Shown here one piece after another: positions 1 to 64,000 of a DNA stretch of 64,000 nucleotides. The stretch spans positions 11,085-75,084 of the forward strand of contig JADZEH010000004.1 in NCBI GenBank assembly GCA_020850635.1, written 5' to 3'. How positions within the stretch are numbered: the first letter of the stretch is position 1; the number at the start of each line of letters is the position of its first letter. The notes below the pieces were generated by a model. It made no database searches. It saw only the letters and a list, made by a program, of their open reading frames with translations, and had not been told where the DNA came from. The DNA comes from Candidatus Doudnabacteria bacterium (GTDB taxonomy: Bacteria > Patescibacteriota > Doudnabacteria > UBA920). A program made the position numbers and the translations under genes.

Positions 1-562
1 CGTCTGCCTCTTGATTATAAATAGTAGCATCGCTATTAGATAGCGTAAAAAGCAATCCATCACTTCCACCTACGCCAGCGGTAGAATTAGTAAGCACAAA
101 ACTAGTAGTGGTTACATTATCACTGACATGAAGTGTAAACGCTGGATCGGCAACTCCTATTCCTACATCCCCTGCACCCTCAAGAACTATAGAACTATCT
201 GCACCAGTTAACGAAGCTCCAGATTTTATTCTAAATCTATCCCCGGTAGTATCATCAATGCCCATAGTGTACTTATTTGTCCCAGCAACAATTTGAAAGC
301 CAATTTGCGGATTATAATCACCGGCGTTTGTATTTTGGATGGTAAGCTGTGTATGTGCGGCTGCACTTGAACCAATTTCAAAAAGTTGGCTAGGGGTTGT
401 AACTCCAACTCCAACATTACCACCCTGAAGACTCAGCGTTGAATCTGTAGTCACTGATGTTGCGCCAACAGTTAAAGCCGCTGTTGCTATGTGTGGTGTT
501 AATAATAGCAAGGCGATAAGTCCCCAAGAAAAAATCAGATTTTTATTCAAGATATTATTCAT
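1..562 (-). CDS. Partial (3'-truncated by window edge) secreted protein with signal peptide and tail-fibre-type repeats (GNVGVGVTTPSQLFEI / GDVGIGVADPAFTLHV)
   Basis: Reverse complement of 1-562 reads MNNILNKNLIFSWGLIALLLLTPHIATA... with no stop before the window edge. The ATG is revcomp of cat at 560-562. It is absent from the ORF track because it runs off the edge. The repeats match those in the two giant proteins. Confidence 0.6.
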   Translation of the reverse strand, partial: MNNILNKNLIFSWGLIALLLLTPHIATAALTVGATSVTTDSTLSLQGGNVGVGVTTPSQLFEIGSSAAAHTQLTIQNTNAGDYNPQIGFQIVAGTNKYTMGIDDTTGDRFRIKSGASLTGADSSIVLEGAGDVGIGVADPAFTLHVSDNVTTTSFVLTNSTAGVGGSDGLLFTLSNSDATIYNQEAD

Positions 563-607
563 AACTTTGTTTCTACTTAATTAGCATTATAATACCACAT
601 TATACCA

Positions 608-1357
608 CTATTCTACAACTGGAATTTGAGTTTGATACTTTCGAGTCAGTCCCAAATAACTTGCGGTAATATCAACAAAAGTTAAACCAAAACTTGGAAT
701 ACCTTTGTCACCCCCACCGCCATCGTATGTGTAAACTGTGACTGTAATAGCCTCACTACTACCTTCATGGAATAATTGAAGATCATACTGCATTGCGGTA
801 TTTAAACTTAAGTCTTCCCATTCTTCGCCGTTTTCAGTGAGAGGATCGAGGGTAGTAGATTTTAAGGTACGTTCACCAGTCGAAGGATTAATCTCATACA
901 AATCAATACGCAAAGGTTCAGCTGCATTACCAGCATACTGAACACGAACAGAACCATAACCACCAGCACCGTAAGGGTCTGCGGAATCAATCAAGTTATA
1001 CTGCCTTGCCGTTCCAGGATCAATTACATCTATAAGCGGCATCGGATAGGTTTGGGTATCCGTAGCCTCAACAAAAACTCCGTTAATTTCATCCCCTCCT
1101 AACAAATAACCATAAGTAACGTTGCGAGAGTATCGAAACAAAGCTTCTTCCGTAACAGCATATGACGCATACAAAGCTCGTTCGGAACGAACAATGTCTG
1201 ACGACGAACGAATTTCTGTTAAAACAATTGTGGCCAAACTAAAACTAATGGCTGTAATTGAGGCCAACACTAAAATCGCCATCAACAAACTGACGCCAGC
1301 TTGATTGTCCTGTTCTTGTTGTTTACTCTGGATTAACATTATTGTCTTGAATATCAT
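608..1357 (-). CDS. PilX-like minor pilin/pseudopilin (N-terminal hydrophobic pilin-like helix AGVSLLMAILVLASITAIS)
   Basis: N-terminal pilin-like transmembrane segment and last position in a run of prepilin genes. The true start may be an internal Met (MLIQSK...). Confidence 0.5.
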   Translation of the reverse strand: MIFKTIMLIQSKQQEQDNQAGVSLLMAILVLASITAISFSLATIVLTEIRSSSDIVRSERALYASYAVTEEALFRYSRNVTYGYLLGGDEINGVFVEATDTQTYPMPLIDVIDPGTARQYNLIDSADPYGAGGYGSVRVQYAGNAAEPLRIDLYEINPSTGERTLKSTTLDPLTENGEEWEDLSLNTAMQYDLQLFHEGSSEAITVTVYTYDGGGGDKGIPSFGLTFVDITASYLGLTRKYQTQIPVVE

Positions 1358-1934
1358 ATTGATCAGTAGAGATTGTCGTTTGGTATGGAATAATACGTTC
1401 TTCTCCTGTCGGTAAAGTTACCTTAAATCGTATAACCATAGATACATGAGGCTGTATTGCAGGGCACTGACCCGATTCGCAATCGGTTGAAGGATTAACT
1501 GTTGGACGAACATAAAACTGAGCGAGGTCAACTTTAAAATTAGTTGGGTTTAAAGTTTGTACCGGAACCCCGTTTTTGTACAAATATAATAACTGCTCTT
1601 CTGCACCACTCCACACAAAACATTTATTTTCACCGCTAGCATTCACTAATTTTAAAAAGGTAGTATACCCTGTTGGTGAAACGTAATTACCGCTACATTG
1701 GGCAATAGAATCCGAATAGTCGATCTGACCATTGCGAACTTCTTTTACCAAATACTCTGTAAAATTACGCATACCTTGAGTTACCTGCCTCAGCGCTTCA
1801 GTGCGACGGTTGATCTTTAAAGTGTAGTTAAACAGCGAGAGCATTAACGTTAAAACCGTAGCAAAAATCGTCGTGGAAATCACAATTTCCATAAGCGTAA
1901 ACCCAGACTGATTTTTTGCTTTAAATAACCTCAT
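1323..1934 (-). CDS. Prepilin-type minor pilin (class III signal KNQSG|FTLMEIVIST)
   Basis: Canonical G|FTLxE prepilin peptidase site with Glu at +5. Confidence 0.65.
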   Translation of the reverse strand: MRLFKAKNQSGFTLMEIVISTTIFATVLTLMLSLFNYTLKINRRTEALRQVTQGMRNFTEYLVKEVRNGQIDYSDSIAQCSGNYVSPTGYTTFLKLVNASGENKCFVWSGAEEQLLYLYKNGVPVQTLNPTNFKVDLAQFYVRPTVNPSTDCESGQCPAIQPHVSMVIRFKVTLPTGEERIIPYQTTISTDQYDIQDNNVNPE

Positions 1935-2644
1935 TAAAAAGTCTTCCAGTTAGTTAAATAAGTTTGGAGTGTCACCAAACAGCGAACATCACCCGAATCA
2001 TTTCGATTAGGAGCTTTAGCACGAACAGGGCATCGACGATCATTCCACCACACCTGAGAGGTCACTATAATTAGTGGATACTCTCCATCAATCTCATCAT
2101 AAGGAAAGGTTGTTGAGTAGTACTCTAAAGTCACTTTGCGAAAGTATTCTGAAGTAGGAGCAACCAGACTAGAACTTGGCTGGTAAAAGCCATTTAGCGC
2201 ATCGGCATCATAATCCAGTGAAAATAAGGTGGCTGATAACGTGGTCGAATCTTCGCCCGATCCTTTTTCAATTAAATTCCAGGGGAGGTCTGCCGTGGCA
2301 TCAAAGTTTAAAGCATAAGACTTAACATCACCAGGCTTAGTTAAACCAAAATCAAAGCCTTTTGATGCATTCAACCACCCTAAATAACAATCCGCGGATT
2401 TTTCTCTTGTTACAAAATCATAACAAGTGGTACTGACTGGATCCTTCAACCAGTTTGTATCACGCATATTTTTTACAACTTCCAAACCTTCACGTGCCAA
2501 ACCAACCGCAACAATCTGTTTAGTAATTCCCGTGGAAGCATTTAAAGAGTACAAAGCCAAACCCAAAGCCGAAACGATGCCCATCACCATGATGAAAATC
2601 GCAACCATTGTCTCTATTAAAGTTTGTCCTTGTTGATTCTTCAT
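1934..2644 (-). CDS. Prepilin-type minor pilin (MKNQQG|QTLIETMVAIFIM)
   Basis: Prepilin leader. The start is re-called at the internal Met (cat at 2642-2644), which makes the leader canonical; the track ORF extends to 2677. Confidence 0.6.
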   Translation of the reverse strand: MKNQQGQTLIETMVAIFIMVMGIVSALGLALYSLNASTGITKQIVAVGLAREGLEVVKNMRDTNWLKDPVSTTCYDFVTREKSADCYLGWLNASKGFDFGLTKPGDVKSYALNFDATADLPWNLIEKGSGEDSTTLSATLFSLDYDADALNGFYQPSSSLVAPTSEYFRKVTLEYYSTTFPYDEIDGEYPLIIVTSQVWWNDRRCPVRAKAPNRNDSGDVRCLVTLQTYLTNWKTF

Positions 2645-2645
2645 G

Positions 2646-3257
2646 TTATGGAACTGAAACGATCCCAGAAACCCCATTAATTATTACGGAACGAGTGGTG
2701 TTTGATTGTGAATCGAGCATTGTAATCGTGACCAGTGAGTTATCTAAATTATCGAGCGCACCCTGATCACGAATGACCGAATTACTGGCACCACTAATAC
2801 TGCAAGTTGTGTCTAAAAACATTTTGTTAAATGGTAAGGAAAAAGCAATTTGAGCGCACCTTGAATCCACTGTTGAGGAACCGAGTGGTTGTTGAGTATC
2901 AACTGCTGTGATTGTAATGCCAGTGGGTAAACTAAAAGTTTCTACTGAGTCAGAGAAATTGTCGTAATCTTGTTGCACCGCTTGCAAAATATACTGCGTG
3001 GGATTTTCTTCATCAAACTTTAAAACATAATACTTCACCGGTCCTTCGGAAGTGTTGCGCGACGACAAAACATAACTTTGAACTTTACGAATATTTGTGA
3101 CCATTTCATTTTGGGCAATCCGTAAATTACGTGGGCCACGTGTCCGAGCATAATTAACTAAAACCGCACCCAAAAACAAGCCCATAATAGCCAGAACTAC
3201 CAAAAGCTCGATAATCGTAAAACCTCGTTGATTTTTGCGTTTTTGTGTTTGTTTCAT
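2646..3257 (-). CDS. Prepilin-type pseudopilin/minor pilin (KNQRG|FTIIELLVVLAIMG)
   Basis: Textbook type IV pilin N-terminus. Confidence 0.7.
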   Translation of the reverse strand: MKQTQKRKNQRGFTIIELLVVLAIMGLFLGAVLVNYARTRGPRNLRIAQNEMVTNIRKVQSYVLSSRNTSEGPVKYYVLKFDEENPTQYILQAVQQDYDNFSDSVETFSLPTGITITAVDTQQPLGSSTVDSRCAQIAFSLPFNKMFLDTTCSISGASNSVIRDQGALDNLDNSLVTITMLDSQSNTTRSVIINGVSGIVSVP

Positions 3258-3308
3258 GCCAATATACTTTATTTAAGTATACTGGGACATTGTTAAAATG
3301 ACAAACTT

Positions 3309-4112
3309 TTAGACCACCCCGACCAGCCCTAGATACCAGGTAAGAAGCTCCCCTCCCCATAATAAACCAGCCACCGCACCAACCGCCAAAAAAGTCCCTA
3401 ATGGCAATTTGCTTTGCATGGTTTTGTTTCCAAACAGTAATAACCCTGTTCCTACTAACCCACCCAATACAAAAGCCAAAAACAACCCCACCCAAATATT
3501 TGGCCAAGCCAAAGCTAACCCTAAAAATATCATAAATTTTACATCACCAAAACCAATCCATTTTCCCTTAGAGATAGACCACAAAGCAAAGAAAAATCCG
3601 AAAGATATTAACCCAGAAACTAGCCCCCCAACGGTGAAGCCTGACAAACTTATGAATGGAACACCACTCATTAAGTCTAAAACAACATTCAATCCCAACA
3701 CCAAAACCGCTGCGGGATAAATGACTTTATCTAAAATTAAAAAATGTTCCAAATCGATGACAAAGACCACAATAAGTACGGCTAAAATTAACCACGTTCT
3801 TAAAATTACAATATAATCCATCGCCGTGACCGGACTCAAAACGTACAAGGCCAGTGCAAAAAACAATCCAGTAAGAAGCTCAATGATGAAATATCTAGGA
3901 GAGATTGGGGAACTGCAACCACGACATTTCCCACGCAAACTAAAATAAGAGACTACAGGGATCAAATCCCAAGCGGTTAGTTGTCGCTTACACGTCACAC
4001 ACTCTGAACGACCACCAATTGAACGCCCCTGAGGTAACCGTAAAATCAGGACGTTTAAAAAGCTCCCAATAATAATTCCATATGTAAATGCAATAGCAAG
4101 CGCTAAATTCAT
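3309..4112 (-). CDS. pilD: Prepilin peptidase (A24 family) PilD
   Basis: Multi-TM protein with CxxC...CxxC zinc motif (CVTCKRQL...CRGCSSPI) and conserved peptidase-domain helices, immediately upstream of prepilin genes. Confidence 0.85.
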   Translation of the reverse strand: MNLALAIAFTYGIIIGSFLNVLILRLPQGRSIGGRSECVTCKRQLTAWDLIPVVSYFSLRGKCRGCSSPISPRYFIIELLTGLFFALALYVLSPVTAMDYIVILRTWLILAVLIVVFVIDLEHFLILDKVIYPAAVLVLGLNVVLDLMSGVPFISLSGFTVGGLVSGLISFGFFFALWSISKGKWIGFGDVKFMIFLGLALAWPNIWVGLFLAFVLGGLVGTGLLLFGNKTMQSKLPLGTFLAVGAVAGLLWGGELLTWYLGLVGVV

Positions 4113-4113
4113 T

Positions 4114-5424
4114 TTATCTCCCTGATCCTGTTAAAACTGAACTTATGGTTTTAAGAATAACTTCGATATCAAACAACACTGAACGATGTTTAATATAGTA
4201 TAAGTCATATTGTAACTTACGTCGGGTTTCCTCAACTGTTCCGGCGTATACATGAAGTTGAGCCCAACCAGTGAGTCCTGGTTTGACGGCATGTCGTTCA
4301 TCGTAAAATGGAATTTGTTTTCGTAGTTCCTCAACAATAGCAACGATTTCAGGTCGAGGCCCAACCAGGCTCATGTCCCCTTTCAAAATCATTAATGACT
4401 GAGGAAGTTCATCCAGCCGGGTTTTTCTTAAAAATTTTCCAACAACGCCCGTTATGCGTTGATCATTTTCAGGAGACCACTCATCTTTAGAATCTACTCT
4501 CATCGTTCGATACTTATAAAGCGTAAATGGCTGACCATCTTTACCAATTCGTTTTTGAGAGAAAAATAATGGCCCAGGTGAGCTTAGTTTGATTAAAATC
4601 GCCACCACTGGAAAAGTCACAATCAAAGCCAGGGTTCCCACTAAACCACAAAGAATATCAATTACTCGTTTTACTAATTTGTAAAAATGCTTCTCGGTAT
4701 AATGAACATTCTGCAAAAACCATAGCTCATTTAAAGTCGGTAAGTATATACTTCTCAACAACTCTTCGTGAAATTGCTTGTGATCCAACAAGCGAATTCC
4801 TTGAGTACGTAATTCGTATAGAGCTTGCCACATATCAGGTCGAGTATAGATCTGATCCGGGATAATCACGACGCTGTTAAGCCTAATCTCCTGGGAATGA
4901 ATTGAAGTTTCGGAAATAAAGTCGACAAAATGAAATCCTAAATACCGATTATTTTCAATGGTATATCGTAAATCAATTAGTTCGTTATCTACGGTTAAAA
5001 TGTAAACCGGAGTAACAAAAGAATTCCTAAATAACAAACGAAGAGTGAGAGCCCATAGTAGTAATAAGACACTCGTAATTAAGATGTGGAGCAACAAAAA
5101 ACGACGCGGGGTAAGAATTAAACCTGGTTGAGCATAAAAATACACAATCGCAATAATACCATTAGCCACCATACTAAACAGTAAAGCCTTGAACAATACC
5201 GACAAGCGACTAAAAGTCTGTTGTTCAAAAAAGCGAAACACAAAAAAACTTACCAACCACAAGACGTAAATAATACTAAACGAGATCAAGTGAGCATTAA
5301 CGCTCTCCTGAGGAAGACCTTGTGGGTACCTAAACAAAATTGTCAGCCACAAGCTCACATAAAGCAAACCAATCGTTGGGACGATAATTAACCAAAATTT
5401 AAGGGCAGAACTAGACAGAGTCAT
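4114..5424 (-). CDS. Polyprenyl-phosphate sugar phosphotransferase (WbaP/WcaJ bacterial sugar transferase family)
   Basis: C-terminal catalytic block VKRVIDILCGLVGTLAL...PGPLFFSQKRIGKDGQPFTLYKYRTM...DELPQ...GDMSLVGPRP with N-terminal TM helices. Confidence 0.85.
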   Translation of the reverse strand: MTLSSSALKFWLIIVPTIGLLYVSLWLTILFRYPQGLPQESVNAHLISFSIIYVLWLVSFFVFRFFEQQTFSRLSVLFKALLFSMVANGIIAIVYFYAQPGLILTPRRFLLLHILITSVLLLLWALTLRLLFRNSFVTPVYILTVDNELIDLRYTIENNRYLGFHFVDFISETSIHSQEIRLNSVVIIPDQIYTRPDMWQALYELRTQGIRLLDHKQFHEELLRSIYLPTLNELWFLQNVHYTEKHFYKLVKRVIDILCGLVGTLALIVTFPVVAILIKLSSPGPLFFSQKRIGKDGQPFTLYKYRTMRVDSKDEWSPENDQRITGVVGKFLRKTRLDELPQSLMILKGDMSLVGPRPEIVAIVEELRKQIPFYDERHAVKPGLTGWAQLHVYAGTVEETRRKLQYDLYYIKHRSVLFDIEVILKTISSVLTGSGR

Positions 5425-5436
5425 AGAGTCTCAGTG

Positions 5437-6150
5437 CTAATGCTTAATAAACTCATAATACATGGATTTTGGAAAAAAGCGATCTCCTATAAGGTTTATA
5501 AGAAATCCGAGCGGAATCAGTACTATCCACGCAGGAAATAGCCATAACCAAGTACTAAACACGAATTCTGGCTTAGTGTAAGTCTGAAGAGCAAAAAGGA
5601 TCGTCCCAAGACGCGAATCACTCCACCGCCCTATTCCTAACTGCGTAGAAGAAGGGTTAACTCGTTTAAATAAATAATAGAGCAATAAGTGATCGATGAA
5701 CCCTTTGCGCTTATATTTAGCTAACAATAATCCTCTCTCGGAAAATAGCTTTTCCATCTCCCCCACTTTAAATATTCTCACATGATGCATCTCTTCAAAA
5801 TAGCTAGGGCGAATTTTTAACAACCACTGTTCGGATTTTTCTGCTGGAACGTTTACCACCAACACACCGTTCGGTTTTAATACACGCACAATCTCATCAA
5901 CAGACTTAATTAAATCATCGACGTGTTCTAACACGTCAATAGCGTATATCCGATCAAAGACTTTATCAGAAAAATCTAAGGACTCAAGACTCATCACGCT
6001 AAATTCTACCGTAGGATGAAGTCGCTTTGCGGTTTCAATTATTTCCGAACTGACATCAATCCCAACGACTTTAGCTTTCCACCTCTTTTGTAAGACTTCA
6101 GCATTACGACCTTTTCCGCAGCCAACCTCTAAAATCTGAAAATCACTCAT
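5437..6150 (-). CDS. Class I SAM-dependent methyltransferase
   Basis: Motif I ILEVGCGKGRN and post-I VIDVLEHV. The start is re-called at MSDFQILEV (cat at 6148-6150), which gives an ATGA overlap with the upstream GT2 stop; the track ORF runs to 6216. Confidence 0.75.
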   Translation of the reverse strand: MSDFQILEVGCGKGRNAEVLQKRWKAKVVGIDVSSEIIETAKRLHPTVEFSVMSLESLDFSDKVFDRIYAIDVLEHVDDLIKSVDEIVRVLKPNGVLVVNVPAEKSEQWLLKIRPSYFEEMHHVRIFKVGEMEKLFSERGLLLAKYKRKGFIDHLLLYYLFKRVNPSSTQLGIGRWSDSRLGTILFALQTYTKPEFVFSTWLWLFPAWIVLIPLGFLINLIGDRFFPKSMYYEFIKH

Positions 6151-7001
6151 ACTAACCTCCGTAAAGAATTTTGGGCCATGCGTATTACAGCAAGCACCAT
6201 CAATCCAATAAACCACAAGGGCTTAAAGACCTGGAACCACATCGAACGAGAATGCTTCGACATATAACGAAAAAAACCCTTGTGAGAATGGTAAATCATT
6301 TTCGCTTTCACTTGTTTTATCGCCTGGCCATAGTAGTGAATAATCTGAGCTTCTGGAACAAACCAAATTTGCCAGCCGGCTTGCTTCACTCGAAAACACA
6401 AATCGACTTCTTCAAAAAGCATAAAAAATCGTTCATCAAACACACCGACTTTATCAAAAACTTCTTTACGAATTAACAAACACGCGCCTTCTGGTTGATC
6501 GACTTCTTTTGTTGAGCGATGGTCAAAGTCACGCATTAAATAATCACTTTTGTTGCCAGCTTTTAAACCGAGTAAGCCATAGATCATGCCTCTAATCGAG
6601 GGGAAGCGCCGACATGATAACTGAACAGTGCCATCAGCATTTAATAACTGTGGTGAGACAATCCCCGCTTGCGGGTGCTGCTGGGCAAAAGCAACCAAAA
6701 TTTTAATTGCTCCTAGTAAAACTTTAGTATCTGGATTTAACAACAAATAATAATCACTTTTTACCGTGGTTAACACTTGATTGTTAGCCGCGCCAAATCC
6801 TTTGTTTTCTTTATTCGCAAGAAGAGTCACGCTGGGAAACTCTGTCCTGACCATCTCTGCAGAGCCATCTATTGAAGCATTGTCGACGACAAAAACAGTG
6901 GTCAGTAATTCAACTTGATTTAACTCGGCAAACAAGCTCGACAAACATTGACGAAGTAAATCTTTAGTATTCCAGCTAACAATTACAACAGAAAGAGTCA
7001 T
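6147..7001 (-). CDS. Family 2 glycosyltransferase
   Basis: N-terminal LSVVIVSWNTKDLLRQCL...VVDNASIDGS typical of GT2 (GT-A fold, DxD-type). Confidence 0.8.
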   Translation of the reverse strand: MTLSVVIVSWNTKDLLRQCLSSLFAELNQVELLTTVFVVDNASIDGSAEMVRTEFPSVTLLANKENKGFGAANNQVLTTVKSDYYLLLNPDTKVLLGAIKILVAFAQQHPQAGIVSPQLLNADGTVQLSCRRFPSIRGMIYGLLGLKAGNKSDYLMRDFDHRSTKEVDQPEGACLLIRKEVFDKVGVFDERFFMLFEEVDLCFRVKQAGWQIWFVPEAQIIHYYGQAIKQVKAKMIYHSHKGFFRYMSKHSRSMWFQVFKPLWFIGLMVLAVIRMAQNSLRRLV

Positions 7002-7004
7002 AAA

Positions 7005-9017
7005 TTATAATGCGATTGGTGGAAAAACTACAGGAAAATAAATCTCTTTAACCGATTCCGCTTCTTTAACTGACTGTAAGAATCTTTTAAATACGATTGT
7101 GTCCGTATTAAGAGCGTACGCTTTTTCTAATGCAAATAGCATTTTTGGTTTATCATTCTCTCCCTGATAGTACTTGGCGAGCAAGATCCAACTATAAAAA
7201 TCATTAGGGTTGAGAATCAAGGCTTGCCTTAAATGGGTCAACATTTTTTCATAATCTTCTAAACGAAAATACGAGTAAGCAAAAGTTCCTTCTGTTAAGG
7301 CGTGACGTGGCTCCATGGCCAAAGTCTGCTCGATGGCGTTAATAATTTCCGCTTTGTCTTGATCATCGTGCGTTTTGTCATAAAGCATGAAGTACAAAAC
7401 AGTTTGACGACGTTGTAAATCTGCCGACATTGGATTAATCCGCTCAGTCTTCCGAATAAGCTCACGAGTCTGTTCAAAATCCAAATCCAATCGTACGCGG
7501 GCAGCAACTTCATACTGGCGGGGTACAGTCATCACCGGATTTAAATATCGCGTCCACCGCGCAAAACGAATTGTCCGCTCATATTGCTTATTATTATATG
7601 ACCTCACAACTTGATATGTAAAAGCGTCTGCCGCCACAAAGCAAAGACTGTAAACAAGAAGTCCGCCAGCAAACACGACTCCCGCAAACTTGGCCCACTT
7701 AAAAAGCATTTTCTCCTGCGGTTGGAAAGACATAACAATAAGTGCACCCAAACAAAAGGCCATCAAATACCATACACCAATAGTCACTGGATTAAAACTT
7801 CCCCCAGCTAAAGCAGCAACTAATGCTGAAATTAAACCCACAACTATGGGATCACGACTTCCGCGAAGCGCACGCCAACCTAAAAATATAACAGAGCAAA
7901 TAATTACTATGAAAGTCGCCAAGGCCGGCAACCCCACCGAGCCACCTATATGCAAAAATATGTTATGTGGATCATCAAACCGTTCGTTTAAAGCTAAAGA
8001 CTGGTCTCCTAACAACCTAAAACCAGTCAAGAAATTACCTGGGCCCGTACCAACCAACGGCCTGTTAGCGATAATTTCAAGCGCATCGTTCCAGGCTAAT
8101 AAACGAAACGAAGAGGTTTGGTCCGTTAAAGATATAACTTCTTTTGCAGCATCAGGGCGATTTAACAAATAAAATGTATAGAAAAATCCGACTGAAAACA
8201 TTAACGTTACAATCAAGCCTACAAACAACCACCTCTTGTTCTTTAGATACAACGAGAAAAATCCAAAACTTCCCAACCCAGCCAACAGGCCAACTATTGC
8301 CCCTCGACTACTAAAACCCATTAAAGCCCATAAAATCAAAACTAAACTTACTCCATAAACGTATCGAACCTGCCTTGATTTTGCCAAGATTAAACAAGTT
8401 GCCGTAATTGGGGCAATACCCGCCAAAAACATACTTGAAAAATTGGGGTTTCCTAAAAAACTTGGTGCAAGTGAACGTACTGTACGATCAAGCCCACTAT
8501 AAAAGCCGAAGCCCTGCTGTTGAATAATTCCATACACAGCCACAGCCACACCAACCACAGATAAAGCTTTGAGTAAAAGGATAATCTTTTCTCGATCCAG
8601 TGACATTGTTAACACGACTATCCAGCCAACCCACAACAAACTAAATAACAAGGAACTTGTAAACCGACCGTACCAACCTACCAAACTTATCACTGGGCTA
8701 TACGAAAAAATTGTTGAAACAAGAGTAAAAACTAAGTACAAGACTAATAATACTGTAATAAATTTAGGTAATCGCCATTGTGCAGATGATTTCTTAAAAA
8801 GATATACCAAAGCCAAGCCAAAACATAACAGCCACATAAATAATTTAGGCGATTCAGAACCATCGCTTAAATAATTAAACATGGCCAACGGTACAAACAA
8901 GCTTCCAAAAAAAACCACGCTAAATAATGAGTCATTCCGATACGGAAAACGTAGAGACTGAAAGATTTTAGTAAAAAAAGAAAAGCGGTTAGATTCCGCC
9001 TCCGAGGTTTCGTTCAT
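7005..9017 (-). CDS. Wzy_C/O-antigen-ligase-family polytopic membrane protein with C-terminal TPR repeats (candidate O-oligosaccharyltransferase or polymerase)
   Basis: At least 10 TM helices, the ligase-type loop motif DPHNIFLHIGGSVGLPAL, and C-terminal TPR-like repeats. Confidence 0.7.
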   Translation of the reverse strand: MNETSEAESNRFSFFTKIFQSLRFPYRNDSLFSVVFFGSLFVPLAMFNYLSDGSESPKLFMWLLCFGLALVYLFKKSSAQWRLPKFITVLLVLYLVFTLVSTIFSYSPVISLVGWYGRFTSSLLFSLLWVGWIVVLTMSLDREKIILLLKALSVVGVAVAVYGIIQQQGFGFYSGLDRTVRSLAPSFLGNPNFSSMFLAGIAPITATCLILAKSRQVRYVYGVSLVLILWALMGFSSRGAIVGLLAGLGSFGFFSLYLKNKRWLFVGLIVTLMFSVGFFYTFYLLNRPDAAKEVISLTDQTSSFRLLAWNDALEIIANRPLVGTGPGNFLTGFRLLGDQSLALNERFDDPHNIFLHIGGSVGLPALATFIVIICSVIFLGWRALRGSRDPIVVGLISALVAALAGGSFNPVTIGVWYLMAFCLGALIVMSFQPQEKMLFKWAKFAGVVFAGGLLVYSLCFVAADAFTYQVVRSYNNKQYERTIRFARWTRYLNPVMTVPRQYEVAARVRLDLDFEQTRELIRKTERINPMSADLQRRQTVLYFMLYDKTHDDQDKAEIINAIEQTLAMEPRHALTEGTFAYSYFRLEDYEKMLTHLRQALILNPNDFYSWILLAKYYQGENDKPKMLFALEKAYALNTDTIVFKRFLQSVKEAESVKEIYFPVVFPPIAL

Positions 9018-9034
9018 ATCTGTATTGTATTCTT

Positions 9035-9430
9035 TTATTTTGAGACCGTAAACTCGCTATACCCCTTAGGTAGACCTCGATAACCGGACGGCAAACAAAC
9101 ATTTAAACTATACTCATCAAATCGGAAATTTTTATACTCAATACTTTGATTACATAGATCACTACTAAACTGAGTAACTGGCCATGGCTCAAAATAACTA
9201 TCCATTAACTCTTCTGTCTCAAATTCAAGCTCGGTGGGGTATCGATCATAGTCACTTTGAAAAAAACCGATGCCTTGAGCAAGTGCCTCAGTATTTAAAA
9301 CAATCAGTTTGCTCTGTGCTCGAGCATGGCCAGAATTAATTCCTAGCCAAATCACCAAGACTAAAGACAGAACCAAAGCAACCACTAAGCTCGTTTGTAA
9401 GATACGGTATTTATCCATAGATACTAACAA
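9035..9430 (-). CDS. Hypothetical small membrane-anchored protein
   Basis: Single N-terminal TM helix, no recognisable domain. Sits between pilA and the Wzy_C gene. Confidence 0.4.
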   Translation of the reverse strand: MLVSMDKYRILQTSLVVALVLSLVLVIWLGINSGHARAQSKLIVLNTEALAQGIGFFQSDYDRYPTELEFETEELMDSYFEPWPVTQFSSDLCNQSIEYKNFRFDEYSLNVCLPSGYRGLPKGYSEFTVSK

Positions 9431-9476
9431 GGGTTCCGGGGATTAACCACGGAACCCTCGACATAATTAACCATGA

Positions 9477-9908
9477 CTATTGGATTCCACCCTGAGTTAG
9501 GGTATGGACTCCGGCCGGACTGACACCACCAGTTACTGCACCCAAACAGAATGTAAGAGCATAAGTACTTGCATCAGCAGCTGCTGCTGAGTATGTGTAT
9601 GTGTTTTGAGTTGAGGTACAGGTACCATCCTGAGGTCCTGGTGCTACTGGGATTTGACCTAAGTAGTCAGTAGCCAACGATGCTAACGCAGGAGGATATG
9701 AGCTCTTGTCGTTGAAATATAGTTCAACCGCGCTTGCAATTTGGCGAACATCGGCCAAACGCTTTGCGTCACGTGATTTCTGACGAGCTGAGTTAAGCGC
9801 CAACAAAACCACGGATGCAAGCAAACCGATGATAGCGATAACGACCAATAATTCAATAAGTGTAAAACCTTTTTGGTTTGTTTTTCTAAACAATTTTTTC
9901 ACCCCCAA
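9477..9908 (-). CDS. pilA: Major type IV pilin (PilA-like)
   Basis: KTNQKG|FTLIELLVVIAIIGLLA with Glu+5 and a C-terminal Cys...Cys disulfide loop. The track start is TTG; a GTG three codons in is an alternative. Confidence 0.8.
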   Translation of the reverse strand: MGVKKLFRKTNQKGFTLIELLVVIAIIGLLASVVLLALNSARQKSRDAKRLADVRQIASAVELYFNDKSSYPPALASLATDYLGQIPVAPGPQDGTCTSTQNTYTYSAAAADASTYALTFCLGAVTGGVSPAGVHTLTQGGIQ

Positions 9909-10029
9909 TCATAGTGAGAGGTTCTCATGGCAATACAAATTGCCATAAATATTTAAACTGCTATAAGTATACCCGCTAATACTTAATGGGGCAAACTTAG
10001 TTATCAACAAGTACAAAAAGTAAATTTAT

Positions 10030-11235
10030 TTATGCCACAGTACTGGCCAAATTGTAAATCGGCAAAAGTACACCGGCAACTAAAATTCCTACTCCAATAC
10101 CAAGAATAATCATAATAATCGGTTCAAGTAAGGTCGAAAGAACCGCAACTTTATCATCAACTTCCTTCTCATAATAATTAGCGAGCTTAGCCAAGATATC
10201 ATCTAACTCAGCACTCTGCTCACCAACGCGGACCATTTGTGTGGTGATATTAGGAAATTCCTTATGTGTCGCCATGGCTTCACTGATACTGCTACCAGTA
10301 CTGACTTTAGAGGCAACCTGATTCAAAATATCTTTATATACCACGTTGTTAATGACATCACCCACAATTTGTATAGCTTTAATAATCGGGATACCACCGG
10401 TAATGAGAGTGGCTAAATTCCGTGAAAAACGAGCTAAATAAATATTATGGAATATCACCCCAAACAAAGGTAACTTAAATTTGATTCCATCACATAACTT
10501 ACGCCCATGCACTGTGTTTACATAATACCGTACTAACAGGACTGCTCCCGCGATAAGCAATAGCACCACCCACCAATAACTTTCGAAAAAATCTGTAAAT
10601 GAAATTAACAAACGACTCACAAACGGAAGCTCCCCTCCTTGCTCCTTAAGTACACCAATAAGCTTAGGCATTACAAATTTAAACATCAAAATCCCAACAA
10701 CTAATAACGCACCTAAAACAAACACCGGATATGTAAAAGCTTTTTTGACGTTAGACCGTAAGTTATAATCTTTCTCTAGCTGATCTGCCAAGTAATTCAA
10801 AGATTTGGCCACTGAACCCGAGGCTTCACCTGCTCTCACTAAACTTACGTAAACATTTCCGAAGGCTTCAGGATGCTTTGATAACGCCAACGAAAAACTT
10901 TCACCATTTTCCACAGAAGTCGTCATATCACGTATCACATTATTCAACTGCTTGCTATCTATTTGACTATCGAGAATTCGAAGTGATTGCAAAATTGGCA
11001 CACGAGCGCCAATTAATGTTGAAAGTTGACGCGAAAACAAAACCAAATCCTTAGAACTAATGTGCTTCGCAAAAGGATTAAGTTGGGCTAAAGGATTTTC
11101 GAACTGTTGCTTTAAGTTAATTATCGTAAAGCCATTTTCAGCAAGCAGAGTCTCAGCTTTTTCCTGACTCAAAGCCACCACAAAACCTTGCTTAATTTGG
11201 CCTTCGTTATTTTTAGCAGTGTAGAAAAACTTCAT
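10030..11235 (-). CDS. pilC: Type IV pilus inner-membrane platform protein PilC (GspF family)
   Basis: Two GspF-type repeats with three TM segments and pilC-size protein (401 aa) next to pilT and pilA. Confidence 0.85.
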   Translation of the reverse strand: MKFFYTAKNNEGQIKQGFVVALSQEKAETLLAENGFTIINLKQQFENPLAQLNPFAKHISSKDLVLFSRQLSTLIGARVPILQSLRILDSQIDSKQLNNVIRDMTTSVENGESFSLALSKHPEAFGNVYVSLVRAGEASGSVAKSLNYLADQLEKDYNLRSNVKKAFTYPVFVLGALLVVGILMFKFVMPKLIGVLKEQGGELPFVSRLLISFTDFFESYWWVVLLLIAGAVLLVRYYVNTVHGRKLCDGIKFKLPLFGVIFHNIYLARFSRNLATLITGGIPIIKAIQIVGDVINNVVYKDILNQVASKVSTGSSISEAMATHKEFPNITTQMVRVGEQSAELDDILAKLANYYEKEVDDKVAVLSTLLEPIIMIILGIGVGILVAGVLLPIYNLASTVA

Positions 11236-11250
11236 AGAAATAATTAACGG

Positions 11251-12321
11251 TTACGACACCAGTGACAAGAAATATTCGTTATCTAGCACAAAATTCTGAG
11301 CAACTTCCATTTCAACCGTCCCCTGCTTAACTAAAGTCGCAAGTATTTTATCGAGCGGCACCATGCCTTCATCGGCGCTAGTATGAATAATGTTGTTAAT
11401 TTCGTAGACTTTGTTTTCACGAATCACGTTTCGAACCGCATGATTTACCACCATAACCTCATACGCCGGAACTCGTCCTCCACCAGTCTTTGGTAATAAA
11501 CGTAAGGAAACTACCCCGACTAGCACGCTAGCGAGCTGAGCGCGGACCTGATTTTGTTGCTCTGCTGGAAATACGTCAACAACACGGTCAATGCTTTGGG
11601 CGGCATCGTTAGTATGCAAAGTTGCAAAAATTAAGTGACCTGTTTCAGCTAATGTCAGTGCTGCCGAAATGGATTCCAAATCACGAATTTCACCAACAAG
11701 CACGACGTTGATATCTTCACGCAACGCTGCTTTAAGTGCTTGGGAAAACGATGGAGTATCAATATTAACTTCACGCTGGCTGATAATCGATTTATCTGGA
11801 GGGAAAATAAATTCAACAGGATCTTCAATTGTTAAGATGTGCTCCCGACGAGTAATATTTATCTGGTTAATCATCGAGGCTAAGGCGGTAGTTTTTCCAT
11901 GACCAGTTGGACCCACCATCAATACCAAACCTTGTTTACGTTCTGTAAACTTATTCAAAATTGGGGGAAGTCCAAGCTCTTCTAAACTCCGAATCTTATT
12001 TGGAATTAAACGAAAGGCGATACCAGAAACTTTTTGTTGTTTATAAACGTTAACACGAAAACGGACATTATCTTTGTAGGTATACGATAAGTCGATATCA
12101 AGTTGCTTATCAAAAATAGTTTTCTGCTCAGGTTGCAACAAAACTCCGATTAAATCATTAATTCGATCGTTACTTAAAACCTCGAAGTCCTCAAGACGAG
12201 TAAGCTGGCTATCAACACGAATAACCGGTGGCTCACCAACCACAAGGTGCAAATCTGATGCGTTGCGCTCTAAAGTCAACGACAACAGTTTTTGTAATTC
12301 TAATTCACTGGCTTTATACAT
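11251..12321 (-). CDS. pilT: Twitching-motility retraction ATPase PilT
   Basis: Walker A GPTGHGKTT, PilT-size (356 aa), and Asp box/His box region typical of PilT/PilU. Confidence 0.85.
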   Translation of the reverse strand: MYKASELELQKLLSLTLERNASDLHLVVGEPPVIRVDSQLTRLEDFEVLSNDRINDLIGVLLQPEQKTIFDKQLDIDLSYTYKDNVRFRVNVYKQQKVSGIAFRLIPNKIRSLEELGLPPILNKFTERKQGLVLMVGPTGHGKTTALASMINQINITRREHILTIEDPVEFIFPPDKSIISQREVNIDTPSFSQALKAALREDINVVLVGEIRDLESISAALTLAETGHLIFATLHTNDAAQSIDRVVDVFPAEQQNQVRAQLASVLVGVVSLRLLPKTGGGRVPAYEVMVVNHAVRNVIRENKVYEINNIIHTSADEGMVPLDKILATLVKQGTVEMEVAQNFVLDNEYFLSLVS

Positions 12322-12712
12322 GGGCGTTAGTATGAGTTAAAAAATTAATTATAGTTCTTACAACCTCTTTAGGGCTTGAATGTTGTTTAGAAAGATGGGC
12401 GGCGATGTTCGTTCCCAAAGATTCTGTAGGTGAGACCACTCCCCCATGGGTTAACAAGACAACGTGGAGGGCTGGATGACTTGCGGTAGCCGCTAACATG
12501 GTGCGCCACAACTGATCATCATTTACAGCTGTACTAAACAAGGCCACAGCCGGCTTATGAATACCAATAGCATTTAAAAAGTGTTCATGGGTACCGACTC
12601 CTAATACTGGCACATGGCTAGTCTCAAGATGTCTCATATATACCGCCAACATCTCTGGCTCAGGCTCATGAATCACAACTACTGGTTCTGAAATTATTAC
12701 AGTCGTATCCAT
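12314..12712 (-). CDS. Hypothetical protein wedged between pilB and pilT (possible degenerate receiver-like fold)
   Basis: 132-aa ORF overlapping both flanking genes (4 nt with pilB, 8 nt with pilT), suggesting translational coupling. No clear motif. Confidence 0.4.
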   Translation of the reverse strand: MDTTVIISEPVVVIHEPEPEMLAVYMRHLETSHVPVLGVGTHEHFLNAIGIHKPAVALFSTAVNDDQLWRTMLAATASHPALHVVLLTHGGVVSPTESLGTNIAAHLSKQHSSPKEVVRTIINFLTHTNAHV

Positions 12713-12714
12713 AG

Positions 12715-14499
12715 CTACTCCGTGGTCACGCGGATAATCTCTTCAAGAGTAGTCTCCCCACGCAAAGCCTTAATGATACCGTCCTGCTTCATAGTTATCA
12801 TACCAACCTTTATAGTCGCTTCATAGATGGTATGAGCTGGAGCCTGTGCAAAAATCATCTCTTGAATTTCAGTTAGCATTGGTAAAACTTCATAAATACC
12901 CATTCGCCCCTTATACCCAGTATTTCCACATTTTTCACAGCCTTTTGGTGCAAATAAAGTTAATTTTTTAGGATCAAAACCAACCACATAATCGGCGGGG
13001 GTCGTTGCGAGCTCTTTTCGGATTTCCTTTTCAATAATAGAGGTAACTTCCATCGGAGTTCTACAACTTTCGCATAATCGACGGACTAAACGTTGCGCCA
13101 TAATCATGTTCATCGAGGCGGCAAGTAAAAATGGCTCAATACCCATGTTAATTAAGCGCGGAATAGCACCAACTGAATTATTTGTATGTAGCGTCGAAAA
13201 CACTAAATGTCCTGTTAACGCAGCGTGAACAGCTAACTCAGCCGTTTCTTGGTCACGAATTTCACCAACCATAATCACGTTAGGGTCCTGACGTAAGATA
13301 CTACGAAGCCCTGTAGCAAAAGTTAAACCAATATCGGGATTAATCTGACTTTGGTTCACGCCTTCCATAAAATACTCAATTGGATCTTCAAGCGTAACAA
13401 TATTAACGTTCGGAGCGTTAAGAAGCGAAAGAATTGAATACAAAGTCGTCGATTTACCACTTCCGGTAGGACCAGTAATCAAGAAGATACCGTGCGGCTT
13501 TTTTATATCCTCAGTGACCCAAGACAAAGCTTTGCCACGAATTCCCAGCTGATCCAAAGTCGGCACACCACTACTCTTGTCGAGTAAACGCATCACCACT
13601 TTTTCCCCGTACATCAACGGTAAAGTTGAAACACGAAAATCTACCGAACGCTTACCAAAGTCCATATGAAAACGACCATCCTGAGGTAAACGTTGTTCAT
13701 CAATCTTTAGGTTCGACAAAATTTTAATACGTGAGATAATCGCCGAATGAACATTTTTAGGAAGTTGTAGGAATGTATGAAGCATGCCGTCAATACGATA
13801 CCGAATGCGAACGTCGTTATCAGAAGGTTCAACGTGAATATCGGAAGCATTAGCATCAACAGCATTATTTAAAATTACGTCCACAATTTTGATTATCGGG
13901 GCGTCTTCTAAAACTTGCTGTTCAGGCTTTCCGTCCTTAACTTGTAAGGGTGTATGCTCTATCTCTTGCTTTTGTTGGATATCTTTCAAAGCCTCACCAA
14001 CAACATTAGTCAAATTCTTTTTATGACCAAGCAGAGCTTCAATTCCGGAAGCAGAAGCAACATATAACTGAATCTGCACGTTCTGTTTTTGACCCAAAAA
14101 CTCCAAAGCTTCCAAAGCCTGTAAATTAGAAGGGTCAACCACGGCAACTTTCAAAATGTTCCCCTGCAACTCAAATGGAACAATCGTATAAAAATTGCGA
14201 GACTCTTCGGGAATTTGATTTATAACTTCAGCCGGGACATTATATTTAGACAAATCAATGTAGGGCAAATTTAAAAAAGCCGCACGTGCCTGCGTGACCT
14301 TTTCTTCTGACATAAGTTTTTGCCCAAGAAGAATCTTTACTATATCCTGAATACCAACCTGACCATTCCCATCAACTAACTTACCCTGCACCTCAGCCAT
14401 TAACTGAGTATGCTCTTTAGGATTGAGAAACGAGTGGTCAAGAAGAAACTGAGCGAACGAAGATTCTGTATGGACCGTGGAAGGCTTTGCCTGTGCCAT
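12715..14499 (-). CDS. pilB: Type IV pilus assembly ATPase PilB (GspE family)
   Basis: N-terminal GspII_E-N-like region, Walker A GPTGSGKST, and tetracysteine zinc motif CESCRTP...CEKCGNTGY. Confidence 0.9.
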   Translation of the reverse strand: MAQAKPSTVHTESSFAQFLLDHSFLNPKEHTQLMAEVQGKLVDGNGQVGIQDIVKILLGQKLMSEEKVTQARAAFLNLPYIDLSKYNVPAEVINQIPEESRNFYTIVPFELQGNILKVAVVDPSNLQALEALEFLGQKQNVQIQLYVASASGIEALLGHKKNLTNVVGEALKDIQQKQEIEHTPLQVKDGKPEQQVLEDAPIIKIVDVILNNAVDANASDIHVEPSDNDVRIRYRIDGMLHTFLQLPKNVHSAIISRIKILSNLKIDEQRLPQDGRFHMDFGKRSVDFRVSTLPLMYGEKVVMRLLDKSSGVPTLDQLGIRGKALSWVTEDIKKPHGIFLITGPTGSGKSTTLYSILSLLNAPNVNIVTLEDPIEYFMEGVNQSQINPDIGLTFATGLRSILRQDPNVIMVGEIRDQETAELAVHAALTGHLVFSTLHTNNSVGAIPRLINMGIEPFLLAASMNMIMAQRLVRRLCESCRTPMEVTSIIEKEIRKELATTPADYVVGFDPKKLTLFAPKGCEKCGNTGYKGRMGIYEVLPMLTEIQEMIFAQAPAHTIYEATIKVGMITMKQDGIIKALRGETTLEEIIRVTTE

Positions 14500-14506
14500 A
14501 CGGGTA

Positions 14507-14788
14507 TTATTTTGGTTTAATCAATTGAGATAAGCTTTCAACCCCTATCGCACTTGGATCAAGCACCGTTGGATTAACACGATTAGTTTTTTGGCCATGG
14601 CTTTGAATTGGCTCAAGATTTAAGCTTGTCCCGTGAGGTAATATGGCTTCGATACCAGTCGTTTTGACCACAGGTACAGTTTCAGGAATATCAGCAAAAA
14701 ACATCGAAAACAGGATATAGGCCAAGACCAATCCAAATACGATTCCAAATCCGATTATTGCGATGTTTTTGTTAAATGAAAAATTCAT
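14507..14788 (-). CDS. Small single-pass membrane protein (pilus-assembly accessory candidate)
   Basis: N-terminal TM helix followed by a short periplasmic-side domain. Position between pilO and pilB. Confidence 0.4.
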   Translation of the reverse strand: MNFSFNKNIAIIGFGIVFGLVLAYILFSMFFADIPETVPVVKTTGIEAILPHGTSLNLEPIQSHGQKTNRVNPTVLDPSAIGVESLSQLIKPK

Positions 14789-14794
14789 ATGGGC

Positions 14795-15412
14795 TTAAGT
14801 AGAGAATGAATAACCTCGAACTTTAACTTTAAACAACAACTGTCCTTGTTCCTGCCCAGAAATATCGATGGTCTGCACATCCATAACTCGCGTTGAATTT
14901 TCAATGGCATTTAGAAACCCAACAAACTGTTCCAGCGTCCCACTTGTTGTAATTAACACCGTTGCGGTATTTAACTTTCTTTGAGCTTTATAAGGGTCGG
15001 ATAACGCGGTTTTATCTCCTGCAACAATGGCTTTGGATGATTCTGAGCCATCAACCGCAATCGATGCCACTGACATTCCATTAGACTTTGCCAAACTATC
15101 TGTTAACACAGCCATAGTAGTCAAACGTGAGTTAAGCGGTAAAGCTTCATCGAGCACAGCAACATCAATACTAGAACTTTCGAGCTTGCTAACAAGTTCC
15201 AATAATTGATTTTTCTGATCAGCGACCGAGGCTTGTTGCTCTTCGATAGCTTTTTGTTCGTTTCGAAGCGTTGTCAAAACAATAACTCGTGGCTTTAGTA
15301 CAAACCATGAAAATAAAATGATAATAATTGCGAGTAAAGCAATTTCAGTAAAATGACCACGCTCTGGCGTCATCTTTGGCACAAAGGTTTTTATTTGAGG
15401 AGAAGTTATCAT
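14795..15412 (-). CDS. pilO: PilO-like pilus assembly protein
   Basis: TM helix followed by a coiled-coil segment, PilO-size, 4-nt overlap with the pilN-like gene. Confidence 0.6.
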   Translation of the reverse strand: MITSPQIKTFVPKMTPERGHFTEIALLAIIIILFSWFVLKPRVIVLTTLRNEQKAIEEQQASVADQKNQLLELVSKLESSSIDVAVLDEALPLNSRLTTMAVLTDSLAKSNGMSVASIAVDGSESSKAIVAGDKTALSDPYKAQRKLNTATVLITTSGTLEQFVGFLNAIENSTRVMDVQTIDISGQEQGQLLFKVKVRGYSFST

Positions 15413-15987
15413 TGCGGTGTTTGTTTGTTTTTAAGCGCCCCTACACTGTAATTAAACTTTATTCGAGCGTCTAAGGCCTCAACGTTTTCATCTTGAGACT
15501 TACTCACCGAGACAATCCGGACATTACTAAAATTCCCATTATACGCAGGCAGATCGAAAACTTGTAAAAATTGGTCCAATGATTGATAATCTGGAACGAT
15601 CACTGAGGCGGTAATCACCCCATCGGCATCAACCGCAAACCCGCCATAAGCCGCAGTCTTTAAAGTTGCTTTTGCAATATCACTAAAAAACCGTGACCAA
15701 TAAACATGATTTGTAATAAGAGTGTCGGCTTGTTTTAACTGAGCTTGGCGTGTCAAAACTTCATTTCGACCGCCATTCTTAATAATATCTTGTTGATCTT
15801 GTTCAATTGCGTATTTCGCGCTAGCAATACTATTTCGTGCTGATCGAGTTGCGAGTAAAGCATATCCCCAATAAGCTAACAACAAAATCAGCACAACAAT
15901 CAAAGCTTTGCTCATCGTAGAAGCAACGGTATTTCCAATCCCCGCTTTCTGTCCACTATTATTATTGAGTAAATTTATTTCTGGCAT
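15409..15987 (-). CDS. pilN: PilN-like pilus assembly protein
   Basis: N-terminal PEINLLNN (the PilN INLLP signature), a single TM helix, and position after pilM. Confidence 0.65.
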   Translation of the reverse strand: MPEINLLNNNSGQKAGIGNTVASTMSKALIVVLILLLAYWGYALLATRSARNSIASAKYAIEQDQQDIIKNGGRNEVLTRQAQLKQADTLITNHVYWSRFFSDIAKATLKTAAYGGFAVDADGVITASVIVPDYQSLDQFLQVFDLPAYNGNFSNVRIVSVSKSQDENVEALDARIKFNYSVGALKNKQTPQ

Positions 15988-16023
15988 CTTTTATTTTCGT
16001 TTTCTTGAAATTTTTTATTTAAC

Positions 16024-17037
16024 CTATTCTTGGTCTCTCATCGCCAACCCAATTGTTACTGGTAACTGGGTCGCAAATCGTTTTATAACTGGTTCAATAC
16101 TTGGATCATAACCAACGTTTGCCAAGGGGTTACCAAATTCAACCGGGATTCCTAAATCTTGAAAATATGTGACGATACCGGGCAAATTTGACCCACCACC
16201 AGTTAGAATTAACTTTTGAACTGGGACAGAACGAGCAGCATATATGCTTACCAACTGCTTAACCTCGTTCTTAATGGTACTCATGACCGGCTTAATCGTT
16301 TCTGGGATAAAATCAGCGTTACTCAACCCAAAATCTTTTTTGAATTGCTCGGCCCGAGGAATACTAACGTTCAAAGTCTTGGCGATAGTATCAGTTATTG
16401 TCGCTCCACCAATGCTTAAATTGCGCGTAAGTTGCAATACCCCATCCATTACAACATTGAGTCCAGTATTACGTGCACCTATATCTATTATAACACTATT
16501 TTTTACAGATGAAGTCGATAAGGAGCGAATAAGTGCCAAAGCTTCAATCTCTATTATAGAGAGCTCAAGCCCGGTCATAGCAAATAACTGAATATAACTC
16601 TGTTGCACCTGCTTAGGGACCGCAATTAACAAGACTTTTTGGCGACCAAGTTGTGAATCCTTGGAAACTACTGACCAGGAAAGAACAACCTCAGCTAATG
16701 GTAGTGGGATGTACTTTTTAGCTTCAAAAGAGATGGCCGATTCCATTTGATCTTCAGAAAGTTGCTGCATCTCAATAACCGAAGTAAATACAGCATTATT
16801 CGGCAAACTAACAATACAATTTTTAGCTGTAACCTGGGCTTCAGCCAGAAGTCTTTTTAATACATCGGCTGCGGTCATAATGCTCATCTGATTGGCATGC
16901 GCGTCAAAAGACACTGAAGCATTAACAATGCCATAAGTATCCAAGGTCTTCTTTGTCCCGTGGGTAACTTGAGCAACTTTAATGAACGCAGTTCCTATAT
17001 CAACACCAACAACGCTTTTATTTTTTGAGAAAAACAT
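16024..17037 (-). CDS. pilM: PilM (actin-like ATPase of T4P alignment complex)
   Basis: VVGVDIGTAFIKVAQV phosphate-1 motif, actin/FtsA-like fold size, first gene of the operon. Confidence 0.8.
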   Translation of the reverse strand: MFFSKNKSVVGVDIGTAFIKVAQVTHGTKKTLDTYGIVNASVSFDAHANQMSIMTAADVLKRLLAEAQVTAKNCIVSLPNNAVFTSVIEMQQLSEDQMESAISFEAKKYIPLPLAEVVLSWSVVSKDSQLGRQKVLLIAVPKQVQQSYIQLFAMTGLELSIIEIEALALIRSLSTSSVKNSVIIDIGARNTGLNVVMDGVLQLTRNLSIGGATITDTIAKTLNVSIPRAEQFKKDFGLSNADFIPETIKPVMSTIKNEVKQLVSIYAARSVPVQKLILTGGGSNLPGIVTYFQDLGIPVEFGNPLANVGYDPSIEPVIKRFATQLPVTIGLAMRDQE

Positions 17038-17348
17038 TATGTGTCAGACCTGTATCGCTTTTAGCAAATACAGAAATTCCCCTGTGTTTTTATTTCAAAT
17101 CGATCGAAATCGTATATTTACCGTACTATATTTATGGACTATTGTCAAAATGACTATAATTTGATAAAATAAGTTCTAGCCCGTCATTTTAAAGGGCGAA
17201 TTTATTCGACCTGCTACTAGAAGATAAGGTTCTTTAGGAAGTGAGTGGCGACTTTGTCGACACGAACGAAGAGCGGGCGAATTAATAACAAAGTTAATTG
17301 CTATCTTTAGGGAGTAAATTTGAGCTTCGCTTAAATTTACGTTTGACG

Positions 17349-17375
17349 GGCGGTTTACCGTATCGTCAATAAATA
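17349..17375 (+). promoter_or_regulatory. Conserved motif immediately upstream of tRNA-Ile (GGCGGTTTACCGTATCGTCAATAAATA); shared with the tRNA-Ala upstream region
   Basis: CAATAAATAGGGC abuts both tRNA 5' ends, and GGGCG..GTTTAC occurs further upstream in both. Confidence 0.4.
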
Positions 17376-17452
17376 GGGCATATAGCTCAGTTGGTTAGAG
17401 CGCGTCACTGATAATGACGAGGTCCCTGGTTCGAATCCAGGTATGCCCACCA
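17376..17452 (+). tRNA. tRNA-Ile (anticodon GAT)
   Basis: Manual cloverleaf: acceptor GGGCATA/TATGCCC, D-arm GCTC-AGTTGGTTA-GAGC, anticodon arm CGTCA-CTGATAA-TGACG, T-arm CCTGG-TTCGAATC-CCAGG, encoded CCA. Confidence 0.85.
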
Positions 17453-17487
17453 CGGGTTTCTAAGTATCCAAATTAAGACCAAAATAA

Positions 17488-17739
17488 ATGCGATTCATTT
17501 TAGCTCCCCTGTTATTTGCCCTTGGTGTGTTAATGATGAAATACACCGTAAAGGTCACCGAATTTATGGGCACTGTCGGCTTTGCCGAAAAGTACATGCG
17601 TTCTGGTTTCGCGGGAACTTATACATGGTATCGACTGGTTGGTTTATTGTTTTGTATTTTGGCCGTACTTTGGATATTTGGAGTACTCAACTTTAGTTTC
17701 TTAGAAGCCGTGGTCTCTGGGCCAGGCAGTCAGAATTAG
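17488..17739 (+). CDS. Hypothetical small two-TM membrane protein between the two tRNAs
   Basis: 83-aa ORF with two hydrophobic helices. No SD; GC-richer than surroundings by eye. Coding status uncertain. Confidence 0.35.
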   Translation: MRFILAPLLFALGVLMMKYTVKVTEFMGTVGFAEKYMRSGFAGTYTWYRLVGLLFCILAVLWIFGVLNFSFLEAVVSGPGSQN

Positions 17740-17781
17740 AGAACAGGCGGGCGAGTTTACTCGATCCGCGACCAATAAATA

Positions 17782-17857
17782 GGGCCCTTAGCTCATTTGG
17801 TAGAGCGCCTGCTTTGCAAGCAGGAGGCGACCGGTTCGATCCCGGTAGGGTCCACCA
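17782..17857 (+). tRNA. tRNA-Ala (anticodon TGC)
   Basis: GGGCCCTTAGCTCATTTGGTAGAGC..CTGCT-TTGCAAG-AGCAG..CCGGTTCGATCCCGG..AGGGTCC-A-CCA; includes the G3:U70 Ala identity pair (GGGCCC/AGGGTCC). Confidence 0.85.
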
Positions 17858-17895
17858 AAAAAAATAGCGCTTAATGCGCTATTTTTTATTTATGC
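17858..17895. terminator. Bidirectional rho-independent terminator (stem ATAGCGC / GCGCTAT, loop TTAAT, A-run on one side, T-run on the other)
   Basis: AAAAAAAATAGCGCTTAATGCGCTATTTTTTATTT sits between the plus-strand tRNA-Ala 3' end and the stop of the minus-strand gene 17886-19046. Confidence 0.6.
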
Positions 17896-19046
17896 TTTAA
17901 CTGTGGTTGCCGTAACTTCGCAATTTCCTGAGACAAACCAGCGATTTGATGAAGTTCAATGTAGGCGAAAATTATAAACACAATTAACAAAATTACTAAC
18001 AACACTTCTGGTGAAGGAAATTTACTTGATGTGGCGGCAACAGGAAAGGTGGAAGACCTTACTTCAAAAATGTCAGTAGCTGTGGCGGTGACAGTCTTGC
18101 TTGGGACATTTACAATCAAAGAATATCTTCCTGGAGGAAAATTACTAACCGTTTGAAAAGTTTTCAACATTGAAAGTCGCGTTGCCACCGCAACTGTTTC
18201 AGTTGTATGTAATAAAATATTATTATCTTCATCGGTAACTAAATAATGAACGACTACATCGACGGGACTACCGGCACTTCCAAAATTTATCAATCTAACA
18301 CGAGCGGCGACTTCATCACCCTGATCAATGACTTTAAATAGCTCTAGTATTCTGACTTGAACATCAAATAATATATCTGGTCCACCGCCTTCAACAAATA
18401 TTGAATTAAATGGCCCAGCAGAATCTTGATCAACGCCATCAGATAAATCAATCACAAAATCTATAGTTAAACCGCTGAAAGTCCCTGGATTATCAAGATT
18501 ACTTACAGCAAAAGTAGCGGTGTGGCTTCCTTCGGATAATGGTACGGGACTAACCCAAGACCAGTTACCGTTATCGTCAGACCTCGTAGAAGCCGCAACT
18601 ACTATTGGTGAATGAATTTCTATATATACCGTGGTATTTGGAACTACGGTTGATCCTATAAATTTAGGGTATTGGGTTTTTATAAGCCAATACGGTCTAG
18701 GATGATTTGCATCTGTTACATATTCAGCCCCAAGAGGACCCGTGTCAGAAGAAATTAATAAACCGTTTTTATTATTCAAATTGTCAGCGAGTGGTCGTTG
18801 TGGGACAGTATTGGGAAACTCAGGAGAAGCACTACTTCCACTACTTATTTGAGTCGCTGGACTATCATTAATTCCCCCAACAACGGCGCTAATTGAAACC
18901 ACTTCTTCCGCCGCATTAGTTTGCACCCAGACAATTAACTGACCGGCAATGACCGAGCAAATAATCGCTACAAATGACAAAAACACCGAAAGATGGAACA
19001 ATCGGTGCGTATGATGGTGAGTCCATTGATGAGGTCGAGCCTGCAT
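17886..19046 (-). CDS. Hypothetical surface protein with N-terminal signal/TM, Ig-like middle and C-terminal TM anchor
   Basis: Hydrophobic segments at both ends and a beta-rich Thr/Ser/Val-rich centre. No enzyme motif. Confidence 0.5.
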   Translation of the reverse strand: MQARPHQWTHHHTHRLFHLSVFLSFVAIICSVIAGQLIVWVQTNAAEEVVSISAVVGGINDSPATQISSGSSASPEFPNTVPQRPLADNLNNKNGLLISSDTGPLGAEYVTDANHPRPYWLIKTQYPKFIGSTVVPNTTVYIEIHSPIVVAASTRSDDNGNWSWVSPVPLSEGSHTATFAVSNLDNPGTFSGLTIDFVIDLSDGVDQDSAGPFNSIFVEGGGPDILFDVQVRILELFKVIDQGDEVAARVRLINFGSAGSPVDVVVHYLVTDEDNNILLHTTETVAVATRLSMLKTFQTVSNFPPGRYSLIVNVPSKTVTATATDIFEVRSSTFPVAATSSKFPSPEVLLVILLIVFIIFAYIELHQIAGLSQEIAKLRQPQLKHK

Positions 19047-19052
19047 ATAATA

Positions 19053-19823
19053 TTATTCTATAAAATCTGAGCCTAGGATCAAGGTTACATCAGGTGCGCC
19101 AATTTGAATTTCAGTCGTGGCTTGATCATTCAATACATTATTGATTTCGGGTGCAATAGTTTTAAATTGTTCACCGTAATTCATAGAAGTAGTACCACTC
19201 ACTCCACCAGGAGCATCGCTTATAGTGACCGACTGGAAACCTAAAACTTTCAAACGCCCGGCTATTCTTTGTGCTAAACCGTCTTTACCACTTGCGTTCT
19301 GAACGTTAATTGGCACAAGAGCTTTATCGGTAACTTCAGTTATGCTTCCAGCAACCTGAGGTTCACTACCATCGACATCATCCAATTTTACTGGAGCGAC
19401 TTCGATAATTTTATTTTGCGCTGGTCGATACAGTATCGCTTTTTTAGCAGTAGCATAAATTAAAACCTTATCACCTGTTTGAGCACTCGTAAAGAAGGCT
19501 TGGCCTTCGAGCTTGGAAGGATCGGTCACAGTCGCTACAGTTGGTTGTTCATTTTCTGGTAAGACTACGAGCTTGCCAACAGTCTCTACCAACTCTTTAA
19601 CTTCTTTTTCAGAAGCACCGTTATCACCAGTCAACTGACCAACCTGATTTTTTAGCTCTTGATTTTGCTGATACTGCCATCCCCCAAACCCAATCAACAA
19701 TAAAATCAGCAACGACCCAGCTACTAAGAGTGGGTTTTTAGTAACCATATTTTTTACTTGCCCTATTTTTGTTGCTTTTATTGATGGTATGTCTTCAGTA
19801 AGCTTTGAATGTATTTTTGTCAT
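19053..19823 (-). CDS. Membrane-anchored LytR_C (LytR/CpsA/Psr C-terminal) domain protein
   Basis: N-terminal TM, then C-terminal block ALVPINVQNASGKDGLAQRIAGRLKVLGFQSVTI typical of the LytR_C domain. Confidence 0.6.
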   Translation of the reverse strand: MTKIHSKLTEDIPSIKATKIGQVKNMVTKNPLLVAGSLLILLLIGFGGWQYQQNQELKNQVGQLTGDNGASEKEVKELVETVGKLVVLPENEQPTVATVTDPSKLEGQAFFTSAQTGDKVLIYATAKKAILYRPAQNKIIEVAPVKLDDVDGSEPQVAGSITEVTDKALVPINVQNASGKDGLAQRIAGRLKVLGFQSVTISDAPGGVSGTTSMNYGEQFKTIAPEINNVLNDQATTEIQIGAPDVTLILGSDFIE

Positions 19824-19885
19824 GTCGAAAGTTAGCTATTATATAGTGTGATTATATCAAACTTGGGCAAGCCTTCCAAATATTT

Positions 19886-22800
19886 TTACTCGGAAGAGGG
19901 TAAACTCTCTTCTGATAGAGGAGGCGATTGTTCTGGTTGTTCTTCAACAGATGGTGCTGGTTCTTCAACTGGAGGTGATTCTTCTTCTACTAGAGTCTCC
20001 TCTTGAGGAGGCGCTGTTTCATTTGCTGGTTCATTATTTCCCTCAGACGGCTCCTGTTCTTCAGAGGCAGTATTTTCACCAAGAACTTCGGGATTCAATT
20101 CAGTATCATCTTCAACTTCTTCAGCTAGTCCCTCGCTTTCAAAAATCTTTGGATTTTTCACCGCAAGAGCAATCCAGCTCAAAGGCACATCTTTTGGAGC
20201 GGGTTTATTAAGCAAGATTGTAAACCCAAAGACATTCTTCTTTATAACCAAGACTTGAATACCCTGTTCGAATAACTCAATCGCAAGGTCATCTTGTAAC
20301 TTTTGAATTTCTTTAATTTTCTCCACGTCCCCTGTTTTTATAATTTCATTATCAAGTTCACCAGCAATAGAAGCCACAACTACTGGTTGCTCTATATATT
20401 CTTTATCGAACTTAATATCGACACTAGTATGGCCAGCTTTTACCAAAGCGAAGCCCGCAGTATCGTTATTGAGATATGGACGACCAAAGAATGTGACGTC
20501 GCTAAGCATATCAATAATTCCACCAAGCTTACCAATAGCCTCAACTCTCAAACCACCTGTTGTAACTTGAGGAGAAATCACTTCAAACGCAGCACTAACT
20601 CGATCTGTAAACAACTCAGCGGACACACCTTGCCCCGCTGCTACTTTTTCAGCTTTAATATGTCTTAAGAAGACTAAGATTTTTTCGTCAGTAGTTAAAG
20701 AATCATCGATGTCATTATCTAAACCCGTACCAACTAGAGCTTGAGATTCCACACCAGATTCTTCAACCAAACCTTCGGTACTGTCTTCAATTAAATCACC
20801 AACAGCAGAGACCGAGATACGCATCTCTTGCATAAGTTGTTCAATTGGTAAACCAGAGAAGTTACCATGTTCAACGAAAATACTTACTTCACCACACTTG
20901 GTTGTCTCAGGTAGACCCTCACCCATAGCTGAACATACTGCCATGTCTTGTTCAGGAATACTATCTGTTAAAGCTTTACCGATAGTTGGTCCAGCGCCAG
21001 TGGCGCGCATGGCATACCCCGGAATTGACGCCGAGGTCAAATAATCTCCTGCCTTTACTGGTCCGTTTTCCATACTAAATTTCACGGGAATACGACCAGT
21101 CAACGCTATTGCGAAACCATCTTCAGCGTGCAAGCCCAGAATTATACCTGGTTGAGTTGAAACTACACCAAGTATTCCCCCGCTATACCTACGAGTTGAA
21201 CGTACTACGTCGTCGCCATCTCCATTTTTGTCGATAACTACAACTTGACCAGGCTCGAGAGCCTCTGTTGAGTAATAATATTCAGCTAAGTCAGCACCAC
21301 CGGTAAAACCAACTTCAATCCCAGTACTTCCTACGGCTGTAATACCATCAAGAACAATTTCCTGACGAATAGCGTACAATTGGTTGGCAACATAATCCAA
21401 ACCTTGCCCAAGACGGACATCTTCGGTAATAGCTGTAAAGTGAGCTTCAGACGCTATGATAAAAGTTCGAGTTGAAAGATCCATCGAGACTATATCGTCA
21501 TAATCAGTCCCCGCCCAATCTGTACCATCGTCATCGGTTTGACTGGCTTGACTGTGATAAACGTCCGCAACAATACTTGGACCATCTTGGTGATTATAAC
21601 AAGTTACACCACCAGTATCAGTACCACTATTCGTTCCAATACACAACTGACGAGCTTCCCCCAAAGGAGTTTCTCCTGTAATGCCAATACCACCTACGGC
21701 GTCTGAACCACCATATAACGCCTCGGGGTCAATTTCAAAATCTGCTGAAGTATCCATAGTACACGCCCCTGGTACTGCAGGGGTGAACGTTATAGTATCA
21801 GCGGTGTTGGCCGAAATACGACGAGTCAAACCGACACAGTCCGCATCATCACTACCAGTAATCTCGAGAATCGAACCAGCAAAGTCATTGGCAAACCACG
21901 ACTCCCCAGTATCAGTGACCGAGGTTGAAGTCGCAGAAGTGGCATTGGCAACTGTGATTGTTCTCTTAGTAGCACGAGGACGTTCAATGTTAAAATAACG
22001 GCGAACATAGAGCTGGGTCATAGTGGCTTGAGTTGTTGTTCCCACTATATACTGAACATCATCAATAGCCCCATCCCAGGCATTGGTCACCGCCCCGCAG
22101 TTGGCAGTCACAGTTGTGACACACGAAGCCCCAATAGTCACAATTTGGCTTCCATCAAAAGTTGCAGTAAGACCGGTAGCTGTAGAAAGAGTCATACCTT
22201 GGCCATCAATCCACGAATCTACATCATTGGCATTTGTTCGAGTGATAATTAAATTGTGCCACTGGTTATCGTTATAAGCATAAGTCGAAGTTGCGGTAAT
22301 ATCGTATGAGTTTGCTCCACCACCATCAGGACGAGTCCAGGTGGCGTCATCATCATTTGCCACAACAATCTGACCACTAGTATTCATGTAAGCAACCACG
22401 CATCCAATTGCCTGCCCAGGGGTTGCTGTAACACACTTTTCAAAAAGAGTATCAATTGCACCAGAAGGAGCTGTTGTTGAATGCTTAAACCATAGGGAAA
22501 TAGTCCAACCGACAGTCGACATGTTAAACGCCGTGTCTAGGTCACACGTATTATCCTGGTTAGCATCTGAACATAAGAAATCATCAGTATTATCAAATTG
22601 TATAGCCTTTCCTTGAACACCATCTACGCCAAGAGTAGGAGTCCCATTAATTGCCATATCAGTATTTAAAATAGAGACATCTTGGGCCTGTGTGCCCGAA
22701 GTATCATCCATTGGCAAAACCATGTCATTAATGCCGGCAAGCATCATCATTGGGGTCTGGCGCGTAGAATTATAGTACTTAACCCAACCAAGCAGCTGAG

Positions 22801-25800
22801 TGGTATGCTCGTGAAGCTCTGCCATACCTAAACTATGCCCCACGTAAATGACGTCTTCTGTGTTTAAGTTATTCGAAGCACGTTCCGCGATCTCCAAGTT
22901 ATCGGGCTTCCCCGTAAGAACATCGAATGCCGAGGTTGCTAGAGCTGGTCCAGTCGCACGAGCTTCATCCCACCGACGACTGAAAGTACCGTTAATTTCA
23001 CTGGCTTTGTCTGTATCAATTGTATCCCATCGTTCAAGTTGGTCTGAAGTACTATTCAAAGCATACATAAAACCTCGACTTGAAATTACCACCGCATTAT
23101 AGTCATCAGCTGTAACGTCTGAATACTGGTTCAATACCAAACCAGAAGGGTTAATAATCGTTACGCCAGAGTCAGTAGCTAGCCCAATAAAGACTTTTCC
23201 ATATCCAGGGTTAGTGTTAGTCGCGGCACCTAAAGCTGTCACTGCGGATTGGGTACGAGACATGACTACCGCGTGCACATCATTAACTCGCTCCCACTCA
23301 GCTTGTGTACCAGTAGGTGAAATTTCAAGTTTAACATTACTATCAACGTTATATGTCACTGCAGAATTACGACCACTAATTCCGACACCAGCAGCGGCAC
23401 GAGAAGTTCCGTTATAATTCCACATACGATCGTTCACGAAGTCGATGGCATATAAACCACCAGCAGATGAACCGTTTGCTCCAACATAAATAACACCGTT
23501 AAGCGCTATTACCGACGATGGGTCGTTGTTTGTATCAGCACCAAGCGCATAACCATCAGAATGTTGAGAAAACTTCATCCACATGTCGTTTGTCGCCGCA
23601 TCAAAAATATATAAAGCGTCTGTGGTAACCACCAAAAGAGCTTTTCGAGGGAATGAGGCTTTATAACAACGGTCGTCACTTGAAATAACACAAGTGTCAC
23701 TCGCACTGTCATCTAGTGCTTCTGCGTACCAAGAAAGGTTGTCAGTAGTTGCCCAGTCAATCCAACGACCGCCATCACTATCTCCTGAAGTATCATAAAC
23801 AAATACATCCTTAATTCCCGTAAGCGGTGTGTGATCATCAGAACCCTTGCTGATAATCTCACCATACACCGAAGCATTTCCACGTCTTTCCTCAGACCCA
23901 ACCTGTAACAATCGTTCAGTAGCTGCGCTTGCACTAATTGACGAAGTTCCAATACCAACGCGACCATCACCGTCCACAATAAACGGTGTGGTATCACCAG
24001 AGACGTCATCAATTCTCAAAGCATAGTTACCCGTGCCAGTCGCACGGTGATCAATATATAAACCTGTGGTTGCACTTGCAGTGCCAGTATTATCAATACG
24101 CAATACCGAACCAGTATTAGCAGCATCGGAACCGCTAAGCGTCAACTTTGCCAAAGCCCCAGTAAGTGCTGTTGATGATGAAGCGATTGCTAAACCATTT
24201 CCACTAGTTAATGCATTCGCGGTTATATTTAATCCGACCTCACTATCAATAGTATTAGCGGTAACGTTAACGGCATTAGCCGCGTTTGATTGTTGAACAA
24301 TGTCGAGCCCGACAACAGCCGCGGTCGTGTTAGCTTGGTCAACTTGTACCACAAACGCGCTGTCAGTACCGGCCGAGGATGGGTTGGTGAAGACGAGAGA
24401 ATCGTCTGCTGTTGTAAGTGAGATAGTTGCGTTAGTGCCGTCGACATCAGCAGCATAAGAAGACTGTAAAGTTGAGCCACCTCCACCTGTTTCATCAGCA
24501 GCACAACCCCAACGTCCCCCACCAGTCGCCCATTTTAGAATTTGAGTATCAGCACAATCCACTAGCGAATCATGTTGAACGTAACCACTGGCATCAGTAA
24601 GGTTGACGTTCGATGATCCCGCTTGAATGACACCTGAGACATCGGCGGAGGCGAACAAAGCAGCACCAGCACCGCTTACACTCCAATGTGCATCGTTCAA
24701 AACTAAATCTGAACCAGAGCTAGCACCTACTGTAATTGTGCCGCCAGTTGAGTTTCCAATGGTAATGGTCTGAGTACGAGCGGCTGTTCCAATTAAAATA
24801 GAACCGTTACCAGAAGTTGAAGTTCCAACATCTAATGAAATATTACCAGCGGTACCAGCTGAAGCGTTGCCAGTGATAATTGTTACCCCGCCAGTTGAAG
24901 TTGTTCCAGTTCCAGAGTTAAGTGTTACCAAACCCGAAGCACCCGAACCGTTGTTAGCTGAACCGATTGTAGTCGCGGCACGTGAAGTTAAGTTTGGTCC
25001 AAAGTCTAATAAAGAAAAATTATCAGCATCAATATCTTGAGCCCATGGTGTTTGACTTCCGCCGCCACAACCCGTACAAGTTCCGGTAACTGTAAGGTTA
25101 CCGTCAAAGAAAACATCACCATCAACTTCTAAGTCATCTGTTACGAGCAAGTCATCTGCCGCACCAAGAGAGTGATTGGTTGTGCCACTGCCAAGTCTTG
25201 AGTATGTCGTCGCTGTCGCTCCACCACCTTGCAATACTCCAGAAATAGTTAACGCTCCTGTAACATTTGTATTATCTTGGAGTTCTAAAGTACCACCCGC
25301 AGAATCTAAATTAATATTTCCAGAAGTTGTAGTCTGTAGAATCAAAGCTGAACTGGTAGAGTTAATCACTCTCGATGAACCGCCCGCTCCCGCTAAATTT
25401 ATCCCTACCCCAGTTCCTGCTTGTGTCACAACTAAGGCTGCACCAGTAACGTTTGCTCCGCTTGAAACTTGTAACGCATTGTTACTTGATGACACGCTTG
25501 GTGAATAATCAATCTTCGCACCAGGATTCGTTGTGGTTCCAGGTGCGTACGCAATATCAATTCTACCATCACCAACAACGTTGTTGGCGTTAAAAGCAAA
25601 AGCAGAAGCAACAAGTTGTTTACGCGGTGACATTTCACCATCGTAAGCAACACCAGTCGGAGCGAAGTTCACCGACAAATACAAAGCACCACCAGTCACA
25701 TCAAAAGTTATTGCATTACATGTCCCAAGTTTGACATTAAAAACACCACTAGTAACGGTTGGTTTGGCACATGAACCACTTGGTTGATCATAAGTTTCTG

Positions 25801-26047
25801 TCCACAACAAACTTCCCGCCGTTGGATCATCATAAATTTTAAATTCCATGGCGTAAGTTCCATTCGCCACATTCGTACTAGTACTAACTGCTGTGAGTTT
25901 ACCTTGGAAATTAATTAGCTTTGGGAAAGCAGCGTTCGCTGTTGACTGAAATGAGTACGCTGTTACAAAACCAACCACTATCAAAAGCATGCAGGTTAGC
26001 GCTGCGACGGTTTTAATTATCTGGTTGTGGTTTATTTTTAAACTCAT
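19886..26047 (-). CDS. Giant (2053 aa) secreted tail-fibre-like surface protein
   Basis: Signal peptide (...AYSFQSTANA), Gly/Thr/Ser-rich beta-repeats including GDGRVGIGTSSISAS...LLQVG, and a concanavalin/LamG-like jelly-roll (TISLWFKHSTTAPSGAIDTLF...ITRTNANDVDSWIDGQGM). Also a GHSLG nucleophile-elbow motif (VIYVGHSLGMAELHEH), a C-terminal DLAEYYYS...GQVVVID block and a Pro/Glu-rich acidic tail. Confidence 0.8.
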   Translation of the reverse strand: MSLKINHNQIIKTVAALTCMLLIVVGFVTAYSFQSTANAAFPKLINFQGKLTAVSTSTNVANGTYAMEFKIYDDPTAGSLLWTETYDQPSGSCAKPTVTSGVFNVKLGTCNAITFDVTGGALYLSVNFAPTGVAYDGEMSPRKQLVASAFAFNANNVVGDGRIDIAYAPGTTTNPGAKIDYSPSVSSSNNALQVSSGANVTGAALVVTQAGTGVGINLAGAGGSSRVINSTSSALILQTTTSGNINLDSAGGTLELQDNTNVTGALTISGVLQGGGATATTYSRLGSGTTNHSLGAADDLLVTDDLEVDGDVFFDGNLTVTGTCTGCGGGSQTPWAQDIDADNFSLLDFGPNLTSRAATTIGSANNGSGASGLVTLNSGTGTTSTGGVTIITGNASAGTAGNISLDVGTSTSGNGSILIGTAARTQTITIGNSTGGTITVGASSGSDLVLNDAHWSVSGAGAALFASADVSGVIQAGSSNVNLTDASGYVQHDSLVDCADTQILKWATGGGRWGCAADETGGGGSTLQSSYAADVDGTNATISLTTADDSLVFTNPSSAGTDSAFVVQVDQANTTAAVVGLDIVQQSNAANAVNVTANTIDSEVGLNITANALTSGNGLAIASSSTALTGALAKLTLSGSDAANTGSVLRIDNTGTASATTGLYIDHRATGTGNYALRIDDVSGDTTPFIVDGDGRVGIGTSSISASAATERLLQVGSEERRGNASVYGEIISKGSDDHTPLTGIKDVFVYDTSGDSDGGRWIDWATTDNLSWYAEALDDSASDTCVISSDDRCYKASFPRKALLVVTTDALYIFDAATNDMWMKFSQHSDGYALGADTNNDPSSVIALNGVIYVGANGSSAGGLYAIDFVNDRMWNYNGTSRAAAGVGISGRNSAVTYNVDSNVKLEISPTGTQAEWERVNDVHAVVMSRTQSAVTALGAATNTNPGYGKVFIGLATDSGVTIINPSGLVLNQYSDVTADDYNAVVISSRGFMYALNSTSDQLERWDTIDTDKASEINGTFSRRWDEARATGPALATSAFDVLTGKPDNLEIAERASNNLNTEDVIYVGHSLGMAELHEHTTQLLGWVKYYNSTRQTPMMMLAGINDMVLPMDDTSGTQAQDVSILNTDMAINGTPTLGVDGVQGKAIQFDNTDDFLCSDANQDNTCDLDTAFNMSTVGWTISLWFKHSTTAPSGAIDTLFEKCVTATPGQAIGCVVAYMNTSGQIVVANDDDATWTRPDGGGANSYDITATSTYAYNDNQWHNLIITRTNANDVDSWIDGQGMTLSTATGLTATFDGSQIVTIGASCVTTVTANCGAVTNAWDGAIDDVQYIVGTTTQATMTQLYVRRYFNIERPRATKRTITVANATSATSTSVTDTGESWFANDFAGSILEITGSDDADCVGLTRRISANTADTITFTPAVPGACTMDTSADFEIDPEALYGGSDAVGGIGITGETPLGEARQLCIGTNSGTDTGGVTCYNHQDGPSIVADVYHSQASQTDDDGTDWAGTDYDDIVSMDLSTRTFIIASEAHFTAITEDVRLGQGLDYVANQLYAIRQEIVLDGITAVGSTGIEVGFTGGADLAEYYYSTEALEPGQVVVIDKNGDGDDVVRSTRRYSGGILGVVSTQPGIILGLHAEDGFAIALTGRIPVKFSMENGPVKAGDYLTSASIPGYAMRATGAGPTIGKALTDSIPEQDMAVCSAMGEGLPETTKCGEVSIFVEHGNFSGLPIEQLMQEMRISVSAVGDLIEDSTEGLVEESGVESQALVGTGLDNDIDDSLTTDEKILVFLRHIKAEKVAAGQGVSAELFTDRVSAAFEVISPQVTTGGLRVEAIGKLGGIIDMLSDVTFFGRPYLNNDTAGFALVKAGHTSVDIKFDKEYIEQPVVVASIAGELDNEIIKTGDVEKIKEIQKLQDDLAIELFEQGIQVLVIKKNVFGFTILLNKPAPKDVPLSWIALAVKNPKIFESEGLAEEVEDDTELNPEVLGENTASEEQEPSEGNNEPANETAPPQEETLVEEESPPVEEPAPSVEEQPEQSPPLSEESLPSSE

Positions 26048-26059
26048 ACAATCGATGTA

Positions 26060-26266
26060 CTAGCTTTGAACCTCCGGTGCGGCCACAATAAAACCGCCTA
26101 AAAGCAAAATGGTGTCTTTTGCAAAACGGCGGTCACGACGATTACCAATGCGCACACCGGCAAGAACACCATCGCGTTCCCAATTGCGAATAGTGTTCGG
26201 ATGAACATTCAAGACTTCAGCAGCCTGACGTACAGTCAACAATAACGGTAAATTTCCTATGGACAT
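26060..26266 (-). CDS. Small excisionase-family helix-turn-helix DNA-binding protein
   Basis: LTVRQAAEVLNVHPNTIRNWERDGVLAGVRIGNRRDRRF matches the excisionase/MerR-superfamily HTH pattern. Lies 12 nt upstream of the giant gene. Confidence 0.7.
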   Translation of the reverse strand: MSIGNLPLLLTVRQAAEVLNVHPNTIRNWERDGVLAGVRIGNRRDRRFAKDTILLLGGFIVAAPEVQS

Positions 26267-26425
26267 TTTATTTTATTTTCCGGGTCAAAACAAGAAAGAG
26301 CACCCGGGGTTGCTTGGCTGTTTCAGAAACAAATTTTGGTCTCTGAATTAACTTAAATTGTTTTTTTCTTTCTATTCGCCTGTTAGGTAAGACTGATTTT
26401 GGTCTAACTTAACAAATCTATACTT

Positions 26426-26454
26426 ATTATAGCAAAAATTACGACAATTGTCAA
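26426..26454 (-). promoter_or_regulatory. Consensus sigma70 promoter TTGACA-N17-TATAAT (minus strand), extended -10 TGCTATAAT
   Basis: Reverse complement of 26426-26454 is TTGACAattgtcgtaatttttgcTATAAT, about 160 nt upstream of the HTH gene. Flanking context TCATTGACAA...TTTTTGCTATA is shared with the 38037-38065 promoter. Confidence 0.55.
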
Positions 26455-26566
26455 TGAAAAATGGCGCTATCAAGCCTTATTTTTGTAAATCTCTCTTAAA
26501 AAATTCAAAACCCGCTCATTAAATTTGAACGGGCTTCCAAAATTGCTATCCGATATTTTCTATTCG

Positions 26567-27577
26567 TTACGAGCGGGTACGTTTAAGTATGAATAGAGCA
26601 ATAATTACTGCCGCTCCAAGTAGTAATCCCCCAACAAGCACGACCACGATCAAGATTGTGGTAATCAACTGCCATGGGAAGACCCAAAAGCTTAAAGCCT
26701 CTGTATAATGGCGGGCGGCATCATTGTTGACTGTAAACTGGAGAGTGGCGGTATAACGACCCAAAGCAAAATGATTCCACTGCCACTTTAAGGTTTCGAA
26801 GTAAGACAAATCATCAGGAGCATAAAAGATATCAGTGCTGTGTTGCTCTGTCCTGTCCCCTCCAGACGTAACCCAAGCCGTGGTATAACGGCGAATACTT
26901 CTTGGTAACACACTACCACCGGTACGATTAGCATCAATTACTTTACTAGTGAACCCAAATAAATTTCGGATCGTAATGTCCCCGACTGGCTTCACCCTAT
27001 CTTCACCGCTATTTTGAAAACGATATTCAAACTCAACTGGTAAAGAAGAAAACATCGACTTCTTCTTTGTTGTGTTAAAACTTAAAATTGTTTCCCCTTC
27101 TGTAAAGGCACCGTTCACTCGAAACAAAATTAAAGAACCAACCTGACTCTCAAGTGCGATGTCAACTTCTTCTTCAGAGCTTGGAACATTTTTAGTTGCC
27201 AGGATACCAGCAAAGTACCCACCTGGATCAACATCTCGTGGTACTGTAATTGTAAAATCCACCGTGAGAAATTCTTTCGGGGGAATCTCAACACTTGAAG
27301 GCGCGCTTACCCAACTTGGTAAACCATCACTCCCACGAACAAAAGATGGTTCACCAGTTTCATCTTTAGTTTCAAATTTAACAAACTTAATATAATAAGT
27401 TTGGGTTGTGGTTAATTCATTGAAAAGTTTAAACGACCCGCTCGCTTCACCACCAGGGTCAGCCGCAAGTTCAACTCGGATAGGAGATATCGTTAGAGCC
27501 TCAACCGACTGAGGCAAAAACCACCAACCGCCAAGAACAAACACTGCGCCAAATATTATACCAAGAAATCGTGTCAT
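26567..27577 (-). CDS. Secreted beta-sandwich protein with C-terminal TM anchor and basic tail (CscA/DUF916-DUF3324-like family, paralog 1)
   Basis: Signal peptide, conserved blocks RFQNSGEDRVKPVGDITIRNLFG, ILPRSIRRY..W, GRYTATL, FWVFPWQ, then TM plus KRTRS. Rho-independent-like hairpin downstream (about 26490-26540). Confidence 0.6.
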   Translation of the reverse strand: MTRFLGIIFGAVFVLGGWWFLPQSVEALTISPIRVELAADPGGEASGSFKLFNELTTTQTYYIKFVKFETKDETGEPSFVRGSDGLPSWVSAPSSVEIPPKEFLTVDFTITVPRDVDPGGYFAGILATKNVPSSEEEVDIALESQVGSLILFRVNGAFTEGETILSFNTTKKKSMFSSLPVEFEYRFQNSGEDRVKPVGDITIRNLFGFTSKVIDANRTGGSVLPRSIRRYTTAWVTSGGDRTEQHSTDIFYAPDDLSYFETLKWQWNHFALGRYTATLQFTVNNDAARHYTEALSFWVFPWQLITTILIVVVLVGGLLLGAAVIIALFILKRTRS

Positions 27578-27584
27578 AAATATA

Positions 27585-28526
27585 TTACGAATTACTATTG
27601 CGCGACAGCAACCAGCGATTGTATCGCTTGACTGCAGTATAGCCTAACAAGACCAGAAGTACGAGCACGAAAATACCGACAACAAGTCTTTGCCACGGGA
27701 CTATCCAAAAAACTGTTGTTGTACGAATTTCTAACTTTGGATTGCCATAAAACAATATAGCTGTCGCCGTATAGCGACCAAAGCGCCAGCCTGATTCCCA
27801 GGTGCTTTGGAAGTTACGTTGTGATTCTGGCAGAATAATATTTGCATCACGGTTTACTGGCACGCTGCCAACCTGACGTCCGAACATGTTCTCAATAACC
27901 ACATCGCCTTTTGGTTTGATATGAGCGTTGCCCTGGTTGAAGATTGAAGTAAAAAAATTAACGCTTGAATAATCTAAACTAGGCTCTGCACGAAAGTTTG
28001 TCACTGTTGCACTGTAATTCGCGTTACCTAATTTAGCGATGACCAACACCCCAGCTTTTTGAGTAACTGTAACCGATGTCTCTGCTAGAACCGTGGGACG
28101 GTATGAAAACAACAATCCACCATAATGAGAACCCGGCTCAGCGTCTACTGGTGGTTCAATTGCAAATTGAACTTCCGTTTGGGCGCCTGGCTCAATCGTA
28201 AAATCTGGTTGATTAATAATACGAATCCACGAGCTTAAAGAAAAACGAGGATCGCTTTCCTCTCCGCTATTTAAAAAAACAGTCTCCCCTGTTTCTCCGT
28301 TTGGCACAAAATCATTGATACTAATTTCAATTGGCAGCGGAAGATTTGTTGTATTAGTTAGTGTAATAGTATGGAGTTGCACGTCCCCTGCTTCCAGCTC
28401 AGTTTCGATTAAGAAAGGACTCAAGGCTAAGCCCTGAACCTCTAAACGTTGTTCGCTATTCTGCGCAAATAATTGCAAAGGAAAAATGAACAGAACCAAA
28501 GCCACTATTAAAGTCTTTAAGTGCAT
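27585..28526 (-). CDS. CscA/DUF916-like secreted protein with C-terminal TM anchor (paralog 2)
   Basis: Same architecture and motifs (GDVVIENMFG, ILPESQRNF..W, GRYTATA, FWIVPWQ, TM, KRYNRWLLSRNSNS). Confidence 0.6.
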   Translation of the reverse strand: MHLKTLIVALVLFIFPLQLFAQNSEQRLEVQGLALSPFLIETELEAGDVQLHTITLTNTTNLPLPIEISINDFVPNGETGETVFLNSGEESDPRFSLSSWIRIINQPDFTIEPGAQTEVQFAIEPPVDAEPGSHYGGLLFSYRPTVLAETSVTVTQKAGVLVIAKLGNANYSATVTNFRAEPSLDYSSVNFFTSIFNQGNAHIKPKGDVVIENMFGRQVGSVPVNRDANIILPESQRNFQSTWESGWRFGRYTATAILFYGNPKLEIRTTTVFWIVPWQRLVVGIFVLVLLVLLGYTAVKRYNRWLLSRNSNS

Positions 28527-28527
28527 A

Positions 28528-29616
28528 TTAGTATTGCGCTGAAGTAATGTAAGTTAAAATATTTTGATACGATCCTGACTCCTGCAAGCTCCCAATCTCA
28601 AGTTTGTAGACCAAAGTTGTAGCTTCACTTGTTGCTGGTCCTGTATTACACGCAACCTCAGATGGCGTTGTTGTGATAGCCGCATAAGTATTATTCGCCG
28701 AGAAACGATTAGTACTACCAGTGCATAGAACACTGTCTGTTGTATGATATCCAAACGCGCCAGTAGTTACCGCAACTGGCCAAACATCAGGGCTAGCGTT
28801 GGTACCAGAAACACTATCGATATCAGCACCAGCAGATGTCCTCAATTCGCCATCATGCTGAAGAGTGGTTGTATACCCACTCACACCGTTTGTGCTCACT
28901 GTAACCGTATGAGCCGCTACAGCTGGGGTACTCACAACCAAGCTCCCATAAGTAATGGCGTTACTTGTTGTAGTTATAGTTGTAGTTTCGCCAGCCACAC
29001 TTGTACTCGATGCAACTCCTGAAAACGTTATAGCCAAACTTGGGCTACTTGTACTCGCACTAGCTTCAGAAGAAAAACCTGTCTCAGTGTCTGCTCCATG
29101 ACGAGCTTTGACTTTAATTTTGTAAGTCGTACTTGGAGTTAACCCAACAATTCGTTCACCACTACCGCTTCCCCAGTTAGTAAAAGTTTGCCAGGCTTCC
29201 GTCGTGGAAACAGTATCATCTGTTTGAACATAATTGGTAGTTACAAAGTTATCAGATGAAATCGCAATAGCATACTCCGTATCACTACTGTTACCACCAA
29301 TGGCAATGACAAAATCAAGTGAGTTATACAAAGTCCCACCTGTGTTGGTTAAGGTTGGCGCTCCAGGAACTCCCGGATAGGCCGGCCAAATAAACCCGAG
29401 TAAGGAACGAAAGTTAGTTGAACTTGAACCACTATCACTTACTGCCCCAATAGAATCCACCGAGCGATAGTTAGCCGAAGCACTGTTTTCGCCACCTCCG
29501 TCAATGGTCGCATCTTCAATACGATAGTTGCTTCCAGTTAAAGTTTCAGCCAAAACTGGAGTCGCCAAAACTGAGAAGACTAAAGATAAAATTGTAATTT
29601 TTTGTATCGAGTTCAT
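28528..29616 (-). CDS. Secreted protein with FN3-like middle and a conserved about 150-aa C-terminal domain (WxL-like candidate; paralog B1)
   Basis: Signal peptide MNSIQKITILSLVFSVLATPVLA; the C-terminus ...GSYQNILTYITSAQY matches that of 30943-32034. The start is moved to the second ATG (29616) because an extended -10 (TGGTATAAT, 29634-29642) lies 3 nt from the track's first ATG (29631). Confidence 0.55.
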   Translation of the reverse strand: MNSIQKITILSLVFSVLATPVLAETLTGSNYRIEDATIDGGGENSASANYRSVDSIGAVSDSGSSSTNFRSLLGFIWPAYPGVPGAPTLTNTGGTLYNSLDFVIAIGGNSSDTEYAIAISSDNFVTTNYVQTDDTVSTTEAWQTFTNWGSGSGERIVGLTPSTTYKIKVKARHGADTETGFSSEASASTSSPSLAITFSGVASSTSVAGETTTITTTSNAITYGSLVVSTPAVAAHTVTVSTNGVSGYTTTLQHDGELRTSAGADIDSVSGTNASPDVWPVAVTTGAFGYHTTDSVLCTGSTNRFSANNTYAAITTTPSEVACNTGPATSEATTLVYKLEIGSLQESGSYQNILTYITSAQY

Positions 29617-29633
29617 ATGGTTTTTATACATTC

Positions 29634-29642
29634 ATTATACCA
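29634..29642 (-). promoter_or_regulatory. Extended -10 element TGGTATAAT(GAAT) upstream of B1
   Basis: Reverse complement of 29634-29642 is TGGTATAAT. The same TGnTATAATGAAT occurs upstream of the CAP gene (39625-39633). Confidence 0.4.
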
Positions 29643-29656
29643 TATAGCCTAAGTTA

Positions 29657-29728
29657 GCAGGTGGTTGATGTTGTACTAAAACCAGTCGCTCCGCTCCGAT
29701 GGTTTTCTTAACAACATCAACCACCTGC
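29657..29728. repeat. 72-nt perfect-stem hairpin element (copy 1): 18-bp outer stem GCAGGTGGTTGATGTTGT/ACAACATCAACCACCTGC enclosing a conserved core with inner stem AAAACCA/TGGTTTT and loop GTCGCTCCGCTCCGA
   Basis: A 49-nt core is identical to the reverse complement of 39701-39749. The outer stems differ between copies yet each pairs perfectly. Confidence 0.6.
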
Positions 29729-29843
29729 ACCAATAGGCATTCAAAGGTAAAGACGATTCCCTTGTTGTTAAGAAAAGTATTTGGTCCCCTCTACTTTTCG
29801 TACAATAAGGGAATCGGATTTATCAAAAAAACCGCCCGGTTTC

Positions 29844-30920
29844 TTAGAGCGGTTCTTTGTCTTTCTTAGTTCGTCTTTTTTTAGGAGATTTGTTATTAGT
29901 CGCCTGATTGATAATGTAACGGTTGTATCGCTTAATACTGAAACGTCCAACAATAAAGGCGACAATTAATCCTGAAATTACAACAGTTATCAATTGCCAT
30001 GGAATGACGTAGAACGTGTAGCTTTTTGAGTCCGACTTTAATTCTTTGGTTCCAAAGACAACACTTAGCGATGCTTTGTATTTTCCAAAAGCAAAATTGT
30101 GCCATTGATACTTTACTTGATCCCAAAATCCAGGACCCGCTGGGCTTGGAATTTCCGGATCGGCTCCCTGTTGCAAGTCTCCCCAGCTACTAGCCCAAAC
30201 AGTTTCAAAACGCCTAATGCTTTTTGGCAAAATACTTCCATCAACAGGGTTGGCTGGCAGAATCTTTGTCGTACGTCCGAACATGTTCGTAATCAAAACA
30301 TCACCAACTGGTCTTAAATGATCTTCACCAACATTTTGAAAACGATAGTAAAAATAAACCGGGAGAGCTGTAAAAAAACGCTTTTTGTCTTTAGTCGCAA
30401 ATTCTAAGATATTAGCGTTTTGAACAAAATCACCATTTACTCGAAGTAACAACAGGGTTCCTAACTTTGAACTAATGCCCACCTGACCACCCTGGTCAGC
30501 ATTGGGAGGGGTTGTTTCTAAAAACATCGCAGCGAAATGACCACCAGGGTCAGCGTTCTCCGGCACATTAACTTTAATAGGAATTTCCAAAGTCTCACCA
30601 GGGCCAATAGTAATGACTTCCGCAACTTCAACCCAAACCGCTAAATCTTCTTTACGATTTGTAAACCGAGGACTACCACTTTCATCCTGAGATTCGAAAT
30701 TTTGTAAATTAGTATAAAAAGTTCGAGATTGTTTTTCCTCATTACTAATTTTCAAAATTTCAGTTACCGACTCTCCAGGATTAGCGTTAATTTCTATTCT
30801 GGGGGTTGTGGTTATGGCTTGTACGGGTCGGACAAAAGCCCCAAAAATTAAAACGAAAACCGCTCCGACAAGTAACGCGGCGCGGCTATATCTTAATTTG
30901 AAAATTTCTGGAAAATTCAT
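29844..30920 (-). CDS. CscA/DUF916-like secreted protein with C-terminal TM anchor and Lys-rich tail (paralog 3)
   Basis: Motifs RFQNVGEDHLRPVGDVLITNMFG, ILPKSIRRFETVW, GKYKASL, FYVIPWQ, TM, then KRYNRYIINQATNNKSPKKRRTKKDKEPL. Confidence 0.6.
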   Translation of the reverse strand: MNFPEIFKLRYSRAALLVGAVFVLIFGAFVRPVQAITTTPRIEINANPGESVTEILKISNEEKQSRTFYTNLQNFESQDESGSPRFTNRKEDLAVWVEVAEVITIGPGETLEIPIKVNVPENADPGGHFAAMFLETTPPNADQGGQVGISSKLGTLLLLRVNGDFVQNANILEFATKDKKRFFTALPVYFYYRFQNVGEDHLRPVGDVLITNMFGRTTKILPANPVDGSILPKSIRRFETVWASSWGDLQQGADPEIPSPAGPGFWDQVKYQWHNFAFGKYKASLSVVFGTKELKSDSKSYTFYVIPWQLITVVISGLIVAFIVGRFSIKRYNRYIINQATNNKSPKKRRTKKDKEPL

Positions 30921-30942
30921 TTAGTAAACAATCCCAAACAAT

Positions 30943-32034
30943 TTAAAATGTACCTGTGGCGATGTATGTGATGTTCGTACTATAACTACCAGCCTCTGTG
31001 TTTCCCGCGATGTTGGCGAGATAAAAAGCACTTACAGTTTCAGTATTAGTTGGTGTTGTTCGTGAAATAATCGTCGTGGTCGTGCCAGCAACAAAGGCCC
31101 AATCTCGGTTTCCTGGTGTAGAGTTGTGATCATAACCAGTTGCCACGGTAGAAGAGCCATTCGTGGAAATACCTAAACCAAACTCTTCTGCAGACTGAGT
31201 ACCATCAGCATCGTTAGTAATAGCGGCAACATCAATAGTATTACCACCACTGGTTAAAGTGGCTCCATTGTAACTTAGGACATACCCACTAGCGGCGTTA
31301 GTAGCAACAGCTAAAGTATGAGCGGCGGCAGAGTCTGTACCAGAACCATTAGTATCACCAGTAGCAAATCGGGCTGCTGTTGAACTAAGTGAGCCAAACC
31401 CGATTGTTGTATCAGAAACGCTAAAGGTAATTGTAGGGTCAACTGTAGCTGTAACGTTAACCTGATCTTCTGTAATAATATCTACAGCAATTGTCCCTGT
31501 GTCACCAAAGCTACCACTAATGGCAATCGTATCGTCATCATCAATTGCGCCATTACTAATTTGGTTTGTGCCAGTTGCCTGACTTACAGCATTTGTACCA
31601 ATACGGAAACGGACGCAACGCCCAGCCGTGACTGTACCAGTACCTGAAGTTAGAGTTACAGTTGTTGCGCTGTCCCCATCTGCTCCCCAAGTCGCACCAG
31701 AGGGAGAAGCGGCCAAAGTTCTTTCTGTAAATGATGCTGTACTACAGTTACTTGAGTCACCTTCAGCAAAGTCAATATCAGTATGAACTATATTGGTAAC
31801 GTTTGTGAAGTCAGCTGAAAAAGTTAAAATAATAGTTTGACCCGCGGTTAATCCGGTAGGTGTGACAAACTTGATTTCATGATTAGCTGCCTCGCTCGCC
31901 TTTAAACGAGACATGACGTCAGATAAACTTGTCACTGAAGCGGCTTGTGCAACAGGTACTCCCTGAAAAACAACGCTAGCAACCAATGCCACCATCGCAA
32001 TCTTACTATATATACGCTTCGTTTTTTGTTTCAT
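30943..32034 (-). CDS. Secreted protein sharing the C-terminal domain of 28528-29616 (WxL-like candidate; paralog B2)
   Basis: Signal peptide ...VPVAQA; the C-terminal block AHTLAVATNAASGY...AGSYSTNITYIATGTF aligns with AHTVTVSTNGVSGY...SGSYQNILTYITSAQY of B1. Confidence 0.55.
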   Translation of the reverse strand: MKQKTKRIYSKIAMVALVASVVFQGVPVAQAASVTSLSDVMSRLKASEAANHEIKFVTPTGLTAGQTIILTFSADFTNVTNIVHTDIDFAEGDSSNCSTASFTERTLAASPSGATWGADGDSATTVTLTSGTGTVTAGRCVRFRIGTNAVSQATGTNQISNGAIDDDDTIAISGSFGDTGTIAVDIITEDQVNVTATVDPTITFSVSDTTIGFGSLSSTAARFATGDTNGSGTDSAAAHTLAVATNAASGYVLSYNGATLTSGGNTIDVAAITNDADGTQSAEEFGLGISTNGSSTVATGYDHNSTPGNRDWAFVAGTTTTIISRTTPTNTETVSAFYLANIAGNTEAGSYSTNITYIATGTF

Positions 32035-32060
32035 TATTTTATGAAGTAATATTTAGGTTA

Positions 32061-32090
32061 ATTATAGCAGATTTTTTGACTTTTGTCTAA
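32061..32090 (-). promoter_or_regulatory. Promoter for the B2-A3 pair: TTAGACA-N17/18-TGCTATAAT (minus strand)
   Basis: Reverse complement reads TTAGACAaaagtcaaaaaatctgcTATAAT, 27 nt upstream of the 32034 start. Confidence 0.45.
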
Positions 32091-32105
32091 CCTGTGTGGA
32101 TAAAA

Positions 32106-35100
32106 TTACTCCACCAAGCTAACTTCAGTTCCAGATTCTACTGAATCTTGAACCTCGGGTTCTTCTTGGGTTTCCTCTGGTTCAGTAACAGGCATTTGTT
32201 CATCGGGAGATTCTTCGCTTACAACGCCGGCAACAGACCCTTCGTCAATTACTGGTTCCGGGTCCTCTGATAATGAATCCGATTCTGACGACTGCTGTCC
32301 AGCAATAACTAACTTGATAGTGCTAGTATTACCATTTGACACAGTCAGTTTTGCATCCTGTCCTGCAAACGCATGCCAGTTAAATTCAACTGCTTCGTTT
32401 TGATCGTCGCTAATCTTAATGGTAAAGCCAGATGAGTCTTCATCAACCACCGTGTAGCGGAAACTATTATCCAATGCGGCTTCACCACGAGGACTAATCG
32501 TGACGATTGGCTGATACTCATACGGCTTAGTAAAGTTTACTCTCACCTCTGTTTCCCCAGAAAGAATTTTTACCTGACCTACTGAGTCTGAGGTTAAATA
32601 CAAATGACCCTTGATGACAATCGGTGTATCAATGTTTCCACCTAAATTGCCTTGTAAACTATTTACTGAAACTTGTAAGCTCTCAATTCTGTCTTGTTGT
32701 TCGTGAATCGCATTAACTAAGATCGGAGTGAAACCAACATAGTTCACAGATTTTAATCCAGTCTTTGGATCAATCTTAACTAGCTCAGGTGAAATCACTT
32801 CAACCTCTTGTGCCAGAAAACCAATTCTCAAAGCATCATCAGTTTGAGACTTCCAACGGAAATTAACCCCCCTAAAATTAAGAACTTTCTCTAAGGCACT
32901 TTCAATTGTTGCTACATCCTCTTTAAGACGTTGGTCAGAGGTACACACCAAAGCGGTACTCGTTGGATCAATATCGCATGACCCATCAGAATCAGTAAAA
33001 CGAGCCACCACACCTGCCGCACCCAACACCACATGAAGCGGATAACTAGGAGTGGTTATGCCGATACCGACATTTCCCGCGCTAAATATTGCAGCATAAT
33101 TATCTGTACCACCTGAAGCACTTACAGACAAACCCACATTGACTGCAGTAGTTCCCGTATGTGTATTAGCGACTTGAAGACCATATGTGGTTTGGCTCGC
33201 GCCATTATTGGAACCCGAGGTAGCAATATTTAAGACCGTTTGATTAGTTAAAGCCTTGGAGGTACCAGAAATTTGTAAGTCAACTAGCTTGCCAGAAGTT
33301 AAGTTGGATGACGCAGCATACAATCCAGTACCAGTGGTTAAAGAGTTAACATTTAGTGCTAAGGCAGAAGCGGTTGTAACTTGAGTCGTATTTGCAGAAG
33401 TAACCGACATTGTTCCTGAACTTTGAATATATCCCTTGACCGCAGCAATTGCACCAGAGGAGTTGACTTGGAATAAGTCACCACTTCCAACGGTCAGCAA
33501 CGCGGTAGGTGAAGCATCTCCAATCCCGACATTGCCACCCATAAACTGAGCAGCGTAATTATTTGTCGCACCGGTTTGAGCGTTTACAGTTAGACCAAAA
33601 CTATTAGTTGCTGTCGAAACAGCACCGGCTGAAATCAAAATACCATGGGTATTCGTAATAGTTGCGTTCGTACTTTTGACTGGAGCACCTGTTATTCCTA
33701 AAGTCGCCGCGTTGGTTAATGTGGAAGCTCCGTTAAATGCATAAGTCGGTGCATTGATTAATACTGCGCGTTGTGTCGCTAAGCTACCAGTACTAAAAGT
33801 TACAGTTCTGTTGAGTGCAAAATTTATATCCGCGGCTTCGATTGTAGAATCTAAGTTAACATGTGCTGGCCCTGTAACGGCGAGTAAATTTGGGGAGCCA
33901 GAACCAGATGGATCGGGGGCCATAATTAATCCGCCAGTTTCGTTGACAGTAGCCAAAGCAGAACCGCCTGAATTTTGCCACTCCTGCAAATTTGCCGACT
34001 GACCACCACTTGAAGCCGATACAGCAATATTATATTTGTCAGACAAATACTTTTCTACGGATTCTTTGTCGGCAATACTTAACGCTGAGCTATAGACTAT
34101 AATTTCCGCGATATCTCCCTCCCAATATTGTGATACTCCTAAGTAGTGATAAGTATCCCCAATCCAATTAAAAGAACTATTTGCAGTTCCCACGATTGTT
34201 ATAATACTATAAGTATTTGCCGGTTTTTGAATATTAAGAACTGAGGTATAAGTACCATTTGTATAACCCTGACCACTAGCAATGTCGCCGTTTGTACCTC
34301 CTAATGAATTAATCAAATCAGTACCAGTTTCACCAAAATAATCAAAACCGGTGCTCTCTCCAACTGGTGACTCCCCAGCAGGCGAACTCCCATCAACATG
34401 TCTGATTACCATTATCAGAGTCCTAGAATTAGTCACTACTGAATCCATAGCCAAAAAATCATCGGTACCATCGAAGCGAACCACAGGCTTGCCGTTAGTT
34501 CCACTAGCAATATAAAGAGGCTGACTTGCTCCAGTTCCTTGAGTAGCATCATTACCCGACCCGCTTGAATTAGTCCAGCTTGCAACAGGGTCATTATTAT
34601 TTAAAGACAAACTATCAGCCTTTAACCACACCACTAAACCACTGATATCATCAGGTTCAATTCCACTACCTAAAGGCGAACCTTTAACAATTATGCCTTT
34701 AGTATTCGCTGTGCCTGTTACAACTTTCAGCCTTGCATCAGGTATGGTAGTGCCTATACCCACGCTTCCATTTTCAAAGATGGCAGCATAGTTATTAGTT
34801 CCACCTGAAGCAGAAGCATATAAACCGACATTAGTTGAGTCTGTCCCTGTATGAGTATTAGTAATATATCCACTGTAAGTTGTTTGGGTGGAAGTAGCAT
34901 TGGCTCCAGATAAACTAAGAGATAAAAGTTTTTGTGTGTTGCTTGCAGCAGCGGTTGTGTTGGCTGATAAAGCTAAACCTGTCCCACCTGCTAAAGTGTC
35001 CCAGGCCCAATTCTGCTGATAATTGGTATTATCAATAGAATTTGTTGCTGTGGCGGCAGTCAACCCTGACAACGAGCCACCGCCTACACCGTCACAAGCC

Positions 35101-37670
35101 TGCCATTCGAAATCGCCAGTAGTTGATTCGTAAGTTAAACATTCTTCATCAACAGAAGAGTCCACTGCTTTTAAATCTGCTTCAGTAACTTTCTCATCAA
35201 CAATCGCGGTGGCTCCAGTACTATCAATCACAATATCTCCACTCATTGCTACGGGATTATAGTTTGTACCATCCGCCACTAGAATAAATCCAGAGGTATT
35301 TGTGCCCATAAATAAATCATCGCCCGAAATAGTAAGATCGCCATCTAGTTGGACGTTACCAACACTGGTGATAAGAACGCGTTCCGTACCAGCCATACTA
35401 ATAGATAAATCATCTGATCCACCAAGCACAGCAATCTGCACTTTCTCAACACCAGCCTTATAAATGTAATACCCAGCTTGTGAAGCAGCGTCTCCATCAA
35501 CCTGAATTAATGCATGCCCAGCAGCATTAGTGTACGACATACCTACTGCCGCGGTTCCCACAACGCTCAGACCTGCAAAAGTTGGCAATGAAGTCGTTGT
35601 TAAATTTTGTCCTGTATTAAAAGTTAATTGCGAATCGCTAATCGAGTCGGCAGCAACAGAAATGCTAACAGCAGCGGTTTCTGATCCTGAACCACTTACA
35701 GAAATCTGGCTGTCGCCAGCAATAGTCGCAACATAGTTGCCAGCAGTATCAGTACCCAGCGCTACACTATTGGATTGAATCGTAGTTGCACCAGTATTAT
35801 CGATTGCAATATCACCAGACACCGACACAAACACAGGAACGCCACTGACATTACCAATAAGCAACTGTCCGCTCGTTGGCGCAGCCGTTACCTGCACTGC
35901 CGAAGTTCCATTCCCGTAAACCAAACCATTTAAAGAGAGAGACGACGTTCCTGTTCCACCATTCGAAACAGCAAGTACACCAGTCACATCGGTAGCTAAG
36001 TTAGTTGTACCACCACCAATAGCTCCCCAAGTTGCACCGTTATAGACATTAAATGCATCTGTTGTTGAGTTGTATACTAAAAGACCTGTCGCTGGGCTAC
36101 TAATCGCATCGCGTTCGACAGTCGTCATCCGTGGTGCTAAAAACCCACGTGTGGTTGAATTTGCTTGTAAGATTGCAGAAGCATCCAAAGTGCCTTCACC
36201 AATGAGCAGTTCACTTGAATCAAAACTACTACCTGAGGATACCGAGCTTGAACCAGCAGCACCACGTGCTCCCGTTTCACCAGTTGCCCCCTGTGGACCT
36301 TGTTCGCCCGTGTCCCCTTTGTCACCTTCTAAAAAGTCGAAAAGACCTAAGGCAATAAATCGATTCATCACTCTTGTTACTGCAGTCTCAATAGCACTTT
36401 CACCAAAGTTTACTGTTGTTGTCGGGGTCGGTGGTGTTATTGGTGTTGAGACAATAGGAACTTCTTCTGGCACGTAGACTATCGTAGGTGTTGGCTCTGG
36501 CTCAGAGCAAACAACTAACCAACACAAAACTTTCTCCCACCAAGGAATTTCGGTACTCTCTCCCAAAACACGACCACTATATTGGCCAGTCTCCGCGTTT
36601 GCTATTTTTGTTTGTGCTGAAAAATCATCAACTGTTAATTGAGGAGAAAATCTGTCTTGTAAATATTTACCATTAGTAGAAAAATTTTCAAGCAAGGGAC
36701 TCTGTAGCATGGCAACAGTTACATTGTCTGCTTTTTTAGCCACGATCTCAGCCAGCATCAAAGTCTTGTTAAACAATGTACTTGCACTGACTGCTACACT
36801 ACTATCAACACTCGCAACTATAAACTGACCTTCATTAAATATTTGATTAACAGAAACAGTAACTCTATCTTGCGAAGATACAAGATCATTTACAACAAAA
36901 TTTGCTAAAACAATATCAGCGTTATCGAGTATGTTATTACTAAATTTTTTAACATCTTCTATTGTCACCTTTGGCACACTCACTGTTGGAACAATATTAT
37001 CAAAAGCACGATGATTCTCTAAACTTTGACTAGCAAGGGTTTGCCCTGTAGTTATAAACTGGACAGACCCTGAGAACTGAGCGAGGACCTTGCCATCACT
37101 AACCCAAGTTGCGACTACCGAATCAACAATTCCAGCAACACGATCAAACGCTCCACTAATACTATTTGGTAAATTGCCAATATCGACCAATACCTGCTCA
37201 TACGACAGCTTGATCAAACTTCCTAAAGTTGAACTATTACTCCCTACTTCGGAAACTAATTCTTGTGAATATTGTTTGGAGTATTTCTTTGTGTTCCGGA
37301 TACCGATTGAAGCATGATCAGCAACGAACTGTTCTGCCTTTGATGTTATATCCTGTGCATCATAATAAAGATTTGCAAATTTTCGCTCATGCCACTCACT
37401 AAATTTAGTGAAGGTTACATAGCCTTCATAAATTGATTCTAGAATAAACTTGCTAGTTTTCGCATCGTAATAATTTAGAAATGCCGAGGTGTCTCCAATT
37501 ATGCCATAGGCTTGATTTTGCCAAGAAGAAACTATTGTCCCTGAATTATTAATTGAGGAATACTCTATATTGGATGGTTGGCTGGCGTATACTCTGTTTG
37601 AACTTAGTGACGCACATAATATAACAACAACCAAGAGGCTATAGACAAGTTTATTTATAACTTTCATCAT
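32106..37670 (-). CDS. Giant (1854 aa) secreted phage-tail-fibre-like protein: collagen-like GXY run, tail-fibre repeats, LamG-like domain, C-terminal S74-type intramolecular chaperone domain, acidic tail
   Basis: Signal peptide ...SSNRVYA; GDKGDTGEQGPQGATGETGARGAAG (collagen triplets); repeats GSVGIGTTIPDARLKVV / GNVGIGDASPTALLTVG / GNVGIGITTPSYPLHVV. LamG-like region LVVWLKADSL...YWEGDIAEIIVYSSAL; endosialidase-chaperone motif SDQRLKEDV...RIGFLAQEVEVISPELV. Confidence 0.85.
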   Translation of the reverse strand: MMKVINKLVYSLLVVVILCASLSSNRVYASQPSNIEYSSINNSGTIVSSWQNQAYGIIGDTSAFLNYYDAKTSKFILESIYEGYVTFTKFSEWHERKFANLYYDAQDITSKAEQFVADHASIGIRNTKKYSKQYSQELVSEVGSNSSTLGSLIKLSYEQVLVDIGNLPNSISGAFDRVAGIVDSVVATWVSDGKVLAQFSGSVQFITTGQTLASQSLENHRAFDNIVPTVSVPKVTIEDVKKFSNNILDNADIVLANFVVNDLVSSQDRVTVSVNQIFNEGQFIVASVDSSVAVSASTLFNKTLMLAEIVAKKADNVTVAMLQSPLLENFSTNGKYLQDRFSPQLTVDDFSAQTKIANAETGQYSGRVLGESTEIPWWEKVLCWLVVCSEPEPTPTIVYVPEEVPIVSTPITPPTPTTTVNFGESAIETAVTRVMNRFIALGLFDFLEGDKGDTGEQGPQGATGETGARGAAGSSSVSSGSSFDSSELLIGEGTLDASAILQANSTTRGFLAPRMTTVERDAISSPATGLLVYNSTTDAFNVYNGATWGAIGGGTTNLATDVTGVLAVSNGGTGTSSLSLNGLVYGNGTSAVQVTAAPTSGQLLIGNVSGVPVFVSVSGDIAIDNTGATTIQSNSVALGTDTAGNYVATIAGDSQISVSGSGSETAAVSISVAADSISDSQLTFNTGQNLTTTSLPTFAGLSVVGTAAVGMSYTNAAGHALIQVDGDAASQAGYYIYKAGVEKVQIAVLGGSDDLSISMAGTERVLITSVGNVQLDGDLTISGDDLFMGTNTSGFILVADGTNYNPVAMSGDIVIDSTGATAIVDEKVTEADLKAVDSSVDEECLTYESTTGDFEWQACDGVGGGSLSGLTAATATNSIDNTNYQQNWAWDTLAGGTGLALSANTTAAASNTQKLLSLSLSGANATSTQTTYSGYITNTHTGTDSTNVGLYASASGGTNNYAAIFENGSVGIGTTIPDARLKVVTGTANTKGIIVKGSPLGSGIEPDDISGLVVWLKADSLSLNNNDPVASWTNSSGSGNDATQGTGASQPLYIASGTNGKPVVRFDGTDDFLAMDSVVTNSRTLIMVIRHVDGSSPAGESPVGESTGFDYFGETGTDLINSLGGTNGDIASGQGYTNGTYTSVLNIQKPANTYSIITIVGTANSSFNWIGDTYHYLGVSQYWEGDIAEIIVYSSALSIADKESVEKYLSDKYNIAVSASSGGQSANLQEWQNSGGSALATVNETGGLIMAPDPSGSGSPNLLAVTGPAHVNLDSTIEAADINFALNRTVTFSTGSLATQRAVLINAPTYAFNGASTLTNAATLGITGAPVKSTNATITNTHGILISAGAVSTATNSFGLTVNAQTGATNNYAAQFMGGNVGIGDASPTALLTVGSGDLFQVNSSGAIAAVKGYIQSSGTMSVTSANTTQVTTASALALNVNSLTTGTGLYAASSNLTSGKLVDLQISGTSKALTNQTVLNIATSGSNNGASQTTYGLQVANTHTGTTAVNVGLSVSASGGTDNYAAIFSAGNVGIGITTPSYPLHVVLGAAGVVARFTDSDGSCDIDPTSTALVCTSDQRLKEDVATIESALEKVLNFRGVNFRWKSQTDDALRIGFLAQEVEVISPELVKIDPKTGLKSVNYVGFTPILVNAIHEQQDRIESLQVSVNSLQGNLGGNIDTPIVIKGHLYLTSDSVGQVKILSGETEVRVNFTKPYEYQPIVTISPRGEAALDNSFRYTVVDEDSSGFTIKISDDQNEAVEFNWHAFAGQDAKLTVSNGNTSTIKLVIAGQQSSESDSLSEDPEPVIDEGSVAGVVSEESPDEQMPVTEPEETQEEPEVQDSVESGTEVSLVE

Positions 37671-37918
37671 GCCAGCCTCCTTTCAGATTTTTCTAAAGAA
37701 GCTAGAATGCGACGATGTTTTTGTTCTTGAGACTTTACATAAGACAAAACGGCCTCACGTGTTGTGAGCCAGTCTCGAGATATTTTAATCGCTTTCAGTT
37801 TGCCTTTACGAGCAAGTAAGCTCAGATATTCCTGTGAGTACGGTGTATTTGTCGCCGCTTCACCAATGGAAATCAAAGAACCAGATGCCAAAAAACGGCT
37901 CTTTTCCTGTTCGGACAT
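37667..37918 (-). CDS. Small excisionase-family HTH DNA-binding protein, translationally coupled (ATGA overlap) to the giant gene
   Basis: ISIGEAATNTPYSQEYLSLLARKGKLKAIKISRDWLTTREAV matches the same HTH family as 26060-26266. Its stop overlaps the start of 32106-37670 by 4 nt. Confidence 0.7.
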   Translation of the reverse strand: MSEQEKSRFLASGSLISIGEAATNTPYSQEYLSLLARKGKLKAIKISRDWLTTREAVLSYVKSQEQKHRRILASLEKSERRLA

Positions 37919-38036
37919 TGTCTCTGCTTATGTTTTGTTTTTGTTTCTATCTACGAACTATCGAGCAACCGCGCATTCCTAAACTAATTTTGGCTTAAGC
38001 ATGCACTATCGATCATCCGATACTTTTCTAAATTCA

Positions 38037-38065
38037 GTATAGCAAAAAAAACGTGTTTTGTCAAT
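38037..38065 (-). promoter_or_regulatory. Near-consensus sigma70 promoter TTGACA-N17-TATACT (minus strand), paralogous to 26426-26454
   Basis: Reverse complement is TTGACAaaacacgttttttttgcTATACT, with shared flanks TCATTGACAA and TTTTTTGCTATA. About 120 nt upstream of HTH2. Confidence 0.55.
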
Positions 38066-38122
38066 GATTTTCAATGTACTAAACAAAAAACCTCCTAAAC
38101 AGGAGGTCTTAAAATTTACATT

Positions 38123-39469
38123 TTATCCAAAATACCACAACAGCGTCGCGAAGATTGCCACAAAGGAACCGTTCGCTACCAAATTTACATGTTGGATATG
38201 TCGATGAACCGCAATCGCGACAATTAATGAGACTAAGACGAGAGACACAAATACTAAATAAAATTTACTTTCGAATTGTTTGACGTCTAAAGTTCTTCCA
38301 AGAACAGATATTGTCGCTCCGGCAACTTCTGGTGCAGTACTATAATTTCCAACCAAGCTACTAGAAAAACTTGCTAAACGAACTGAACCAAGCTTACCAT
38401 CAAGTCCATACGCTTCAATCATCATAGAGTTGTTTTCTGAAGCAAGCTCAGATAACGGTATAGTCCCCTTCCAACTATAATCACTCACTGGATCAAGCAT
38501 GATCGCTTTTTGACCATACTGCACAATAACGCGACTTGCGTTGGGTGCCCAAGCTAATATCTCAACATTCGATCCATACACTGAAACTAATGTTGGAATT
38601 TCTGTTCCAGCAATCAGCGCAGAATTTTCTTGCTCGGGTGTGGCCACCGGAACTACTTCAGCAGGCCCAGCCTGAACCTCTGCTTGTGCCACTGGCTGAG
38701 CAGTTGGCTGAGCAGCGGGAGCTTGAGCTACTGTAGTTGGCGCTGGTTGTGGTGGAGCTTCTACTGCTGGTTCAACTTGAGTAGGAGTAGCTAAGGTTTG
38801 AATTGGTTGGTCAGAGCTAGCGCCAAACATCTGGACCACAAAAATACTGCTATGACCCTCAAATTGACCCTGAGCAATACCGATCCCAATTTCTTCAAAA
38901 TTTTCATTTAAAATATTAGCTCGATGTCCAGGACTGTTCATCCAAGCATCTTCCACGTTTTCAGCTTGTACAAAATCAACTGCCAAGTTTTCACCGGCAA
39001 TCACATACTTATAACCAGCGGCTTTGATGAAATCCCAAGGAGTTCGCCCATCTGGCGAATTATGAGCAAAATACTGATTAGCCAGCATGTCGTCTGCCTT
39101 AGCCTGTGCCGCTGCTCTTAATTGTGAGTTTTGGGTTACAGTCCCAATTCCATATTCAATACGGGATTCATTGGTTAAACTGATAATGTTTTCAGGAGTA
39201 ATCGCTGAGGAAAATGCTGGAGATACTGGTCCAAGACTTAAAAGTACAAGACCACCAATCTTTACCGTAACCAGCAACAACGAAAACAAAGCCACCGCCC
39301 GATGCCCAAGCATGTGAGGATGGTAGTTATTTCGATGATGCGGCACAAAATGGTCTTTAATATGACGACCAAATTGCTTGAACGATGGGAACATCTCCCC
39401 ATACGGTTCATATTGCACACTTCCAATAAAAGGAATTGCGATACTCATTTTTGTTTCTCGAACTTTCAC
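38123..39469 (-). CDS. CAP/SCP/PR-1-like domain protein with Pro/Ala/Gln-rich linker and C-terminal TM anchor
   Basis: CAP motifs YKYVIAGENLAVDF...WMNSPGHRANIL...IGIGI; linker PQPAPTTVAQAPAAQPTAQPVAQA; hydrophobic C-terminus. Confidence 0.75.
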   Translation of the reverse strand: MKVRETKMSIAIPFIGSVQYEPYGEMFPSFKQFGRHIKDHFVPHHRNNYHPHMLGHRAVALFSLLLVTVKIGGLVLLSLGPVSPAFSSAITPENIISLTNESRIEYGIGTVTQNSQLRAAAQAKADDMLANQYFAHNSPDGRTPWDFIKAAGYKYVIAGENLAVDFVQAENVEDAWMNSPGHRANILNENFEEIGIGIAQGQFEGHSSIFVVQMFGASSDQPIQTLATPTQVEPAVEAPPQPAPTTVAQAPAAQPTAQPVAQAEVQAGPAEVVPVATPEQENSALIAGTEIPTLVSVYGSNVEILAWAPNASRVIVQYGQKAIMLDPVSDYSWKGTIPLSELASENNSMMIEAYGLDGKLGSVRLASFSSSLVGNYSTAPEVAGATISVLGRTLDVKQFESKFYLVFVSLVLVSLIVAIAVHRHIQHVNLVANGSFVAIFATLLWYFG

Positions 39470-39624
39470 GTTTGCAGGATTTTATGCAAACGCTATTTGC
39501 TGGCAAGAAAAAAACTAGAGACAAGCTCTTCATTTCTTTCAACCAACTATATTTACTTGTATTTTTGTTTCACTTGTATCGATGAACTAATTTTGGCTCA
39601 TCAATATTCGTTAAATCTAAATTC

Positions 39625-39653
39625 ATTATAGCATAACTAGCGAAAAAAATCAA
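39625..39653 (-). promoter_or_regulatory. Promoter for CAP gene: TTGATT-N17-TGCTATAAT(GAAT) (minus strand)
   Basis: Reverse complement is TTGATTtttttcgctagttatgcTATAATgaat, about 150 nt upstream of the 39469 start and about 40 nt downstream of hairpin copy 2. Confidence 0.45.
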
Positions 39654-39690
39654 GACACACTTTATAAGTCTAGATTGTCTCTGAATAGAC

Positions 39691-39762
39691 AGAACAGGAA
39701 GATGTTGTTAAGAAAACCATCGGAGCGGAGCGACTGGTTTTAGTACAACGTCTTCCTGTTCT
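39691..39762. repeat. 72-nt hairpin element (copy 2, inverted relative to copy 1): outer stem AGAACAGGAAGATGTTGT/ACAACGTCTTCCTGTTCT around the same core
   Basis: Core 39701-39749 is the reverse complement of 29670-29718 (49/49 nt). The outer stem has a single T:G position. Confidence 0.6.
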
Positions 39763-39770
39763 AGAATATT

Positions 39771-39804
39771 CGAACAAAACAAAACTCCCCACCGAAGTGG
39801 GGAG
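39771..39804 (-). terminator. Rho-independent terminator of the RRM-protein gene (stem CTCCCCAC/GTGGGGAG, tetraloop, U-run)
   Basis: Minus-strand RNA reads CUCCCCACUUCGGUGGGGAG followed by UUUUGUUUUGUU, 30 nt past the stop codon. Confidence 0.6.
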
Positions 39805-39833
39805 CTAGTTTGATTTAAAACGAAAGTTCTAAA

Positions 39834-40145
39834 TTAGAAGTTATCGCGGCCACCCTGTGGGCGATCTGCCATTGGGCGAGCTTCGTTAACTAACAACTTA
39901 CGGCCACCGTATTCGGTACCGTTCAATTGTTCTACTGCGGCGTCTGCTTCAGCATCGTTATCGAATTCTACGAATCCGAAACCGCGGCTGCGGCCAGTCA
40001 TTTTGTCAGTGATGATGGTAGCTGTAGATACAGTACCAGATGCTGCAAACAACTGCTTAAGGTCGTCGCTCGTGGTTGCCCATGGAAGGCCACCAACGAA
40101 AAGTTTCTTTGCCATTTTACTAAGGCTTTCTCGTAAGCGCACCAT
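39834..40145 (-). CDS. RRM-type RNA-binding protein (glycine-rich RBP-like)
   Basis: RNP-2 LFVGGL and RNP-1 RGFGFVEF; 103 aa with RG/G-rich tail. Confidence 0.8.
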   Translation of the reverse strand: MVRLRESLSKMAKKLFVGGLPWATTSDDLKQLFAASGTVSTATIITDKMTGRSRGFGFVEFDNDAEADAAVEQLNGTEYGGRKLLVNEARPMADRPQGGRDNF

Positions 40146-40280
40146 CTAAACGCTTATCAAACTTATTAGATACTTTAAATCGCGCTTACTAGACTACAAA
40201 GCCTGAGTCTCGCTGACACTTAACGTAAGATAGTAAACGCATTATAGCACGTTAGCTGGTATTAATCAATGGCTCTATTA

Positions 40281-40309
40281 TTGACTTTTTGGTCATTATA
40301 TTGTACTAT
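40281..40309 (+). promoter_or_regulatory. Candidate promoter TTGACT-N17-TACTAT for the Nudix-like gene
   Basis: ttgactttttggtcattatattgTACTAT about 45 nt upstream of a TTG start, which is preceded by an AAGGGGG SD. Confidence 0.3.
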
Positions 40310-40355
40310 AACGAGTTCCCAGCAGTTCAAACCAGTTTAAAAGGGGGTATAGGCC

Positions 40356-40829
40356 TTGCCATATACATCAGCGTTTGCGCTTGTTAGAAATGGAGCAAGA
40401 GAAATCCTGCTCGTTCTTCGGGAAGATGGCCAGCGATGGACTCTTCCCGGTGGATCGCTTCTGAAAGGAGAGATCCCGCGCGTGGGAGTCACGCGAATCA
40501 CTCAACTGAAGACGGGAGTAGAAATCGCCGTCTCAAAGATGATCGGCGTCTTCGCTCACGTCGAGCACGAAGGGTTGTGCGTCGCCTACTTCGCCGACCC
40601 GATTGGCGGTACAATGCTCGACTCGATGCCACCCATGGTCTCGGACTACCGTTACTTCGATGTTCGTGAGATCGTGCAGATGGGAAGCGCGGTGTACAAC
40701 GCGCAACAACGAATCATCGTCGATGCGCTTCTCGCTCGCCGGCGCGGGATAGAATTCCCGCTCGAGGCACAATTCACGCTTCCCACCCGACAGGAGTGGG
40801 AGAATGTGATCACGGTTCTCAAGGCATAG
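40356..40829 (+). CDS. Nudix-fold protein with degenerate Nudix box (catalytic Glu positions replaced: ...GEIPRVGVTRITQLKTGV)
   Basis: GGSLLKGE-x7-R present but REx2EE is replaced by RITQLK. TTG start with strong SD. Visibly GC-richer than flanking DNA. Confidence 0.55.
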   Translation: MPYTSAFALVRNGAREILLVLREDGQRWTLPGGSLLKGEIPRVGVTRITQLKTGVEIAVSKMIGVFAHVEHEGLCVAYFADPIGGTMLDSMPPMVSDYRYFDVREIVQMGSAVYNAQQRIIVDALLARRRGIEFPLEAQFTLPTRQEWENVITVLKA

Positions 40830-40910
40830 AGCTCCCCACTCCATCACACGACGGGGCCATTCAGCATAAAGCCGCGCACCAAACGATTGGTGCGCGGCTC
40901 TTTCTTTATC

Positions 40911-41657
40911 TTATTCCAAAAATAACAACGAACCCATCAAGGCGATACCAACAACAAACCAAGCGAACTGAATTAGAGAACGACGCTTCCCTACTTCTTT
41001 ATGAAGTTCGGGAACTAAATCTGACAAAGCGATGTAAATAAAGCTGGCACCAGCAAAAGCCAATAAGAAAGTTGGTGGTTCTTCTAAATTTTGAGCAAAG
41101 ACTAAAACGATAACGGCACCGATTACCGAAGTTAATCCAGATAATAAGTTATACCATAAGGCTTTGGCCTTACTCCACCCACCGTGAATCAAAATCGCGT
41201 ACTGACCAATCTCTTGAGGAATTTCATGTAACACCACCGCGATGGTCGCCGCAATACCTAAAGTTGGACTAACTAAGAAACTGGCGGCAATTACAATACC
41301 ATCAATAAAGTTATGAAGAGAATCTCCAAACATGGTGAGATAAACCGAGCTGTGAACTCGTTCATCATGTTCATCACCGTGGGTGTGCTGCCAATGAATA
41401 AAGCGTTCTAAAATAAAGAACACGACAATTCCAAACAAAAAGTAAAGACCTTCGCGAGTTCCGAATTGCGTCTCTGCCATTTCAGGAATAACATGAATGA
41501 ACACATCACCCAGCAAAGCACCAGCCGAGAAACTGACTAAGTAGTAGAGGATACTTTTCAAGCGATCGTGATTTAGACCAAGTGTAATTATTCCCACTAA
41601 TGATACAGCACTAACTATCAGCACAGCTAACAAAGTATAAAGCCAAACTTCAGACAT
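40911..41657 (-). CDS. zupT: ZIP-family zinc/metal transporter (ZupT-like)
   Basis: HNFIDGIVIAASF...AVVLHEIPQEIGQYAIL signature; 8 TM. Confidence 0.8.
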   Translation of the reverse strand: MSEVWLYTLLAVLIVSAVSLVGIITLGLNHDRLKSILYYLVSFSAGALLGDVFIHVIPEMAETQFGTREGLYFLFGIVVFFILERFIHWQHTHGDEHDERVHSSVYLTMFGDSLHNFIDGIVIAASFLVSPTLGIAATIAVVLHEIPQEIGQYAILIHGGWSKAKALWYNLLSGLTSVIGAVIVLVFAQNLEEPPTFLLAFAGASFIYIALSDLVPELHKEVGKRRSLIQFAWFVVGIALMGSLLFLE

Positions 41658-41662
41658 AAGAG

Positions 41663-42160
41663 TTATTTAATGATAATGTATAAAGCCATAGCCGCCATGA
41701 GTAAATCTTCAGTCAAACTCACGGTGGTTAATGGCAGTTTAATATAAGTTCCGAGACAGGCACACTTGATTTTACTTCCGCGTAACAACTGACGACCAAC
41801 ACCAAGCGCTCCAATAAGCATAATCACAAGAGTCACCCAGTTAATACCAGCCGGCGCGTTACTTAAGTAGGCAATACCCAAACCAAGCTCAATAAACGGG
41901 TACAAATATGCATAAGCGGTGCTACGTTTTGCGATTAGATCATAACCAATGTACGAACTAACAAAGCCACGTAAATCTAAGAGTTTAAAGATAGCGAAGA
42001 CCACAAAGAACACGCCCATAAAAGCGGTCATAAAATTTACGGAACCAAAACTCGTATAGCCCCATGACAGCAAAAGAATAGCAATAATTACTAACGCGAA
42101 CTTGGCGTACTCTTTTGGTGTACCCTCTTGACTATGGTCCATGTTTTCGTGATCGTGCAT
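41663..42160 (-). CDS. Hypothetical 4-TM membrane protein in metal-homeostasis operon
   Basis: Hydrophobic helices and an N-terminal His/Asp-rich stretch (MHDHENMDHSQE); between a CsoR-family gene and zupT. Confidence 0.45.
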   Translation of the reverse strand: MHDHENMDHSQEGTPKEYAKFALVIIAILLLSWGYTSFGSVNFMTAFMGVFFVVFAIFKLLDLRGFVSSYIGYDLIAKRSTAYAYLYPFIELGLGIAYLSNAPAGINWVTLVIMLIGALGVGRQLLRGSKIKCACLGTYIKLPLTTVSLTEDLLMAAMALYIIIK

Positions 42161-42466
42161 TTATTTGTTGTTTAAAAAATAAATATCAAGCAACTCTTTA
42201 ATCTCTTTTTGCTTCTTGTTAGATTTCCAATCTTTGCTCACATGTTCTTGGAGATGATTCTCGAGCATCGATTGATTAAAGCTTTGGAGTGATTTCTGCA
42301 CAGCTAAAGACAAGCGGATAATATCAACGCAATATTTGTCATTAGTAACCATGCGTTCAAGTCCTTCAATCTGCCCTTGAATAATATGGAGCCTGGTCAC
42401 TGCTTTCTTCTGAGTCTGTGCAATCATGTTAATATGATATACCCCTAGGGGGTATATGTCAAACAA
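42161..42466 (-). CDS. CsoR/RcnR/FrmR-family metal-sensing transcriptional repressor
   Basis: VTRLHIIQGQIEGLERMVTNDKYCVDIIRL...LENHLQEH; Cys and His at the family's metal-ligand positions. Confidence 0.7.
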   Translation of the reverse strand: MFDIYPLGVYHINMIAQTQKKAVTRLHIIQGQIEGLERMVTNDKYCVDIIRLSLAVQKSLQSFNQSMLENHLQEHVSKDWKSNKKQKEIKELLDIYFLNNK

Positions 42467-42517
42467 AAAGAAAGGCGTGAGTTCACGCCTTAGTTACCAG
42501 CCACCACCAGGGTTCGG

Positions 42518-42793
42518 CTACTGCTCCGATTCGAATTCGCGGAGAAGCGAATCGAAGAGCAAACACTGCTTCGCGCGGTGAGAGATTTCGCCCAGCCGTC
42601 CTTGCGACTCAAGCTCGATGATTTGGTCGGGGTTAATTGCTTCCCGAAGTCTGTGACGAACCCCAGAGACAACACAATAGAAATCATCCCCTCCCATGGA
42701 TCGAGTGAGTTTGAGATCGACCCCAGGGATGAACTTGCCAAGAGCGATCTCAGCAGGCCCAACTACTCTTTCCGAAAAAACAGCAGAACTCAT
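42518..42793 (-). CDS. Hypothetical 91-aa protein (GC-rich, strong GGAGG SD)
   Basis: ATG at 42793 preceded by GGAGGTCGT. No recognisable family. Confidence 0.35.
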   Translation of the reverse strand: MSSAVFSERVVGPAEIALGKFIPGVDLKLTRSMGGDDFYCVVSGVRHRLREAINPDQIIELESQGRLGEISHRAKQCLLFDSLLREFESEQ

Positions 42794-42912
42794 ACGACCT
42801 CCGATTTCGAGAATGCAAATAGTGCGCCAACACCATCTGCCCGCGCAACAATCAGTTGGCGAAGATTTGAATATAGCAAAAAGTGAAACTTTTGTAAATT
42901 TTACATTATAGA

Positions 42913-42949
42913 TAAAAAAACTGCGGGACCCAACTAAATGAGTCCCGCA
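42913..42949 (-). terminator. Rho-independent terminator downstream of purL (stem TGCGGGAC/GTCCCGCA plus U-run)
   Basis: Minus RNA reads UGCGGGACUCAUUUAGUUGGGUCCCGCAG followed by UUUUUUU. Confidence 0.55.
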
Positions 42950-42974
42950 AGACAGAGACACCGCGAAGGTGCTC

Positions 42975-45900
42975 CTAGGTTTGGCACCAGGCAAACGCGT
43001 TCCGGAACATACGCAGCCAGGGGCCGTTTTCATGAGATCGCCAATCGTATGGTGACCAAGGCGACTGCCATGGCAAGAAGCATCGCTCCGGGTGCGGCAT
43101 CATGGCCAAGTGTCGACCATCAGCCGAACACAGAGCAGCGATACCTTGAGGACTCCCATTCGGATTGAACGGATAGTCGCAAGTGATGTCGCCGTCATGA
43201 TCAAGATACCGAATCGGAGCCAGGTAGCCCTGGATGATCCCCTGTAGAACCTCTGGCTGAGGAACATACAAGCGACCTTCACCATGCGCAACCCACACGC
43301 CCAACCGAGAACCCTCCATCCCTTGAAGGAAGATAGACGGACTAGGCAGAATTTCAACAGTAGAAAACCGCGACTCAAACCGTCCAGACTTGTTCGCAAT
43401 GAAACGCGGCTGTGAAGAGTCGGGAAGGTCCGCACCAGGGACCCGTCCGAGCAAAGCCATGAACTGGCAGCCGTTGCAGACACCGAGAGAAAACGTGTCG
43501 AGACGGGCGTAGAAACGATCGAACTGATCACGGACGTGGTCGTTGAATTTGACCATGCCCGCCCAGCCCTTACCCGCATCAAGCACATCACCAAACGAAA
43601 ACCCTCCCGGAAAAACGAGGCCAGAAAAATCTTCGAGACTGTAACCCTCGAGCAAATCGCTCATGGTCAAGTCGTAGACCTCGAAACCTACCATGTAAAG
43701 CACGGCAACCATTTCACGGTCACCGTTAGTTCCCGGAGCGCGCAACACCGCAACCTTCGGCCTTGGCCGAAGAGACACAATAACTGCCGAACGATCTGGA
43801 TCGAAAGTCAAACGTCGCGGCGGGTCACTGAGGAGGCTACGAACCGCTTCCCGTTCAGCTGCGACACACTCAGGGTTAGCCTGTAAAGCGTCAAGCTGGA
43901 AGCTCGTCTCTTCCCAGACCGCACGAAGCGCGGTCATGGTATTGTTGAGCACCGGGATGCTGTTGTGATAGATGGTCACCTCGTTGGTATCAACCGTCGT
44001 CGCCACGTAGTGAACCTTGAGACCGGCCTGCCGGAACCAATAGCTCACTGTGTTTGGGTCAGGTGTCTCGATCAGGAGTCCAACTTCTTCGTTAAACCAA
44101 GCTTCAATCGGATCATGAGCCGTTTTGAAATGGCCTATGAATCCAAAATTGCTGGCGAATGACATCTCAAGGAGAGCCGTGATCAAACCGCCATCACTGC
44201 GATCATGGACCGCCGTGATGAGACCTTCCCCGATCATGTCCTGCACACACTGGAACAGGAACTTCAGATCCTTCGCGCTTGTGACATCGGGAGCCTCATC
44301 GCCAAGCTGACCCAAACTCTGGGCCAGCGCCGAACCACCAAGACGACAAGCATCACCCAACTCAACGAGCAAAACCCCGTTGAGAGCACCCTTGAACTCG
44401 GGAGTGACTTTGGCCGTTACGTCGGCCATTGTCGCGTAACCCGCGATCACGAGTGTCCCTGGAGCCTTGCTCTTTTCCGACGTGCCATCAGGAGCGGTCA
44501 TTTTCGCGGCCATCGATGAACTGTCCTTACCACCGTCACCGGCGATACCGAGAGTCATCATAATGTCGCTCATGGCTTCCGCAGCCTGGTAAAGTCGAAC
44601 ACCCTCACCAGGTTCCTTCGCGGCCCACATCCAGTTCACCGAGCACTTGATGTGTTCGATATCAGTGATGCAAGCACCCGCCATGTTGAGAAGCATCTCT
44701 GCCACAGACATGCGAGCCATGGCCGCAGGATTGATGAGCCCAATAGTGGGACGTTCGCCGAGACTCATCGCCGTACCGACCGTGTCGAAATGGCTCTGAG
44801 CCATCACGGCATAGTCAGAAAGTGGCAAATGATTCGGTCCGACGCACTGTTGTTGGGCCACAAGCCCACCCACACTACGATCGAGTTTCGTCGTCAAGAA
44901 CCGTTTCGAACCAACCGCAGGTTGGCGAAGCACGCCATCGAGCGCCGATTCGAAAGTTAGATCAGACGGCAGCACAAGCGGAGTGAGATCGAGTGGAATG
45001 TCCTCGAACTCGAAGGTCTTGCGCGGAGGATTCCCGAACAGTTCCTTGAGTGGAAGATTGACCGGCGTCGAGTTGTCAGCACTGTCATGAACAATGAACA
45101 ACCCATCTCCGGTAACCTCGCCAACACAAACACACGGAGCACCTTCCCGTCGGGAAATTTCCTCAAGCAGGCCAAAGCTCTCGGAGTGAATCAGAAACGC
45201 GTTGCGCTCCTGAGATTCGTTACCAAGATACTCCAGAACCGAAAGAGAACTGTCTCCTAAAGGGATGGCGCGGAGCTGGATCTTCGCCCCCGCAGGGTCG
45301 ACTATTTCGGGAAGCGCGTTCGCGTCCCCTCCAGCACCGAGATCGTGAGCGGAAATGATCGGGTTGCGATCCAGAAGTTCGCAGCAAGCTCGAATCACTC
45401 GATTCACGCGGTTCTCCATTTCGGGATTACCACGTTGCACCGAATTGAAATCGAGCTCGACCGTATTCTCGCCATGAGTCATGGAACTTGCAGCTCCACC
45501 ACCTACACCGATCCGGTACGCAGGTCCACCAAGCTGTACGACAAGCATTTCAGCTTCGGGCGAACCCTTGCTGATGTGTTCGTCGACCATCTGGCCAAGA
45601 CCACACGTGTAAAGAATCGGTTTACGATAACTACGGAGGTCCTTGTCACCAACGCGAAGCTCGTACGTTCGCAGGGATCCGATGACCCCCGCCTCGCCGA
45701 AACAGTTCGCGTAATGGGAAGCTCCGTTGCTCCCCTCGATGAGAACATCGAGCGGAGTTGGTAGATTGGGCGTATCACGATAGCCATGATCAATCTCGCC
45801 GGGAATGGAATACCCAGGGATATTGAGCTGCCCAACGCAGTACATCAGACCACCAACACCCACGAGTCCACCGCGACCTACCACCTGGTTGTCGCGAATC

Positions 45901-46868
45901 CGACCACCAACACCGGTTGCCGCCCCTGGATAAGGAGCGATACGCGTCGGATGATTGTGGGTTTCAGCAGTCAATGTGGGATGCAGAACCACCGTAGAGA
46001 GGTTGAACGCACTGGAGCGTCCTGGACTCGTAGGAAGAAGCACCTCGACTTGGCCACCCATGATCGCCGAACTGTCGTCGCAGAAAGCGATGATGGAGTT
46101 GGAAGGGTGGTGAACCCACGGCGCCTTGACGATATGCATCAAGCTGTGTGGCAACGGCCGACCGTTAACCACATACAGACCTTTCCAGAAACCGTGTCGA
46201 CAGTGTTCGGAATTGGCCTGACCAATCTGGAACAACTCGACGTCAGTCGGGTTGCGTCCCAGAGTAATGAACAGCTCGTAGACAAAGATGAGATCAGCTT
46301 TGTCCATGGACAACCCGAGCTCAGCGTTGATTGCACAAAGGGCATCGATGCCCTCCTCGAGCAAACGCACGTACCTCACTGGAGCAGGATGGATGTGATG
46401 ATCGAACGACGTCAACGGAGATTCGTAAACCATCTCGGTCATACGATCCGCAAGAACAGACGCGAGCCCTTCGCGCTGCGATGAAGAAAGCGGTTGGTCA
46501 AAGAGATATCGAAGCGAAGCTTCGAGACGCTTGACCTCCGGCAGACCACACGCCGCACAGATCGCGACCGCTGTCGAACTCCACGCCGTCTCGAAGTTGA
46601 GCCGAGGCCCAATCTCGAGAATGCGAAGGTCCGAGAACCCTTGAAAGTTCGTCAGTGATCGCAAATTCCACGCTTCGAAAGTCTCGCGAAGAATCCAGCC
46701 CAACGAGAGGGCGTGATCGCCTTCAATAGGCTTGTCGTGACCGATGTTATAGCAGACCTCGATTTCCTGGAGCGACGACTCGTCGATTCCTGGAATGCGA
46801 GCTGCCGCGATCAGACGACCGATTGAAGCGCGGTCACCCAATCTTCGAAACAGCTTGGACAACTGCAT
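42975..46868 (-). CDS. purL: Phosphoribosylformylglycinamidine synthase, single-chain large form (PurL with fused C-terminal glutamine amidotransferase)
   Basis: About 1298 aa from the MQLSKLFRR start, which has an AGGAG SD; the track's upstream extension is ignored. The N-terminus aligns with E. coli PurL (PRLNFETAWSS...KRLE); AIR-synthase-like repeats; class I GATase SLGVCNGCQ; GC-rich. Confidence 0.9.
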   Translation of the reverse strand: MQLSKLFRRLGDRASIGRLIAAARIPGIDESSLQEIEVCYNIGHDKPIEGDHALSLGWILRETFEAWNLRSLTNFQGFSDLRILEIGPRLNFETAWSSTAVAICAACGLPEVKRLEASLRYLFDQPLSSSQREGLASVLADRMTEMVYESPLTSFDHHIHPAPVRYVRLLEEGIDALCAINAELGLSMDKADLIFVYELFITLGRNPTDVELFQIGQANSEHCRHGFWKGLYVVNGRPLPHSLMHIVKAPWVHHPSNSIIAFCDDSSAIMGGQVEVLLPTSPGRSSAFNLSTVVLHPTLTAETHNHPTRIAPYPGAATGVGGRIRDNQVVGRGGLVGVGGLMYCVGQLNIPGYSIPGEIDHGYRDTPNLPTPLDVLIEGSNGASHYANCFGEAGVIGSLRTYELRVGDKDLRSYRKPILYTCGLGQMVDEHISKGSPEAEMLVVQLGGPAYRIGVGGGAASSMTHGENTVELDFNSVQRGNPEMENRVNRVIRACCELLDRNPIISAHDLGAGGDANALPEIVDPAGAKIQLRAIPLGDSSLSVLEYLGNESQERNAFLIHSESFGLLEEISRREGAPCVCVGEVTGDGLFIVHDSADNSTPVNLPLKELFGNPPRKTFEFEDIPLDLTPLVLPSDLTFESALDGVLRQPAVGSKRFLTTKLDRSVGGLVAQQQCVGPNHLPLSDYAVMAQSHFDTVGTAMSLGERPTIGLINPAAMARMSVAEMLLNMAGACITDIEHIKCSVNWMWAAKEPGEGVRLYQAAEAMSDIMMTLGIAGDGGKDSSSMAAKMTAPDGTSEKSKAPGTLVIAGYATMADVTAKVTPEFKGALNGVLLVELGDACRLGGSALAQSLGQLGDEAPDVTSAKDLKFLFQCVQDMIGEGLITAVHDRSDGGLITALLEMSFASNFGFIGHFKTAHDPIEAWFNEEVGLLIETPDPNTVSYWFRQAGLKVHYVATTVDTNEVTIYHNSIPVLNNTMTALRAVWEETSFQLDALQANPECVAAEREAVRSLLSDPPRRLTFDPDRSAVIVSLRPRPKVAVLRAPGTNGDREMVAVLYMVGFEVYDLTMSDLLEGYSLEDFSGLVFPGGFSFGDVLDAGKGWAGMVKFNDHVRDQFDRFYARLDTFSLGVCNGCQFMALLGRVPGADLPDSSQPRFIANKSGRFESRFSTVEILPSPSIFLQGMEGSRLGVWVAHGEGRLYVPQPEVLQGIIQGYLAPIRYLDHDGDITCDYPFNPNGSPQGIAALCSADGRHLAMMPHPERCFLPWQSPWSPYDWRSHENGPWLRMFRNAFAWCQT

Positions 46869-47232
46869 ACGAACTCCTAACCGGTCATCTGACCGAATTC
46901 GGAAGTTGAATAAATAGAACAATCTCTGAAATTGTCCTCCTAAAAATTGCGTAAGAACAAACCAAGTCCAAAAACTTGGGCCTTCTAGGATAACATTCAG
47001 AGCACTTTTGAGCAATGCTCTAAAAGTTACAAAAAATAGCACAATAAAACACCCTTTGCGGGTGCTTGGTGTGCTGGTGTTTAACAGCTGAATAGCGATT
47101 AGAAAATGTGAAATCAATTACGAGTCAATTCGTTTAAGATGTGTAGCTTTCATCGAAATGAAAACTAACGACCACGGAAATAACTGAACAGAAACTTCGA
47201 AAAGCTTTTGAGCAGAGATTTAAATTCCTTAG

Positions 47233-48688
<1,456 letters not shown>

Positions 48689-49358
48689 TAATATAAGACT
48701 GCACAACACACCGAAGTGCGGCAGAATGTTTGATTCTGTTTCCGCCAAATAAATGGCGATGAACTAATCTGGTGATACTGTATCTGCCGGATGACAGATT
48801 TAAAGCGTCGTATCACACGCTTTTGATTTTGGGAAATCAACACATATTCCGAGGAGGAATATATGCTCAAAGAATTGACGTAATTGAACATCTTACCCAT
48901 CAGATTGCTCTGATAGTTTTGTTGTCTACAATGTTTGACCTCTCATATTGCTATGAAAAGGTTTTGTACAATCACATTTCTAATCACTATTCAGCTGTCA
49001 AAGTACGTAAGGAGTTATTGGAAAGACAAACCTATAGGTTTTTCTTTCCAAACGCTCGCTATCGCGAGCCCTATCTTTTCCTAGAAGTTAACTCGTGCAC
49101 GGAATAAATCCGTTGCACTCGTTTACTATTTGGAACTGAGAGGAAGAGGTAAACAAGGAAACAAAAAACACATAAGCGGATTGCCTATAGTGCCTAATTC
49201 TCTGGATGGTCCAGACCCCTTATAATCGCTGTCTTTTGGACAGATACACAAGAGTAGAATTTATGGTATTTATTGCCTTTTTAATCTCCTGTGCGCCCTT
49301 ATTGAAGCGCTTTACAATATTAAAGTATTTAGGGGTCTATGTCAAGTGATTTTTCAAG

Positions 49359-49973
49359 CTATTTCAGCTCCAAACTAGCCCAGAGATATCTACACGCCAG
49401 AGTACGGTACGGGCTCCATTTGGAAGCGATTTTTTCAGCCTTTTTCTGAGTTAATTCCCCGCGCACTTTGTACAACTTCACGATCGCATTTCGAAGACCT
49501 AAATCACCATGAGAATAGACATCAGGACGGACAACGGCGAACATCAAAAACATTTCAGCGGTCCAACGGCCAATACCTTTGACCTGAACCAGCATCTCAA
49601 TAATTTCTTCCTCACTTTTAGTTTCTACCCCGCGAAAATGTAAGTCCCCACTGGCAACTCGACTCGCCAAATCTTTAATGTACTTAGTTTTTGCCCCAGA
49701 CAAACCGACGCTCCGCATTTTCGCATCAGACATTTTTAAAACTTCTTTTGGTTTGGGAAAAAGTTTGGTTTTAAACAACGCTCTAAATCGACCCTCAATA
49801 GTTTCTGCGGCTTTCATCGACAATTGCTGCGAAATAATCGATTCAACTAAAGCCTGAAAATAATTACTGTGAGGTTTGCGTAAATCTAATTCAACACGAT
49901 CAATTACCGACCTCAAAACGGGATCGGCTTTCTTTAAATATCTAACGGCTTTTTTAAATTCCTGTTCTGTCAT
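49359..49973 (-). CDS. HhH-GPD DNA glycosylase (3-methyladenine glycosylase II / AlkA-like)
   Basis: HhH-GPD core LVQVKGIGRWTAEMFLMFAVVRPDVYSHGDLGL. Confidence 0.75.
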   Translation of the reverse strand: MTEQEFKKAVRYLKKADPVLRSVIDRVELDLRKPHSNYFQALVESIISQQLSMKAAETIEGRFRALFKTKLFPKPKEVLKMSDAKMRSVGLSGAKTKYIKDLASRVASGDLHFRGVETKSEEEIIEMLVQVKGIGRWTAEMFLMFAVVRPDVYSHGDLGLRNAIVKLYKVRGELTQKKAEKIASKWSPYRTLACRYLWASLELK

Positions 49974-50384
49974 TTATGATGTGGCGCGCACAATTAACCA
50001 AACTATTGTTGCTAACACTGCAGCACTAATTATTATAAGCGAGGCCCAAACTATAATCAAAGTCCAAATGACTTTTTTGTAGATGCTGCGAACTTTAGTT
50101 TCAAGAGGAGCTGCTTTTGCCTTAGATTCTTCCCACACGACTTGCGGAATCAAATGCTTTATCAAGCGCAAACCCAACCCGATGATGATAAAGTCATCAA
50201 TCCAGCCAAGAAACGGAATAAAGTCAGGGATAAAATCCACCGGAGATAGCGCATAGGCAACCACACCAACTGCTAAGATTTTGGCAAGCAATGGAGTCCG
50301 CCAGTCCATAACAGCAAAATACAACGCTCCGGCTTCAGCTTTAAGCGCTTCTGTTTTGTTATTGAACAAAGAAATTGAAACCAT
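49974..50384 (-). CDS. DUF1232/YkvA-like membrane protein
   Basis: Signature DFIPDFIPFLGWIDD flanked by TM helices. Confidence 0.6.
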   Translation of the reverse strand: MVSISLFNNKTEALKAEAGALYFAVMDWRTPLLAKILAVGVVAYALSPVDFIPDFIPFLGWIDDFIIIGLGLRLIKHLIPQVVWEESKAKAAPLETKVRSIYKKVIWTLIIVWASLIIISAAVLATIVWLIVRATS

Positions 50385-50387
50385 AAT

Positions 50388-51053
50388 TTAGTCAAATTCT
50401 AATGGGACGTATTCAAGCTTTATTTCGTCTGTCATAGTCTGCTGTTTCTTTGGCGAAATCTTTTTTAGAGTTCGCTCCAAAGCTTTCGTTAATACAGGTT
50501 TCTCTAACTGAGAGTTAAGCATTTGTAAAAAGTTCCATAAAACTTGAGCGTCATCAAACGCCCGATGGCGATTTTCCGGACTAAAGTTATATCGTTCAAT
50601 AAGCGCACCCAAGTTGTGATGTTTCTCTTTTGGGAATAGGGCTCTTGATAATCGAACAGTACACAACTGTTGCGCGTCAAAGCCATAACCGACTCGACGA
50701 AATTCTTCTTTGATAAAGTCGTAATCAAACCCAACGTTGTGAGCCACAAACACGGAGTCTTCAAACAGCTCCAAAATTTCATCTTTCTTGTCTTCAAAAG
50801 TTGGGGCATCGATCAAATCTTCATCGCGCAAACCTGTGAGCTTGGTAATAAATTCGGGCAACTCGCGCAACGGATTTAAAAGCGTCTGATACTTCGCCAC
50901 CACCTCGCCTTTTTCCACGCGTAAAATCCCGATCTCAATGATTCGGTTAAAGTAAGGGTTTCCCCCTGTGGTCTCCACATCAACGATTGTAAAATTAGCG
51001 GTATCTATCATATCAATAGTTACTATAGTATAAAGAATAAACGGCTCTAACAA
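50388..51053 (-). CDS. DnaQ-like 3'-5' exonuclease (DEDDh)
   Basis: Exo I FTIVDVETTG, Exo II FVAHNVGFDYDFI, Exo III HRAFDDA. Confidence 0.75.
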   Translation of the reverse strand: MLEPFILYTIVTIDMIDTANFTIVDVETTGGNPYFNRIIEIGILRVEKGEVVAKYQTLLNPLRELPEFITKLTGLRDEDLIDAPTFEDKKDEILELFEDSVFVAHNVGFDYDFIKEEFRRVGYGFDAQQLCTVRLSRALFPKEKHHNLGALIERYNFSPENRHRAFDDAQVLWNFLQMLNSQLEKPVLTKALERTLKKISPKKQQTMTDEIKLEYVPLEFD

Positions 51054-51189
51054 AAGTCAGGGCCAAATATCCACCGTCAGGCTTGATTGTTTTATTTTTT
51101 TCTCCTCCACTCTGCCATATACTAAGAGTAAGTGAAGACTTTGCTCCAGCAAAGTAAGAGTCAACGCCTAAGCCAAGGAGGCTGACATC

Positions 51190-51669
51190 ATGCGCGCGAT
51201 CGTGTACACGTTGATCTTTGTGTTTTGGTTCGTCGGTCTCGGACTGATCACGGTAAACGCCCAATTCGCCAAGGACACGGGGATGTTCAAACCGCGGAAA
51301 GACGCCCCGATAGTCATGCGGATCGATGACAAAAGAAGTCTCCACATCTCGGACAGTGGCCCTGAAGAGTGGATCTTCTGTGTTTTCAAAACCGAGTTTG
51401 AGGAGAGACTCGATGCGGTCATCATCATGAAGACCGAAAAAGCTGAATATGCCGACAAATGCCCCATCATGCTCGTCATCTCCGACCGCGTCGGCGACAA
51501 GAACAGTATTGAATTTTCAGTGGCTGTAGGAGAAGCTCAGCAGACCCTGAAAATTCCAATACTCTACATGACCAAGGAATACAATCAAGACCGCAAGTGG
51601 CTACGGCAGGGGTACAGAAGAATGGTTCTAAGCCAACAAGAACAAGAAGGGGTGACTCACTACCAATGA
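51190..51669 (+). CDS. Hypothetical N-terminally anchored protein (GC-rich)
   Basis: AAGGAGG SD 9 nt upstream; N-terminal TM then a soluble domain; convergent with the ABC transporter gene. Confidence 0.45.
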   Translation: MRAIVYTLIFVFWFVGLGLITVNAQFAKDTGMFKPRKDAPIVMRIDDKRSLHISDSGPEEWIFCVFKTEFEERLDAVIIMKTEKAEYADKCPIMLVISDRVGDKNSIEFSVAVGEAQQTLKIPILYMTKEYNQDRKWLRQGYRRMVLSQQEQEGVTHYQ

Positions 51670-51742
51670 GCACTGATGCACAATCGAGAAGCTTTCGGAC
51701 CCGACATCCGGAAGCTTTTTCATATACAAAAATTTAGACAAA

Positions 51743-51768
51743 GAAAAAAGGGAGCTGGTTAGGCTCCC
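51743..51768 (-). terminator. Rho-independent terminator of the ABC transporter gene (stem GGGAGC/GCTCCC plus U-run)
   Basis: Minus RNA reads GGGGAGCCUAACCAGCUCCC followed by UUUUUU. An adjacent second palindrome GCACGCAGTGCGTGC is also present. Confidence 0.5.
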
Positions 51769-51792
51769 CTCGCACGCAGTGCGTGCAATGTA

Positions 51793-53619
51793 TCAAACTG
51801 CTTTACCCTTCGCCTCTCCGTGCGAGTATGCATCCCATAACTGACGGAACGCTGGGCACTTCCTAAGAAGCTCTTCAAAACTTCCTGACGCTACCAAGCG
51901 ACCCTTCTCGAAGTAAAAAACCTCATCGAACATGGGTAGCAGGTGCAATCGATGGATAGACGAGACGATCGTCTTTCCGACGAACTCACGAAAGATGTTT
52001 TGGTAGACGCGCATCTCCGTCGCCGTATCCAAACTACTCGTAGGCTCATCGAGCAGAACGATGTCTTTGCCATCGCAGGCCAGCAGCCCACGTGCCAAAG
52101 CCGCTCGTTGCTGCTGTCCTCCCGACAGATTTACACCCTTTTCCTGCACGGACGACTGGAATCCATTCGGAAGTCTTAGAACAACCCCAGTGAAACAAGC
52201 CATGTCAGTGAACTTGCAGACAAACGCTTGGGTGTACTCTGCCCCAACCGTGATATTCTCCCAGATCGTAGTCGCGAAAATCTCGTAGAGCTGTGGAACC
52301 AATGCGATCGCTCTACTGATCCCGGCAAAACCATCAGGAATCACCCGACCATCCACACTAAGCTTCAAGCTTCTCGGGTGATAGAGGTCACGAATGACCT
52401 TGAGCAATGTGGTCTTACCACTACCACTCTCACCCACGAACGCGTAGCGCTTGCCTCGTATAAGCTCGAAAGAAATGTTGTCGAGATGCGACTCAATCTC
52501 ACTCGGCTCGTCGACAGGCGCGGGGTAGGAGAAGCTCAGGTCTGAAATCTCCAACTTTTGCCACGACCCCGGAAGAACGTGGTTGGTGAAATTCTCAGGC
52601 TTGAAGTCGTCTGAGAGTTCCTCGGAGTTTAGAACTTTGGCTTTCTGTTGAAGAACCTCGCTGTACTTCTCGGTGAACTGGAAGAATCGCTCTCCGATAT
52701 CCTGCAGGTATCTCCCCAGCAAGTAAAGGCTGGGAATTAGTAAGGCGCTAGAGGTCCCTATATTCTGCCAAAAGTACACACCCAGCACGAGAATGGCCAT
52801 GACGGTACAACACATATTGGTCGAGAACCACTTGAGCTCATTAAGACGCTGATTGTCTCGAAACAAAGCAGCGGGCTCGTTAAGCTTGCGCATGATTGCT
52901 TCGTAGACCAACTTCTCAACCCGCAATATGATAACGGTCGTGATGTTACTGATCGCATCAAAGGTGCTCTCAGAAATTCTGTTCTCAGCATGACCAAGTT
53001 GTTTGTATTGAGCGATGATCGTTCGGTCAAACAACATAGTGATACGGATAGAGATGAATAACATCACCAAAACGATAACCACTGAGGGAGGACTGAACCA
53101 GCCCAAAATGACACAACTAATAACGAACTTGATAACCGCGCTGATGACCTGGAAGGAACTGGTCGAAAATGAGAACAACGCATCGGTTCCCTTCCCGACC
53201 TTGTCAATCGTATCACCGGAGTGATGGTTACCATGCCACTCCAACGGGAGTGTCAAAACCCCTTTCATCAAGAAACCCCGGTAATTCACGCGGGTCTTGT
53301 ACGCATTATTGCGCTCGATGCACCGTGCTGGACCATGGAAACTCCAAAACACAATATCAATGACCAACGTCAGGCTTAAGATCCCGTAGATGGTAAAGAT
53401 ATTCTGCTCGGTAATGCCATCCTTCTGGATGATACTAAAGATTGTGGCCATGACGAGAGGCTGAAAGCACATCTCGAAAGCGTTGGCGACAATGAACATG
53501 ACCCAATACAGGACCACCTTCCGACGATTACCATCCGAGTACCTCCACGTTTTAGAGAAGAGGTACGTCAGGGGATTTCGATCACTATCAAGCTTAGCTT
53601 CCTTGCGAGAGAAGAGCAT
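51793..53619 (-). CDS. ABC exporter, fused permease (6 TM) plus ATPase
   Basis: Walker A GESGSGKTTLLKV, signature LSGGQQQRAALARGLL, Walker B IVLLDEPTSSLD. GC-rich. Confidence 0.8.
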   Translation of the reverse strand: MLFSRKEAKLDSDRNPLTYLFSKTWRYSDGNRRKVVLYWVMFIVANAFEMCFQPLVMATIFSIIQKDGITEQNIFTIYGILSLTLVIDIVFWSFHGPARCIERNNAYKTRVNYRGFLMKGVLTLPLEWHGNHHSGDTIDKVGKGTDALFSFSTSSFQVISAVIKFVISCVILGWFSPPSVVIVLVMLFISIRITMLFDRTIIAQYKQLGHAENRISESTFDAISNITTVIILRVEKLVYEAIMRKLNEPAALFRDNQRLNELKWFSTNMCCTVMAILVLGVYFWQNIGTSSALLIPSLYLLGRYLQDIGERFFQFTEKYSEVLQQKAKVLNSEELSDDFKPENFTNHVLPGSWQKLEISDLSFSYPAPVDEPSEIESHLDNISFELIRGKRYAFVGESGSGKTTLLKVIRDLYHPRSLKLSVDGRVIPDGFAGISRAIALVPQLYEIFATTIWENITVGAEYTQAFVCKFTDMACFTGVVLRLPNGFQSSVQEKGVNLSGGQQQRAALARGLLACDGKDIVLLDEPTSSLDTATEMRVYQNIFREFVGKTIVSSIHRLHLLPMFDEVFYFEKGRLVASGSFEELLRKCPAFRQLWDAYSHGEAKGKAV

Positions 53620-53657
53620 GACTTCCTCCTATTCAATTTTGGAACGGCGGCAGGGCG

Positions 53658-53690
53658 CAAAAAAGCGCCGCAGCTTTCGCCGCGGCGCTT
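53658..53690 (-). terminator. GC-rich hairpin plus U-run (AAGCGCCGC...GCGGCGCUU then UUUUUU on the minus strand) between clpP and the ABC gene
   Basis: 9-bp stem followed on the minus strand by a T-run. Confidence 0.45.
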
Positions 53691-53956
53691 AGGAGTGATG
53701 ATTTAGTTTCGAATCAAAATCATACCTAATGGTCGTGGCAAAAACGCTAAAAGAGCTTCGCTGGTGCGGGCTGGAAAAATGACGTTCTGAGTTGTAAACA
53801 TGAGTATTTTCATGTGTTCTCGACCATTTAGGTTAATTATCTTGTGTTTCGCTACTAAAAGTAGACGGCGCTTTTTAAGCAATGTTACAGAATACGACAA
53901 AAAGTCGGTCTTGTCAAGACAAAGAAAAACACCGCCACTTGGGCGGTGTTTGAAGT

Positions 53957-54532
53957 TTACTGGATAATCTTATCGATAATCCCGTACTTCTTGGCTTCTT
54001 CAGCGGTCATAAAGTAATCACGGTCTGTGTCAGTTTCAATTTTCTTTAAGCTTTGACCTGTGTGCTTTACCAAAATCTGATTAACTTGTTCTTTAATGCG
54101 CAACATTTCCTTAGCTTGAATTTCCACATCTTTTTGTCGGCCTTCAATACCACCAGCAACCTGGTGGATCATGATGCGAGCATTTGGTAAAGCATAGCGC
54201 TTACCCTTGGTACCAGCGGAAAGTAAAACAGCGGCGGCGCTAGCAGCTTGACCGATACAAATTGTAGCAACGTTAGCTTTAACGTGTTGAATTGTATCAT
54301 ACATAGCCATTGCAGAAGTTACAGAACCACCGGGAGAGTTAATATAAATTTTGATGTCGTCTTTATTATTCTCAGCATCTAAAAACAAGAGCTGGGCAAT
54401 TAAAGTATTAGCAACAGCATCATCGATAGGCTCACCTAAAAAGATAATACGATCTTTAAGTAAACGGCTGTAAATATCATACGCACGTTCACCCATCGAA
54501 GATTTTTCAATAACCATTGGGACTAAGGGCAT
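53957..54532 (-). CDS. clpP: ATP-dependent Clp protease proteolytic subunit
   Basis: ClpP fold sequence with the catalytic Ser context [11 protein letters not shown] and typical N-terminal MPLVPMVIE...[18 protein letters not shown]. Confidence 0.9.
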
Positions 54533-54559
54533 AGGATTTGTAGTTTAGTTAATAATTAA

Positions 54560-55705
54560 CTAGCTCTGAGGTTCTTCTGCTGGAGTCTCTTCGGTGGCAG
54601 CTTCGGCTTCTGGGGCTTCGTCGGTTGGTTCGGCTTCGGCCACAATTTCGCCTTCAGCAGTTTCGCCCATGTTTTCACCAGCGATATCAATTTTCCAACC
54701 GGTTAAGCGAGCAGCGAGACGAACGTTTTGTCCGGCTTTACCGATAGCTAAAGATAATTGATCTTCCAGCACCCCAACTTTGGCTTCTTTAGCTTCGTCG
54801 TCGAGCTGAACATTAACGATTTTAGCTGGAGACAAAGCATTGGCAATAAATTTTACAGGATCTTCATCCCATTCAATGATATCGATTTTCTCACCACCAA
54901 GTTCAGACATAACGGTTTGAACGCGAGTACCTTTTTGTCCGACACAAGAACCAATTGGATCAATGCCTTCTTGGGTGGACATAACGGCAATCTTGGAACG
55001 GCTTCCAGCTTCGCGAGCCACAGCTTTAATTTCTACTGTGCCGTTAAAAATTTCTGGAACTTCAATTTCAAACAACTGACGAACCATATCGGGATGACTG
55101 CGGGACAAAGTAATCTTTGGACCCTTTGCAGTTGGTTCAACATGCAAAACCAAAACTTTAATGCGCTGACCAACAGAATACTTCTCACCGCGGATTTGTT
55201 CAGATGGGAAAAGCACACCAGTCCCCTTACCTAAGTCGACCACAACTGTATCACCTTCAACACGCTGAATAATACCGTTCTGGAGTGTACGTTCTTTAGC
55301 TTTGAAATCTGAGAACTGAGCGTTGCGTTCGGCTTCACGAAGTTTCTGGATAATAACTTGCTTGGCGGTCTGAGCAGCAATGCGTCCATAGTTGGTACCA
55401 GAAGCTGGGGTAATTTCAGTTTTAATTTCATCACCAACCTTAGCACCTTTCTTAAGTGCTTGGGCGGCTTCCACATCAAGTTCTTTTTGAGGGTCTTCAA
55501 CTTCAGCAACAACTGTTTTTACATCAAAAACTTTGGCAGACAAAGTTTCTGGTAAAAACTCAACGACAATGTTCTGATCTTTCTCTCCATAGTCTTTACG
55601 AAACGCAGCGGCTAAGCTGGCTTCGATCATAGACAAAAGTTCGACACGGGAAATGCCTTTTTCGTCTTCTATTTGGGCTAACGCTTGTTCAAATTCTTCG
55701 TTCAT
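54560..55705 (-). CDS. nusA: Transcription termination/antitermination factor NusA (short form lacking AR domains, acidic tail)
   Basis: Aligns with E. coli NusA through the N-terminal domain, S1 and two KH domains (ITQTAKQVIIQKLREAER..., IEVPEI..GTVEIKAVAREAGSRSKIAV, GQNVRLAARLTGWKIDI). Confidence 0.85.
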   Translation of the reverse strand: MNEEFEQALAQIEDEKGISRVELLSMIEASLAAAFRKDYGEKDQNIVVEFLPETLSAKVFDVKTVVAEVEDPQKELDVEAAQALKKGAKVGDEIKTEITPASGTNYGRIAAQTAKQVIIQKLREAERNAQFSDFKAKERTLQNGIIQRVEGDTVVVDLGKGTGVLFPSEQIRGEKYSVGQRIKVLVLHVEPTAKGPKITLSRSHPDMVRQLFEIEVPEIFNGTVEIKAVAREAGSRSKIAVMSTQEGIDPIGSCVGQKGTRVQTVMSELGGEKIDIIEWDEDPVKFIANALSPAKIVNVQLDDEAKEAKVGVLEDQLSLAIGKAGQNVRLAARLTGWKIDIAGENMGETAEGEIVAEAEPTDEAPEAEAATEETPAEEPQS

Positions 55706-55775
55706 ATATTTGGTTCCTTATTAAGTTTTTAAAAAAGATGAGCCATCGGCTCATCAATCAAGAGGTCTTAGAAAT

Positions 55776-56186
55776 TCAGTGACTATCTTCTACTGCATTC
55801 GTTATTATTCTAACACTTTTAGACTGTTTGTCAAGCTTAGAGAGGATAACCACACAGACATCAATACGCGGTTGGAGGTGATTTAATTCGCGATGATTGG
55901 CTAAAAATATCTTTACCGCTTTCAACAACTTTCGCTGTTTAGCCAGACCAACCGCGGCGGCTCCCTCACCATATTTATCACTTCCCTCTGTCCTGGTCTT
56001 TACCTCTACAAAAACCAGTTTGGATTCATTCTTTGCCACAAAATCAATTTCACCAAGCTGTTTTCCAGTATGATTAAAGACATTGCTAGCAATTATTTCA
56101 AAGCCGTCTTTCTGATATTCTTCCTGGGCGAGACTTTCACCCAAGGCTCCAACAGACAACGCAGCTTTTCGAGCAACAACACTCAT
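55776..56186 (-). CDS. yraN: YraN/UPF0102-family endonuclease-like protein
   Basis: GESLAQEEY...GEIDFVAK...VFVEVKTR pattern of the family. Confidence 0.7.
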   Translation of the reverse strand: MSVVARKAALSVGALGESLAQEEYQKDGFEIIASNVFNHTGKQLGEIDFVAKNESKLVFVEVKTRTEGSDKYGEGAAAVGLAKQRKLLKAVKIFLANHRELNHLQPRIDVCVVILSKLDKQSKSVRIITNAVEDSH

Positions 56187-56200
56187 GACAAAAACAGCGC

Positions 56201-56605
56201 TTAGCGCTGTTTAGTTAGATACTTAAGTTTGACTTGCTCTTTCTGCCAAGTCTCAAGCGCAGCTTTGCGATTCTTGAACAGATCTTTAACCAAAAAGGCC
56301 AAACGTACCAAGAAGGCTAAACCGATTAAGCCAGCAACAAACAGAGTGCCCAAGTATGTCGCATTTTCATATCGAAACACGAACCAAATCATTTCCACAA
56401 AACCAGTGGCTAATAAAGCGTTAGCAAACTTACCAAGCAATGCTTTATCAAACGGATTTTTTGTTCGGCGATTGATCAACACCAAGACAATACCGACGAC
56501 AACAAAACCAACACCGATTCCAAGCACAACTTTATCAACCAAGTGCAAACCGATAGTGTCTATATTAAACCAATAATCAGAAGTAAGGATATTCTTGTAG
56601 TTCAT
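56201..56605 (-). CDS. Hypothetical 3-TM membrane protein
   Basis: Hydrophobic helices only. Confidence 0.45.
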   Translation of the reverse strand: MNYKNILTSDYWFNIDTIGLHLVDKVVLGIGVGFVVVGIVLVLINRRTKNPFDKALLGKFANALLATGFVEMIWFVFRYENATYLGTLFVAGLIGLAFLVRLAFLVKDLFKNRKAALETWQKEQVKLKYLTKQR

Positions 56606-56631
56606 ATACCAAGCAGATTAATCAAAAATAA

Positions 56632-57159
56632 TTATTTTGTAAAGACCATGGCGTAATGGAAAGTGTCAGCCGAAATGTCCTGTTTCTTTTTGAAACCAAG
56701 TTTGATGACTTCAGCTTCCATGGCTTCTTTAGCAATGCGCTTTTCCTGAGGTGGTCCAAATAAAGTGAAGCCTTGAATCCATTCAACCACCAAAAGCTTA
56801 CCATCGGTTTTAAGGGCGCGATACGCATTGGTAAACACTGGCTCTCGATGAGGAATCTCATGCAAGATACTGGCTGTAATCACTAAGTCGCAACTTGCAT
56901 CCGGGACTTCATTAACTTGCTGTTCCAAATTAGCCTGAACCGTATCAATATTAGTGTAACCAAGTTGATGAGCGATGGACTGAGTGAAAGCTAACTTGCT
57001 TTCCTGAATGTCGACAGCGTAAATAAGGCCGGAGGGGCCAACAATTTTTGCTGCGGGGATGGTATAGAAGCCACCACCACAACCCAAGTCCGCCACGATT
57101 TGGCCATTATGCAAACCGGTTTGGGCGACTACATCAGCTGGATTAATAAATTTATTCAT
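56632..57159 (-). CDS. Class I SAM-dependent methyltransferase
   Basis: Motif I VADLGCGGGFYT. Confidence 0.7.
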   Translation of the reverse strand: MNKFINPADVVAQTGLHNGQIVADLGCGGGFYTIPAAKIVGPSGLIYAVDIQESKLAFTQSIAHQLGYTNIDTVQANLEQQVNEVPDASCDLVITASILHEIPHREPVFTNAYRALKTDGKLLVVEWIQGFTLFGPPQEKRIAKEAMEAEVIKLGFKKKQDISADTFHYAMVFTK

Positions 57160-57175
57160 AATTTTGTTTTTACTA

Positions 57176-57976
57176 TTATAAACTAAAGCGCTTCAAGATT
57201 TTCTCAACTTTGATTGCCCGCGGGCCATCTGTTTCTATGAATAGTGCGTTCACTATAACCTCATTTCCTTCTGCAACCTCGTAGCTAAACTTTCCTTGAT
57301 CTAAAAATGGGCTCATCGCGGCTTCAATTTTTGCGCCGAGCACAGAATTTTCAGGCCCAACCATGCCCAAATCGGTCACATAAGCTGTTCCTTTTGGTAA
57401 AATTCGCGCATCAGCTGTTGGAATGTGGGTATGGGTCCCGACGACTACACTCGCTCGGCCATCTAGATGCCAACCCATCGCGACTTTTTCACTTGTCGCT
57501 TCAGCATGAAAATCCACTACTATTATATCATCTTTTTGAGATTCGTTGGCTAAAATAGTATCGATGGCAAAAAATGGGTTACTAATTTCACCACGGAATT
57601 GAGTTTCAAAAAAAACTTTACCATTTATATTGATCAGTAAAATTTGTTGACCGTTAACACTAAAGCGGTAGTGGCCATGACCTGGCCACGTGCCTTCATA
57701 ATTAGCAGGACGAATTAAATTCTCAAACTGTTCAAATGCAGCTGTAGAATGTTCACCTTTACTAAAAACATGATTGCCAGAGGTGTAGGCGTGAATACCA
57801 AGCTCAGCAAGTTCTTGCATTGTTGATGGTGTCACACCTTTACCATGAGCCATGTTCTCAACGTTGACGATGACCACGTCTGCCGAATACTCTTTTTTAA
57901 GCATAGGCAAAACCTGGGCTAGCGCATGCCGCCCAGGTCGTCCTACTACATCTCCAAAAAATAGAATTTTTGTCAT
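57176..57976 (-). CDS. ymdB: YmdB-family metallophosphoesterase (2',3'-cyclic-nucleotide phosphodiesterase-like)
   Basis: MTKILFFGDVVGRPGR, VENMAHGKG and GNHVF motifs; adjacent to rny as in Bacillus. Confidence 0.8.
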   Translation of the reverse strand: MTKILFFGDVVGRPGRHALAQVLPMLKKEYSADVVIVNVENMAHGKGVTPSTMQELAELGIHAYTSGNHVFSKGEHSTAAFEQFENLIRPANYEGTWPGHGHYRFSVNGQQILLININGKVFFETQFRGEISNPFFAIDTILANESQKDDIIVVDFHAEATSEKVAMGWHLDGRASVVVGTHTHIPTADARILPKGTAYVTDLGMVGPENSVLGAKIEAAMSPFLDQGKFSYEVAEGNEVIVNALFIETDGPRAIKVEKILKRFSL

Positions 57977-57987
57977 TAACTAATTTT

Positions 57988-59532
57988 CTAACGAGCGTAC
58001 TCGATAACTCTAAAATCACGAATGACATGAACACGAATTTCACCCGGATATTTAAGTTCATTCTCTAAGCGGTTGGCAATGTCGCGAGCCAATTTCTGAC
58101 AAGCCCAGTCATCACGCATATCGGGACGGACAAAGACACGAATCTCACGACCACCCTGAATGGCGTAAGTTTTTTCGACACCTTCGTAACTGTTAGCGAT
58201 GTTTTCAAGATCAGTTAGACGTTTGACGTAGTTTTCGAAGCTGTCTTTGCGAGCACCAGGGCGACTACCGGAAATACCATCGGCGGCATCAACGATCATG
58301 GCTTCGATAGACAAAGGTTCACGATGTGAAGCGTGTTCAGAAACATCAGTATCATGATGATGGGATTCGATAGCTTCAATAACTTTAGCGTCGAGGCCAA
58401 ACTTTTCAGCCACACGGCGACCGATTTCAACGTGAGTCCCTTCCATGTCTTGGTCTAAAGCTTTTCCAATGTCATGAAGCAACGCACCTTGTTTTACAAT
58501 TTGAACATCGGCTTTTAAGTCTTCGGCAATAAGCGCGGCGATCTTGGCCATCTCAACCGAATGGCGTAAGATGTTCTGACCATAAGAAGTACGGAACATC
58601 AAACGACCGACCAAGTGCACGAGCTTTGGCGGGAATGTGTTAATCCCAAGTTCGTAAACGGCGGCTTCACCCGCTTGCTTAATCTGCTCATTAATTTCAG
58701 CTTTGCTCTTTTCGAATGCTTCCTCAATACGGGCTGGATGGATCCGACCATCAGTTAACAATTTGTCTAACGTTAACTTCGCAATATGACGACGAATTGA
58801 GTTGAAACCAGAAACCACAACAGTGTCTGGACTATCATCAATCAAAATTTCTACACCCATAAGCTGTTCAAACGCACGGATGTTACGACCTTCTTTACCA
58901 ATGATACGACCTTTCATTTCCTCATTAGGAATACTGACAGTCGTGGTAGTAGTTTCAGCTGTAACCTCTGTTGCGACACGTTCGATAGCTTGTGCGATAA
59001 TCATACGAGCTTCTTTTTCGGCATCAGCATGCGCGGTAGCAAGTAACTTACGATGAAGCTTGACCATATCATCTTTCACACTTCGCTCTGCGTTCTCAAG
59101 CAAAACCTTGCTGGCTTCGTCACGAGTCATTCCAGCAATTTTTTCTAAATTAGCTAACTGCTTGGCGCGTAACTCTTTAACTTCTTCTTGAGCAATACTC
59201 AACTCAGCCTCACGAGCTTCTAATTGCTGCTTTTGCAAATCTAATGCCGCAGTTTTACTATCTAAGTCTTTTTCGCGACGATCGATGCGTTCTTCAAACC
59301 GAACAATCTGAGAGCGAAATTCGCTTTCAGCTTTTTTAGCTTGTTCGGTTACTTCCAAAGCTTGAGCCTTAGCTTCAAGCTGTAACTCTTTACTCTTACT
59401 CTTGGCCTCTTCTAAGATTCTTTCGGCTTTGCTTTCGGCGTTGCCGATTTTTTTAGTGGTAATGACTTGGCGAATGATATAGCCGGCAACAACGCCAACA
59501 ATCAACGCAAGTGCACTAATAATAAATTCCAT
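57988..59532 (-). CDS. rny: Ribonuclease Y
   Basis: N-terminal TM, long coiled coil, KH domain (GRIIGKEGRNIRAFE) and HD domain (ILRHSVEMAKIAALIAEDL...LLHDIGKA). Confidence 0.9.
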   Translation of the reverse strand: MEFIISALALIVGVVAGYIIRQVITTKKIGNAESKAERILEEAKSKSKELQLEAKAQALEVTEQAKKAESEFRSQIVRFEERIDRREKDLDSKTAALDLQKQQLEAREAELSIAQEEVKELRAKQLANLEKIAGMTRDEASKVLLENAERSVKDDMVKLHRKLLATAHADAEKEARMIIAQAIERVATEVTAETTTTTVSIPNEEMKGRIIGKEGRNIRAFEQLMGVEILIDDSPDTVVVSGFNSIRRHIAKLTLDKLLTDGRIHPARIEEAFEKSKAEINEQIKQAGEAAVYELGINTFPPKLVHLVGRLMFRTSYGQNILRHSVEMAKIAALIAEDLKADVQIVKQGALLHDIGKALDQDMEGTHVEIGRRVAEKFGLDAKVIEAIESHHHDTDVSEHASHREPLSIEAMIVDAADGISGSRPGARKDSFENYVKRLTDLENIANSYEGVEKTYAIQGGREIRVFVRPDMRDDWACQKLARDIANRLENELKYPGEIRVHVIRDFRVIEYAR

Positions 59533-59849
59533 ACAATAACCTGCAATAGTATCGTACGGATAGAAGTTTTATATCAGATTTTGAAAACACACTGCCAATT
59601 ACAATTGGAGTGTTGAGTCGTTTATTTTCTCAGAATAACGATCGGACCCTAGTGAAGCAAAGCAAAAATTATTGAGAGAAACAAAGTCCTTGGCTTTCAA
59701 GATATGCACTTCCATTCCAGTAAAATACAGATTAATCGATAATATTTAACACTCATAGAGTACCATAATTAACTTCCTTTGGTCAACTTCAGCTAAGTTT
59801 TAGCTTTTGTTTAACCTTTCTCAATTTCACCCCCTCTACGCTACCTTCA

Positions 59850-60596
59850 GTGGCACCAATTTTGAACTGGAGGTTCGTAATGAGAAGCCTGATAGTTTGG
59901 ATCCTGCTTGTGATGATGTGTTTGATGGCACCTGCGATGGTCTCGGCCCAAGCCACAAACTCCTGTGCTGGCTACTACAGCAACAACAATCCCTACCCGT
60001 GTTGCACTAATGGCAACTGTACCTGGTGGTCATGGAAAATGGCCAACGAGAACTGGGGGCAACAACTCGGCGTACGTGGTAATAACTGGGGTGATGCCAG
60101 ATCATGGCTGTCGCGAGCACGAAGTAACCACTTCGGAGTCAAGACTACCCCGACACCTGGCACCGTAGCCGTAAACTCGTATGTTAACGGCTACGGACAC
60201 GTCGCTTGGGTCTACGCCGTAGACAGCAACAACGTTTACGTCACCGAGATGAATTGCAACACCACTACGGGCATGCGTTACTGGCAATACCCGATCACGT
60301 GGTTCGACGGTTACATCTACCGCAAACCGAAAGTCTCGTCCATCTATCCGCAACCTACTTGGTCAACCCAAGACCGAGTGTATACGCTTTATGGCAGTGG
60401 CTTTCAGTCACGACCCAGCATACGTGTAACGTTTCCAAGTGGCGGTAGTGGTACACTTTCGGGTTCGCAAATCCCCTACACCGACAGTGGTCAAATAACC
60501 ATGATCGCGACTTTGGCCAGTGTTGGGTGGTATTCATTCCAAGTCCGCAACCGAGACGGTGGGTGGTCGGATCCATGGTGGGTCTACGTCATGTAA
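59850..60596 (+). CDS. Secreted CHAP-domain peptidoglycan hydrolase with C-terminal Ig-like domain
   Basis: Signal peptide; CHAP core NCTWWSWKMA...GTVAVNSYVNGYGHVAWVYAV...YVTEMNC (Cys/His). GGAGG SD. Confidence 0.7.
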   Translation: MAPILNWRFVMRSLIVWILLVMMCLMAPAMVSAQATNSCAGYYSNNNPYPCCTNGNCTWWSWKMANENWGQQLGVRGNNWGDARSWLSRARSNHFGVKTTPTPGTVAVNSYVNGYGHVAWVYAVDSNNVYVTEMNCNTTTGMRYWQYPITWFDGYIYRKPKVSSIYPQPTWSTQDRVYTLYGSGFQSRPSIRVTFPSGGSGTLSGSQIPYTDSGQITMIATLASVGWYSFQVRNRDGGWSDPWWVYVM

Positions 60597-60602
60597 GCCC
60601 AA

Positions 60603-60633
60603 GGGCGCGTCTTTCGACGCGCCCGTTTTTTTT
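60603..60633 (+). terminator. Rho-independent terminator (GGGCGCGTC-TTTC-GACGCGCCC then TTTTTTTT)
   Basis: Perfect 9-bp stem directly after the CHAP gene stop. Confidence 0.65.
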
Positions 60634-60700
60634 ATTGATTTTATGGTCGCAAGCGACTATTATAATAGTATAAGCATTGATTTTGAAAGGACATACTACT

Positions 60701-61270
60701 ATGCATGACGAAGTTGATCACCTATACGACACAATGTATGCGACCCCTCAAGTAGGCCAAGTCGCTCCGATTTTTGAAGACTTACAAGCTTACCAAAAAG
60801 GCGACTACAAAAGAGTCTCTTTGGGCGACTTCAAAGATAAATGGTTAGTTTTATTTTTCTATCCACGAGACTTCACTTTTATCTGTCCTACTGAAATTCA
60901 GGAATTTGGCAAGCACTACGAAGACTTCAAAAAACTTAACTGCGAAGTTTTAGGAGCAAGTACAGATAGCGAGTATGTTCACAAAGCCTGGTACGAAACT
61001 GATGATCGCTTAAAAGACGTCGCCTACCCTGTTGTCGCTGATACAACCCAAGAACTAGCAGATATGTACGGCGTCCTTGATATTGATGGCTCCGCTCAAC
61101 GCGGCACGTTTATCATCGATCCCGAAGGAGTTCTTCGCTTCATGTTAGTTTCGGGTGATTCAGTCGGTCGCAACATTCCTGAAACCTTGCGCGTTGTTGA
61201 AGCGTTGCAAACTGGAGAACGCTGTCCGGCTGGTTGGGAGAAGGGTAAGGCAACCCTTGGAAAAGCCTAA
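60701..61270 (+). CDS. Peroxiredoxin (AhpC/TSA, 2-Cys type)
   Basis: FTFICPTEI peroxidatic Cys motif and C-terminal resolving Cys (ERCPAGW). ATG at 60701 with AAAGGA SD; the track's TTG at 60677 is less likely. Confidence 0.85.
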   Translation: MHDEVDHLYDTMYATPQVGQVAPIFEDLQAYQKGDYKRVSLGDFKDKWLVLFFYPRDFTFICPTEIQEFGKHYEDFKKLNCEVLGASTDSEYVHKAWYETDDRLKDVAYPVVADTTQELADMYGVLDIDGSAQRGTFIIDPEGVLRFMLVSGDSVGRNIPETLRVVEALQTGERCPAGWEKGKATLGKA

Positions 61271-61393
61271 AACTTATTACATTTGTTCAGATTCGAGGCG
61301 CAAGCGAGTATCTGAACGAAGTGTAGTTAACCTACAGTGAGTAAAGAACGGAGCTTGCAACAAAGAAGCTGGGCAAATTATTAAGTTTTAAAT

Positions 61394-61993
61394 ATGTATA
61401 AATACGAAGCAAAACAATTCGAATCAGTTAGTGGAATGGAGGGTTTCTCTGAGCGAATGATGCAAGAGCATTACAAACTCTACGAAGGCTATATTAAAAA
61501 AGCTAACGAGATTCAAGAGAAACTCAAAACCGTTGATGCCAGCACAGCTAACGCCACGCAGTCCGATTTACGTAGTTTGAAATTGGGGTTGTCATTTGCC
61601 GTTGATGCAATAAAAAGTCACGAGCTGTATTTCTCACACCTTGGTGGGAAAAGTGTTACGCCACTTGATGGTATTTCAAAACTCATCAACAAAAGTTTTG
61701 GGAGTTTTGATGCTTGGCTTAACGACATGAAGCAAACTGGTATTGCAGCGCGCGGTTGGGTCTGGTCTGCATATGACTGGGACAGCGGTGAACTCATGAA
61801 CGTCCTCGGTGATGGTCATGACGCTTTCCCGATTTGGAACGCCACACCAATTGTCGCTCTCGATGTCTACGAACACGCATACTTTATTGATTACGGCGTC
61901 AATCGCAAAGACTACATTGAAACATTCTTCAAAAACATCAATTGGGATGTGGTTGAAAAGCGAATCACTGATCACAAAATAACTATAAACTAA
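61394..61993 (+). CDS. Fe/Mn-family superoxide dismutase (divergent N-terminal region)
   Basis: C-terminal DVYEHAYF (Asp/His ligands), WVWSAYDW, and an N-terminal QEHYKLYEGY aligning to the HHxKHH region. Confidence 0.8.
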   Translation: MYKYEAKQFESVSGMEGFSERMMQEHYKLYEGYIKKANEIQEKLKTVDASTANATQSDLRSLKLGLSFAVDAIKSHELYFSHLGGKSVTPLDGISKLINKSFGSFDAWLNDMKQTGIAARGWVWSAYDWDSGELMNVLGDGHDAFPIWNATPIVALDVYEHAYFIDYGVNRKDYIETFFKNINWDVVEKRITDHKITIN

Positions 61994-62000
61994 TTAGGCT

Positions 62001-63857
62001 TTGAGGATTATAAAAAAAATAAGCACTAAATTTGACCGATGGACTATTATTCATTTGGTCATTTTATTAGCAGCTATAACAATCGAGGGTTTTCTACTTT
62101 CTCAATCAGAATTTAATACCTACTATGCATCAGCAGTAAAAAGTATGTCACAAAGTTGGCATAATTTCTTTTTCGCGTCATACGATCCAGGAGGGTTTAT
62201 ATCAGTTGACAAGCCTCCGTTAGGATTTTGGATTCAAACACTTTTTACACTGATCTTTGGTTTTCACAGCTGGTCACTCGTTCTACCTCAAATAATTGCT
62301 CATGTCCTTTCTATAGAAGTCCTATACCGAATTGTAAAAAAATACCATAGTCAAAAAAGCGCTTTACTTTCGGCACTAATTTTTACCCTGACCCCGGTAA
62401 GCGCAATTCTTGCTGGAACGAACCATCCAGATACATTATTAACTTTGTTTATTTTAATAGCCAGTGGACTAATTTTAAAGTCATCGTCAGAAAACAAATT
62501 TAAATTTGCTGTCTATGGTGCCATAATCATTGGGTTGGGTTTTAACATAAAAGGTGCTCAAGCGTTGATGGTAGTACCGGCTATATTTTTAACACTATTT
62601 ATTGCTAACAAAGCTCAAAGCATAGGAAGAAGGGCCATGTCACTAGCTTTGATTGGTGGAATTATTTGCATCATTGGTTTATCATGGTCAGTTGTTATAG
62701 AAAATATTGACCCCATAAAACGACCATATACAGGATCTACAAGTGACAATTCTCCAGTGAACCTGGCCATTGGCTATAATGCCTCGCAGCGCTTACTTGG
62801 GCAAAGGACGACAAACAAAGAATCAAACAAAAAAATTGAATCTGACCAAAACAAAGTTTTTTCTGGAACTGGAACCTTTTTTTATGGAGGCCAAGCTAGT
62901 ATTATCAGACTATGGAATGATCCCCTAGGAAGACAAGCCAGCTGGTTTATAATAATTGCTTTGATTGGAGGATTTGCGATCATTACTAAACGACAACTAA
63001 TTTTTCCTCTATCAAACGAACAGCTTTCGGGTCTCTATTGGATTTTTTGGCTTGTCCCGTGCATGGTGCTATTAAGCTTTATGCAGTTTATGCATCCATA
63101 CTATTCAGCGATTATAGCACCCCCAGTCGCAGCACTAAGTGGCGCCGGTCTTATAGCCATGGTTAAAAGCGCCAAAGAAAGGGGTTGGAAAAGTTACCTT
63201 CTCGCTATTGCACTGTTTTTCACAAGTATTAGCTACTGGGTGATTTTGTCTAATTCATCTGCGCCCAAGTCGCTCCAATTAGTTTATATTTCACTAAGCA
63301 TACTAATTCTGATCTACATCTTCTTTAAAATAGCCCGGTTTGAAAATAAAGTTGGACGGATAGCGCGCATAGCCATTTACCCAATTATTACATTGCTTGT
63401 TGCGATGCCGCTCTTTTGGATTATTCAATCTTACCAAGTTAAAATTGACGGAATATTTCCTCAAGCAGATTCATCTGAAACCAAAATTTACTTAAACCGG
63501 TCATTTAAACTTGATAAAAAACTGTTAGAAAAAATCAAAGCTCCACAGAATACATCAAAATTTGCAGTAGCGACTGAGAGTTCTACTTTAGCGGATCAAA
63601 TCATAATTAAAACTGGTTTACCAGTAATGAATATGGGTGGTTTTTATGGTACTGATCCTATATTAACCCTAGATTCTCTTAAGGAGAAAGTAAAGTCAGA
63701 AGATATCCGCTATTTTCTCTTAAGCAACTACTGGAAAGAGGGTGAATACAATTTTGAAAAAACAACATGGATAAAAGATACTTGCAAGCTTATAGAATCA
63801 TATTCATCAGATAAACTTTTTCTCTATGATTGCCGAAAATCCGTTGACCAAAACTAA
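62001..63857 (+). CDS. PMT/ArnT-family (GT39/GT83-like) membrane glycosyltransferase
   Basis: Multi-TM protein with the family's first-loop motif SVDKPPLGFWIQ. Confidence 0.7.
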   Translation: MRIIKKISTKFDRWTIIHLVILLAAITIEGFLLSQSEFNTYYASAVKSMSQSWHNFFFASYDPGGFISVDKPPLGFWIQTLFTLIFGFHSWSLVLPQIIAHVLSIEVLYRIVKKYHSQKSALLSALIFTLTPVSAILAGTNHPDTLLTLFILIASGLILKSSSENKFKFAVYGAIIIGLGFNIKGAQALMVVPAIFLTLFIANKAQSIGRRAMSLALIGGIICIIGLSWSVVIENIDPIKRPYTGSTSDNSPVNLAIGYNASQRLLGQRTTNKESNKKIESDQNKVFSGTGTFFYGGQASIIRLWNDPLGRQASWFIIIALIGGFAIITKRQLIFPLSNEQLSGLYWIFWLVPCMVLLSFMQFMHPYYSAIIAPPVAALSGAGLIAMVKSAKERGWKSYLLAIALFFTSISYWVILSNSSAPKSLQLVYISLSILILIYIFFKIARFENKVGRIARIAIYPIITLLVAMPLFWIIQSYQVKIDGIFPQADSSETKIYLNRSFKLDKKLLEKIKAPQNTSKFAVATESSTLADQIIIKTGLPVMNMGGFYGTDPILTLDSLKEKVKSEDIRYFLLSNYWKEGEYNFEKTTWIKDTCKLIESYSSDKLFLYDCRKSVDQN

Positions 63858-64000
63858 TAAACTCCCATCACTCTCACTATTCTTTCCAGCTTATAATGAA
63901 GCTGGCAACATCGCGCGCACCATATCGGAAGCTCAATTGATTGCTGAAAAGATTAGCAATCTATATGAAATTATCATTGTAAATGATGGGAGTACTGACG
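63826..64000 (+). CDS. GT2 glycosyltransferase (DPM1/ArnC-like), 5' partial at window edge
   Basis: From ATG 63826: MIAENPLTKTNKLPSLSLFFPAYNEAGNIARTI...EIIIVNDGSTD. Overlaps the preceding gene's 3' end. Confidence 0.65.
   Translation, partial: MIAENPLTKTNKLPSLSLFFPAYNEAGNIARTISEAQLIAEKISNLYEIIIVNDGSTD

Follow-up and report, generated by a model that had tools for sequence, protein, structure and literature searches.

Five genes between two giant neighbours

The window (the whole stretch of DNA that was analysed, 64,000 nucleotides) carries a five-gene cluster at 26567–32034, consisting of three A genes and two B genes, all on the minus strand and all present where the original prediction had placed them. 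In the direction of reading, the cluster begins with B2 (30943–32034; 363 aa), a Pam-type pilin, and A3 (29844–30920; 358 aa), a membrane-anchored protein with two Ig-like domains. Beyond a spacer lie B1 (28528–29631; 367 aa), a probable second Pam-family subunit, A2 (27585–28526; 313 aa), a membrane-anchored two-Ig-domain paralogue, and A1 (26567–27577; 336 aa), the third membrane-anchored paralogue. The predicted order, B2-A3, hairpins with a −10 box, B1-A2-A1 and a terminator-like hairpin, agrees with the sequence, and the setting outside Firmicutes was borne out by the 100% identity between A3 and a protein encoded in a Candidatus Doudnabacteria (CPR) MAG.

The A3–B1 spacer (29632–29843, minus strand) contains three hairpins, the first terminator-like and the third long, with a perfect 18-bp stem (29657–29728), and then the −10 box TGgTATAAT, which ends 3 nt ahead of the annotated B1 ATG. 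Its predicted fold has an MFE of −85.9 kcal/mol over 212 nt, and the arms of the long hairpin are unique within the window. The same spacer is found, identical, in the closest relative (locus L001) and is absent from the other relatives, which have spacers of 0–99 nt. Consensus scans, the only source for these two sites, placed a terminator-like hairpin after A1 (26507–26537, minus strand; a 12-bp stem followed by a T-run) and a promoter-like site upstream of B2 (32061–32089, minus strand; TAGACA-17-TATAAT with a TG extension, 11/12 matches).

As predicted, the cluster adjoins a giant fibre gene; it sits between two giants, and giant genes flank it in the closest relatives too. On the B2 side, the minus-strand gene at 32106–37670 encodes an 1854-aa fibre protein with a collagen-like run, for which the collagen match is weak, and a Peptidase_S74 intramolecular chaperone domain (Pfam PF13884, E 1.4e-14, residues 1578–1632). 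On the A1 side, the minus-strand gene at 19886–26047 encodes a 2053-aa surface protein with a LamG-like domain and has its own consensus promoter-like site (26454–26426). The promoter- and terminator-like sites between the genes, known from consensus scans only, suggest that the giants belong to separate transcription units. Relaxed searches with pilin-family HMMs gave nothing significant: a whole-protein E of 3 for the 1854-aa protein, with a best single domain of 0.016 in the signal-peptide region, and a whole-protein E of 3 with a best single domain of 0.021 for the 2053-aa protein. We regard both giants, which are devoid of a detectable pilin-type module, as neighbours of the cluster and not as demonstrated members of a pilus, and the proposal that the fibres are docked or presented by a non-covalent complex found no support.

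The B proteins and the Pam pilin family

The first description of Pam pili, in 2026, came from one cultured Saccharimonadia parasite (Troman et al., bioRxiv 10.64898/2026.03.03.709456). Seven components were named for the Pam system of M. amalyticus, including the pilins PamA and PamB, of a family that forms filaments, PamT, and the chaperones PamC and PamD; the pilins were placed mainly in Saccharimonadia and Microgenomatia, with Doudnabacteria unmentioned (bioRxiv 10.64898/2026.03.03.709456). A Pam pilin consists of a signal peptide, an N-terminal beta-sandwich, a single linker strand and, at the C-terminus, an incomplete Ig-like domain; its best-conserved parts are the linker and the groove (bioRxiv 10.64898/2026.03.03.709456).

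B2 matched the NCBIfam model NF058581 (CPR_Pam_pilin_C) with 71.3 bits and E 8.7e-20, residues 225–363 aligning to model positions 8–148 of 148, and the model was matched by 59/59 members of the B2 family. By the curated cut-off of this model (55 bits), B2 is a Pam pilus pilin. Its signal peptide and domain order fit those of the Pam pilins: the signal peptide is followed by a predicted N-terminal beta-sandwich, a putative linker or donor strand at about 187–218 and a C-terminal pilin domain (219–363) that ends in an aromatic residue. Conservation peaks in the linker and over the final 25 residues (0.77 versus 0.66–0.67 elsewhere). The protein contains 2 Cys.

The two B proteins were predicted to be secreted and to share a paralogous C-terminal region, and both points stand. 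In either protein the signal segment is the sole hydrophobic segment, and their C-terminal regions are homologous by BLASTP (E 5e-6 over 139 aa) and by profile alignment with hhalign (97.4%, E 1.1e-11, 218 columns), for which the reversed control gave P 0.2. In B1, the signal peptide precedes a conserved, unstructured, PamT-like N-terminal region with an NY-motif (29–90), an FN3 domain (about 91–195), a linker and a pilin-type C-domain (236–367). FN3 matches dominated both fold searches for the B C-domain made with B1. No NCBIfam match was obtained for B1 itself; its orthologues scored 9.5–25 bits against NF058581, below the cut-off of 55, and 35–48 bits against the PamT equivalog model NF058579 over model positions of about 3–83 only, compared with a cut-off of 240.

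PamT resembles B1 in its N-terminal region and pilin C-domain; it has a single truncated Ig-like domain and no linker, whereas B1 has both a linker and an FN3 domain that PamT lacks. With its orthologues scoring far under 240 bits, the extra FN3 domain and a likeness located at the N-terminus, assignment of B1 as a PamT equivalog was rejected. Most likely, B2 would be the main shaft subunit and B1 a minor, tip or adaptor subunit.

The original prediction took the B C-terminus to be a divergent WxL domain, and this was not established. Pfam WxL (PF13731) matched neither B1 nor B2 (E<=1) and 0/59 members of the B2 family (E<=0.1), and no WxL structures were among the PDB sequence matches of B. 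An hhalign comparison of the B C-domain with WxL was colinear through three motif blocks, with P 0.007–0.03 and a probability of 2–7%, and unrelated control pairs scored equally well; because Pfam gave no match and the hhalign result lies within control background, the WxL call is unproven. Like the B proteins, WxL proteins (CscB/CscC) are small, secreted and encoded beside a WxLIP-type gene, and their C-terminal strand GxYxxT(L/I)T(W/Y)x(L/I) aligns colinearly with B, although the similarity is not significant. The WxL domain is a C-terminal domain of about 160–200 aa with two Trp-x-Leu motifs, whereas B has Tyr/Phe at both, and the Pro-rich linker of WxL proteins is lacking in B.

The A proteins, their relatives and their place beside pilin genes

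A1, A2 and A3 align over their full length with 27–39% identity and 52 invariant columns, and each of the predicted motif blocks (RFQNxGE.., ILPxSxRxF, GxYxAxL and FxVxPWQ) appears in the alignment. The predicted layout is likewise found in each protein, namely a hydrophobic signal segment at the N-terminus and a single TM segment at the C-terminal end with a basic tail (KRTRS in A1), with a body of two Ig-like domains; domain 2 of A2 lacks the insert of about 30 aa.

The claim that the A proteins are of the DUF916/DUF3324 (CscA) type held at the level of superfamily homology and failed at the level of Pfam families. None of the three reached the gathering score of 27.3 bits for Pfam WxLIP_PGBD (PF06030, DUF916): A2 scored highest (25.6 bits, E 1.4e-5), followed by A3 (15.4 bits) and A1 (13.8 bits), compared with 100–142 bits for true WxLIPs. 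Across the A family, 25/75 members matched PF06030 at E<=0.01, the best with E 1.4e-5. PF11797 (DUF3324, HBD) matched neither A1–A3 (E<=1) nor any of the 75 A-family members (E<=0.01). By contrast, hhalign of the A family against WxLIP gave E 2e-11 over both domains with clean controls, the WxLIP HBD aligning to A domain 2 (up to residue 244 in A3 and 256 in WxLIP). This profile homology shows the A proteins to be distant relatives of the WxLIP/CscA proteins of lactobacilli, enterococci and Listeria.

Both groups have a signal peptide and a C-terminal TM segment. WxLIP/CscA proteins (PDB 9i1y, 9i25) come from Lactobacillales and Listeria, whereas the A proteins come from a CPR bacterium; the N-terminal NQIDKxxxYFDLK motif is not kept as such in the A proteins; and WxLIP/CscA genes cluster with at least two WxL proteins, whereas the A genes cluster with two B genes in which a WxL domain is not demonstrable. 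What WxLIP does is a matter of continuing debate, and the structure of a WxL–WxLIP complex was recently deposited (PDB 9i25).

The chaperones of chaperone-usher systems (PapD, FimC, CfaA, CsuC, SafB and EcpB) resemble the A proteins at the fold level only. They are soluble and periplasmic and work with an usher and an outer membrane, whereas the A proteins are membrane-anchored and have neither. Pfam PapD_N (PF00345) and PapD_C (PF02753) had no match in the 75 A-family members, chaperone-usher chaperones were absent from the PDB sequence matches of A, and no usher-like gene was seen among the neighbouring genes examined.

The A proteins are best read as PamC/PamD-like membrane-anchored chaperones. 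They share the architecture described for PamC and PamD of M. amalyticus (WP_260763277.1 and WP_260763284.1), having a signal peptide, a PapD/FimC-like two-domain fold, a C-terminal TM helix and a location in a pilin operon; this likeness is drawn from the description, and none of the NCBIfam Pam models matches the A family.

Gene order was examined in 79 related loci, taken from the 290 stretches of species-representative genomes that gave a match, and the A–B synteny is strict and position-specific. An A gene lies directly downstream of the B2-type gene in 72/72 loci, an A2-type protein comes next after B1 in 27/27 loci, and an A1-type protein is the second gene after B1 in 10/12; the A1 copy occurs only in some relatives. 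The minimal conserved unit, one A with the pilin(s), accounts for 49/79 loci. Such compact loci, often with a large protein ending in a pilin module ahead of the unit, occur in genomes labelled Doudna-, Nomura-, Paceibacterota, Falkow-, Magasanik-, Gracili- and Kaiserbacteria.

A pilus model, its alternatives and their implications

We consider it probable that the cluster is a CPR Pam-type donor-strand pilus operon. B2, and probably B1, would be exported by Sec as pilus subunits, and the incomplete C-terminal Ig-like domain of each subunit would be completed by a beta-strand, the conserved linker, donated by its neighbour. A3, A2 and A1 would sit in the cytoplasmic membrane through their C-terminal helix as dedicated chaperones, A3 covering the open groove of B2 and A2, perhaps also A1, that of B1, and each would pass its cognate subunit to the growing filament by donor-strand exchange, with no usher and no outer membrane. 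A1 may be an extra chaperone, or possibly a membrane anchor or terminator. The cluster has gene clustering, a tail-fibre-like neighbour and a CPR host in common with the Pam system, for which a conserved neighbour of this kind was noted (bioRxiv 10.64898/2026.03.03.709456). It is compact, with 5 genes and three paralogues of the putative chaperone compared with seven components in M. amalyticus. Neither a PamR-like anchor nor PamE was recognised, and ATP synthase genes were absent from the approximately 20 annotated neighbours in the window.

Such a chaperone-assisted donor-strand pilus accounts for the parts better than a fibre-docking complex. It is unlikely that the cluster instead encodes a WxL/Csc-type non-covalent surface complex without a filament. 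In this reading the A proteins, as WxLIPs, would anchor and stabilise B on the wall through a WxL-like C-domain, and the complex might serve to display adhesive domains or the fibres encoded next to it. The remote homology of A to WxLIP over both domains fits such a complex, as do the common layout of CPR and WxL loci, each with a large module-ended protein, a small module protein and a membrane-anchored two-Ig protein, and the weak colinearity of the B C-domain with WxL at both WxL positions (Y or F in CPR), a W-to-Y change being seen also in an L. plantarum cluster protein. However, B had no WxL match in Pfam or the PDB and its hhalign probability of 2–7% lay within control background, B2 reaches the curated threshold of a pilin family that forms filaments in M. 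amalyticus, and the giants in the window carry neither a pilin nor a WxL-type module. Strand insertion may also occur in WxL complexes, and in this respect the two readings are partly compatible.

That the A proteins serve as chaperones or tethers of the 1854-aa and 2053-aa fibres, with B as adaptors, seems distinctly improbable. The giants flank the cluster here and in the closest relatives, there are three A proteins against only two B, and the preprint records a conserved tail-fibre-like neighbour (bioRxiv 10.64898/2026.03.03.709456); yet the minimal unit in 49/79 loci is one A with the pilin(s), and many of these loci have no separate giant gene free of the pilin module. The long proteins that are linked to such units carry a pilin module, which the giants of the window do not, the 1854-aa fibre has its own S74 chaperone domain, and the sites predicted by consensus scans only would separate the giants' transcription units. 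Mere co-occurrence of two unrelated secreted Ig-like families is scarcely credible in view of the adjacency in 72/72 loci and its position-specific pairing, the score of B2 above the curated threshold, and the A–WxLIP alignment at E 2e-11 with clean controls.

The homology of A with WxLIP is the less expected result. A link between Pam chaperones and WxLIP was not found in the Pam preprint (bioRxiv 10.64898/2026.03.03.709456) or in the literature searched, and it is apparently new to the literature. We tentatively propose, as a possibility that we hold with reserve, that the Pam pilus and the WxL/Csc clusters of Lactobacillales and Listeria are branches of one ancient envelope system free of an outer membrane, in which WxLIP and the Pam chaperones share an ancestor and the WxL domain and the Pam pilin C-domain are one strand-accepting module. 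Common ancestry is demonstrated here for the A family; the shared module is the conjectural half. If the proposal is true, WxLIP would act in assembly as a membrane-anchored chaperone, not as an adhesin that binds the host, and WxL proteins might dock or polymerise by donor-strand complementation instead of simply binding peptidoglycan. The link thus offers the WxLIP field the testable hypothesis of an assembly chaperone, and the Pam field that of descent from a widespread monoderm surface-display system. The compact version of Pam, pilin(s) with a cognate membrane-anchored chaperone, would extend to several further CPR groups, and this distribution supports the view that it serves these episymbionts generally for attachment to their hosts.

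Protein families encoded by the gene cluster

Five minus-strand ORFs were located at exactly the positions claimed in the original prediction, encoding B2 (363 aa, 30943–32034), A3 (358 aa, 29844–30920), B1 (367 aa, 28528–29631), A2 (313 aa, 27585–28526), and A1 (336 aa, 26567–27577). The predicted paralogy of A1–A3 was borne out by end-to-end alignment, which gave 27–39% identity with 52 invariant columns and contained every motif block quoted for them, and hydropathy scans revealed the expected signal-like N-terminal segment, single C-terminal transmembrane (TM) segment, and basic tail in each protein. In B1 and B2, the same scan found the signal segment as the sole hydrophobic segment, and each protein contains two Cys. 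The proposed relatedness of the B1 and B2 C-termini was likewise confirmed by BLASTP (E 5e-6 over 139 aa) and by hhalign comparison of the two family profiles (97.4%, E 1.1e-11, 218 columns; reversed control P 0.2). A3 matches a hypothetical protein from a Candidatus Doudnabacteria MAG with 100% identity, and the context of the cluster is therefore non-Firmicutes, as had been noted; NCBI taxonomy places the lineage among the bacterial candidate phyla, in the phylum Candidatus Doudnaibacteriota.

B2 matched the NCBIfam model NF058581 ("CPR_Pam_pilin_C, Pam pilus system pilin subunit") over residues 225–363 with 71.3 bits, above the curated cut-off of 55 bits; the 59 aligned B2-family homologues all matched the model as well. 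This model and the PamT model NF058579 derive from a 2026 preprint on the Pam pilus system of CPR bacteria (Troman et al., bioRxiv 10.64898/2026.03.03.709456). Conservation in the B2 family peaks in the linker (residues 187–218) and the last 25 residues (0.77, compared with 0.66–0.67 elsewhere), and the same pattern of linker and C-terminal end was reported for PamA and PamB (10.64898/2026.03.03.709456). These sequence matches identify B2 as a Pam-family pilin.

B1 itself matched no NCBIfam model. Among its 68 orthologues, 58 matched NF058579 (best E 3e-13) and 29 matched NF058581, all below cut-off, with the PamT match covering the N-terminal ~80 residues and the pilin match the entire C-terminal domain. 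The AF2 model of B1 (pLDDT 81.5) comprises a signal peptide, an unstructured NY-motif region (residues 29–76), an FN3 domain, and a beta-rich C-terminal domain; B1 is a paralogue of B2 in which the N-terminus is PamT-like and an FN3 domain is inserted. The mature N-terminus (residues 29–90, window ~29362–29547, minus strand), which is the part matching the N-terminus of the PamT model, contains three NY/NF motifs (SNYRIED.., SANYRSVDS.., and STNFRSLLGF) and several residues invariant across the 68 orthologues. Despite this conservation, pLDDT falls below 50 in residues 29–76, and the region probably becomes ordered only once a partner is bound, for instance by serving as a donated strand or as a segment that binds a chaperone.

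Relationship to WxL and WxLIP proteins

The AF2 model of A3, built from a 75-sequence alignment (pLDDT 90.9), shows an N-terminal signal helix, two beta-sandwich domains, and a C-terminal helix (residues 308–344), and PapD-like/MSP-type domains ranked first among its fold matches. NCBIfam contained no model matching the A family. Pfam gave only sub-threshold matches, to WxLIP_PGBD in 25 of 75 members (A2, 25.6 bits against a cut-off of 27.3) and to fn3_5 in 32 of 75, the latter a weak match that is also present in true WxLIPs; no member matched WxLIP_HBD or PapD (0/75). When all 177,635 distinct PDB sequences were searched at E ≤ 10, the 75-sequence A profile retrieved EfmWxLIP1 only (9i25_C and 9i1y_A; E 0.08) and no chaperone-usher chaperone, and searches with a single sequence or a 3-sequence profile returned nothing meaningful.

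For direct comparison, we assembled a WxLIP reference set of ten genes annotated "DUF916 and DUF3324 domain-containing", together with neighboring WxL genes, from plasmid-collection records of Enterococcus, Listeria, Lactococcus, Latilactobacillus, and Lactiplantibacillus; sampled members were confirmed by Pfam as true WxLIP (PF06030+PF11797) and WxL (PF13731). The A family aligned with the WxLIP profile by hhalign at 97.3% (E 2.4e-11, 197 columns), beginning at the first strand of domain 1 and reaching into domain 2 (A3 43–244, WxLIP 48–256), with a score of 87 compared with 18–30 (P 0.004–0.15) for reversed-profile and cross-family controls. This match, set against the low controls, indicates that the A proteins, which are membrane-anchored two-Ig-domain proteins with a chaperone-like fold, are remote homologues of WxLIP/CscA, though Pfam would annotate none of them so. 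The predicted CscA/DUF916 type thus holds as superfamily-level homology and not as a Pfam assignment.

Because the partner A proteins are homologous to WxLIP, a WxL identity of the B C-domain is more plausible a priori. By eye, the three WxL blocks GPLSIDxxSxLxFG, VQVTDxRGxNxGWxLxV, and AxxYxTTLTWxL match, in the same order, DPTITFSVSDTTIGFG, HTLAVATNAASGYVLSY, and AGSYSTNITYIA of the B protein, with Tyr/Phe in place of the WxL Trp. Neither B1 nor B2 gave an informative Pfam match, WxL being absent even at E ≤ 1, and searches of the PDB with the B profiles did not match the WxL chain of 9i25, whereas the WxL profile matched it with E 7.6e-6. Comparison of B with WxL by hhalign gave probabilities of 7% and 27% for full-length profiles, the 27% being a spurious match in the FN3 region, and P 0.013–0.027 for trimmed domains; a diverse 150-sequence CPR alignment compared with a cleaned WxL alignment gave P 0.007 over 143 colinear columns (reversed controls P 0.28–0.4). 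Unrelated profile pairs in the control set reached P 0.004–0.03, and the similarity, marginal in all four set-ups, was rejected as evidence of homology. The proposal that the B C-domain is a divergent WxL domain with Tyr replacing Trp is thus matched by blocks colinear by eye and, judged on sequence, is unproven.

A csc-type cluster on a Lactiplantibacillus plantarum plasmid (record L086) encodes a "cell surface protein" (L086:3707–4294), flanked by an LPXTG protein on one side and a true WxLIP on the other, with GY.I and DY.I at the positions of WxL GW.L and TW.L and a sub-threshold score of 17.5 bits on Pfam WxL. Trp-to-Tyr WxL variants therefore occur in Firmicutes clusters and escape annotation.

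Flanking genes and other features of the window

The cluster is bracketed by genes for two giant proteins, one of 1854 aa (32106–37670, minus strand) and one of 2053 aa with a LamG-like domain. The 1854-aa fibre protein carries a short collagen-like GXY run (~449–475) and a Peptidase_S74 intramolecular chaperone domain (E 1.4e-14) at residues 1578–1632, which is not C-terminal, ~220 residues lying beyond it. An 83-aa excisionase/HTH-like ORF (37667–37918, minus strand) overlaps the start of the 1854-aa gene by 4 nt and may encode its regulator. A consensus scan, which reports sequence matches only, found a promoter-like site upstream of B2, a terminator-like hairpin downstream of A1, and, preceding the gene for the 2053-aa protein, a perfect TTGACA-17-TATAAT.

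The 212-nt spacer between A3 and B1 (29632–29843, minus strand) is an unusually long structured element with three predicted hairpins (MFE −85.9 kcal/mol), including a perfect 18-bp stem (arms 29657–29674 and 29711–29728). An extended −10 box, TGgTATAAT (within 29616–29645, minus strand), ends 3 nt before the annotated ATG of B1, so that B1 is translated either from an mRNA with little or no leader or from the second Met as its real start (residue 6, MNSIQK...). The spacer element is identical base for base in the closest relative (L001), where its flanks differ, and is absent from the other relatives, whose spacers measure 0–99 nt and often contain one small hairpin. A repeat or mobile element was considered for the hairpin and rejected; the arms occur once in the window, and L001, the sole relative carrying the element, shows no covariation.

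Genes for a type IV pilus are grouped on the minus strand, comprising PilC (10030–11235), PilT (11251–12321), PilB (12715–14499), a GspM/PilO-like protein (14795–15412), and PilM (16024–17037), near genes for a Wzy_C/O-antigen-ligase and TPR protein (7005–9017) and a sugar transferase (4114–5424). This set and the Pam-type cluster are separated by a few kb, so two different filament systems would lie side by side. A 103-aa RRM-type RNA-binding protein (39834–40145, minus strand) scored 99.9 bits on NCBIfam NF058537 ("RNA-binding regulator"; cut-off 100). The large-type FGAR amidotransferase PurL (1380 aa, 42975–47117, minus strand; GATase_5 E 2e-99 with FGAR-AT domains in addition), which stands alone as a purine-synthesis gene and is unusual for a CPR genome, looks horizontally acquired; its stretch has a GC content of 0.50–0.55, compared with ~0.40 in the rest of the window, and directly adjoins the 16S rRNA gene (47233–48695, minus strand; Rfam). 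No 23S rRNA was detected anywhere in the window at Rfam gathering thresholds, and the tRNA-Ile(GAT)/tRNA-Ala(TGC) pair, whose usual place is the rRNA spacer, stands alone ~30 kb from the 16S gene on the opposite strand (17376–17857, plus strand), which makes this an unlinked rRNA operon.

Related loci and a Pam-type pilus model

Relatives of A were found in 290 stretches of species-representative genomes, and 79 loci were fetched, with genes called using HMMs from three in-house alignments. The loci are labelled Doudna-, Nomura-, Falkow-, Magasanik-, Gracili-, and Kaiserbacteria, Paceibacterota, and Patescibacteria, but the automatic titles of several records are plainly unreliable for taxonomy; two matches were on short contigs (2.5–2.7 kb) in non-CPR bins. 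A B2-type gene lies directly upstream of the first A gene in 72 of the 72 loci with enough upstream sequence (median gap 27 bp), and B1 is also present in 30/79 loci, in the order b2-A-b1-A(-A). The A paralogues keep their positions, A3-type following b2 (66/66 loci), A2-type following b1 (27/27), and A1-type being the extra copy (10/12); across genomes, the pairing of A with B is strict and specific. In at least 20 loci, a protein of 478–2021 aa whose last ~165 residues are the Pam-pilin linker and C-domain is encoded ahead of the pilin (for example L025:2767–8832, L067:345–5753, L021:4412–8827, and L057:3709–7662). These proteins have a two-part tip adhesin layout and are candidate giant tip adhesins, whose incorporation could proceed by donor-strand exchange; an analogous layout in WxL clusters combines a WxLIP with a small WxL protein and a large one that has WxL at its end.

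By cryo-EM, PamA and PamB were identified in filaments of the CPR parasite Ca. Mycosynbacter amalyticus, and the pam operon also encodes PamT (tip), PamE, PamR, and the FimC/PapD-like chaperones PamC and PamD, which have a C-terminal TM helix unusual for such chaperones; a tail-fibre-like gene is a conserved neighbor (10.64898/2026.03.03.709456). The PamA/PamB structures given in its supplement (25PZ and 25QA) were not among the PDB matches listed. PamR is TM-anchored and two-domain like A1, which differs in having no extra N-terminal strand. The present lineage is unmentioned in the preprint, and its operon differs in being compact, with an FN3 domain in one subunit and three chaperone paralogues.

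Considered as a whole, the cluster is probably a Pam-type pilus operon with A chaperones and B subunits. A WxL-like surface complex that does not polymerize is unlikely; it would be partly compatible with a pilus, as a DUF916 strand has been predicted to insert into WxL (Hassan et al., PMC10599100), but the resemblance of the B C-domain to WxL lies within the range of unrelated pairs. It is more improbable still that the cluster supplies assembly factors for the flanking fibres, since neither window giant gave a significant pilin-module match in a relaxed search (whole-protein E 3; best single-domain E 0.016–0.021), a result that leaves docking or presentation of such fibres unsupported. Mere co-occurrence of A and B is hardly credible given their strict and position-specific pairing in the related loci. 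Overall, the original prediction was right on A at superfamily level, unproven on B, and unsupported on fibre docking.

In the Pam-type model, the B subunit would be exported by Sec, after which the open groove of its C-domain would be capped by the cognate A protein. As has been proposed for PamC/PamD, no usher would be needed for the next step, in which donor-strand exchange would release the subunit onto the filament growing at the membrane. B2 would form the shaft and B1 a minor, tip, or adaptor subunit, while A1 may be a third chaperone or a membrane anchor/terminator.

The homology to WxLIP was established for the A proteins encoded here, which resemble PamC and PamD in their described architecture. 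WxL, DUF916, and DUF3324 are unmentioned in the preprint text (10.64898/2026.03.03.709456), literature searches on WxL with donor strand, WxL with Patescibacteria, and WxLIP structure found nothing relevant, and no published statement relating Pam-type chaperones to WxLIP was found in either source. The cluster probably belongs to the already described Pam pilus system, and the link between Pam-type chaperones and WxLIP appears, from the literature searched, to be previously unreported.

Follow-up and report, generated by a model that had tools for sequence, protein, structure and literature searches.

One narrow clade of Candidatus Saccharibacteria alone carries a small, previously unannotated family of non-coding palindromic repeats, about 72–100 bp in unit size, which are all intergenic, occur in either orientation beside unrelated genes, and are represented three times in the window (the whole stretch of DNA analyzed, 64,000 nt of contig JADZEH010000004.1). 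We favor, at about an even chance of being right, a reading in which these repeats form a REP/BIME-like family of dispersed palindromes with the opposite layout, such that the invariant apical module is probably the site where a factor binds the extruded hairpin. Judging from the comparison of related genomes, the family is under selection.

The initial annotation had described two 72-nt hairpins with an identical 49-nt core, and sequence search and folding bear this out, coordinates included; its account of the gene context of both copies also matches the list of open reading frames and our scans. Copy 1 is flanked by ORFs 28528–29631 (−) and 29844–30920 (−), and copy 2 by the RRM gene 39834–40145 (−) and the CAP gene 38123–39469 (−). 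The two type-A copies, a third member (variant B), and the adjoining signals are as follows.

29634–29642, − strand: extended −10 TGGTATAAT of gene 28528–29631, beginning 14 nt from the foot of copy 1
29647–29738, + strand: copy 1 with its outermost 5-bp helix, GCCTA/TAGGC, past a 5 × 5 internal loop (from folds)
29657–29728, + strand: copy 1 (type A), 72 nt long, folding into a hairpin whose 18-bp outer stem is perfect; covariance model score 88.8 bits
29670–29718, + strand: invariant core of copy 1, with boxes TTGTAC-T-AAAA and TTTTCTTAACAA
29748–29822, − strand: variant B; covariance model score 66.3 bits, E 5e-11; DNA fold z −5.2
29824–29853, − strand: hairpin resembling a terminator (ACCGC...GCGGT, then T7) where gene 29844–30920 ends, upstream of variant B; identified by eye and not called by the consensus terminator scanner
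39625–39653, − strand: CAP gene promoter (TTGATT, 17 nt, TG-n-TATAAT), downstream of copy 2
39682–39771, − strand: copy 2 with its outermost 5-bp helix, GAATA/TATTC (from folds)
39691–39762, − strand: copy 2 (type A), likewise a hairpin of 72 nt; its core strand is the − strand, and 17 of 18 outer-stem pairs are formed
39701–39749, − strand: invariant core of copy 2, found by the 49-mer match
39783–39806, − strand: the RRM gene's intrinsic terminator, which transcription reaches before copy 2

The 49-mer GTTGTACTAAAACCAGTCGCTCCGCTCCGATGGTTTTCTTAACAACATC matches both core sites without a mismatch, and no further site at up to 3 mismatches was found in the window (0 in 100 shuffles); sub-patterns of the core lead to the same two sites and nothing extra, and a repeat finder stretches the identity of the copies to 52 nt at 98%. 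The core strand, which lies on + in copy 1, is denoted strand A. Both copies fold into an 18-bp outer stem, an asymmetric internal loop, an inner stem of 7(+3) bp, and a terminal loop (in the core of copy 1, AAAACCA/TGGTTTT around GTCGCTCCGCTCCGA), with RNA folding z-scores of −7.8 to −8.9, not equaled by any of 200 shuffles, and DNA folding z-scores of −7.9 and −9.5. The outer stems had been thought to be perfect in both copies, which is true of copy 1 (18/18); copy 2 has a single C.A mismatch on the core strand, equivalent to G.U on the + strand, and its orthologue L001 has a perfect pair at this position. The outermost helix of copy 1 is weakly retained, with 4 bp, in the orthologue L006.

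The earlier count of two copies holds for matches to the core but overlooked a diverged third member. Variant B lies 20 nt from copy 1 and is inverted relative to it, with the core strand on −; it has the boxes TTGTAC-N-AAAA and TTTTCTTAACAA in common with type A and combines them with an apical stem-loop (AAAAGTA GAGGGGACCAAA TACTTTT) and arms (GATTCCCTT/AAGGGAATC) that are peculiar to it, and its orthologue is found at L006 7780–7868. All members of the family share an architecture that consists of a self-complementary, locus-specific outer stem of 13–20 bp, often with an extra helix of 4–7 bp, an asymmetric internal loop with 3–4 nt on one side and 4–5 nt on the other, an inner stem that begins with AAAA, and a loop of 12–15 nt. 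Of the 10 type-A copies compared, 9 have the same central 45–46 nt, and the tenth differs there at two positions. The arms, described as completely different between the copies, are indeed locus-specific but, next to the core, weakly alike across the family (GGTTTGT-like; AGAACAG-AAG), with a mean similarity score of 2.67 vs 1.97 ± 0.24 in shuffles.

The closest genome found is the uncultured Candidatus Saccharibacteria MAG CAYOVR01 (a species representative), which accounts for all 6 matches in a search with the loop 21-mer. It holds orthologues of copy 1 (72/72 identical), copy 2 (71/72), and variant B along with four more type-A copies and a further variant; the count of at least 8 elements at seven loci is a lower bound, given that the assembly is fragmented. 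One more genome (L007) emerged from a search of metagenomes with the box pattern, which otherwise gave chance matches only, and L035 is an additional genome that carries the element. A covariance model run over 218 kb of DNA returned only the 12 known copies, and an architecture scan added nothing except variant C (L004 7074–7143), in which the stem differs directly at the internal loop. The element is absent from more distant relatives, where the copy-1 site either lacks the spacer or contains a terminator and a promoter only. We sought a clean empty site and found none, so that past mobility is suggested by the dispersed distribution only. In the L034 contig (1.3× coverage), a 90-nt deletion takes out half of copy 2, which may mean that this copy is dispensable or that the contig is an assembly artefact. 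In a sister lineage (L023/L026), the same RRM–CAP spacer is filled by a RAYT-like Y1_Tnp gene flanked by inverted hairpins; those of L023 (CCAAAGGGGGTCTTTGG) are unrelated in sequence to the type-A and variant elements.

Both the core and the arms evolve slower than the adjacent spacer. Between the window and the MAG, differences number 0/133 in the cores and 4/78 in the arms vs 33/174 in the adjacent spacers (Fisher p = 2e-9 and 0.004, respectively), and between L003 and L007, the core differs at 2/45 positions next to a heavily diverged spacer. The proposal that the hairpin is maintained by compensatory change is well supported: in the outer helix, 14 of 20 pairs have changed on both sides, a score that no shuffle out of 500 reaches, and 90.6% of the cells pair compared to 33–53% in slid controls. 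Orthologues differ by compensated changes as well, namely, A-T to C-G and G-C to T-A, two positions apart, from L005 to L035, G-C to A-T from L003 to L007, and T-A to C-G in the outermost helix of copy 2 relative to L001 (GAACAG/CTGTTC). Most mismatches in the arms read A.C on the core strand and hence G.U on the other strand (about 8 vs 1; p = 0.07 for 7:1), and strand B folds better than strand A in 11 of the 12 copies, which hints at an RNA or an otherwise single-strand-specific form.

Under the favored REP/BIME-like reading, the invariant center would be a sequence-specific recognition module for a putative trans-acting factor that reads the hairpin extruded as single-stranded DNA, a cruciform, or passively transcribed RNA, and the arms would need only to pair, to extrude or stabilize the hairpin. 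Their complementarity could stem from one-step intrastrand template switching, whereby one arm is copied from the other, and/or from selection on the stem. Template switching creates and maintains perfect hairpin stems and expands inverted repeats, and arm-to-arm copying in a single step yields both matched arm substitutions and mirrored duplications (PMC8794818, PMC13100816). Purifying selection on orthologous copies is not predicted for a purely selfish repeat and would imply that these repeats have a host function. The low copy number, with a lower bound of about 8, compared to classical REP families counts against the REP/BIME-like reading. No homologue of a Y1/HUH transposase was detected in the window or L001–L007.

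The main rival explanation holds that the repeat is a structured RNA element, either a small RNA gene or a part of the neighboring transcripts that would block or insulate against read-through, be cut by RNase III or otherwise processed, stabilize the 3′ end, or bind a protein as a hairpin; its invariant internal and apical loops would form the functional RNA surface. Such an RNA would fit the strong covariation of the outer helix, the compensated changes between orthologues, and the G.U bias and greater stability of strand B; the L002 copy, preceded by the mltG stop codon and followed by a canonical terminator, lies in a 3′ UTR, terminator-like T-runs follow the L004 and L005/L035 copies, and the L003/L007 copy, located between two tRNA genes, may belong to a tRNA leader, in which case strand B would be sense. 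We nevertheless consider this explanation unlikely. Template switching can yield covariation without selection at the RNA level (PMC8794818), T-runs follow the repeat at only 2–3 of the 7 loci, and each of the three copies in the window occupies the gap between one terminator and the following promoter. No copy has a dedicated promoter: a TGnTATAAT-type extended −10 (at least 5/6 matches to TATAAT) was not found within 220 nt upstream of any copy in either direction. The mixed orientation relative to transcription, as originally reported for the two copies, is confirmed and extends to the other loci, strand A being sense to the flanking transcription for copy 2, variant B, L005, and L002, and strand B for copy 1 only (with the tRNA-leader placement of L003/L007 being possible). 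The suggested Rfam check gave no match even at E up to 10, where only sub-threshold miRNA-like hairpin matches appeared. A duplex-DNA operator, with the center bound by a transcription factor or nucleoid protein and the extended palindrome a by-product of inverted-repeat expansion by template switching, would work in either orientation and could explain the invariance of the non-palindromic loop; inverted-repeat expansion near promoters is on record (PMC13100816), and copy 1 as well as the L005/L035 copy, the latter between a stop codon and the htrA promoter, are immediately upstream of an extended −10, centered roughly 50–60 nt from it. This alternative appears improbable, however: there is no promoter to regulate in the 3′ region of mltG or in the spacer between the convergent thrS and map genes, where the L004 copy is flanked by A and T tracts, the −10 box lies about 95 nt from copy 2 and about 145 nt from variant B, and a duplex site would require neither the conservation of the orthologue arms nor the three tiers of maintained helices. 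The initial annotation placed both copies 40–80 nt upstream of promoters of secreted-protein genes. The distance from the hairpin edge to TATAAT is, however, 17 nt in copy 1 (where the extended −10 is just 3–18 nt from the candidate ATGs) and 60 nt in copy 2, and five further loci adjoin housekeeping genes, so that the link to secreted-protein promoters is not general.

Two other explanations involve DNA rearrangement. If only the 46–49-nt core were mobile and had landed in the loops of palindromes already present, for instance terminators, the arms would derive from the target, in agreement with the abrupt switch from identical core to dissimilar arms, the resemblance of the L004 arms and flanking tracts to a bidirectional terminator, and the status of the RRM–CAP spacer as an insertion hot spot in relatives. 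Yet the arms co-evolve in place after any insertion, as the compensated changes indicate, and show the weak similarity between loci, beside the core and in subgroups; those of copies 1 and 2 are not terminators, real terminators being adjacent; arm-only palindromes were not found in the window; and variant C departs from the others directly at the internal loop. All this leaves core mobility quite improbable. The possibility that the inverted copies are recombination sites that invert or mobilize the 10-kb surface-protein segment at 29.7–39.7 kb, raised in the initial annotation given their position flanking this region, draws on their 49–52 bp identity, inverted arrangement, and spacing of 9,982 bp around large genes for secreted proteins, but seems highly improbable. 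Gene order and orientation are the same on both sides in the MAG (L001, L006) and L034, and the other copies sit singly beside housekeeping genes. The arms of each copy are complementary to each other, which argues against crossover within the core, as this would swap arms and destroy the pairing. Pfam scans of the 13 largest ORFs at 19.9–47.1 kb revealed no recombinase, the sole weak match being an HTH_17 protein; relatives without the element conserve it alongside the giant gene.

Among known systems, MITEs resemble the repeats in being small, non-coding, palindromic, multi-copy, intergenic, and lineage-specific, but they have conserved terminal inverted repeats, whereas here the ends are the variable part, with neither visible direct target-site duplications nor a related autonomous IS found, and purifying selection acts on the orthologous copies, which are not decaying. 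In integron attC sites, the outer R''/R' boxes (RYYYAAC ... GTTRRRY) are conserved and the center varies. The repeats described here would likewise form a folded single-strand hairpin in which structure is kept and most of the stem sequence is free to vary, and recognition could rely on the asymmetric internal loop or on extrahelical bases, but the polarity is GTTGT ... ACAAC and the center is the conserved part; the ORFs scanned (the 13 largest, 19.9–47.1 kb) include no integrase or cassette array. Quasipalindromes kept or enlarged by replication template switching likewise display clusters of matched substitutions in the two arms, together with mirrored duplications such as that in L001 (GAACAG...GAACAG / CTGTTC...CTGTTC); this process explains arm complementarity but not why the 46-nt center with its unpaired loop stays the same from locus to locus and genome to genome. 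Intrinsic bidirectional terminators share the stable hairpin, the 3′ intergenic location, and, at L004 and L005/L035, the T-run; most copies, however, lack a T-run, three come after a canonical terminator distinct from the repeat, the stem greatly exceeds the usual length, and terminators are not characterized by an invariant loop.

The closest parallel is with REP, BIME, and REPIN sequences, which also are short extragenic palindromes dispersed in both orientations. BIMEs bring together different unit types side by side, as do copy 1 and variant B in the window and type A and variant C at L004. Unlike REPs, the repeats have a unit of 72–100 nt rather than 20–40 nt and a low copy number, with no RAYT found in the window or L001–L007, and the GTAG or CGTC tag is missing from the hairpin foot (PMC3733652). 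In REPINs, which RAYT (Y1/HUH) transposases mobilize, the ends are invariant and the spacer is less conserved, such that the conserved center and variable ends, rightly recognized from the start as the reverse of a MITE, are the reverse of a REPIN as well, and the family belongs to neither. Vertical inheritance, retention at orthologous sites, and compensatory changes that preserve a long hairpin are shared with REP/BIME/REPIN sequences (PMC3116915) and, by analogy, suggest that the repeats behave functionally like host-retained extragenic palindromes of the REP/BIME type.

The hairpins at 29657-29728 (copy 1) and 39691-39762 (copy 2) belong to a lineage-restricted family of dispersed, intergenic, non-coding palindromes that comprises at least three subtypes (A, B and C). 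A pattern search of the window confirmed that the two copies share an identical 49-nt core, which occurs exactly twice, at 29670-29718 (+) and 39701-39749 (-); no additional match with up to three mismatches was detected in the window or in shuffled sequence, and shorter sub-patterns of the core recover only these two sites. A repeat finder extends the identity between the copies to 52 nt with one mismatch. The initial annotation had counted two copies, which is correct for the exact core in the window, and a diverged third member, variant B, lies at a distance of 20 nt from copy 1. The gene contexts assigned to both copies, between the A3 and B1 genes and between the RRM and CAP genes, were also confirmed.

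Family members and their surroundings (L001-L006 are contigs of the Saccharibacteria MAG CAYOVR01, L007 and L035 contigs of other relatives)
29657-29728 (+), copy 1, type A, between a terminator and the next promoter; orthologue in L006, where variant B is also present
29748-29822 (-, opposite to copy 1), variant B, found by relaxed search, boxes TTGTAC-N-AAAA and TTTTCTTAACAA kept; between a terminator and the next promoter
39691-39762 (-), copy 2, type A, between a terminator and the next promoter; orthologue in L001
L002, additional locus, between the mltG stop codon and a canonical terminator
L003, additional locus, with orthologue L007, between two tRNA genes
L004, additional locus, between the convergent genes thrS and map; A and T tracts lie on either side of the stem
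L004 7074-7143, variant C, outer arms ACAAAAACAATATAG/CTATGTTGTTTTTGT, inner stem AAAAGTG/CACTTTT, 15-nt loop
L005, additional locus, with orthologue L035, between a stop codon and the extended -10 box of htrA

Both RNA and DNA folding reproduced the 72-nt hairpin proposed for copies 1 and 2 (z-scores of about -8 for RNA and from -7.9 to -9.5 for DNA). An 18-bp outer stem is followed by an asymmetric internal loop (ACT / CTTA on the core strand) and by an apical part in which the inner stem AAAACCA/TGGTTTT and three further predicted pairs precede the loop; the span of 72 nt grows to about 92-100 nt when the outermost helix is counted. The description of the outer stems as individually perfect fails for copy 2, which carries one C.A mismatch on the core strand (G.U on the other strand). 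TTGTAC-N-AAAACCAGTCGCTCCGCTCCGATGGTTTTCTTAACAAC is common to all ten type-A copies, L007 alone deviating at two positions, and the arms outside the core are locus-specific, pairing over 13-20 bp, with an extra helix of 4-7 bp past a small internal loop at most loci. Variant B has its own apical stem-loop, AAAAGTA GAGGGGACCAAA TACTTTT, and arms, GATTCCCTT/AAGGGAATC.

When one genome per species was scanned with the 21-nt loop sequence as query, six hits emerged, every one in the uncultured Candidatus Saccharibacteria MAG CAYOVR01, and a box-pattern scan of metagenomes added one true new copy (L007, the L003 orthologue from another sample) along with four chance hits; the L005 orthologue L035, in a further assembly, was reached through its htrA homologue. 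A covariance model of the family returned 12 copies from 218 kb of Saccharibacteria DNA, all of them already known. It missed variant C, which was picked up by an architecture scan (inner stem AAAANN/NNTTTT, an interval of 10-23 nt between the 6-nt halves, at least 12 of 16 outer pairs) as the one relative added, 16 nt from the type-A copy within the thrS/map spacer. The copy number is three in the 64 kb of the window and, from exact-pattern scans, at least eight in MAG CAYOVR01 (six of type A, variant B and variant C), a fragmented assembly in which several copies lie close to contig ends; because the collection scans require exact patterns, diverged members are under-counted.

The element is absent from the stretches analysed in relatives in which the RRM protein is 88-92% identical or the A3 protein about 70-75% identical. 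At the copy-1 site of distant relatives, the B1 and A3 genes abut, overlap or have only a terminator and a promoter between them, and their RRM-CAP spacer holds unrelated insertions; the element fills up to about 150 of the 212 nt of an intergenic spacer that relatives lack or keep to a minimum. The relatives found by way of RRM, HtrA and A3 homologues were either within the clade and filled or too distant, so that no clean empty site was found among them. BLASTN searches of phage and plasmid collections with the 92-nt element produced chance matches of 24-31 nt or none, and a pattern scan of viral contigs only chance matches in coding DNA. A search of Rfam 15, suggested in the initial annotation, returned nothing relevant: no match at the gathering threshold and, at E <=10, only miRNA- and snoRNA-like hairpins with scores of 14-21 bits, where the thresholds lie at 43-116.

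Between the window and the MAG, the three cores differ at 0 of 133 positions and the arms at 4 of 78, compared with 33 of 174 in the adjacent non-element spacer (Fisher test: cores, p = 2e-9; arms, p = 0.004); likewise, L003 and L007 differ at 2 of 45 core positions alongside a heavily diverged spacer. Given so few differences relative to the spacer, the whole hairpin is constrained, and its centre very strongly. These comparisons show a central module held by strong purifying selection.

The outer stems are kept by matched change. Across eight type-A copies, both sides have changed in 14 of 20 pairs of the outer helix, and pairing holds in 90.6% of the cells, a share that drops to 33-53% if the partner is shifted by 1-3 columns; the observed covariation score was reached by none of 500 shuffles. 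Orthologues differ in the same manner: from L005 to L035, A-T became C-G and G-C became T-A two positions apart, with both arms changed, and two mismatches turned into pairs; L003 and L007 are separated by one compensated change of G-C to A-T, and copy 2 and L001 by T-A to C-G in the outermost helix. Since they separate orthologues, these compensated changes occurred in place. The proposal that complementarity persists through compensatory change is thus borne out. In L001, a piece of each arm recurs in the outermost helix (GAACAG...GAACAG / CTGTTC...CTGTTC); intrastrand template switching yields mirrored, clustered changes in one step (PMC8794818, PMC13100816). The architecture of these hairpins offers a clean natural case for separating selection on structure from template switching in replication. 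Mismatches in the arms are mostly A.C on the core strand, that is, G.U on the other strand, which is the better-folding strand in 11 of 12 copies; this asymmetry is no more than suggestive (p = 0.07 for 7:1, with some events shared by descent).

An invariant centre with locus-specific terminal arms agrees with the layout noted at the outset, the reverse of that of a MITE. The arms of different copies, stated to be completely different, are in fact partly related: weak similarity is detectable between loci, from which we infer that at least some of the arm sequence travelled with the element as it spread. This bears on the possibility that the core was inserted into pre-existing palindromes, which is weakened by the similarity of arms between loci, by the compensated changes in place and by the real terminators that adjoin copies 1 and 2. 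The other possibility, that the inverted copies are inversion sites flanking the surface-protein region, is not supported. Site-specific inversion requires inverted sites, a recombinase and both orientations among relatives, whereas gene order and orientation are identical in every relative that carries the copies, and no recombinase was found among the scanned ORFs. Moreover, a crossover in the core would have exchanged the arms, which are intact and self-complementary in both copies, and most other copies are solitary, beside housekeeping genes.

The core strand is the sense strand for copy 2, variant B, L005 and L002 and the antisense strand for copy 1, so that orientation is mixed, and copies 1 and 2 are opposed relative to transcription, as had been observed. 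No extended -10 box of the TGnTATAAT type (at least 5/6 to TATAAT) lies within 220 nt upstream of any copy in either direction. The hairpins had been placed 40-80 nt upstream of a promoter; the distance from the hairpin edge to the downstream -10 is 60 nt for copy 2 and 17 nt for copy 1. Extended -10 boxes TGGTATAAT are located in the region 29614-29642 and upstream of htrA in L005 and L035. They precede the candidate ATG by 3-18 nt in the window and by 6 nt at htrA, with no Shine-Dalgarno sequence, a spacing that points to leaderless or near-leaderless mRNAs; the 16S 3' end has the canonical CCUCC anti-SD despite these leaderless-like starts. A promoter block, reading TCTAAATTCATTATAGCA... 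on the plus strand and TGCTATAATGAAT on the minus strand, is repeated at 26417-26457, 38027-38067 and 39616-39656, where it precedes several genes for secreted proteins; it corresponds to the promoter type named in the initial annotation.

The RRM-CAP spacer, which contains copy 2, is a hot spot for small insertions. In L024 (about 3212-3330), L029 and L030, it holds a quasi-palindromic insertion of about 115 nt, GGCTTAATCAATAAC...CAATTAAGCAG, which is present in some strains, cleanly absent from L025 and folds modestly as DNA (z -2.2); L029 and L030 carry one additional insert, CCTTGCCCCGTTAGAG...CTAATGGGG. In a sister lineage (L023 3560-4420, L026 3450-4310), the spacer encodes, on the opposite strand, a 215-aa Y1_Tnp protein (PF01797) whose best NCBIfam hit, the REP-associated tyrosine transposase, scores 40.5 bits and falls short of the 80-bit cut-off. 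Inverted CCAAAGGGGGTCTTTGG / CCAAAGACCCCCTTTGG hairpins lie on either side of it, so that this Saccharibacteria lineage has a REPtron-like arrangement; these hairpins are unrelated to those studied here, and the two contigs show only that RAYT-like systems occur in these bacteria and occupy the spacer that holds copy 2 elsewhere. In a relative with a 98% identical RRM protein (L034 370-395), a 90-nt deletion with GTC microhomology at its bounds runs from the copy-2 loop (CCAGTC|) to just before TTGATTTTTTT, leaving the left half of the hairpin and removing the other; seen in one contig at 1.3x coverage, it is either a true deletion associated with the hairpin or an artefact of assembly. In another (99%; L033 439-552), copy 2 is replaced, right after the RRM terminator, by an unrelated G+C-rich stretch, ACCAGGCAACCCCGGCTGGAGAAG..., with no Rfam match above noise, which may reflect another insertion, a rearrangement or a chimeric contig. 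The perfect 94-nt inverted repeat at the start of L023 (1-205) is most likely a fold-back assembly artefact.

Several other features of this DNA were recorded. A 16S rRNA gene occupies 47233-48695 (-), and the gene downstream of it is purL (42975-47117 (-), a 1380-aa FGAR amidotransferase), not 23S; no LSU rRNA was detected anywhere in the window. The G+C content is 50-55% in the purL region compared with about 40% elsewhere, which suggests an unlinked rRNA gene beside horizontally acquired DNA. A 19-nt inverted repeat, GAAATTTTGTAAATTAGTA / TACTAATTTTCAAAATTTC (30696-30761; 95% complementary, 28-nt spacer), lies within the 5' part of ORF 29844-30920. At 32106-37918, and at 6715-9561 of L023, an 83-aa HTH_17-like ORF overlaps the start of a giant protein with a Peptidase_S74 (endosialidase chaperone) domain, and this gene pair is conserved in relatives without the hairpin element. 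The taxonomic labels of the MAGs are in conflict: the NCBI names of the closest proteins (P0002, P0018, P0123) read 'Candidatus Doudnabacteria bacterium', and the closest species-representative MAG is titled Candidatus Saccharibacteria.

Because the invariant centre includes unpaired loop nucleotides, simple stem stability is insufficient to explain the conservation of the core. Such a centre would be read by a sequence-specific partner, and the long complementary arms suggest that the partner would meet not plain duplex DNA but a hairpin extruded as single-stranded DNA, as a cruciform or as RNA. Given the mixed orientation, the lack of promoters and the varied contexts, an element that acts at the DNA level or is passively transcribed appears to fit better than a dedicated RNA gene or a cis-regulatory leader. 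For these reasons, together with the invariant loop and the long arms, we rank first a REP/BIME-like extragenic palindrome with a predicted factor-binding apical module, to which we give about an even chance, and second a structured RNA, which we regard as unlikely. Somewhat unlikely, too, is a host-maintained hairpin recognition element of a new kind, with three or more subtypes (A, B, C). Here, a putative Saccharibacteria protein would read the apical module (asymmetric internal loop, inner stem starting with AAAA and 15-nt loop) on extruded single-stranded DNA, a cruciform or RNA. Such an element could be a chromosomal counterpart of structure-specific sites of the attC or HUH type, or a previously undescribed structured RNA motif of the candidate phyla radiation.

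Some narrower readings were dropped. A 13-codon micro-ORF on the strand opposite to the core strand (MLLRKPSERSDWF) lies inside the stem and is not kept in variant B. The loop could be read as SD-like (GGAG x2) or anti-SD-like (CUCC x2), readings abandoned because its orientation relative to genes is inconsistent. Read as a K-turn, sarcin-ricin or UAA/GAN motif, the internal loop does not fit in register. No copies of the arms, as possible antisense targets, occur elsewhere in the window.

Saccharibacteria genomes are tiny and tightly packed, and their non-coding DNA is almost uncharacterised; in the library searchable to us, we found no publication linking REP, MITE or RAYT elements to Patescibacteria or Saccharibacteria. 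Neutral spacers diverge by about 19% or more between genomes in which the element stays invariant, and such invariance implies that it has a specific partner and a function that merits a search. If that partner proves to be an enzyme of the HUH or recombinase type, the element could serve as a genetic tool in a phylum that is hard to manipulate.

In behaviour, the closest known systems are the REP, BIME and REPIN sequences, which, like this family, are extragenic, occur in both orientations, are vertically retained and keep their hairpin; in BIMEs, different unit types lie side by side, as they also do here. REP and REPIN sequences number tens to hundreds per genome; for this family, exact-pattern scans give three in 64 kb and at least eight in the fragmented MAG CAYOVR01. 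They are accompanied by a RAYT (Y1_Tnp) gene in the same genome, typically flanked by the repeats; tblastn with the L023 Y1_Tnp protein found no Y1 homologue in the window and L001-L007 (about 100 kb). An attC site has R'' (RYYYAAC) at its 5' side, R' (GTTRRRY) at its 3' side, a variable centre and an integron integrase nearby, whereas the polarity here is reversed (GTTGT 5', ACAAC 3'), the centre is conserved, and no integron integrase was found among the ORFs scanned. Intrinsic terminators consist of a G+C-rich stem directly followed by a U/T tract on the transcribed strand; no T-run follows copy 1, copy 2, variant B, L002 or L003, and with T-runs confined to L004 and L005/L035, just 2-3 loci look like terminators. 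MITEs have conserved terminal inverted repeats in all copies, unlike the locus-specific arms of this family, and inspection by eye of the hairpin boundaries at seven loci revealed no direct target-site duplications of the MITE type. A REP unit is an imperfect palindrome of 20-40 nt, whereas the hairpin here measures 72 nt or longer. REP palindromes carry a conserved GTAG or CGTC tetranucleotide at one end (PMC3733652), whereas the hairpin feet here differ at every locus and none has either; within the family, GTAG occurs only in the apical stem of variant B. In REPINs, two invariant inverted end regions enclose a less conserved central spacer (PMC3116915), a layout that is reversed here, with an invariant centre and variable ends. 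If the apical module is what a host protein recognises, the stem that carries it would be free to vary as long as pairing holds, a mirror image of the REPIN and MITE design. The hairpin is a real, robust and unannotated feature under clear selection, with an inverted design of the extragenic-palindrome kind.

Follow-up and report, generated by a model that had tools for sequence, protein, structure and literature searches.

The closest characterised analogue of the giant protein described here is found in the mosaic adhesive trimer (MAT) fibres of Bdellovibrio. These fibres are a precedent for a cell-encoded, Sec-exported fibre with an S74 domain, and one of them, Bd3182, cleaves itself at S782, a reaction blocked by the S782A substitution (PMC10769870). 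Catalytic dyads have been proven in the endosialidase endoNF (S911/K916) and in MyRF (S587/K592), and endoNF cleavage also needs an arginine in the upstream beta-helix (PMC8326128). Our literature searches returned no description of S74 domains or intramolecular chaperones in Saccharibacteria/Patescibacteria and none of S74 combined with an H-type lectin; the Southlakia Tn-seq paper and its supplements make no mention of such proteins. Here we analyse a fibre gene from a stretch of 64,000 nucleotides (the window) whose source, judged by its relatives, appears to be Patescibacteria, probably Saccharibacteria. We read its product as a cell-surface fibre of that ultrasmall bacterium, built from modules of phage receptor-binding proteins and carrying a self-cleaving S74 domain, and put the probability of this reading at about 0.6. 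A large part of bacterial diversity belongs to the Patescibacteria (the Candidate Phyla Radiation), which live attached to other microbes. To our knowledge, the molecules that mediate this attachment are largely unknown, and the surface biology of the group almost entirely so.

An earlier note, made from the letters of this DNA, had proposed a giant protein of 1,854 residues with a signal peptide, and both proposals stand. The open reading frame is uninterrupted (32106..37670, (-) strand), shares its start position with orthologues P0001 and P0002, and is judged real (Table 1). Its product begins with MMKVINK, followed by 15 hydrophobic residues and VYA/SQ, which by inspection obeys the -3/-1 rule. 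Residues 1-27 form the sole hydrophobic segment of the whole protein (Kyte-Doolittle >1.6), with none found after residue 27. The putative signal peptide, judged by eye, may be cleaved or may act as an anchor. This Sec-type N-terminus makes an exported trimeric fibre the natural reading.

Table 1. Features of the fibre gene and of one adjoining gene, in window positions (aa, residues of the fibre protein).
Feature	Position	Strand	Basis
Predicted Sec-type signal peptide, aa 1-29 (MMKVINK, hydrophobic core, VYA/SQ)	37584..37670	(-)	Hydropathy and -3/-1 rule by inspection
N-terminal domain of unknown fold, aa 30-385, ending GRVLGES...WWEKVLCWLVVC (Cys383/Cys388)	36516..37583	(-)	Conservation
Pro/Thr-rich linker, aa 386-420, then ESAIETAVTRVMNRFIALGLFDFLE leading into the collagen run, to aa 448	36327..36515	(-)	Composition
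Collagen-like run, GDKGDTGEQGPQGATGETGARGAAG(SS), 8-9 GXY triplets, aa 449-475	36246..36326	(-)	Shuffling; Pfam match sub-threshold
PTL_trimer-like module, aa 496-548 (STTRGFLAPRMTTVERDAI...YNGATW)	36027..36185	(-)	Alignment to P0010
Gly/Ser/Thr-rich fibre shaft with internal repeats, aa 549-990	34701..36026	(-)	Segment self-BLAST, PHROG
LamG/ConA-like jelly-roll module, aa 994-1225 (FDGTDDFL ... GDIAEIIVYSSALS)	33996..34691	(-)	Homologue profiles
Fibre shaft, repeat copies 2 and 3, aa 1226-1577	32940..33995	(-)	Segment self-BLAST, PHROG
Peptidase_S74 intramolecular chaperone, aa 1578-1674	32649..32939	(-)	Pfam, PDB 6f45 alignment, model
Predicted scissile Ser1578	32937..32939	(-)	Dyad partner Lys1583 at 32922..32924
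Post-chaperone H-type-lectin-like beta-sandwich (predicted), aa 1675-1790 (core ~aa 1691-1790)	32301..32648	(-)	Model and family
Acidic tail, Glu/Ser/Pro-rich, aa 1791-1854, probably disordered	32109..32300	(-)	Composition
83-aa HTH-like gene	37667..37918	(-)	Stop overlaps fibre gene start by 4 nt

The N-terminal half combines conserved modules. Its first domain has no Pfam match and is kept in P0001 (79%), in P0002 (61%) and partly in P0003, and the segment just before the collagen run is conserved in P0001-P0003 and P0005. The run itself had been called a genuine collagen GXY segment, a description that the data bear out: 20,000 shuffles of the protein gave runs of at most 7 GXY triplets and never 8, and P0001, P0002, P0003 and P0005 carry runs of 6-10 triplets in the same place. 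Its Pfam Collagen match (PF01391) stays below threshold (E 0.005, 17 bits versus a cut-off of 27.2), the run being too short to satisfy the model. Farther along, residues 496-548 are 60% identical to a part of P0010 with a precomputed PF26696 (PTL_trimer) annotation, a label also borne by P0001-P0003. A Pfam search of the window protein returned no PF26696 match; the family is known here only via its homologues' precomputed labels, and residues 476-707 as a whole have no Pfam match. A PDB sequence search with the PTL_trimer/shaft segment was likewise empty, and no paper that we found mentions PF26696.

The shaft carries tail-fibre repeats, as first proposed. Segment-wise self-BLAST resolved a ~90-aa repeat in three copies (aa 889-977, ending in NNYAAIFENGSVGIGTT; aa 1315-1389; aa 1453-1548), whereas self-BLAST of the whole protein reported no internal repeats. 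Matches to PHROG families cover residues 894-1224 (phrog_10356) and 1340-1674 (phrog_1980, tail fibre). The shaft also contains a Cys844/Cys859 pair, and a Cys1565/Cys1576 hairpin immediately precedes the predicted cleavage site; with Cys383/Cys388, these three close pairs are compatible with an extracytoplasmic location.

Between the shaft segments lies a LamG/ConA-like module, which homologues bring into view. The region's own match to Laminin_G_3 (PF13385) is partial, spanning profile positions 109-146, and weak (E 0.006, 17.2 bits versus a cut-off of 27.6), and the segment alone found no match among PDB sequences. Its 327 homologues mostly exceed 90% query coverage. In an alignment of the window segment with 33 of them, 28 of the 34 sequences match PF13385 (best E 3e-13), and the family profile matches 4qvs (E 6.6e-7), the PilC lectin module 7oa7, the sialidase L lectin domain and pentraxins. 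The LamG lectin fold of the earlier note is thus supported only through homologues, and it does not belong to the core of the protein. Residues 1-859 and 1415-1854 are 77-79% identical to P0001, while residues 860-1414, which include the module, are unrelated; orthologues lack LamG and carry unrelated sequence in place of this central stretch.

We found that the S74 domain is genuine and that its Ser-Lys dyad is intact. Pfam PF13884 (Peptidase_S74) matches residues 1578-1632 over the full model (positions 1-58; E 1.4e-14, 54.5 bits versus a cut-off of 22). Within the motif CTSDQRLK, Ser1578 and Lys1583 lie five residues apart (SDxxxK), the same spacing as in endoNF and MyRF (PMC8326128), which we counted towards S74 identity. 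No counterpart of the upstream endoNF arginine was identified in the window protein. By sequence, the phage S16 tail fibre chaperone (PDB 6f45) aligns over residues 1576-1671. The earlier note had proposed structure prediction of this region: the AlphaFold model has a pLDDT of ~90 across the chaperone and a long helix at residues 1647-1674, and in Foldseek it resembles the MyRF ICA domain (7dc3; E 2e-4, TMt 0.64), among its best PDB matches, and the endoNF chaperone (3gw6; probability 0.99). By extrapolation from these homologues, the protein would be a trimer and its cleavage trimer-dependent.

This chaperone is not the end of the protein. Although 222 residues lie past the Pfam match, the 6f45 alignment and the model helix carry the chaperone to about residue 1674, so the ~200 further residues first counted shrink to ~180, some 42 having been part of the chaperone. 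What remains is a folded beta-sandwich and an acidic tail. That cleavage would release a C-terminal fragment, as had been suggested, is true of every S74 protein; the unusual part is that a folded domain and a tail ride along.

The folded domain, first taken for an Ig-like one, instead resembles an H-type lectin. Its model (AlphaFold, pLDDT 86) matches Helix pomatia agglutinin, SLL-2 and discoidin II with a Foldseek probability of 1.0, and the same value was obtained for the C-terminal domains of the Pam1, phi297 and Sf6 tailspikes and the R2 pyocin fibre, and for viral tail fibres whose annotation includes an H-type lectin domain. Pfam H_lectin (PF09458) scores 16-17 bits on the domain itself versus a cut-off of 24, and sub-threshold H_lectin matches that span the full profile occur in 16 of 27 family members (best E 3e-4). 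A profile of the domain searched against PDB sequences gave chance-level matches only. Eleven columns are invariant in the family, including D1695, G1698, Y1717, P1721, G1748-F1749 and W1765-H1766. On the model, residues ~1691-1790 are an H-type-lectin-like/tailspike C-terminal beta-sandwich for which ligand binding is predicted. The tail that follows is rich in Glu, Asp and Pro, as described earlier (64 aa with 21 D+E, 0 K+R and 6 P). Equivalent tails in 148 relatives have a median length of 90 aa and a mean net charge of -0.2 per residue; only one contains a transmembrane-like stretch, and they share no terminal motif.

We surmise the following course of assembly. The ~192 kDa chain would be exported by Sec via its N-terminal signal peptide, and three chains would be put in register from the C-terminal end, where the S74 chaperone (aa 1578-1674) would trimerise through its terminal helix. 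The H-type lectin fold naturally trimerises, and the lectin-like domain would probably aid registration. The C-terminal trimer would then nucleate folding of the Gly/Ser/Thr-rich shaft, the PTL_trimer module and the short collagen run. In a correctly folded trimer, the Ser1578/Lys1583 dyad is expected to cut before Ser1578, a testable prediction that would yield a mature fibre of ~159 kDa (aa 30-1577) and a ~30 kDa fragment comprising chaperone, lectin-like domain and acidic tail. The LamG module would be the likeliest specificity-determining ligand binder, for example of host-cell glycans in an epibiotic lifestyle. Several observations speak against this account. No counterpart of the upstream endoNF arginine was identified, it would seem a waste to place a lectin domain of the receptor-binding type beyond the cut site only to discard it, the lectin-like domain and tail also occur behind non-S74 modules, and the protein's own Pfam scores for Collagen, Laminin_G_3 and H_lectin all fall under the curated thresholds.

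In a different assignment of roles, S74 only trimerises, or the cleaved fragment stays bound, and the lectin-like domain is the distal receptor-binding tip. Mature tailspikes and pyocin fibres end in a domain of the same fold, the strong conservation of the domain (11 invariant columns, W1765-H1766 among them) suggests a function of its own, and it also occurs after non-S74 modules, where cleavage is not expected. We nevertheless consider a distal tip unlikely. The S-x4-K motif persists in 88 of the 98 relatives in which S74 directly precedes the post-chaperone domain, which argues for selection on catalysis, and characterised S74 proteins all separate the part C-terminal to the serine (PMC10769870, PMC8326128).

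Far from being confined to this protein, the arrangement proved to be a recurrent cassette. We found the post-chaperone domain in 901 protein clusters, usually directly after S74 and always before an acidic disordered tail. Hundreds of uncharacterised relatives have the same C-terminal cassette, which is shared by many otherwise unrelated giant proteins of Patescibacteria behind upstream modules of three kinds, S74, a 'DLAEYY' type and an 'NPDYVF' type. At least two of the modules that precede the domain and tail are not S74, including that of giant protein 1 of the window, which has no family match; the cassette therefore has a role independent of S74 cleavage. All nine hits of a genome scan with a 7-sequence alignment were Saccharibacteria/Patescibacteria metagenome-assembled genomes, but this alignment samples close relatives only, so 'Patescibacteria only' is a lower bound on the distribution. 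By these sequence comparisons, the H-type-lectin-like domain and acidic tail form a previously unannotated C-terminal module.

A shared ending after varied upstream modules is a pattern typical of sorting or anchoring signals. The cassette might thus hold the nascent trimer on wall or surface glycans until S74 autoproteolysis frees or activates the fibre, a use for which MyRF offers a precedent, with its internal S74 domain as release switch, cleavage there detaching the functional trimer from its anchor; both giant proteins of the locus carry the cassette. We regard such an anchor as distinctly improbable, however: the tails have no transmembrane segment, LPXTG-like motif or other conserved terminal motif, we identified neither a sortase-like gene nor a dedicated secretion gene adjoining the fibre gene, and cleavage of the signal peptide, if it occurs, would leave nothing evident to anchor the released fibre. 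More broadly, and speculatively, S74, the H-type-lectin-like trimer and the acidic tail could together make a cassette, specific to Patescibacteria, for the assembly and release of giant surface fibres, a proposal to which we give rather low odds. Domain and tail may dock the last-exported end of the three chains on the cell's own wall or on a host glycan, and autoproteolysis, as checkpoint or switch, may then either free the fibre or let go a soluble 30 kDa lectin trimer that has a role of its own where epibiont and host meet. If true, bacteria would have, outside the cell, an equivalent of the MyRF release switch, and the cassette would be a sorting module of a new type.

The genomic surroundings are those of a cellular gene. 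The window carries PilB/PilT/PilC/PilM, RNase Y, an ABC transporter and PurL, and the fibre gene is flanked by genes for a CAP-domain protein and WxL-interacting-like surface proteins, by type IV pilus genes and by housekeeping genes. Gene order is kept in Saccharibacteria contigs, L001 and L002 among them, and in these two the 83-aa HTH-like gene also holds the orthologous position; its 4-nt stop/start overlap with the fibre gene suggests that the two are probably co-transcribed. Some relatives have the motif of this small gene as a fused N-terminal part. That the protein is instead a phage or prophage tail fibre is brought to mind by its PHROG tail-fibre families and by the S74 segment, which matches tail-fibre genes in 715 phage records. 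We rejected this origin as barely credible given the cellular neighbours, among which no phage structural, packaging or integrase genes came to light, the conserved gene order, the Sec signal peptide seen by inspection and the post-chaperone domain, for which neither 50,697 phage genomes nor IMG/VR contigs gave a match.

None of the individual domains is of a new kind; the surprise, a moderate one, lies in their arrangement and spread. For a cellular surface fibre, an exchangeable central binding cassette, LamG in this case, would fit host-range diversification, and the unannotated C-terminal module offers a way to catalogue such fibres in metagenomes.

Set beside known systems, the locus shares parts with each. 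H-type lectins (Helix pomatia agglutinin 2CCV, SLL-2, discoidin II) and the C-terminal beta-sandwiches of tailspikes (Pam1, phi297, Sf6) and R-pyocins are trimer-forming and used for glycan or receptor binding, and they have the fold predicted for residues ~1691-1790. The likeness rests on fold, sequence similarity being below the Pfam threshold, and their domain stays in the mature protein rather than beyond a self-cleavage site. Phage chaperones (endosialidase endoNF/K1F 3GW6; T5 pb1; S16 gp37 6F45) have the Pfam family, the Ser-x4-Lys motif, the fold and the placement where a Gly-rich trimeric shaft ends in common with the window protein; they are the last domain and are discarded alone, whereas the window protein is non-phage, predicted to be Sec-exported and 180 residues longer. 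In MyRF, a eukaryotic membrane-bound transcription factor (7DC3) and the best structural match, the S74/ICA domain is also internal, so that cleavage separates two functional parts. There, S74 precedes a transmembrane helix and cleavage sets free a cytosolic trimer that binds DNA; the window protein has no transmembrane segment downstream and is predicted to be extracytoplasmic throughout. A MyRF-like membrane tether was rejected on that count and on the tails of relatives, of which 1 of 148 is transmembrane-like.

The S74 subgroup of MAT fibres in Bdellovibrio bacteriovorus comes closest. MATs end in S74, as in this subgroup, or in another tip, whereas the window protein continues past its S74 with the H-type-lectin-like domain and acidic tail, contains collagen triplets, a PTL_trimer module and an internal LamG, and belongs to the phylum Patescibacteria. 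After the signal peptide, MATs have a ~130-aa beta-rich domain, and the window protein has 356 residues without a family match. Common to both are a cellular genome, a bacterium living on other bacteria, a signal peptide (predicted here), a long fibre of phage-like modules (trimeric in MATs and presumably here), a mosaic binding region open to exchange, and an SDxxxK-bearing S74 domain, whose self-cleavage was shown in Bd3182. A Saccharibacteria-like genome would thus encode, like the predator Bdellovibrio, a fibre in the style of phage receptor-binding proteins with a chaperone of the self-cleaving type.

The earlier note had placed an S74-type chaperone near the C-terminus of giant protein 2, and this identification proved correct. 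Peptidase_S74 (S74) of Pfam covers aa 1578-1632 over the whole model (E 1.4e-14), and in a PDB sequence search aa 1576-1671 aligned with 6f45, the long-tail-fibre chaperone of phage S16. Within CTSDQRLK (aa 1576-1583), Ser1578 and Lys1583 form a predicted dyad with the same Ser-x4-Lys spacing as the proven dyads of endoNF (S911/K916) and MyRF (S587/K592) (PMC8326128). An AlphaFold model of aa 1540-1810 reached a pLDDT of ~90 over the chaperone, which closes with a long terminal helix (aa 1647-1674). In the PDB, the model came closest to 7dc3, the MyRF ICA domain (E 2e-4, TMt 0.64), and to 3gw6, the chaperone of endosialidase (probability 0.99), so the structural similarity to S74/IMC domains on which the claim depended was found. 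The chaperone ends near aa 1674, and the Pfam model spans just its first 58 residues.

Some 180 residues of giant protein 2 remain beyond the chaperone. The extension claimed previously therefore exists, but it is shorter than the proposed 200 residues since the chaperone runs to ~aa 1674. Its folded part had been called Ig-like; we find it better described as a trimer-forming, H-type-lectin-like beta-sandwich, based on its fold matches and on sub-threshold Pfam H_lectin matches in 16 of 27 family members, each across the whole profile. A model of this post-chaperone domain from a 27-sequence alignment (pLDDT 86) matched the Helix pomatia and Helix aspersa agglutinins, SLL-2 and discoidin II, all H-type lectins, with probability 1.0. 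At that same probability it matched the C-terminal domains of R-pyocin fibres and of three tailspikes (Pam1, phi297 and Sf6). Among viral models, it matched many tail-fibre and tailspike C-termini, several of them labelled 'H-type lectin domain'.

When aa 1676-1795 were searched with phmmer against 1.84 billion representative proteins, 901 clusters were returned at E<=0.001, 267 of them at E<=1e-10. Among the best 150 of the 901, the domain nearly always lies near the C-terminus, and complete proteins are large (up to 5,397 aa). Of 122 representatives whose upstream sequence was long enough, 87 have an S74-like domain directly N-terminal of it according to local HMMs, and the S-x4-K motif is retained in 88 of 98 such pairs. 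The domain always precedes a disordered tail (26-229 aa, median 90), which in relatives is rich in Pro, Glu, Ser, Thr and Ala and has a mean net charge of -0.2 per residue. One rival reading makes the C-terminal cassette (S74, post-chaperone domain and acidic tail) an anchoring and release device; relatives' tails share no terminal motif, and just 1 of 148 has a TM-like stretch. When one genome per species was scanned with the post-chaperone domain, nine loci came up, all in Candidatus Saccharibacteria or Patescibacteria MAGs, and S74 stood directly upstream of the domain in 10 of 12 proteins of the loci examined. The domain family had no sequence-level match in 50,697 phage genomes or in IMG/VR contigs, unlike the S74 segment, which matches 715 phage records.

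The lectin-like domain and tail have a role of their own, as is shown by their presence at the end of proteins with a different upstream module. In the C-terminal region (aa ~1560-2053) of giant protein 1, the second giant of the window, the same domain and acidic tail close the chain (BLAST E 6e-9 against giant protein 2), and S74 is replaced by a module 'GADLAEYYYS...GVVSTQPGIILG...GRIPVKF..ENGPVKAGDYLTSASIPGYAMRA' that has no match in Pfam. At least nine unrelated representatives have this module ahead of the domain, and a third upstream type reads '...YVNPDYVFAxYF...HLPGV'. Such a non-S74 module may serve trimerisation or autoprocessing in another way. Post-S74 extensions are of more than one kind, since in the giant homologues P0004 and P0007 a different, repeat-rich region of 400-500 residues comes after an internal S74 and ends ...FNWLIIN or ...FDWLIIN. 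Fibres with the S74 and lectin-like cassette are found as tandem paralogues in other Patescibacteria genomes: locus L007 (3601..9453) has two adjacent genes of ~970 aa, and in locus L012 (3489..21297) a CAP-domain gene is followed by three consecutive giant genes.

The rest of giant protein 2 resembles an exported fibre. Its start coincides with those of homologues P0001 (79% identity) and P0002 (61%), and its N-terminus (MMKVINK, 15 hydrophobic residues, then VYA|SQ), the sole hydrophobic stretch of the protein, has the look of a signal peptide for Sec. No Pfam family matched the N-terminal 356 aa. Three close cysteine pairs (383/388, 844/859 and 1565/1576) fit an extracytoplasmic protein; the last, which several relatives retain, flanks a hairpin that immediately precedes the predicted scissile Ser. 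The claimed collagen segment is real and conserved, because 20,000 shuffles of the protein never reached 8 GXY triplets (maximum 7) and runs of 6-10 triplets occupy the equivalent position in four homologues (P0001, P0002, P0003 and P0005); being too short, the run stays below the Pfam Collagen threshold (E 0.005). Tail-fibre repeats were also borne out: the shaft holds three copies of a ~90-aa repeat, each ending ...NNYAAxFxxGxVGIG, and PHROG tail-fibre families match the protein. Precomputed Pfam annotation of homologues makes aa 496-548 equivalent to PF26696 'PTL_trimer'.

The LamG-like region (aa 994-1225) gave a weak, partial Laminin_G_3 match of its own. It has 327 homologues, mostly stand-alone proteins of ~240 aa aligned at >90% coverage. 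PF13385 is matched by 28 of 34 aligned sequences (the window segment and 33 homologues; best E 3e-13), and the family profile matches solved LamG/ConA-like modules, namely the S-layer protein 4qvs (E 6.6e-7), the PilC minor-pilin lectin module, pentraxins and the lectin domain of sialidase L. Transitive homology thus supports the LamG assignment. Giant protein 2 and P0001 share 77-79% identity over aa 1-859 and 1415-1854; aa 860-1414, LamG included, are unrelated in P0001, P0002, P0003 and P0005. By these alignments, the protein is built of conserved ends and an exchangeable centre, and the leading candidate for the part that sets ligand specificity is the LamG cassette of this centre.

If it behaves like phage fibres and like the mosaic adhesive trimer (MAT) fibres of Bdellovibrio, giant protein 2 would most likely be exported by Sec, whereupon the S74 chaperone would nucleate a C-terminal trimer, probably assisted by the trimer-forming lectin-like domain, the shaft would fold, and cleavage ahead of Ser1578 would yield a fibre of ~159 kDa and a fragment of ~30 kDa. 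Alternatively, the fragment could remain attached as the fibre tip.

All genes adjoining giant protein 2 in the window are cellular, and the fibre locus is closely followed, on its own strand, by a type IV pilus set. Three of the five genes between the giants resemble WxL-interacting proteins (WxLIP_PGBD/Fn3-like, with a C-terminal transmembrane helix); the other two encode secreted proteins rich in Thr, Ser and Ala, whose C-termini read ...TYIATGTF and ...TYITSAQY. This layout resembles WxL surface-protein loci of Firmicutes and is kept in the homologous loci L001 and L002. Contigs with P0002 keep the order CAP, small helix-turn-helix (HTH) gene, giant 2, five genes, HTH gene, giant 1, and P0003 belongs to an array in which a CAP gene heads three giant genes. 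In P0039, P0063 and a 2,327-aa protein of L012, the HTH motif is fused to the giant's own N-terminus, joining a DNA-binding domain to an exported fibre. The window also holds side-by-side tRNA-Ile(GAT) and tRNA-Ala(TGC) genes, a pair usual in rRNA operon spacers, on the strand opposite to all neighbouring genes. The PurL-like ORF lies in a stretch whose G+C reaches 50-55%, while most of the window has 40-43%, which may be a sign of horizontal acquisition.

Features of the fibre locus and its surroundings (window coordinates unless marked aa)
Feature	Position	Strand	Remarks
Giant protein 2 ORF	32106..37670	-	1854 aa, uninterrupted
Collagen-like run GDKGDTGEQGPQGATGETGARGAAG(SS)	aa 449-475		in giant protein 2; 8-9 GXY triplets
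Small HTH gene	37667..37918	-	83 aa; overlaps giant 2 start by 4 nt
CAP-domain protein			directly upstream of giant protein 2
Five surface-protein genes	26567..32034	-	between the giants
Small HTH gene	26060..26266	-	68 aa; immediately precedes giant 1
Giant protein 1	19886..26047	-	second giant gene
tRNA-Ile(GAT), tRNA-Ala(TGC)	17376..17857	+	
Type IV pilus gene set	10030..17037	-	PilC (T2SSF), PilT-like and PilB-like ATPases, two small unannotated genes, PilM
PurL-like (FGAM synthase) ORF	42975..47117	-	
Neighbours			PilM, PilB, PilT-like ATPase, PilC
Neighbours			Wzy-like protein, sugar transferase
Neighbours			RNase Y, ABC transporter, PurL-like protein, ZIP transporter

Each single domain of giant protein 2 is already known in kind, and Bdellovibrio provides known examples of S74 fibres encoded by a cell. 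MAT fibres combine a signal peptide with an SDxxxK S74 domain, and one of them, Bd3182, self-cleaves at S782, cleavage being stopped by S782A (PMC10769870); they are a direct precedent for giant protein 2. Our literature searches found no annotation or description of the S74, lectin-like and acidic-tail cassette. It is this cassette that sets giant protein 2 apart from the phage and MAT systems, together with its wide and apparently Patescibacteria-centred distribution.
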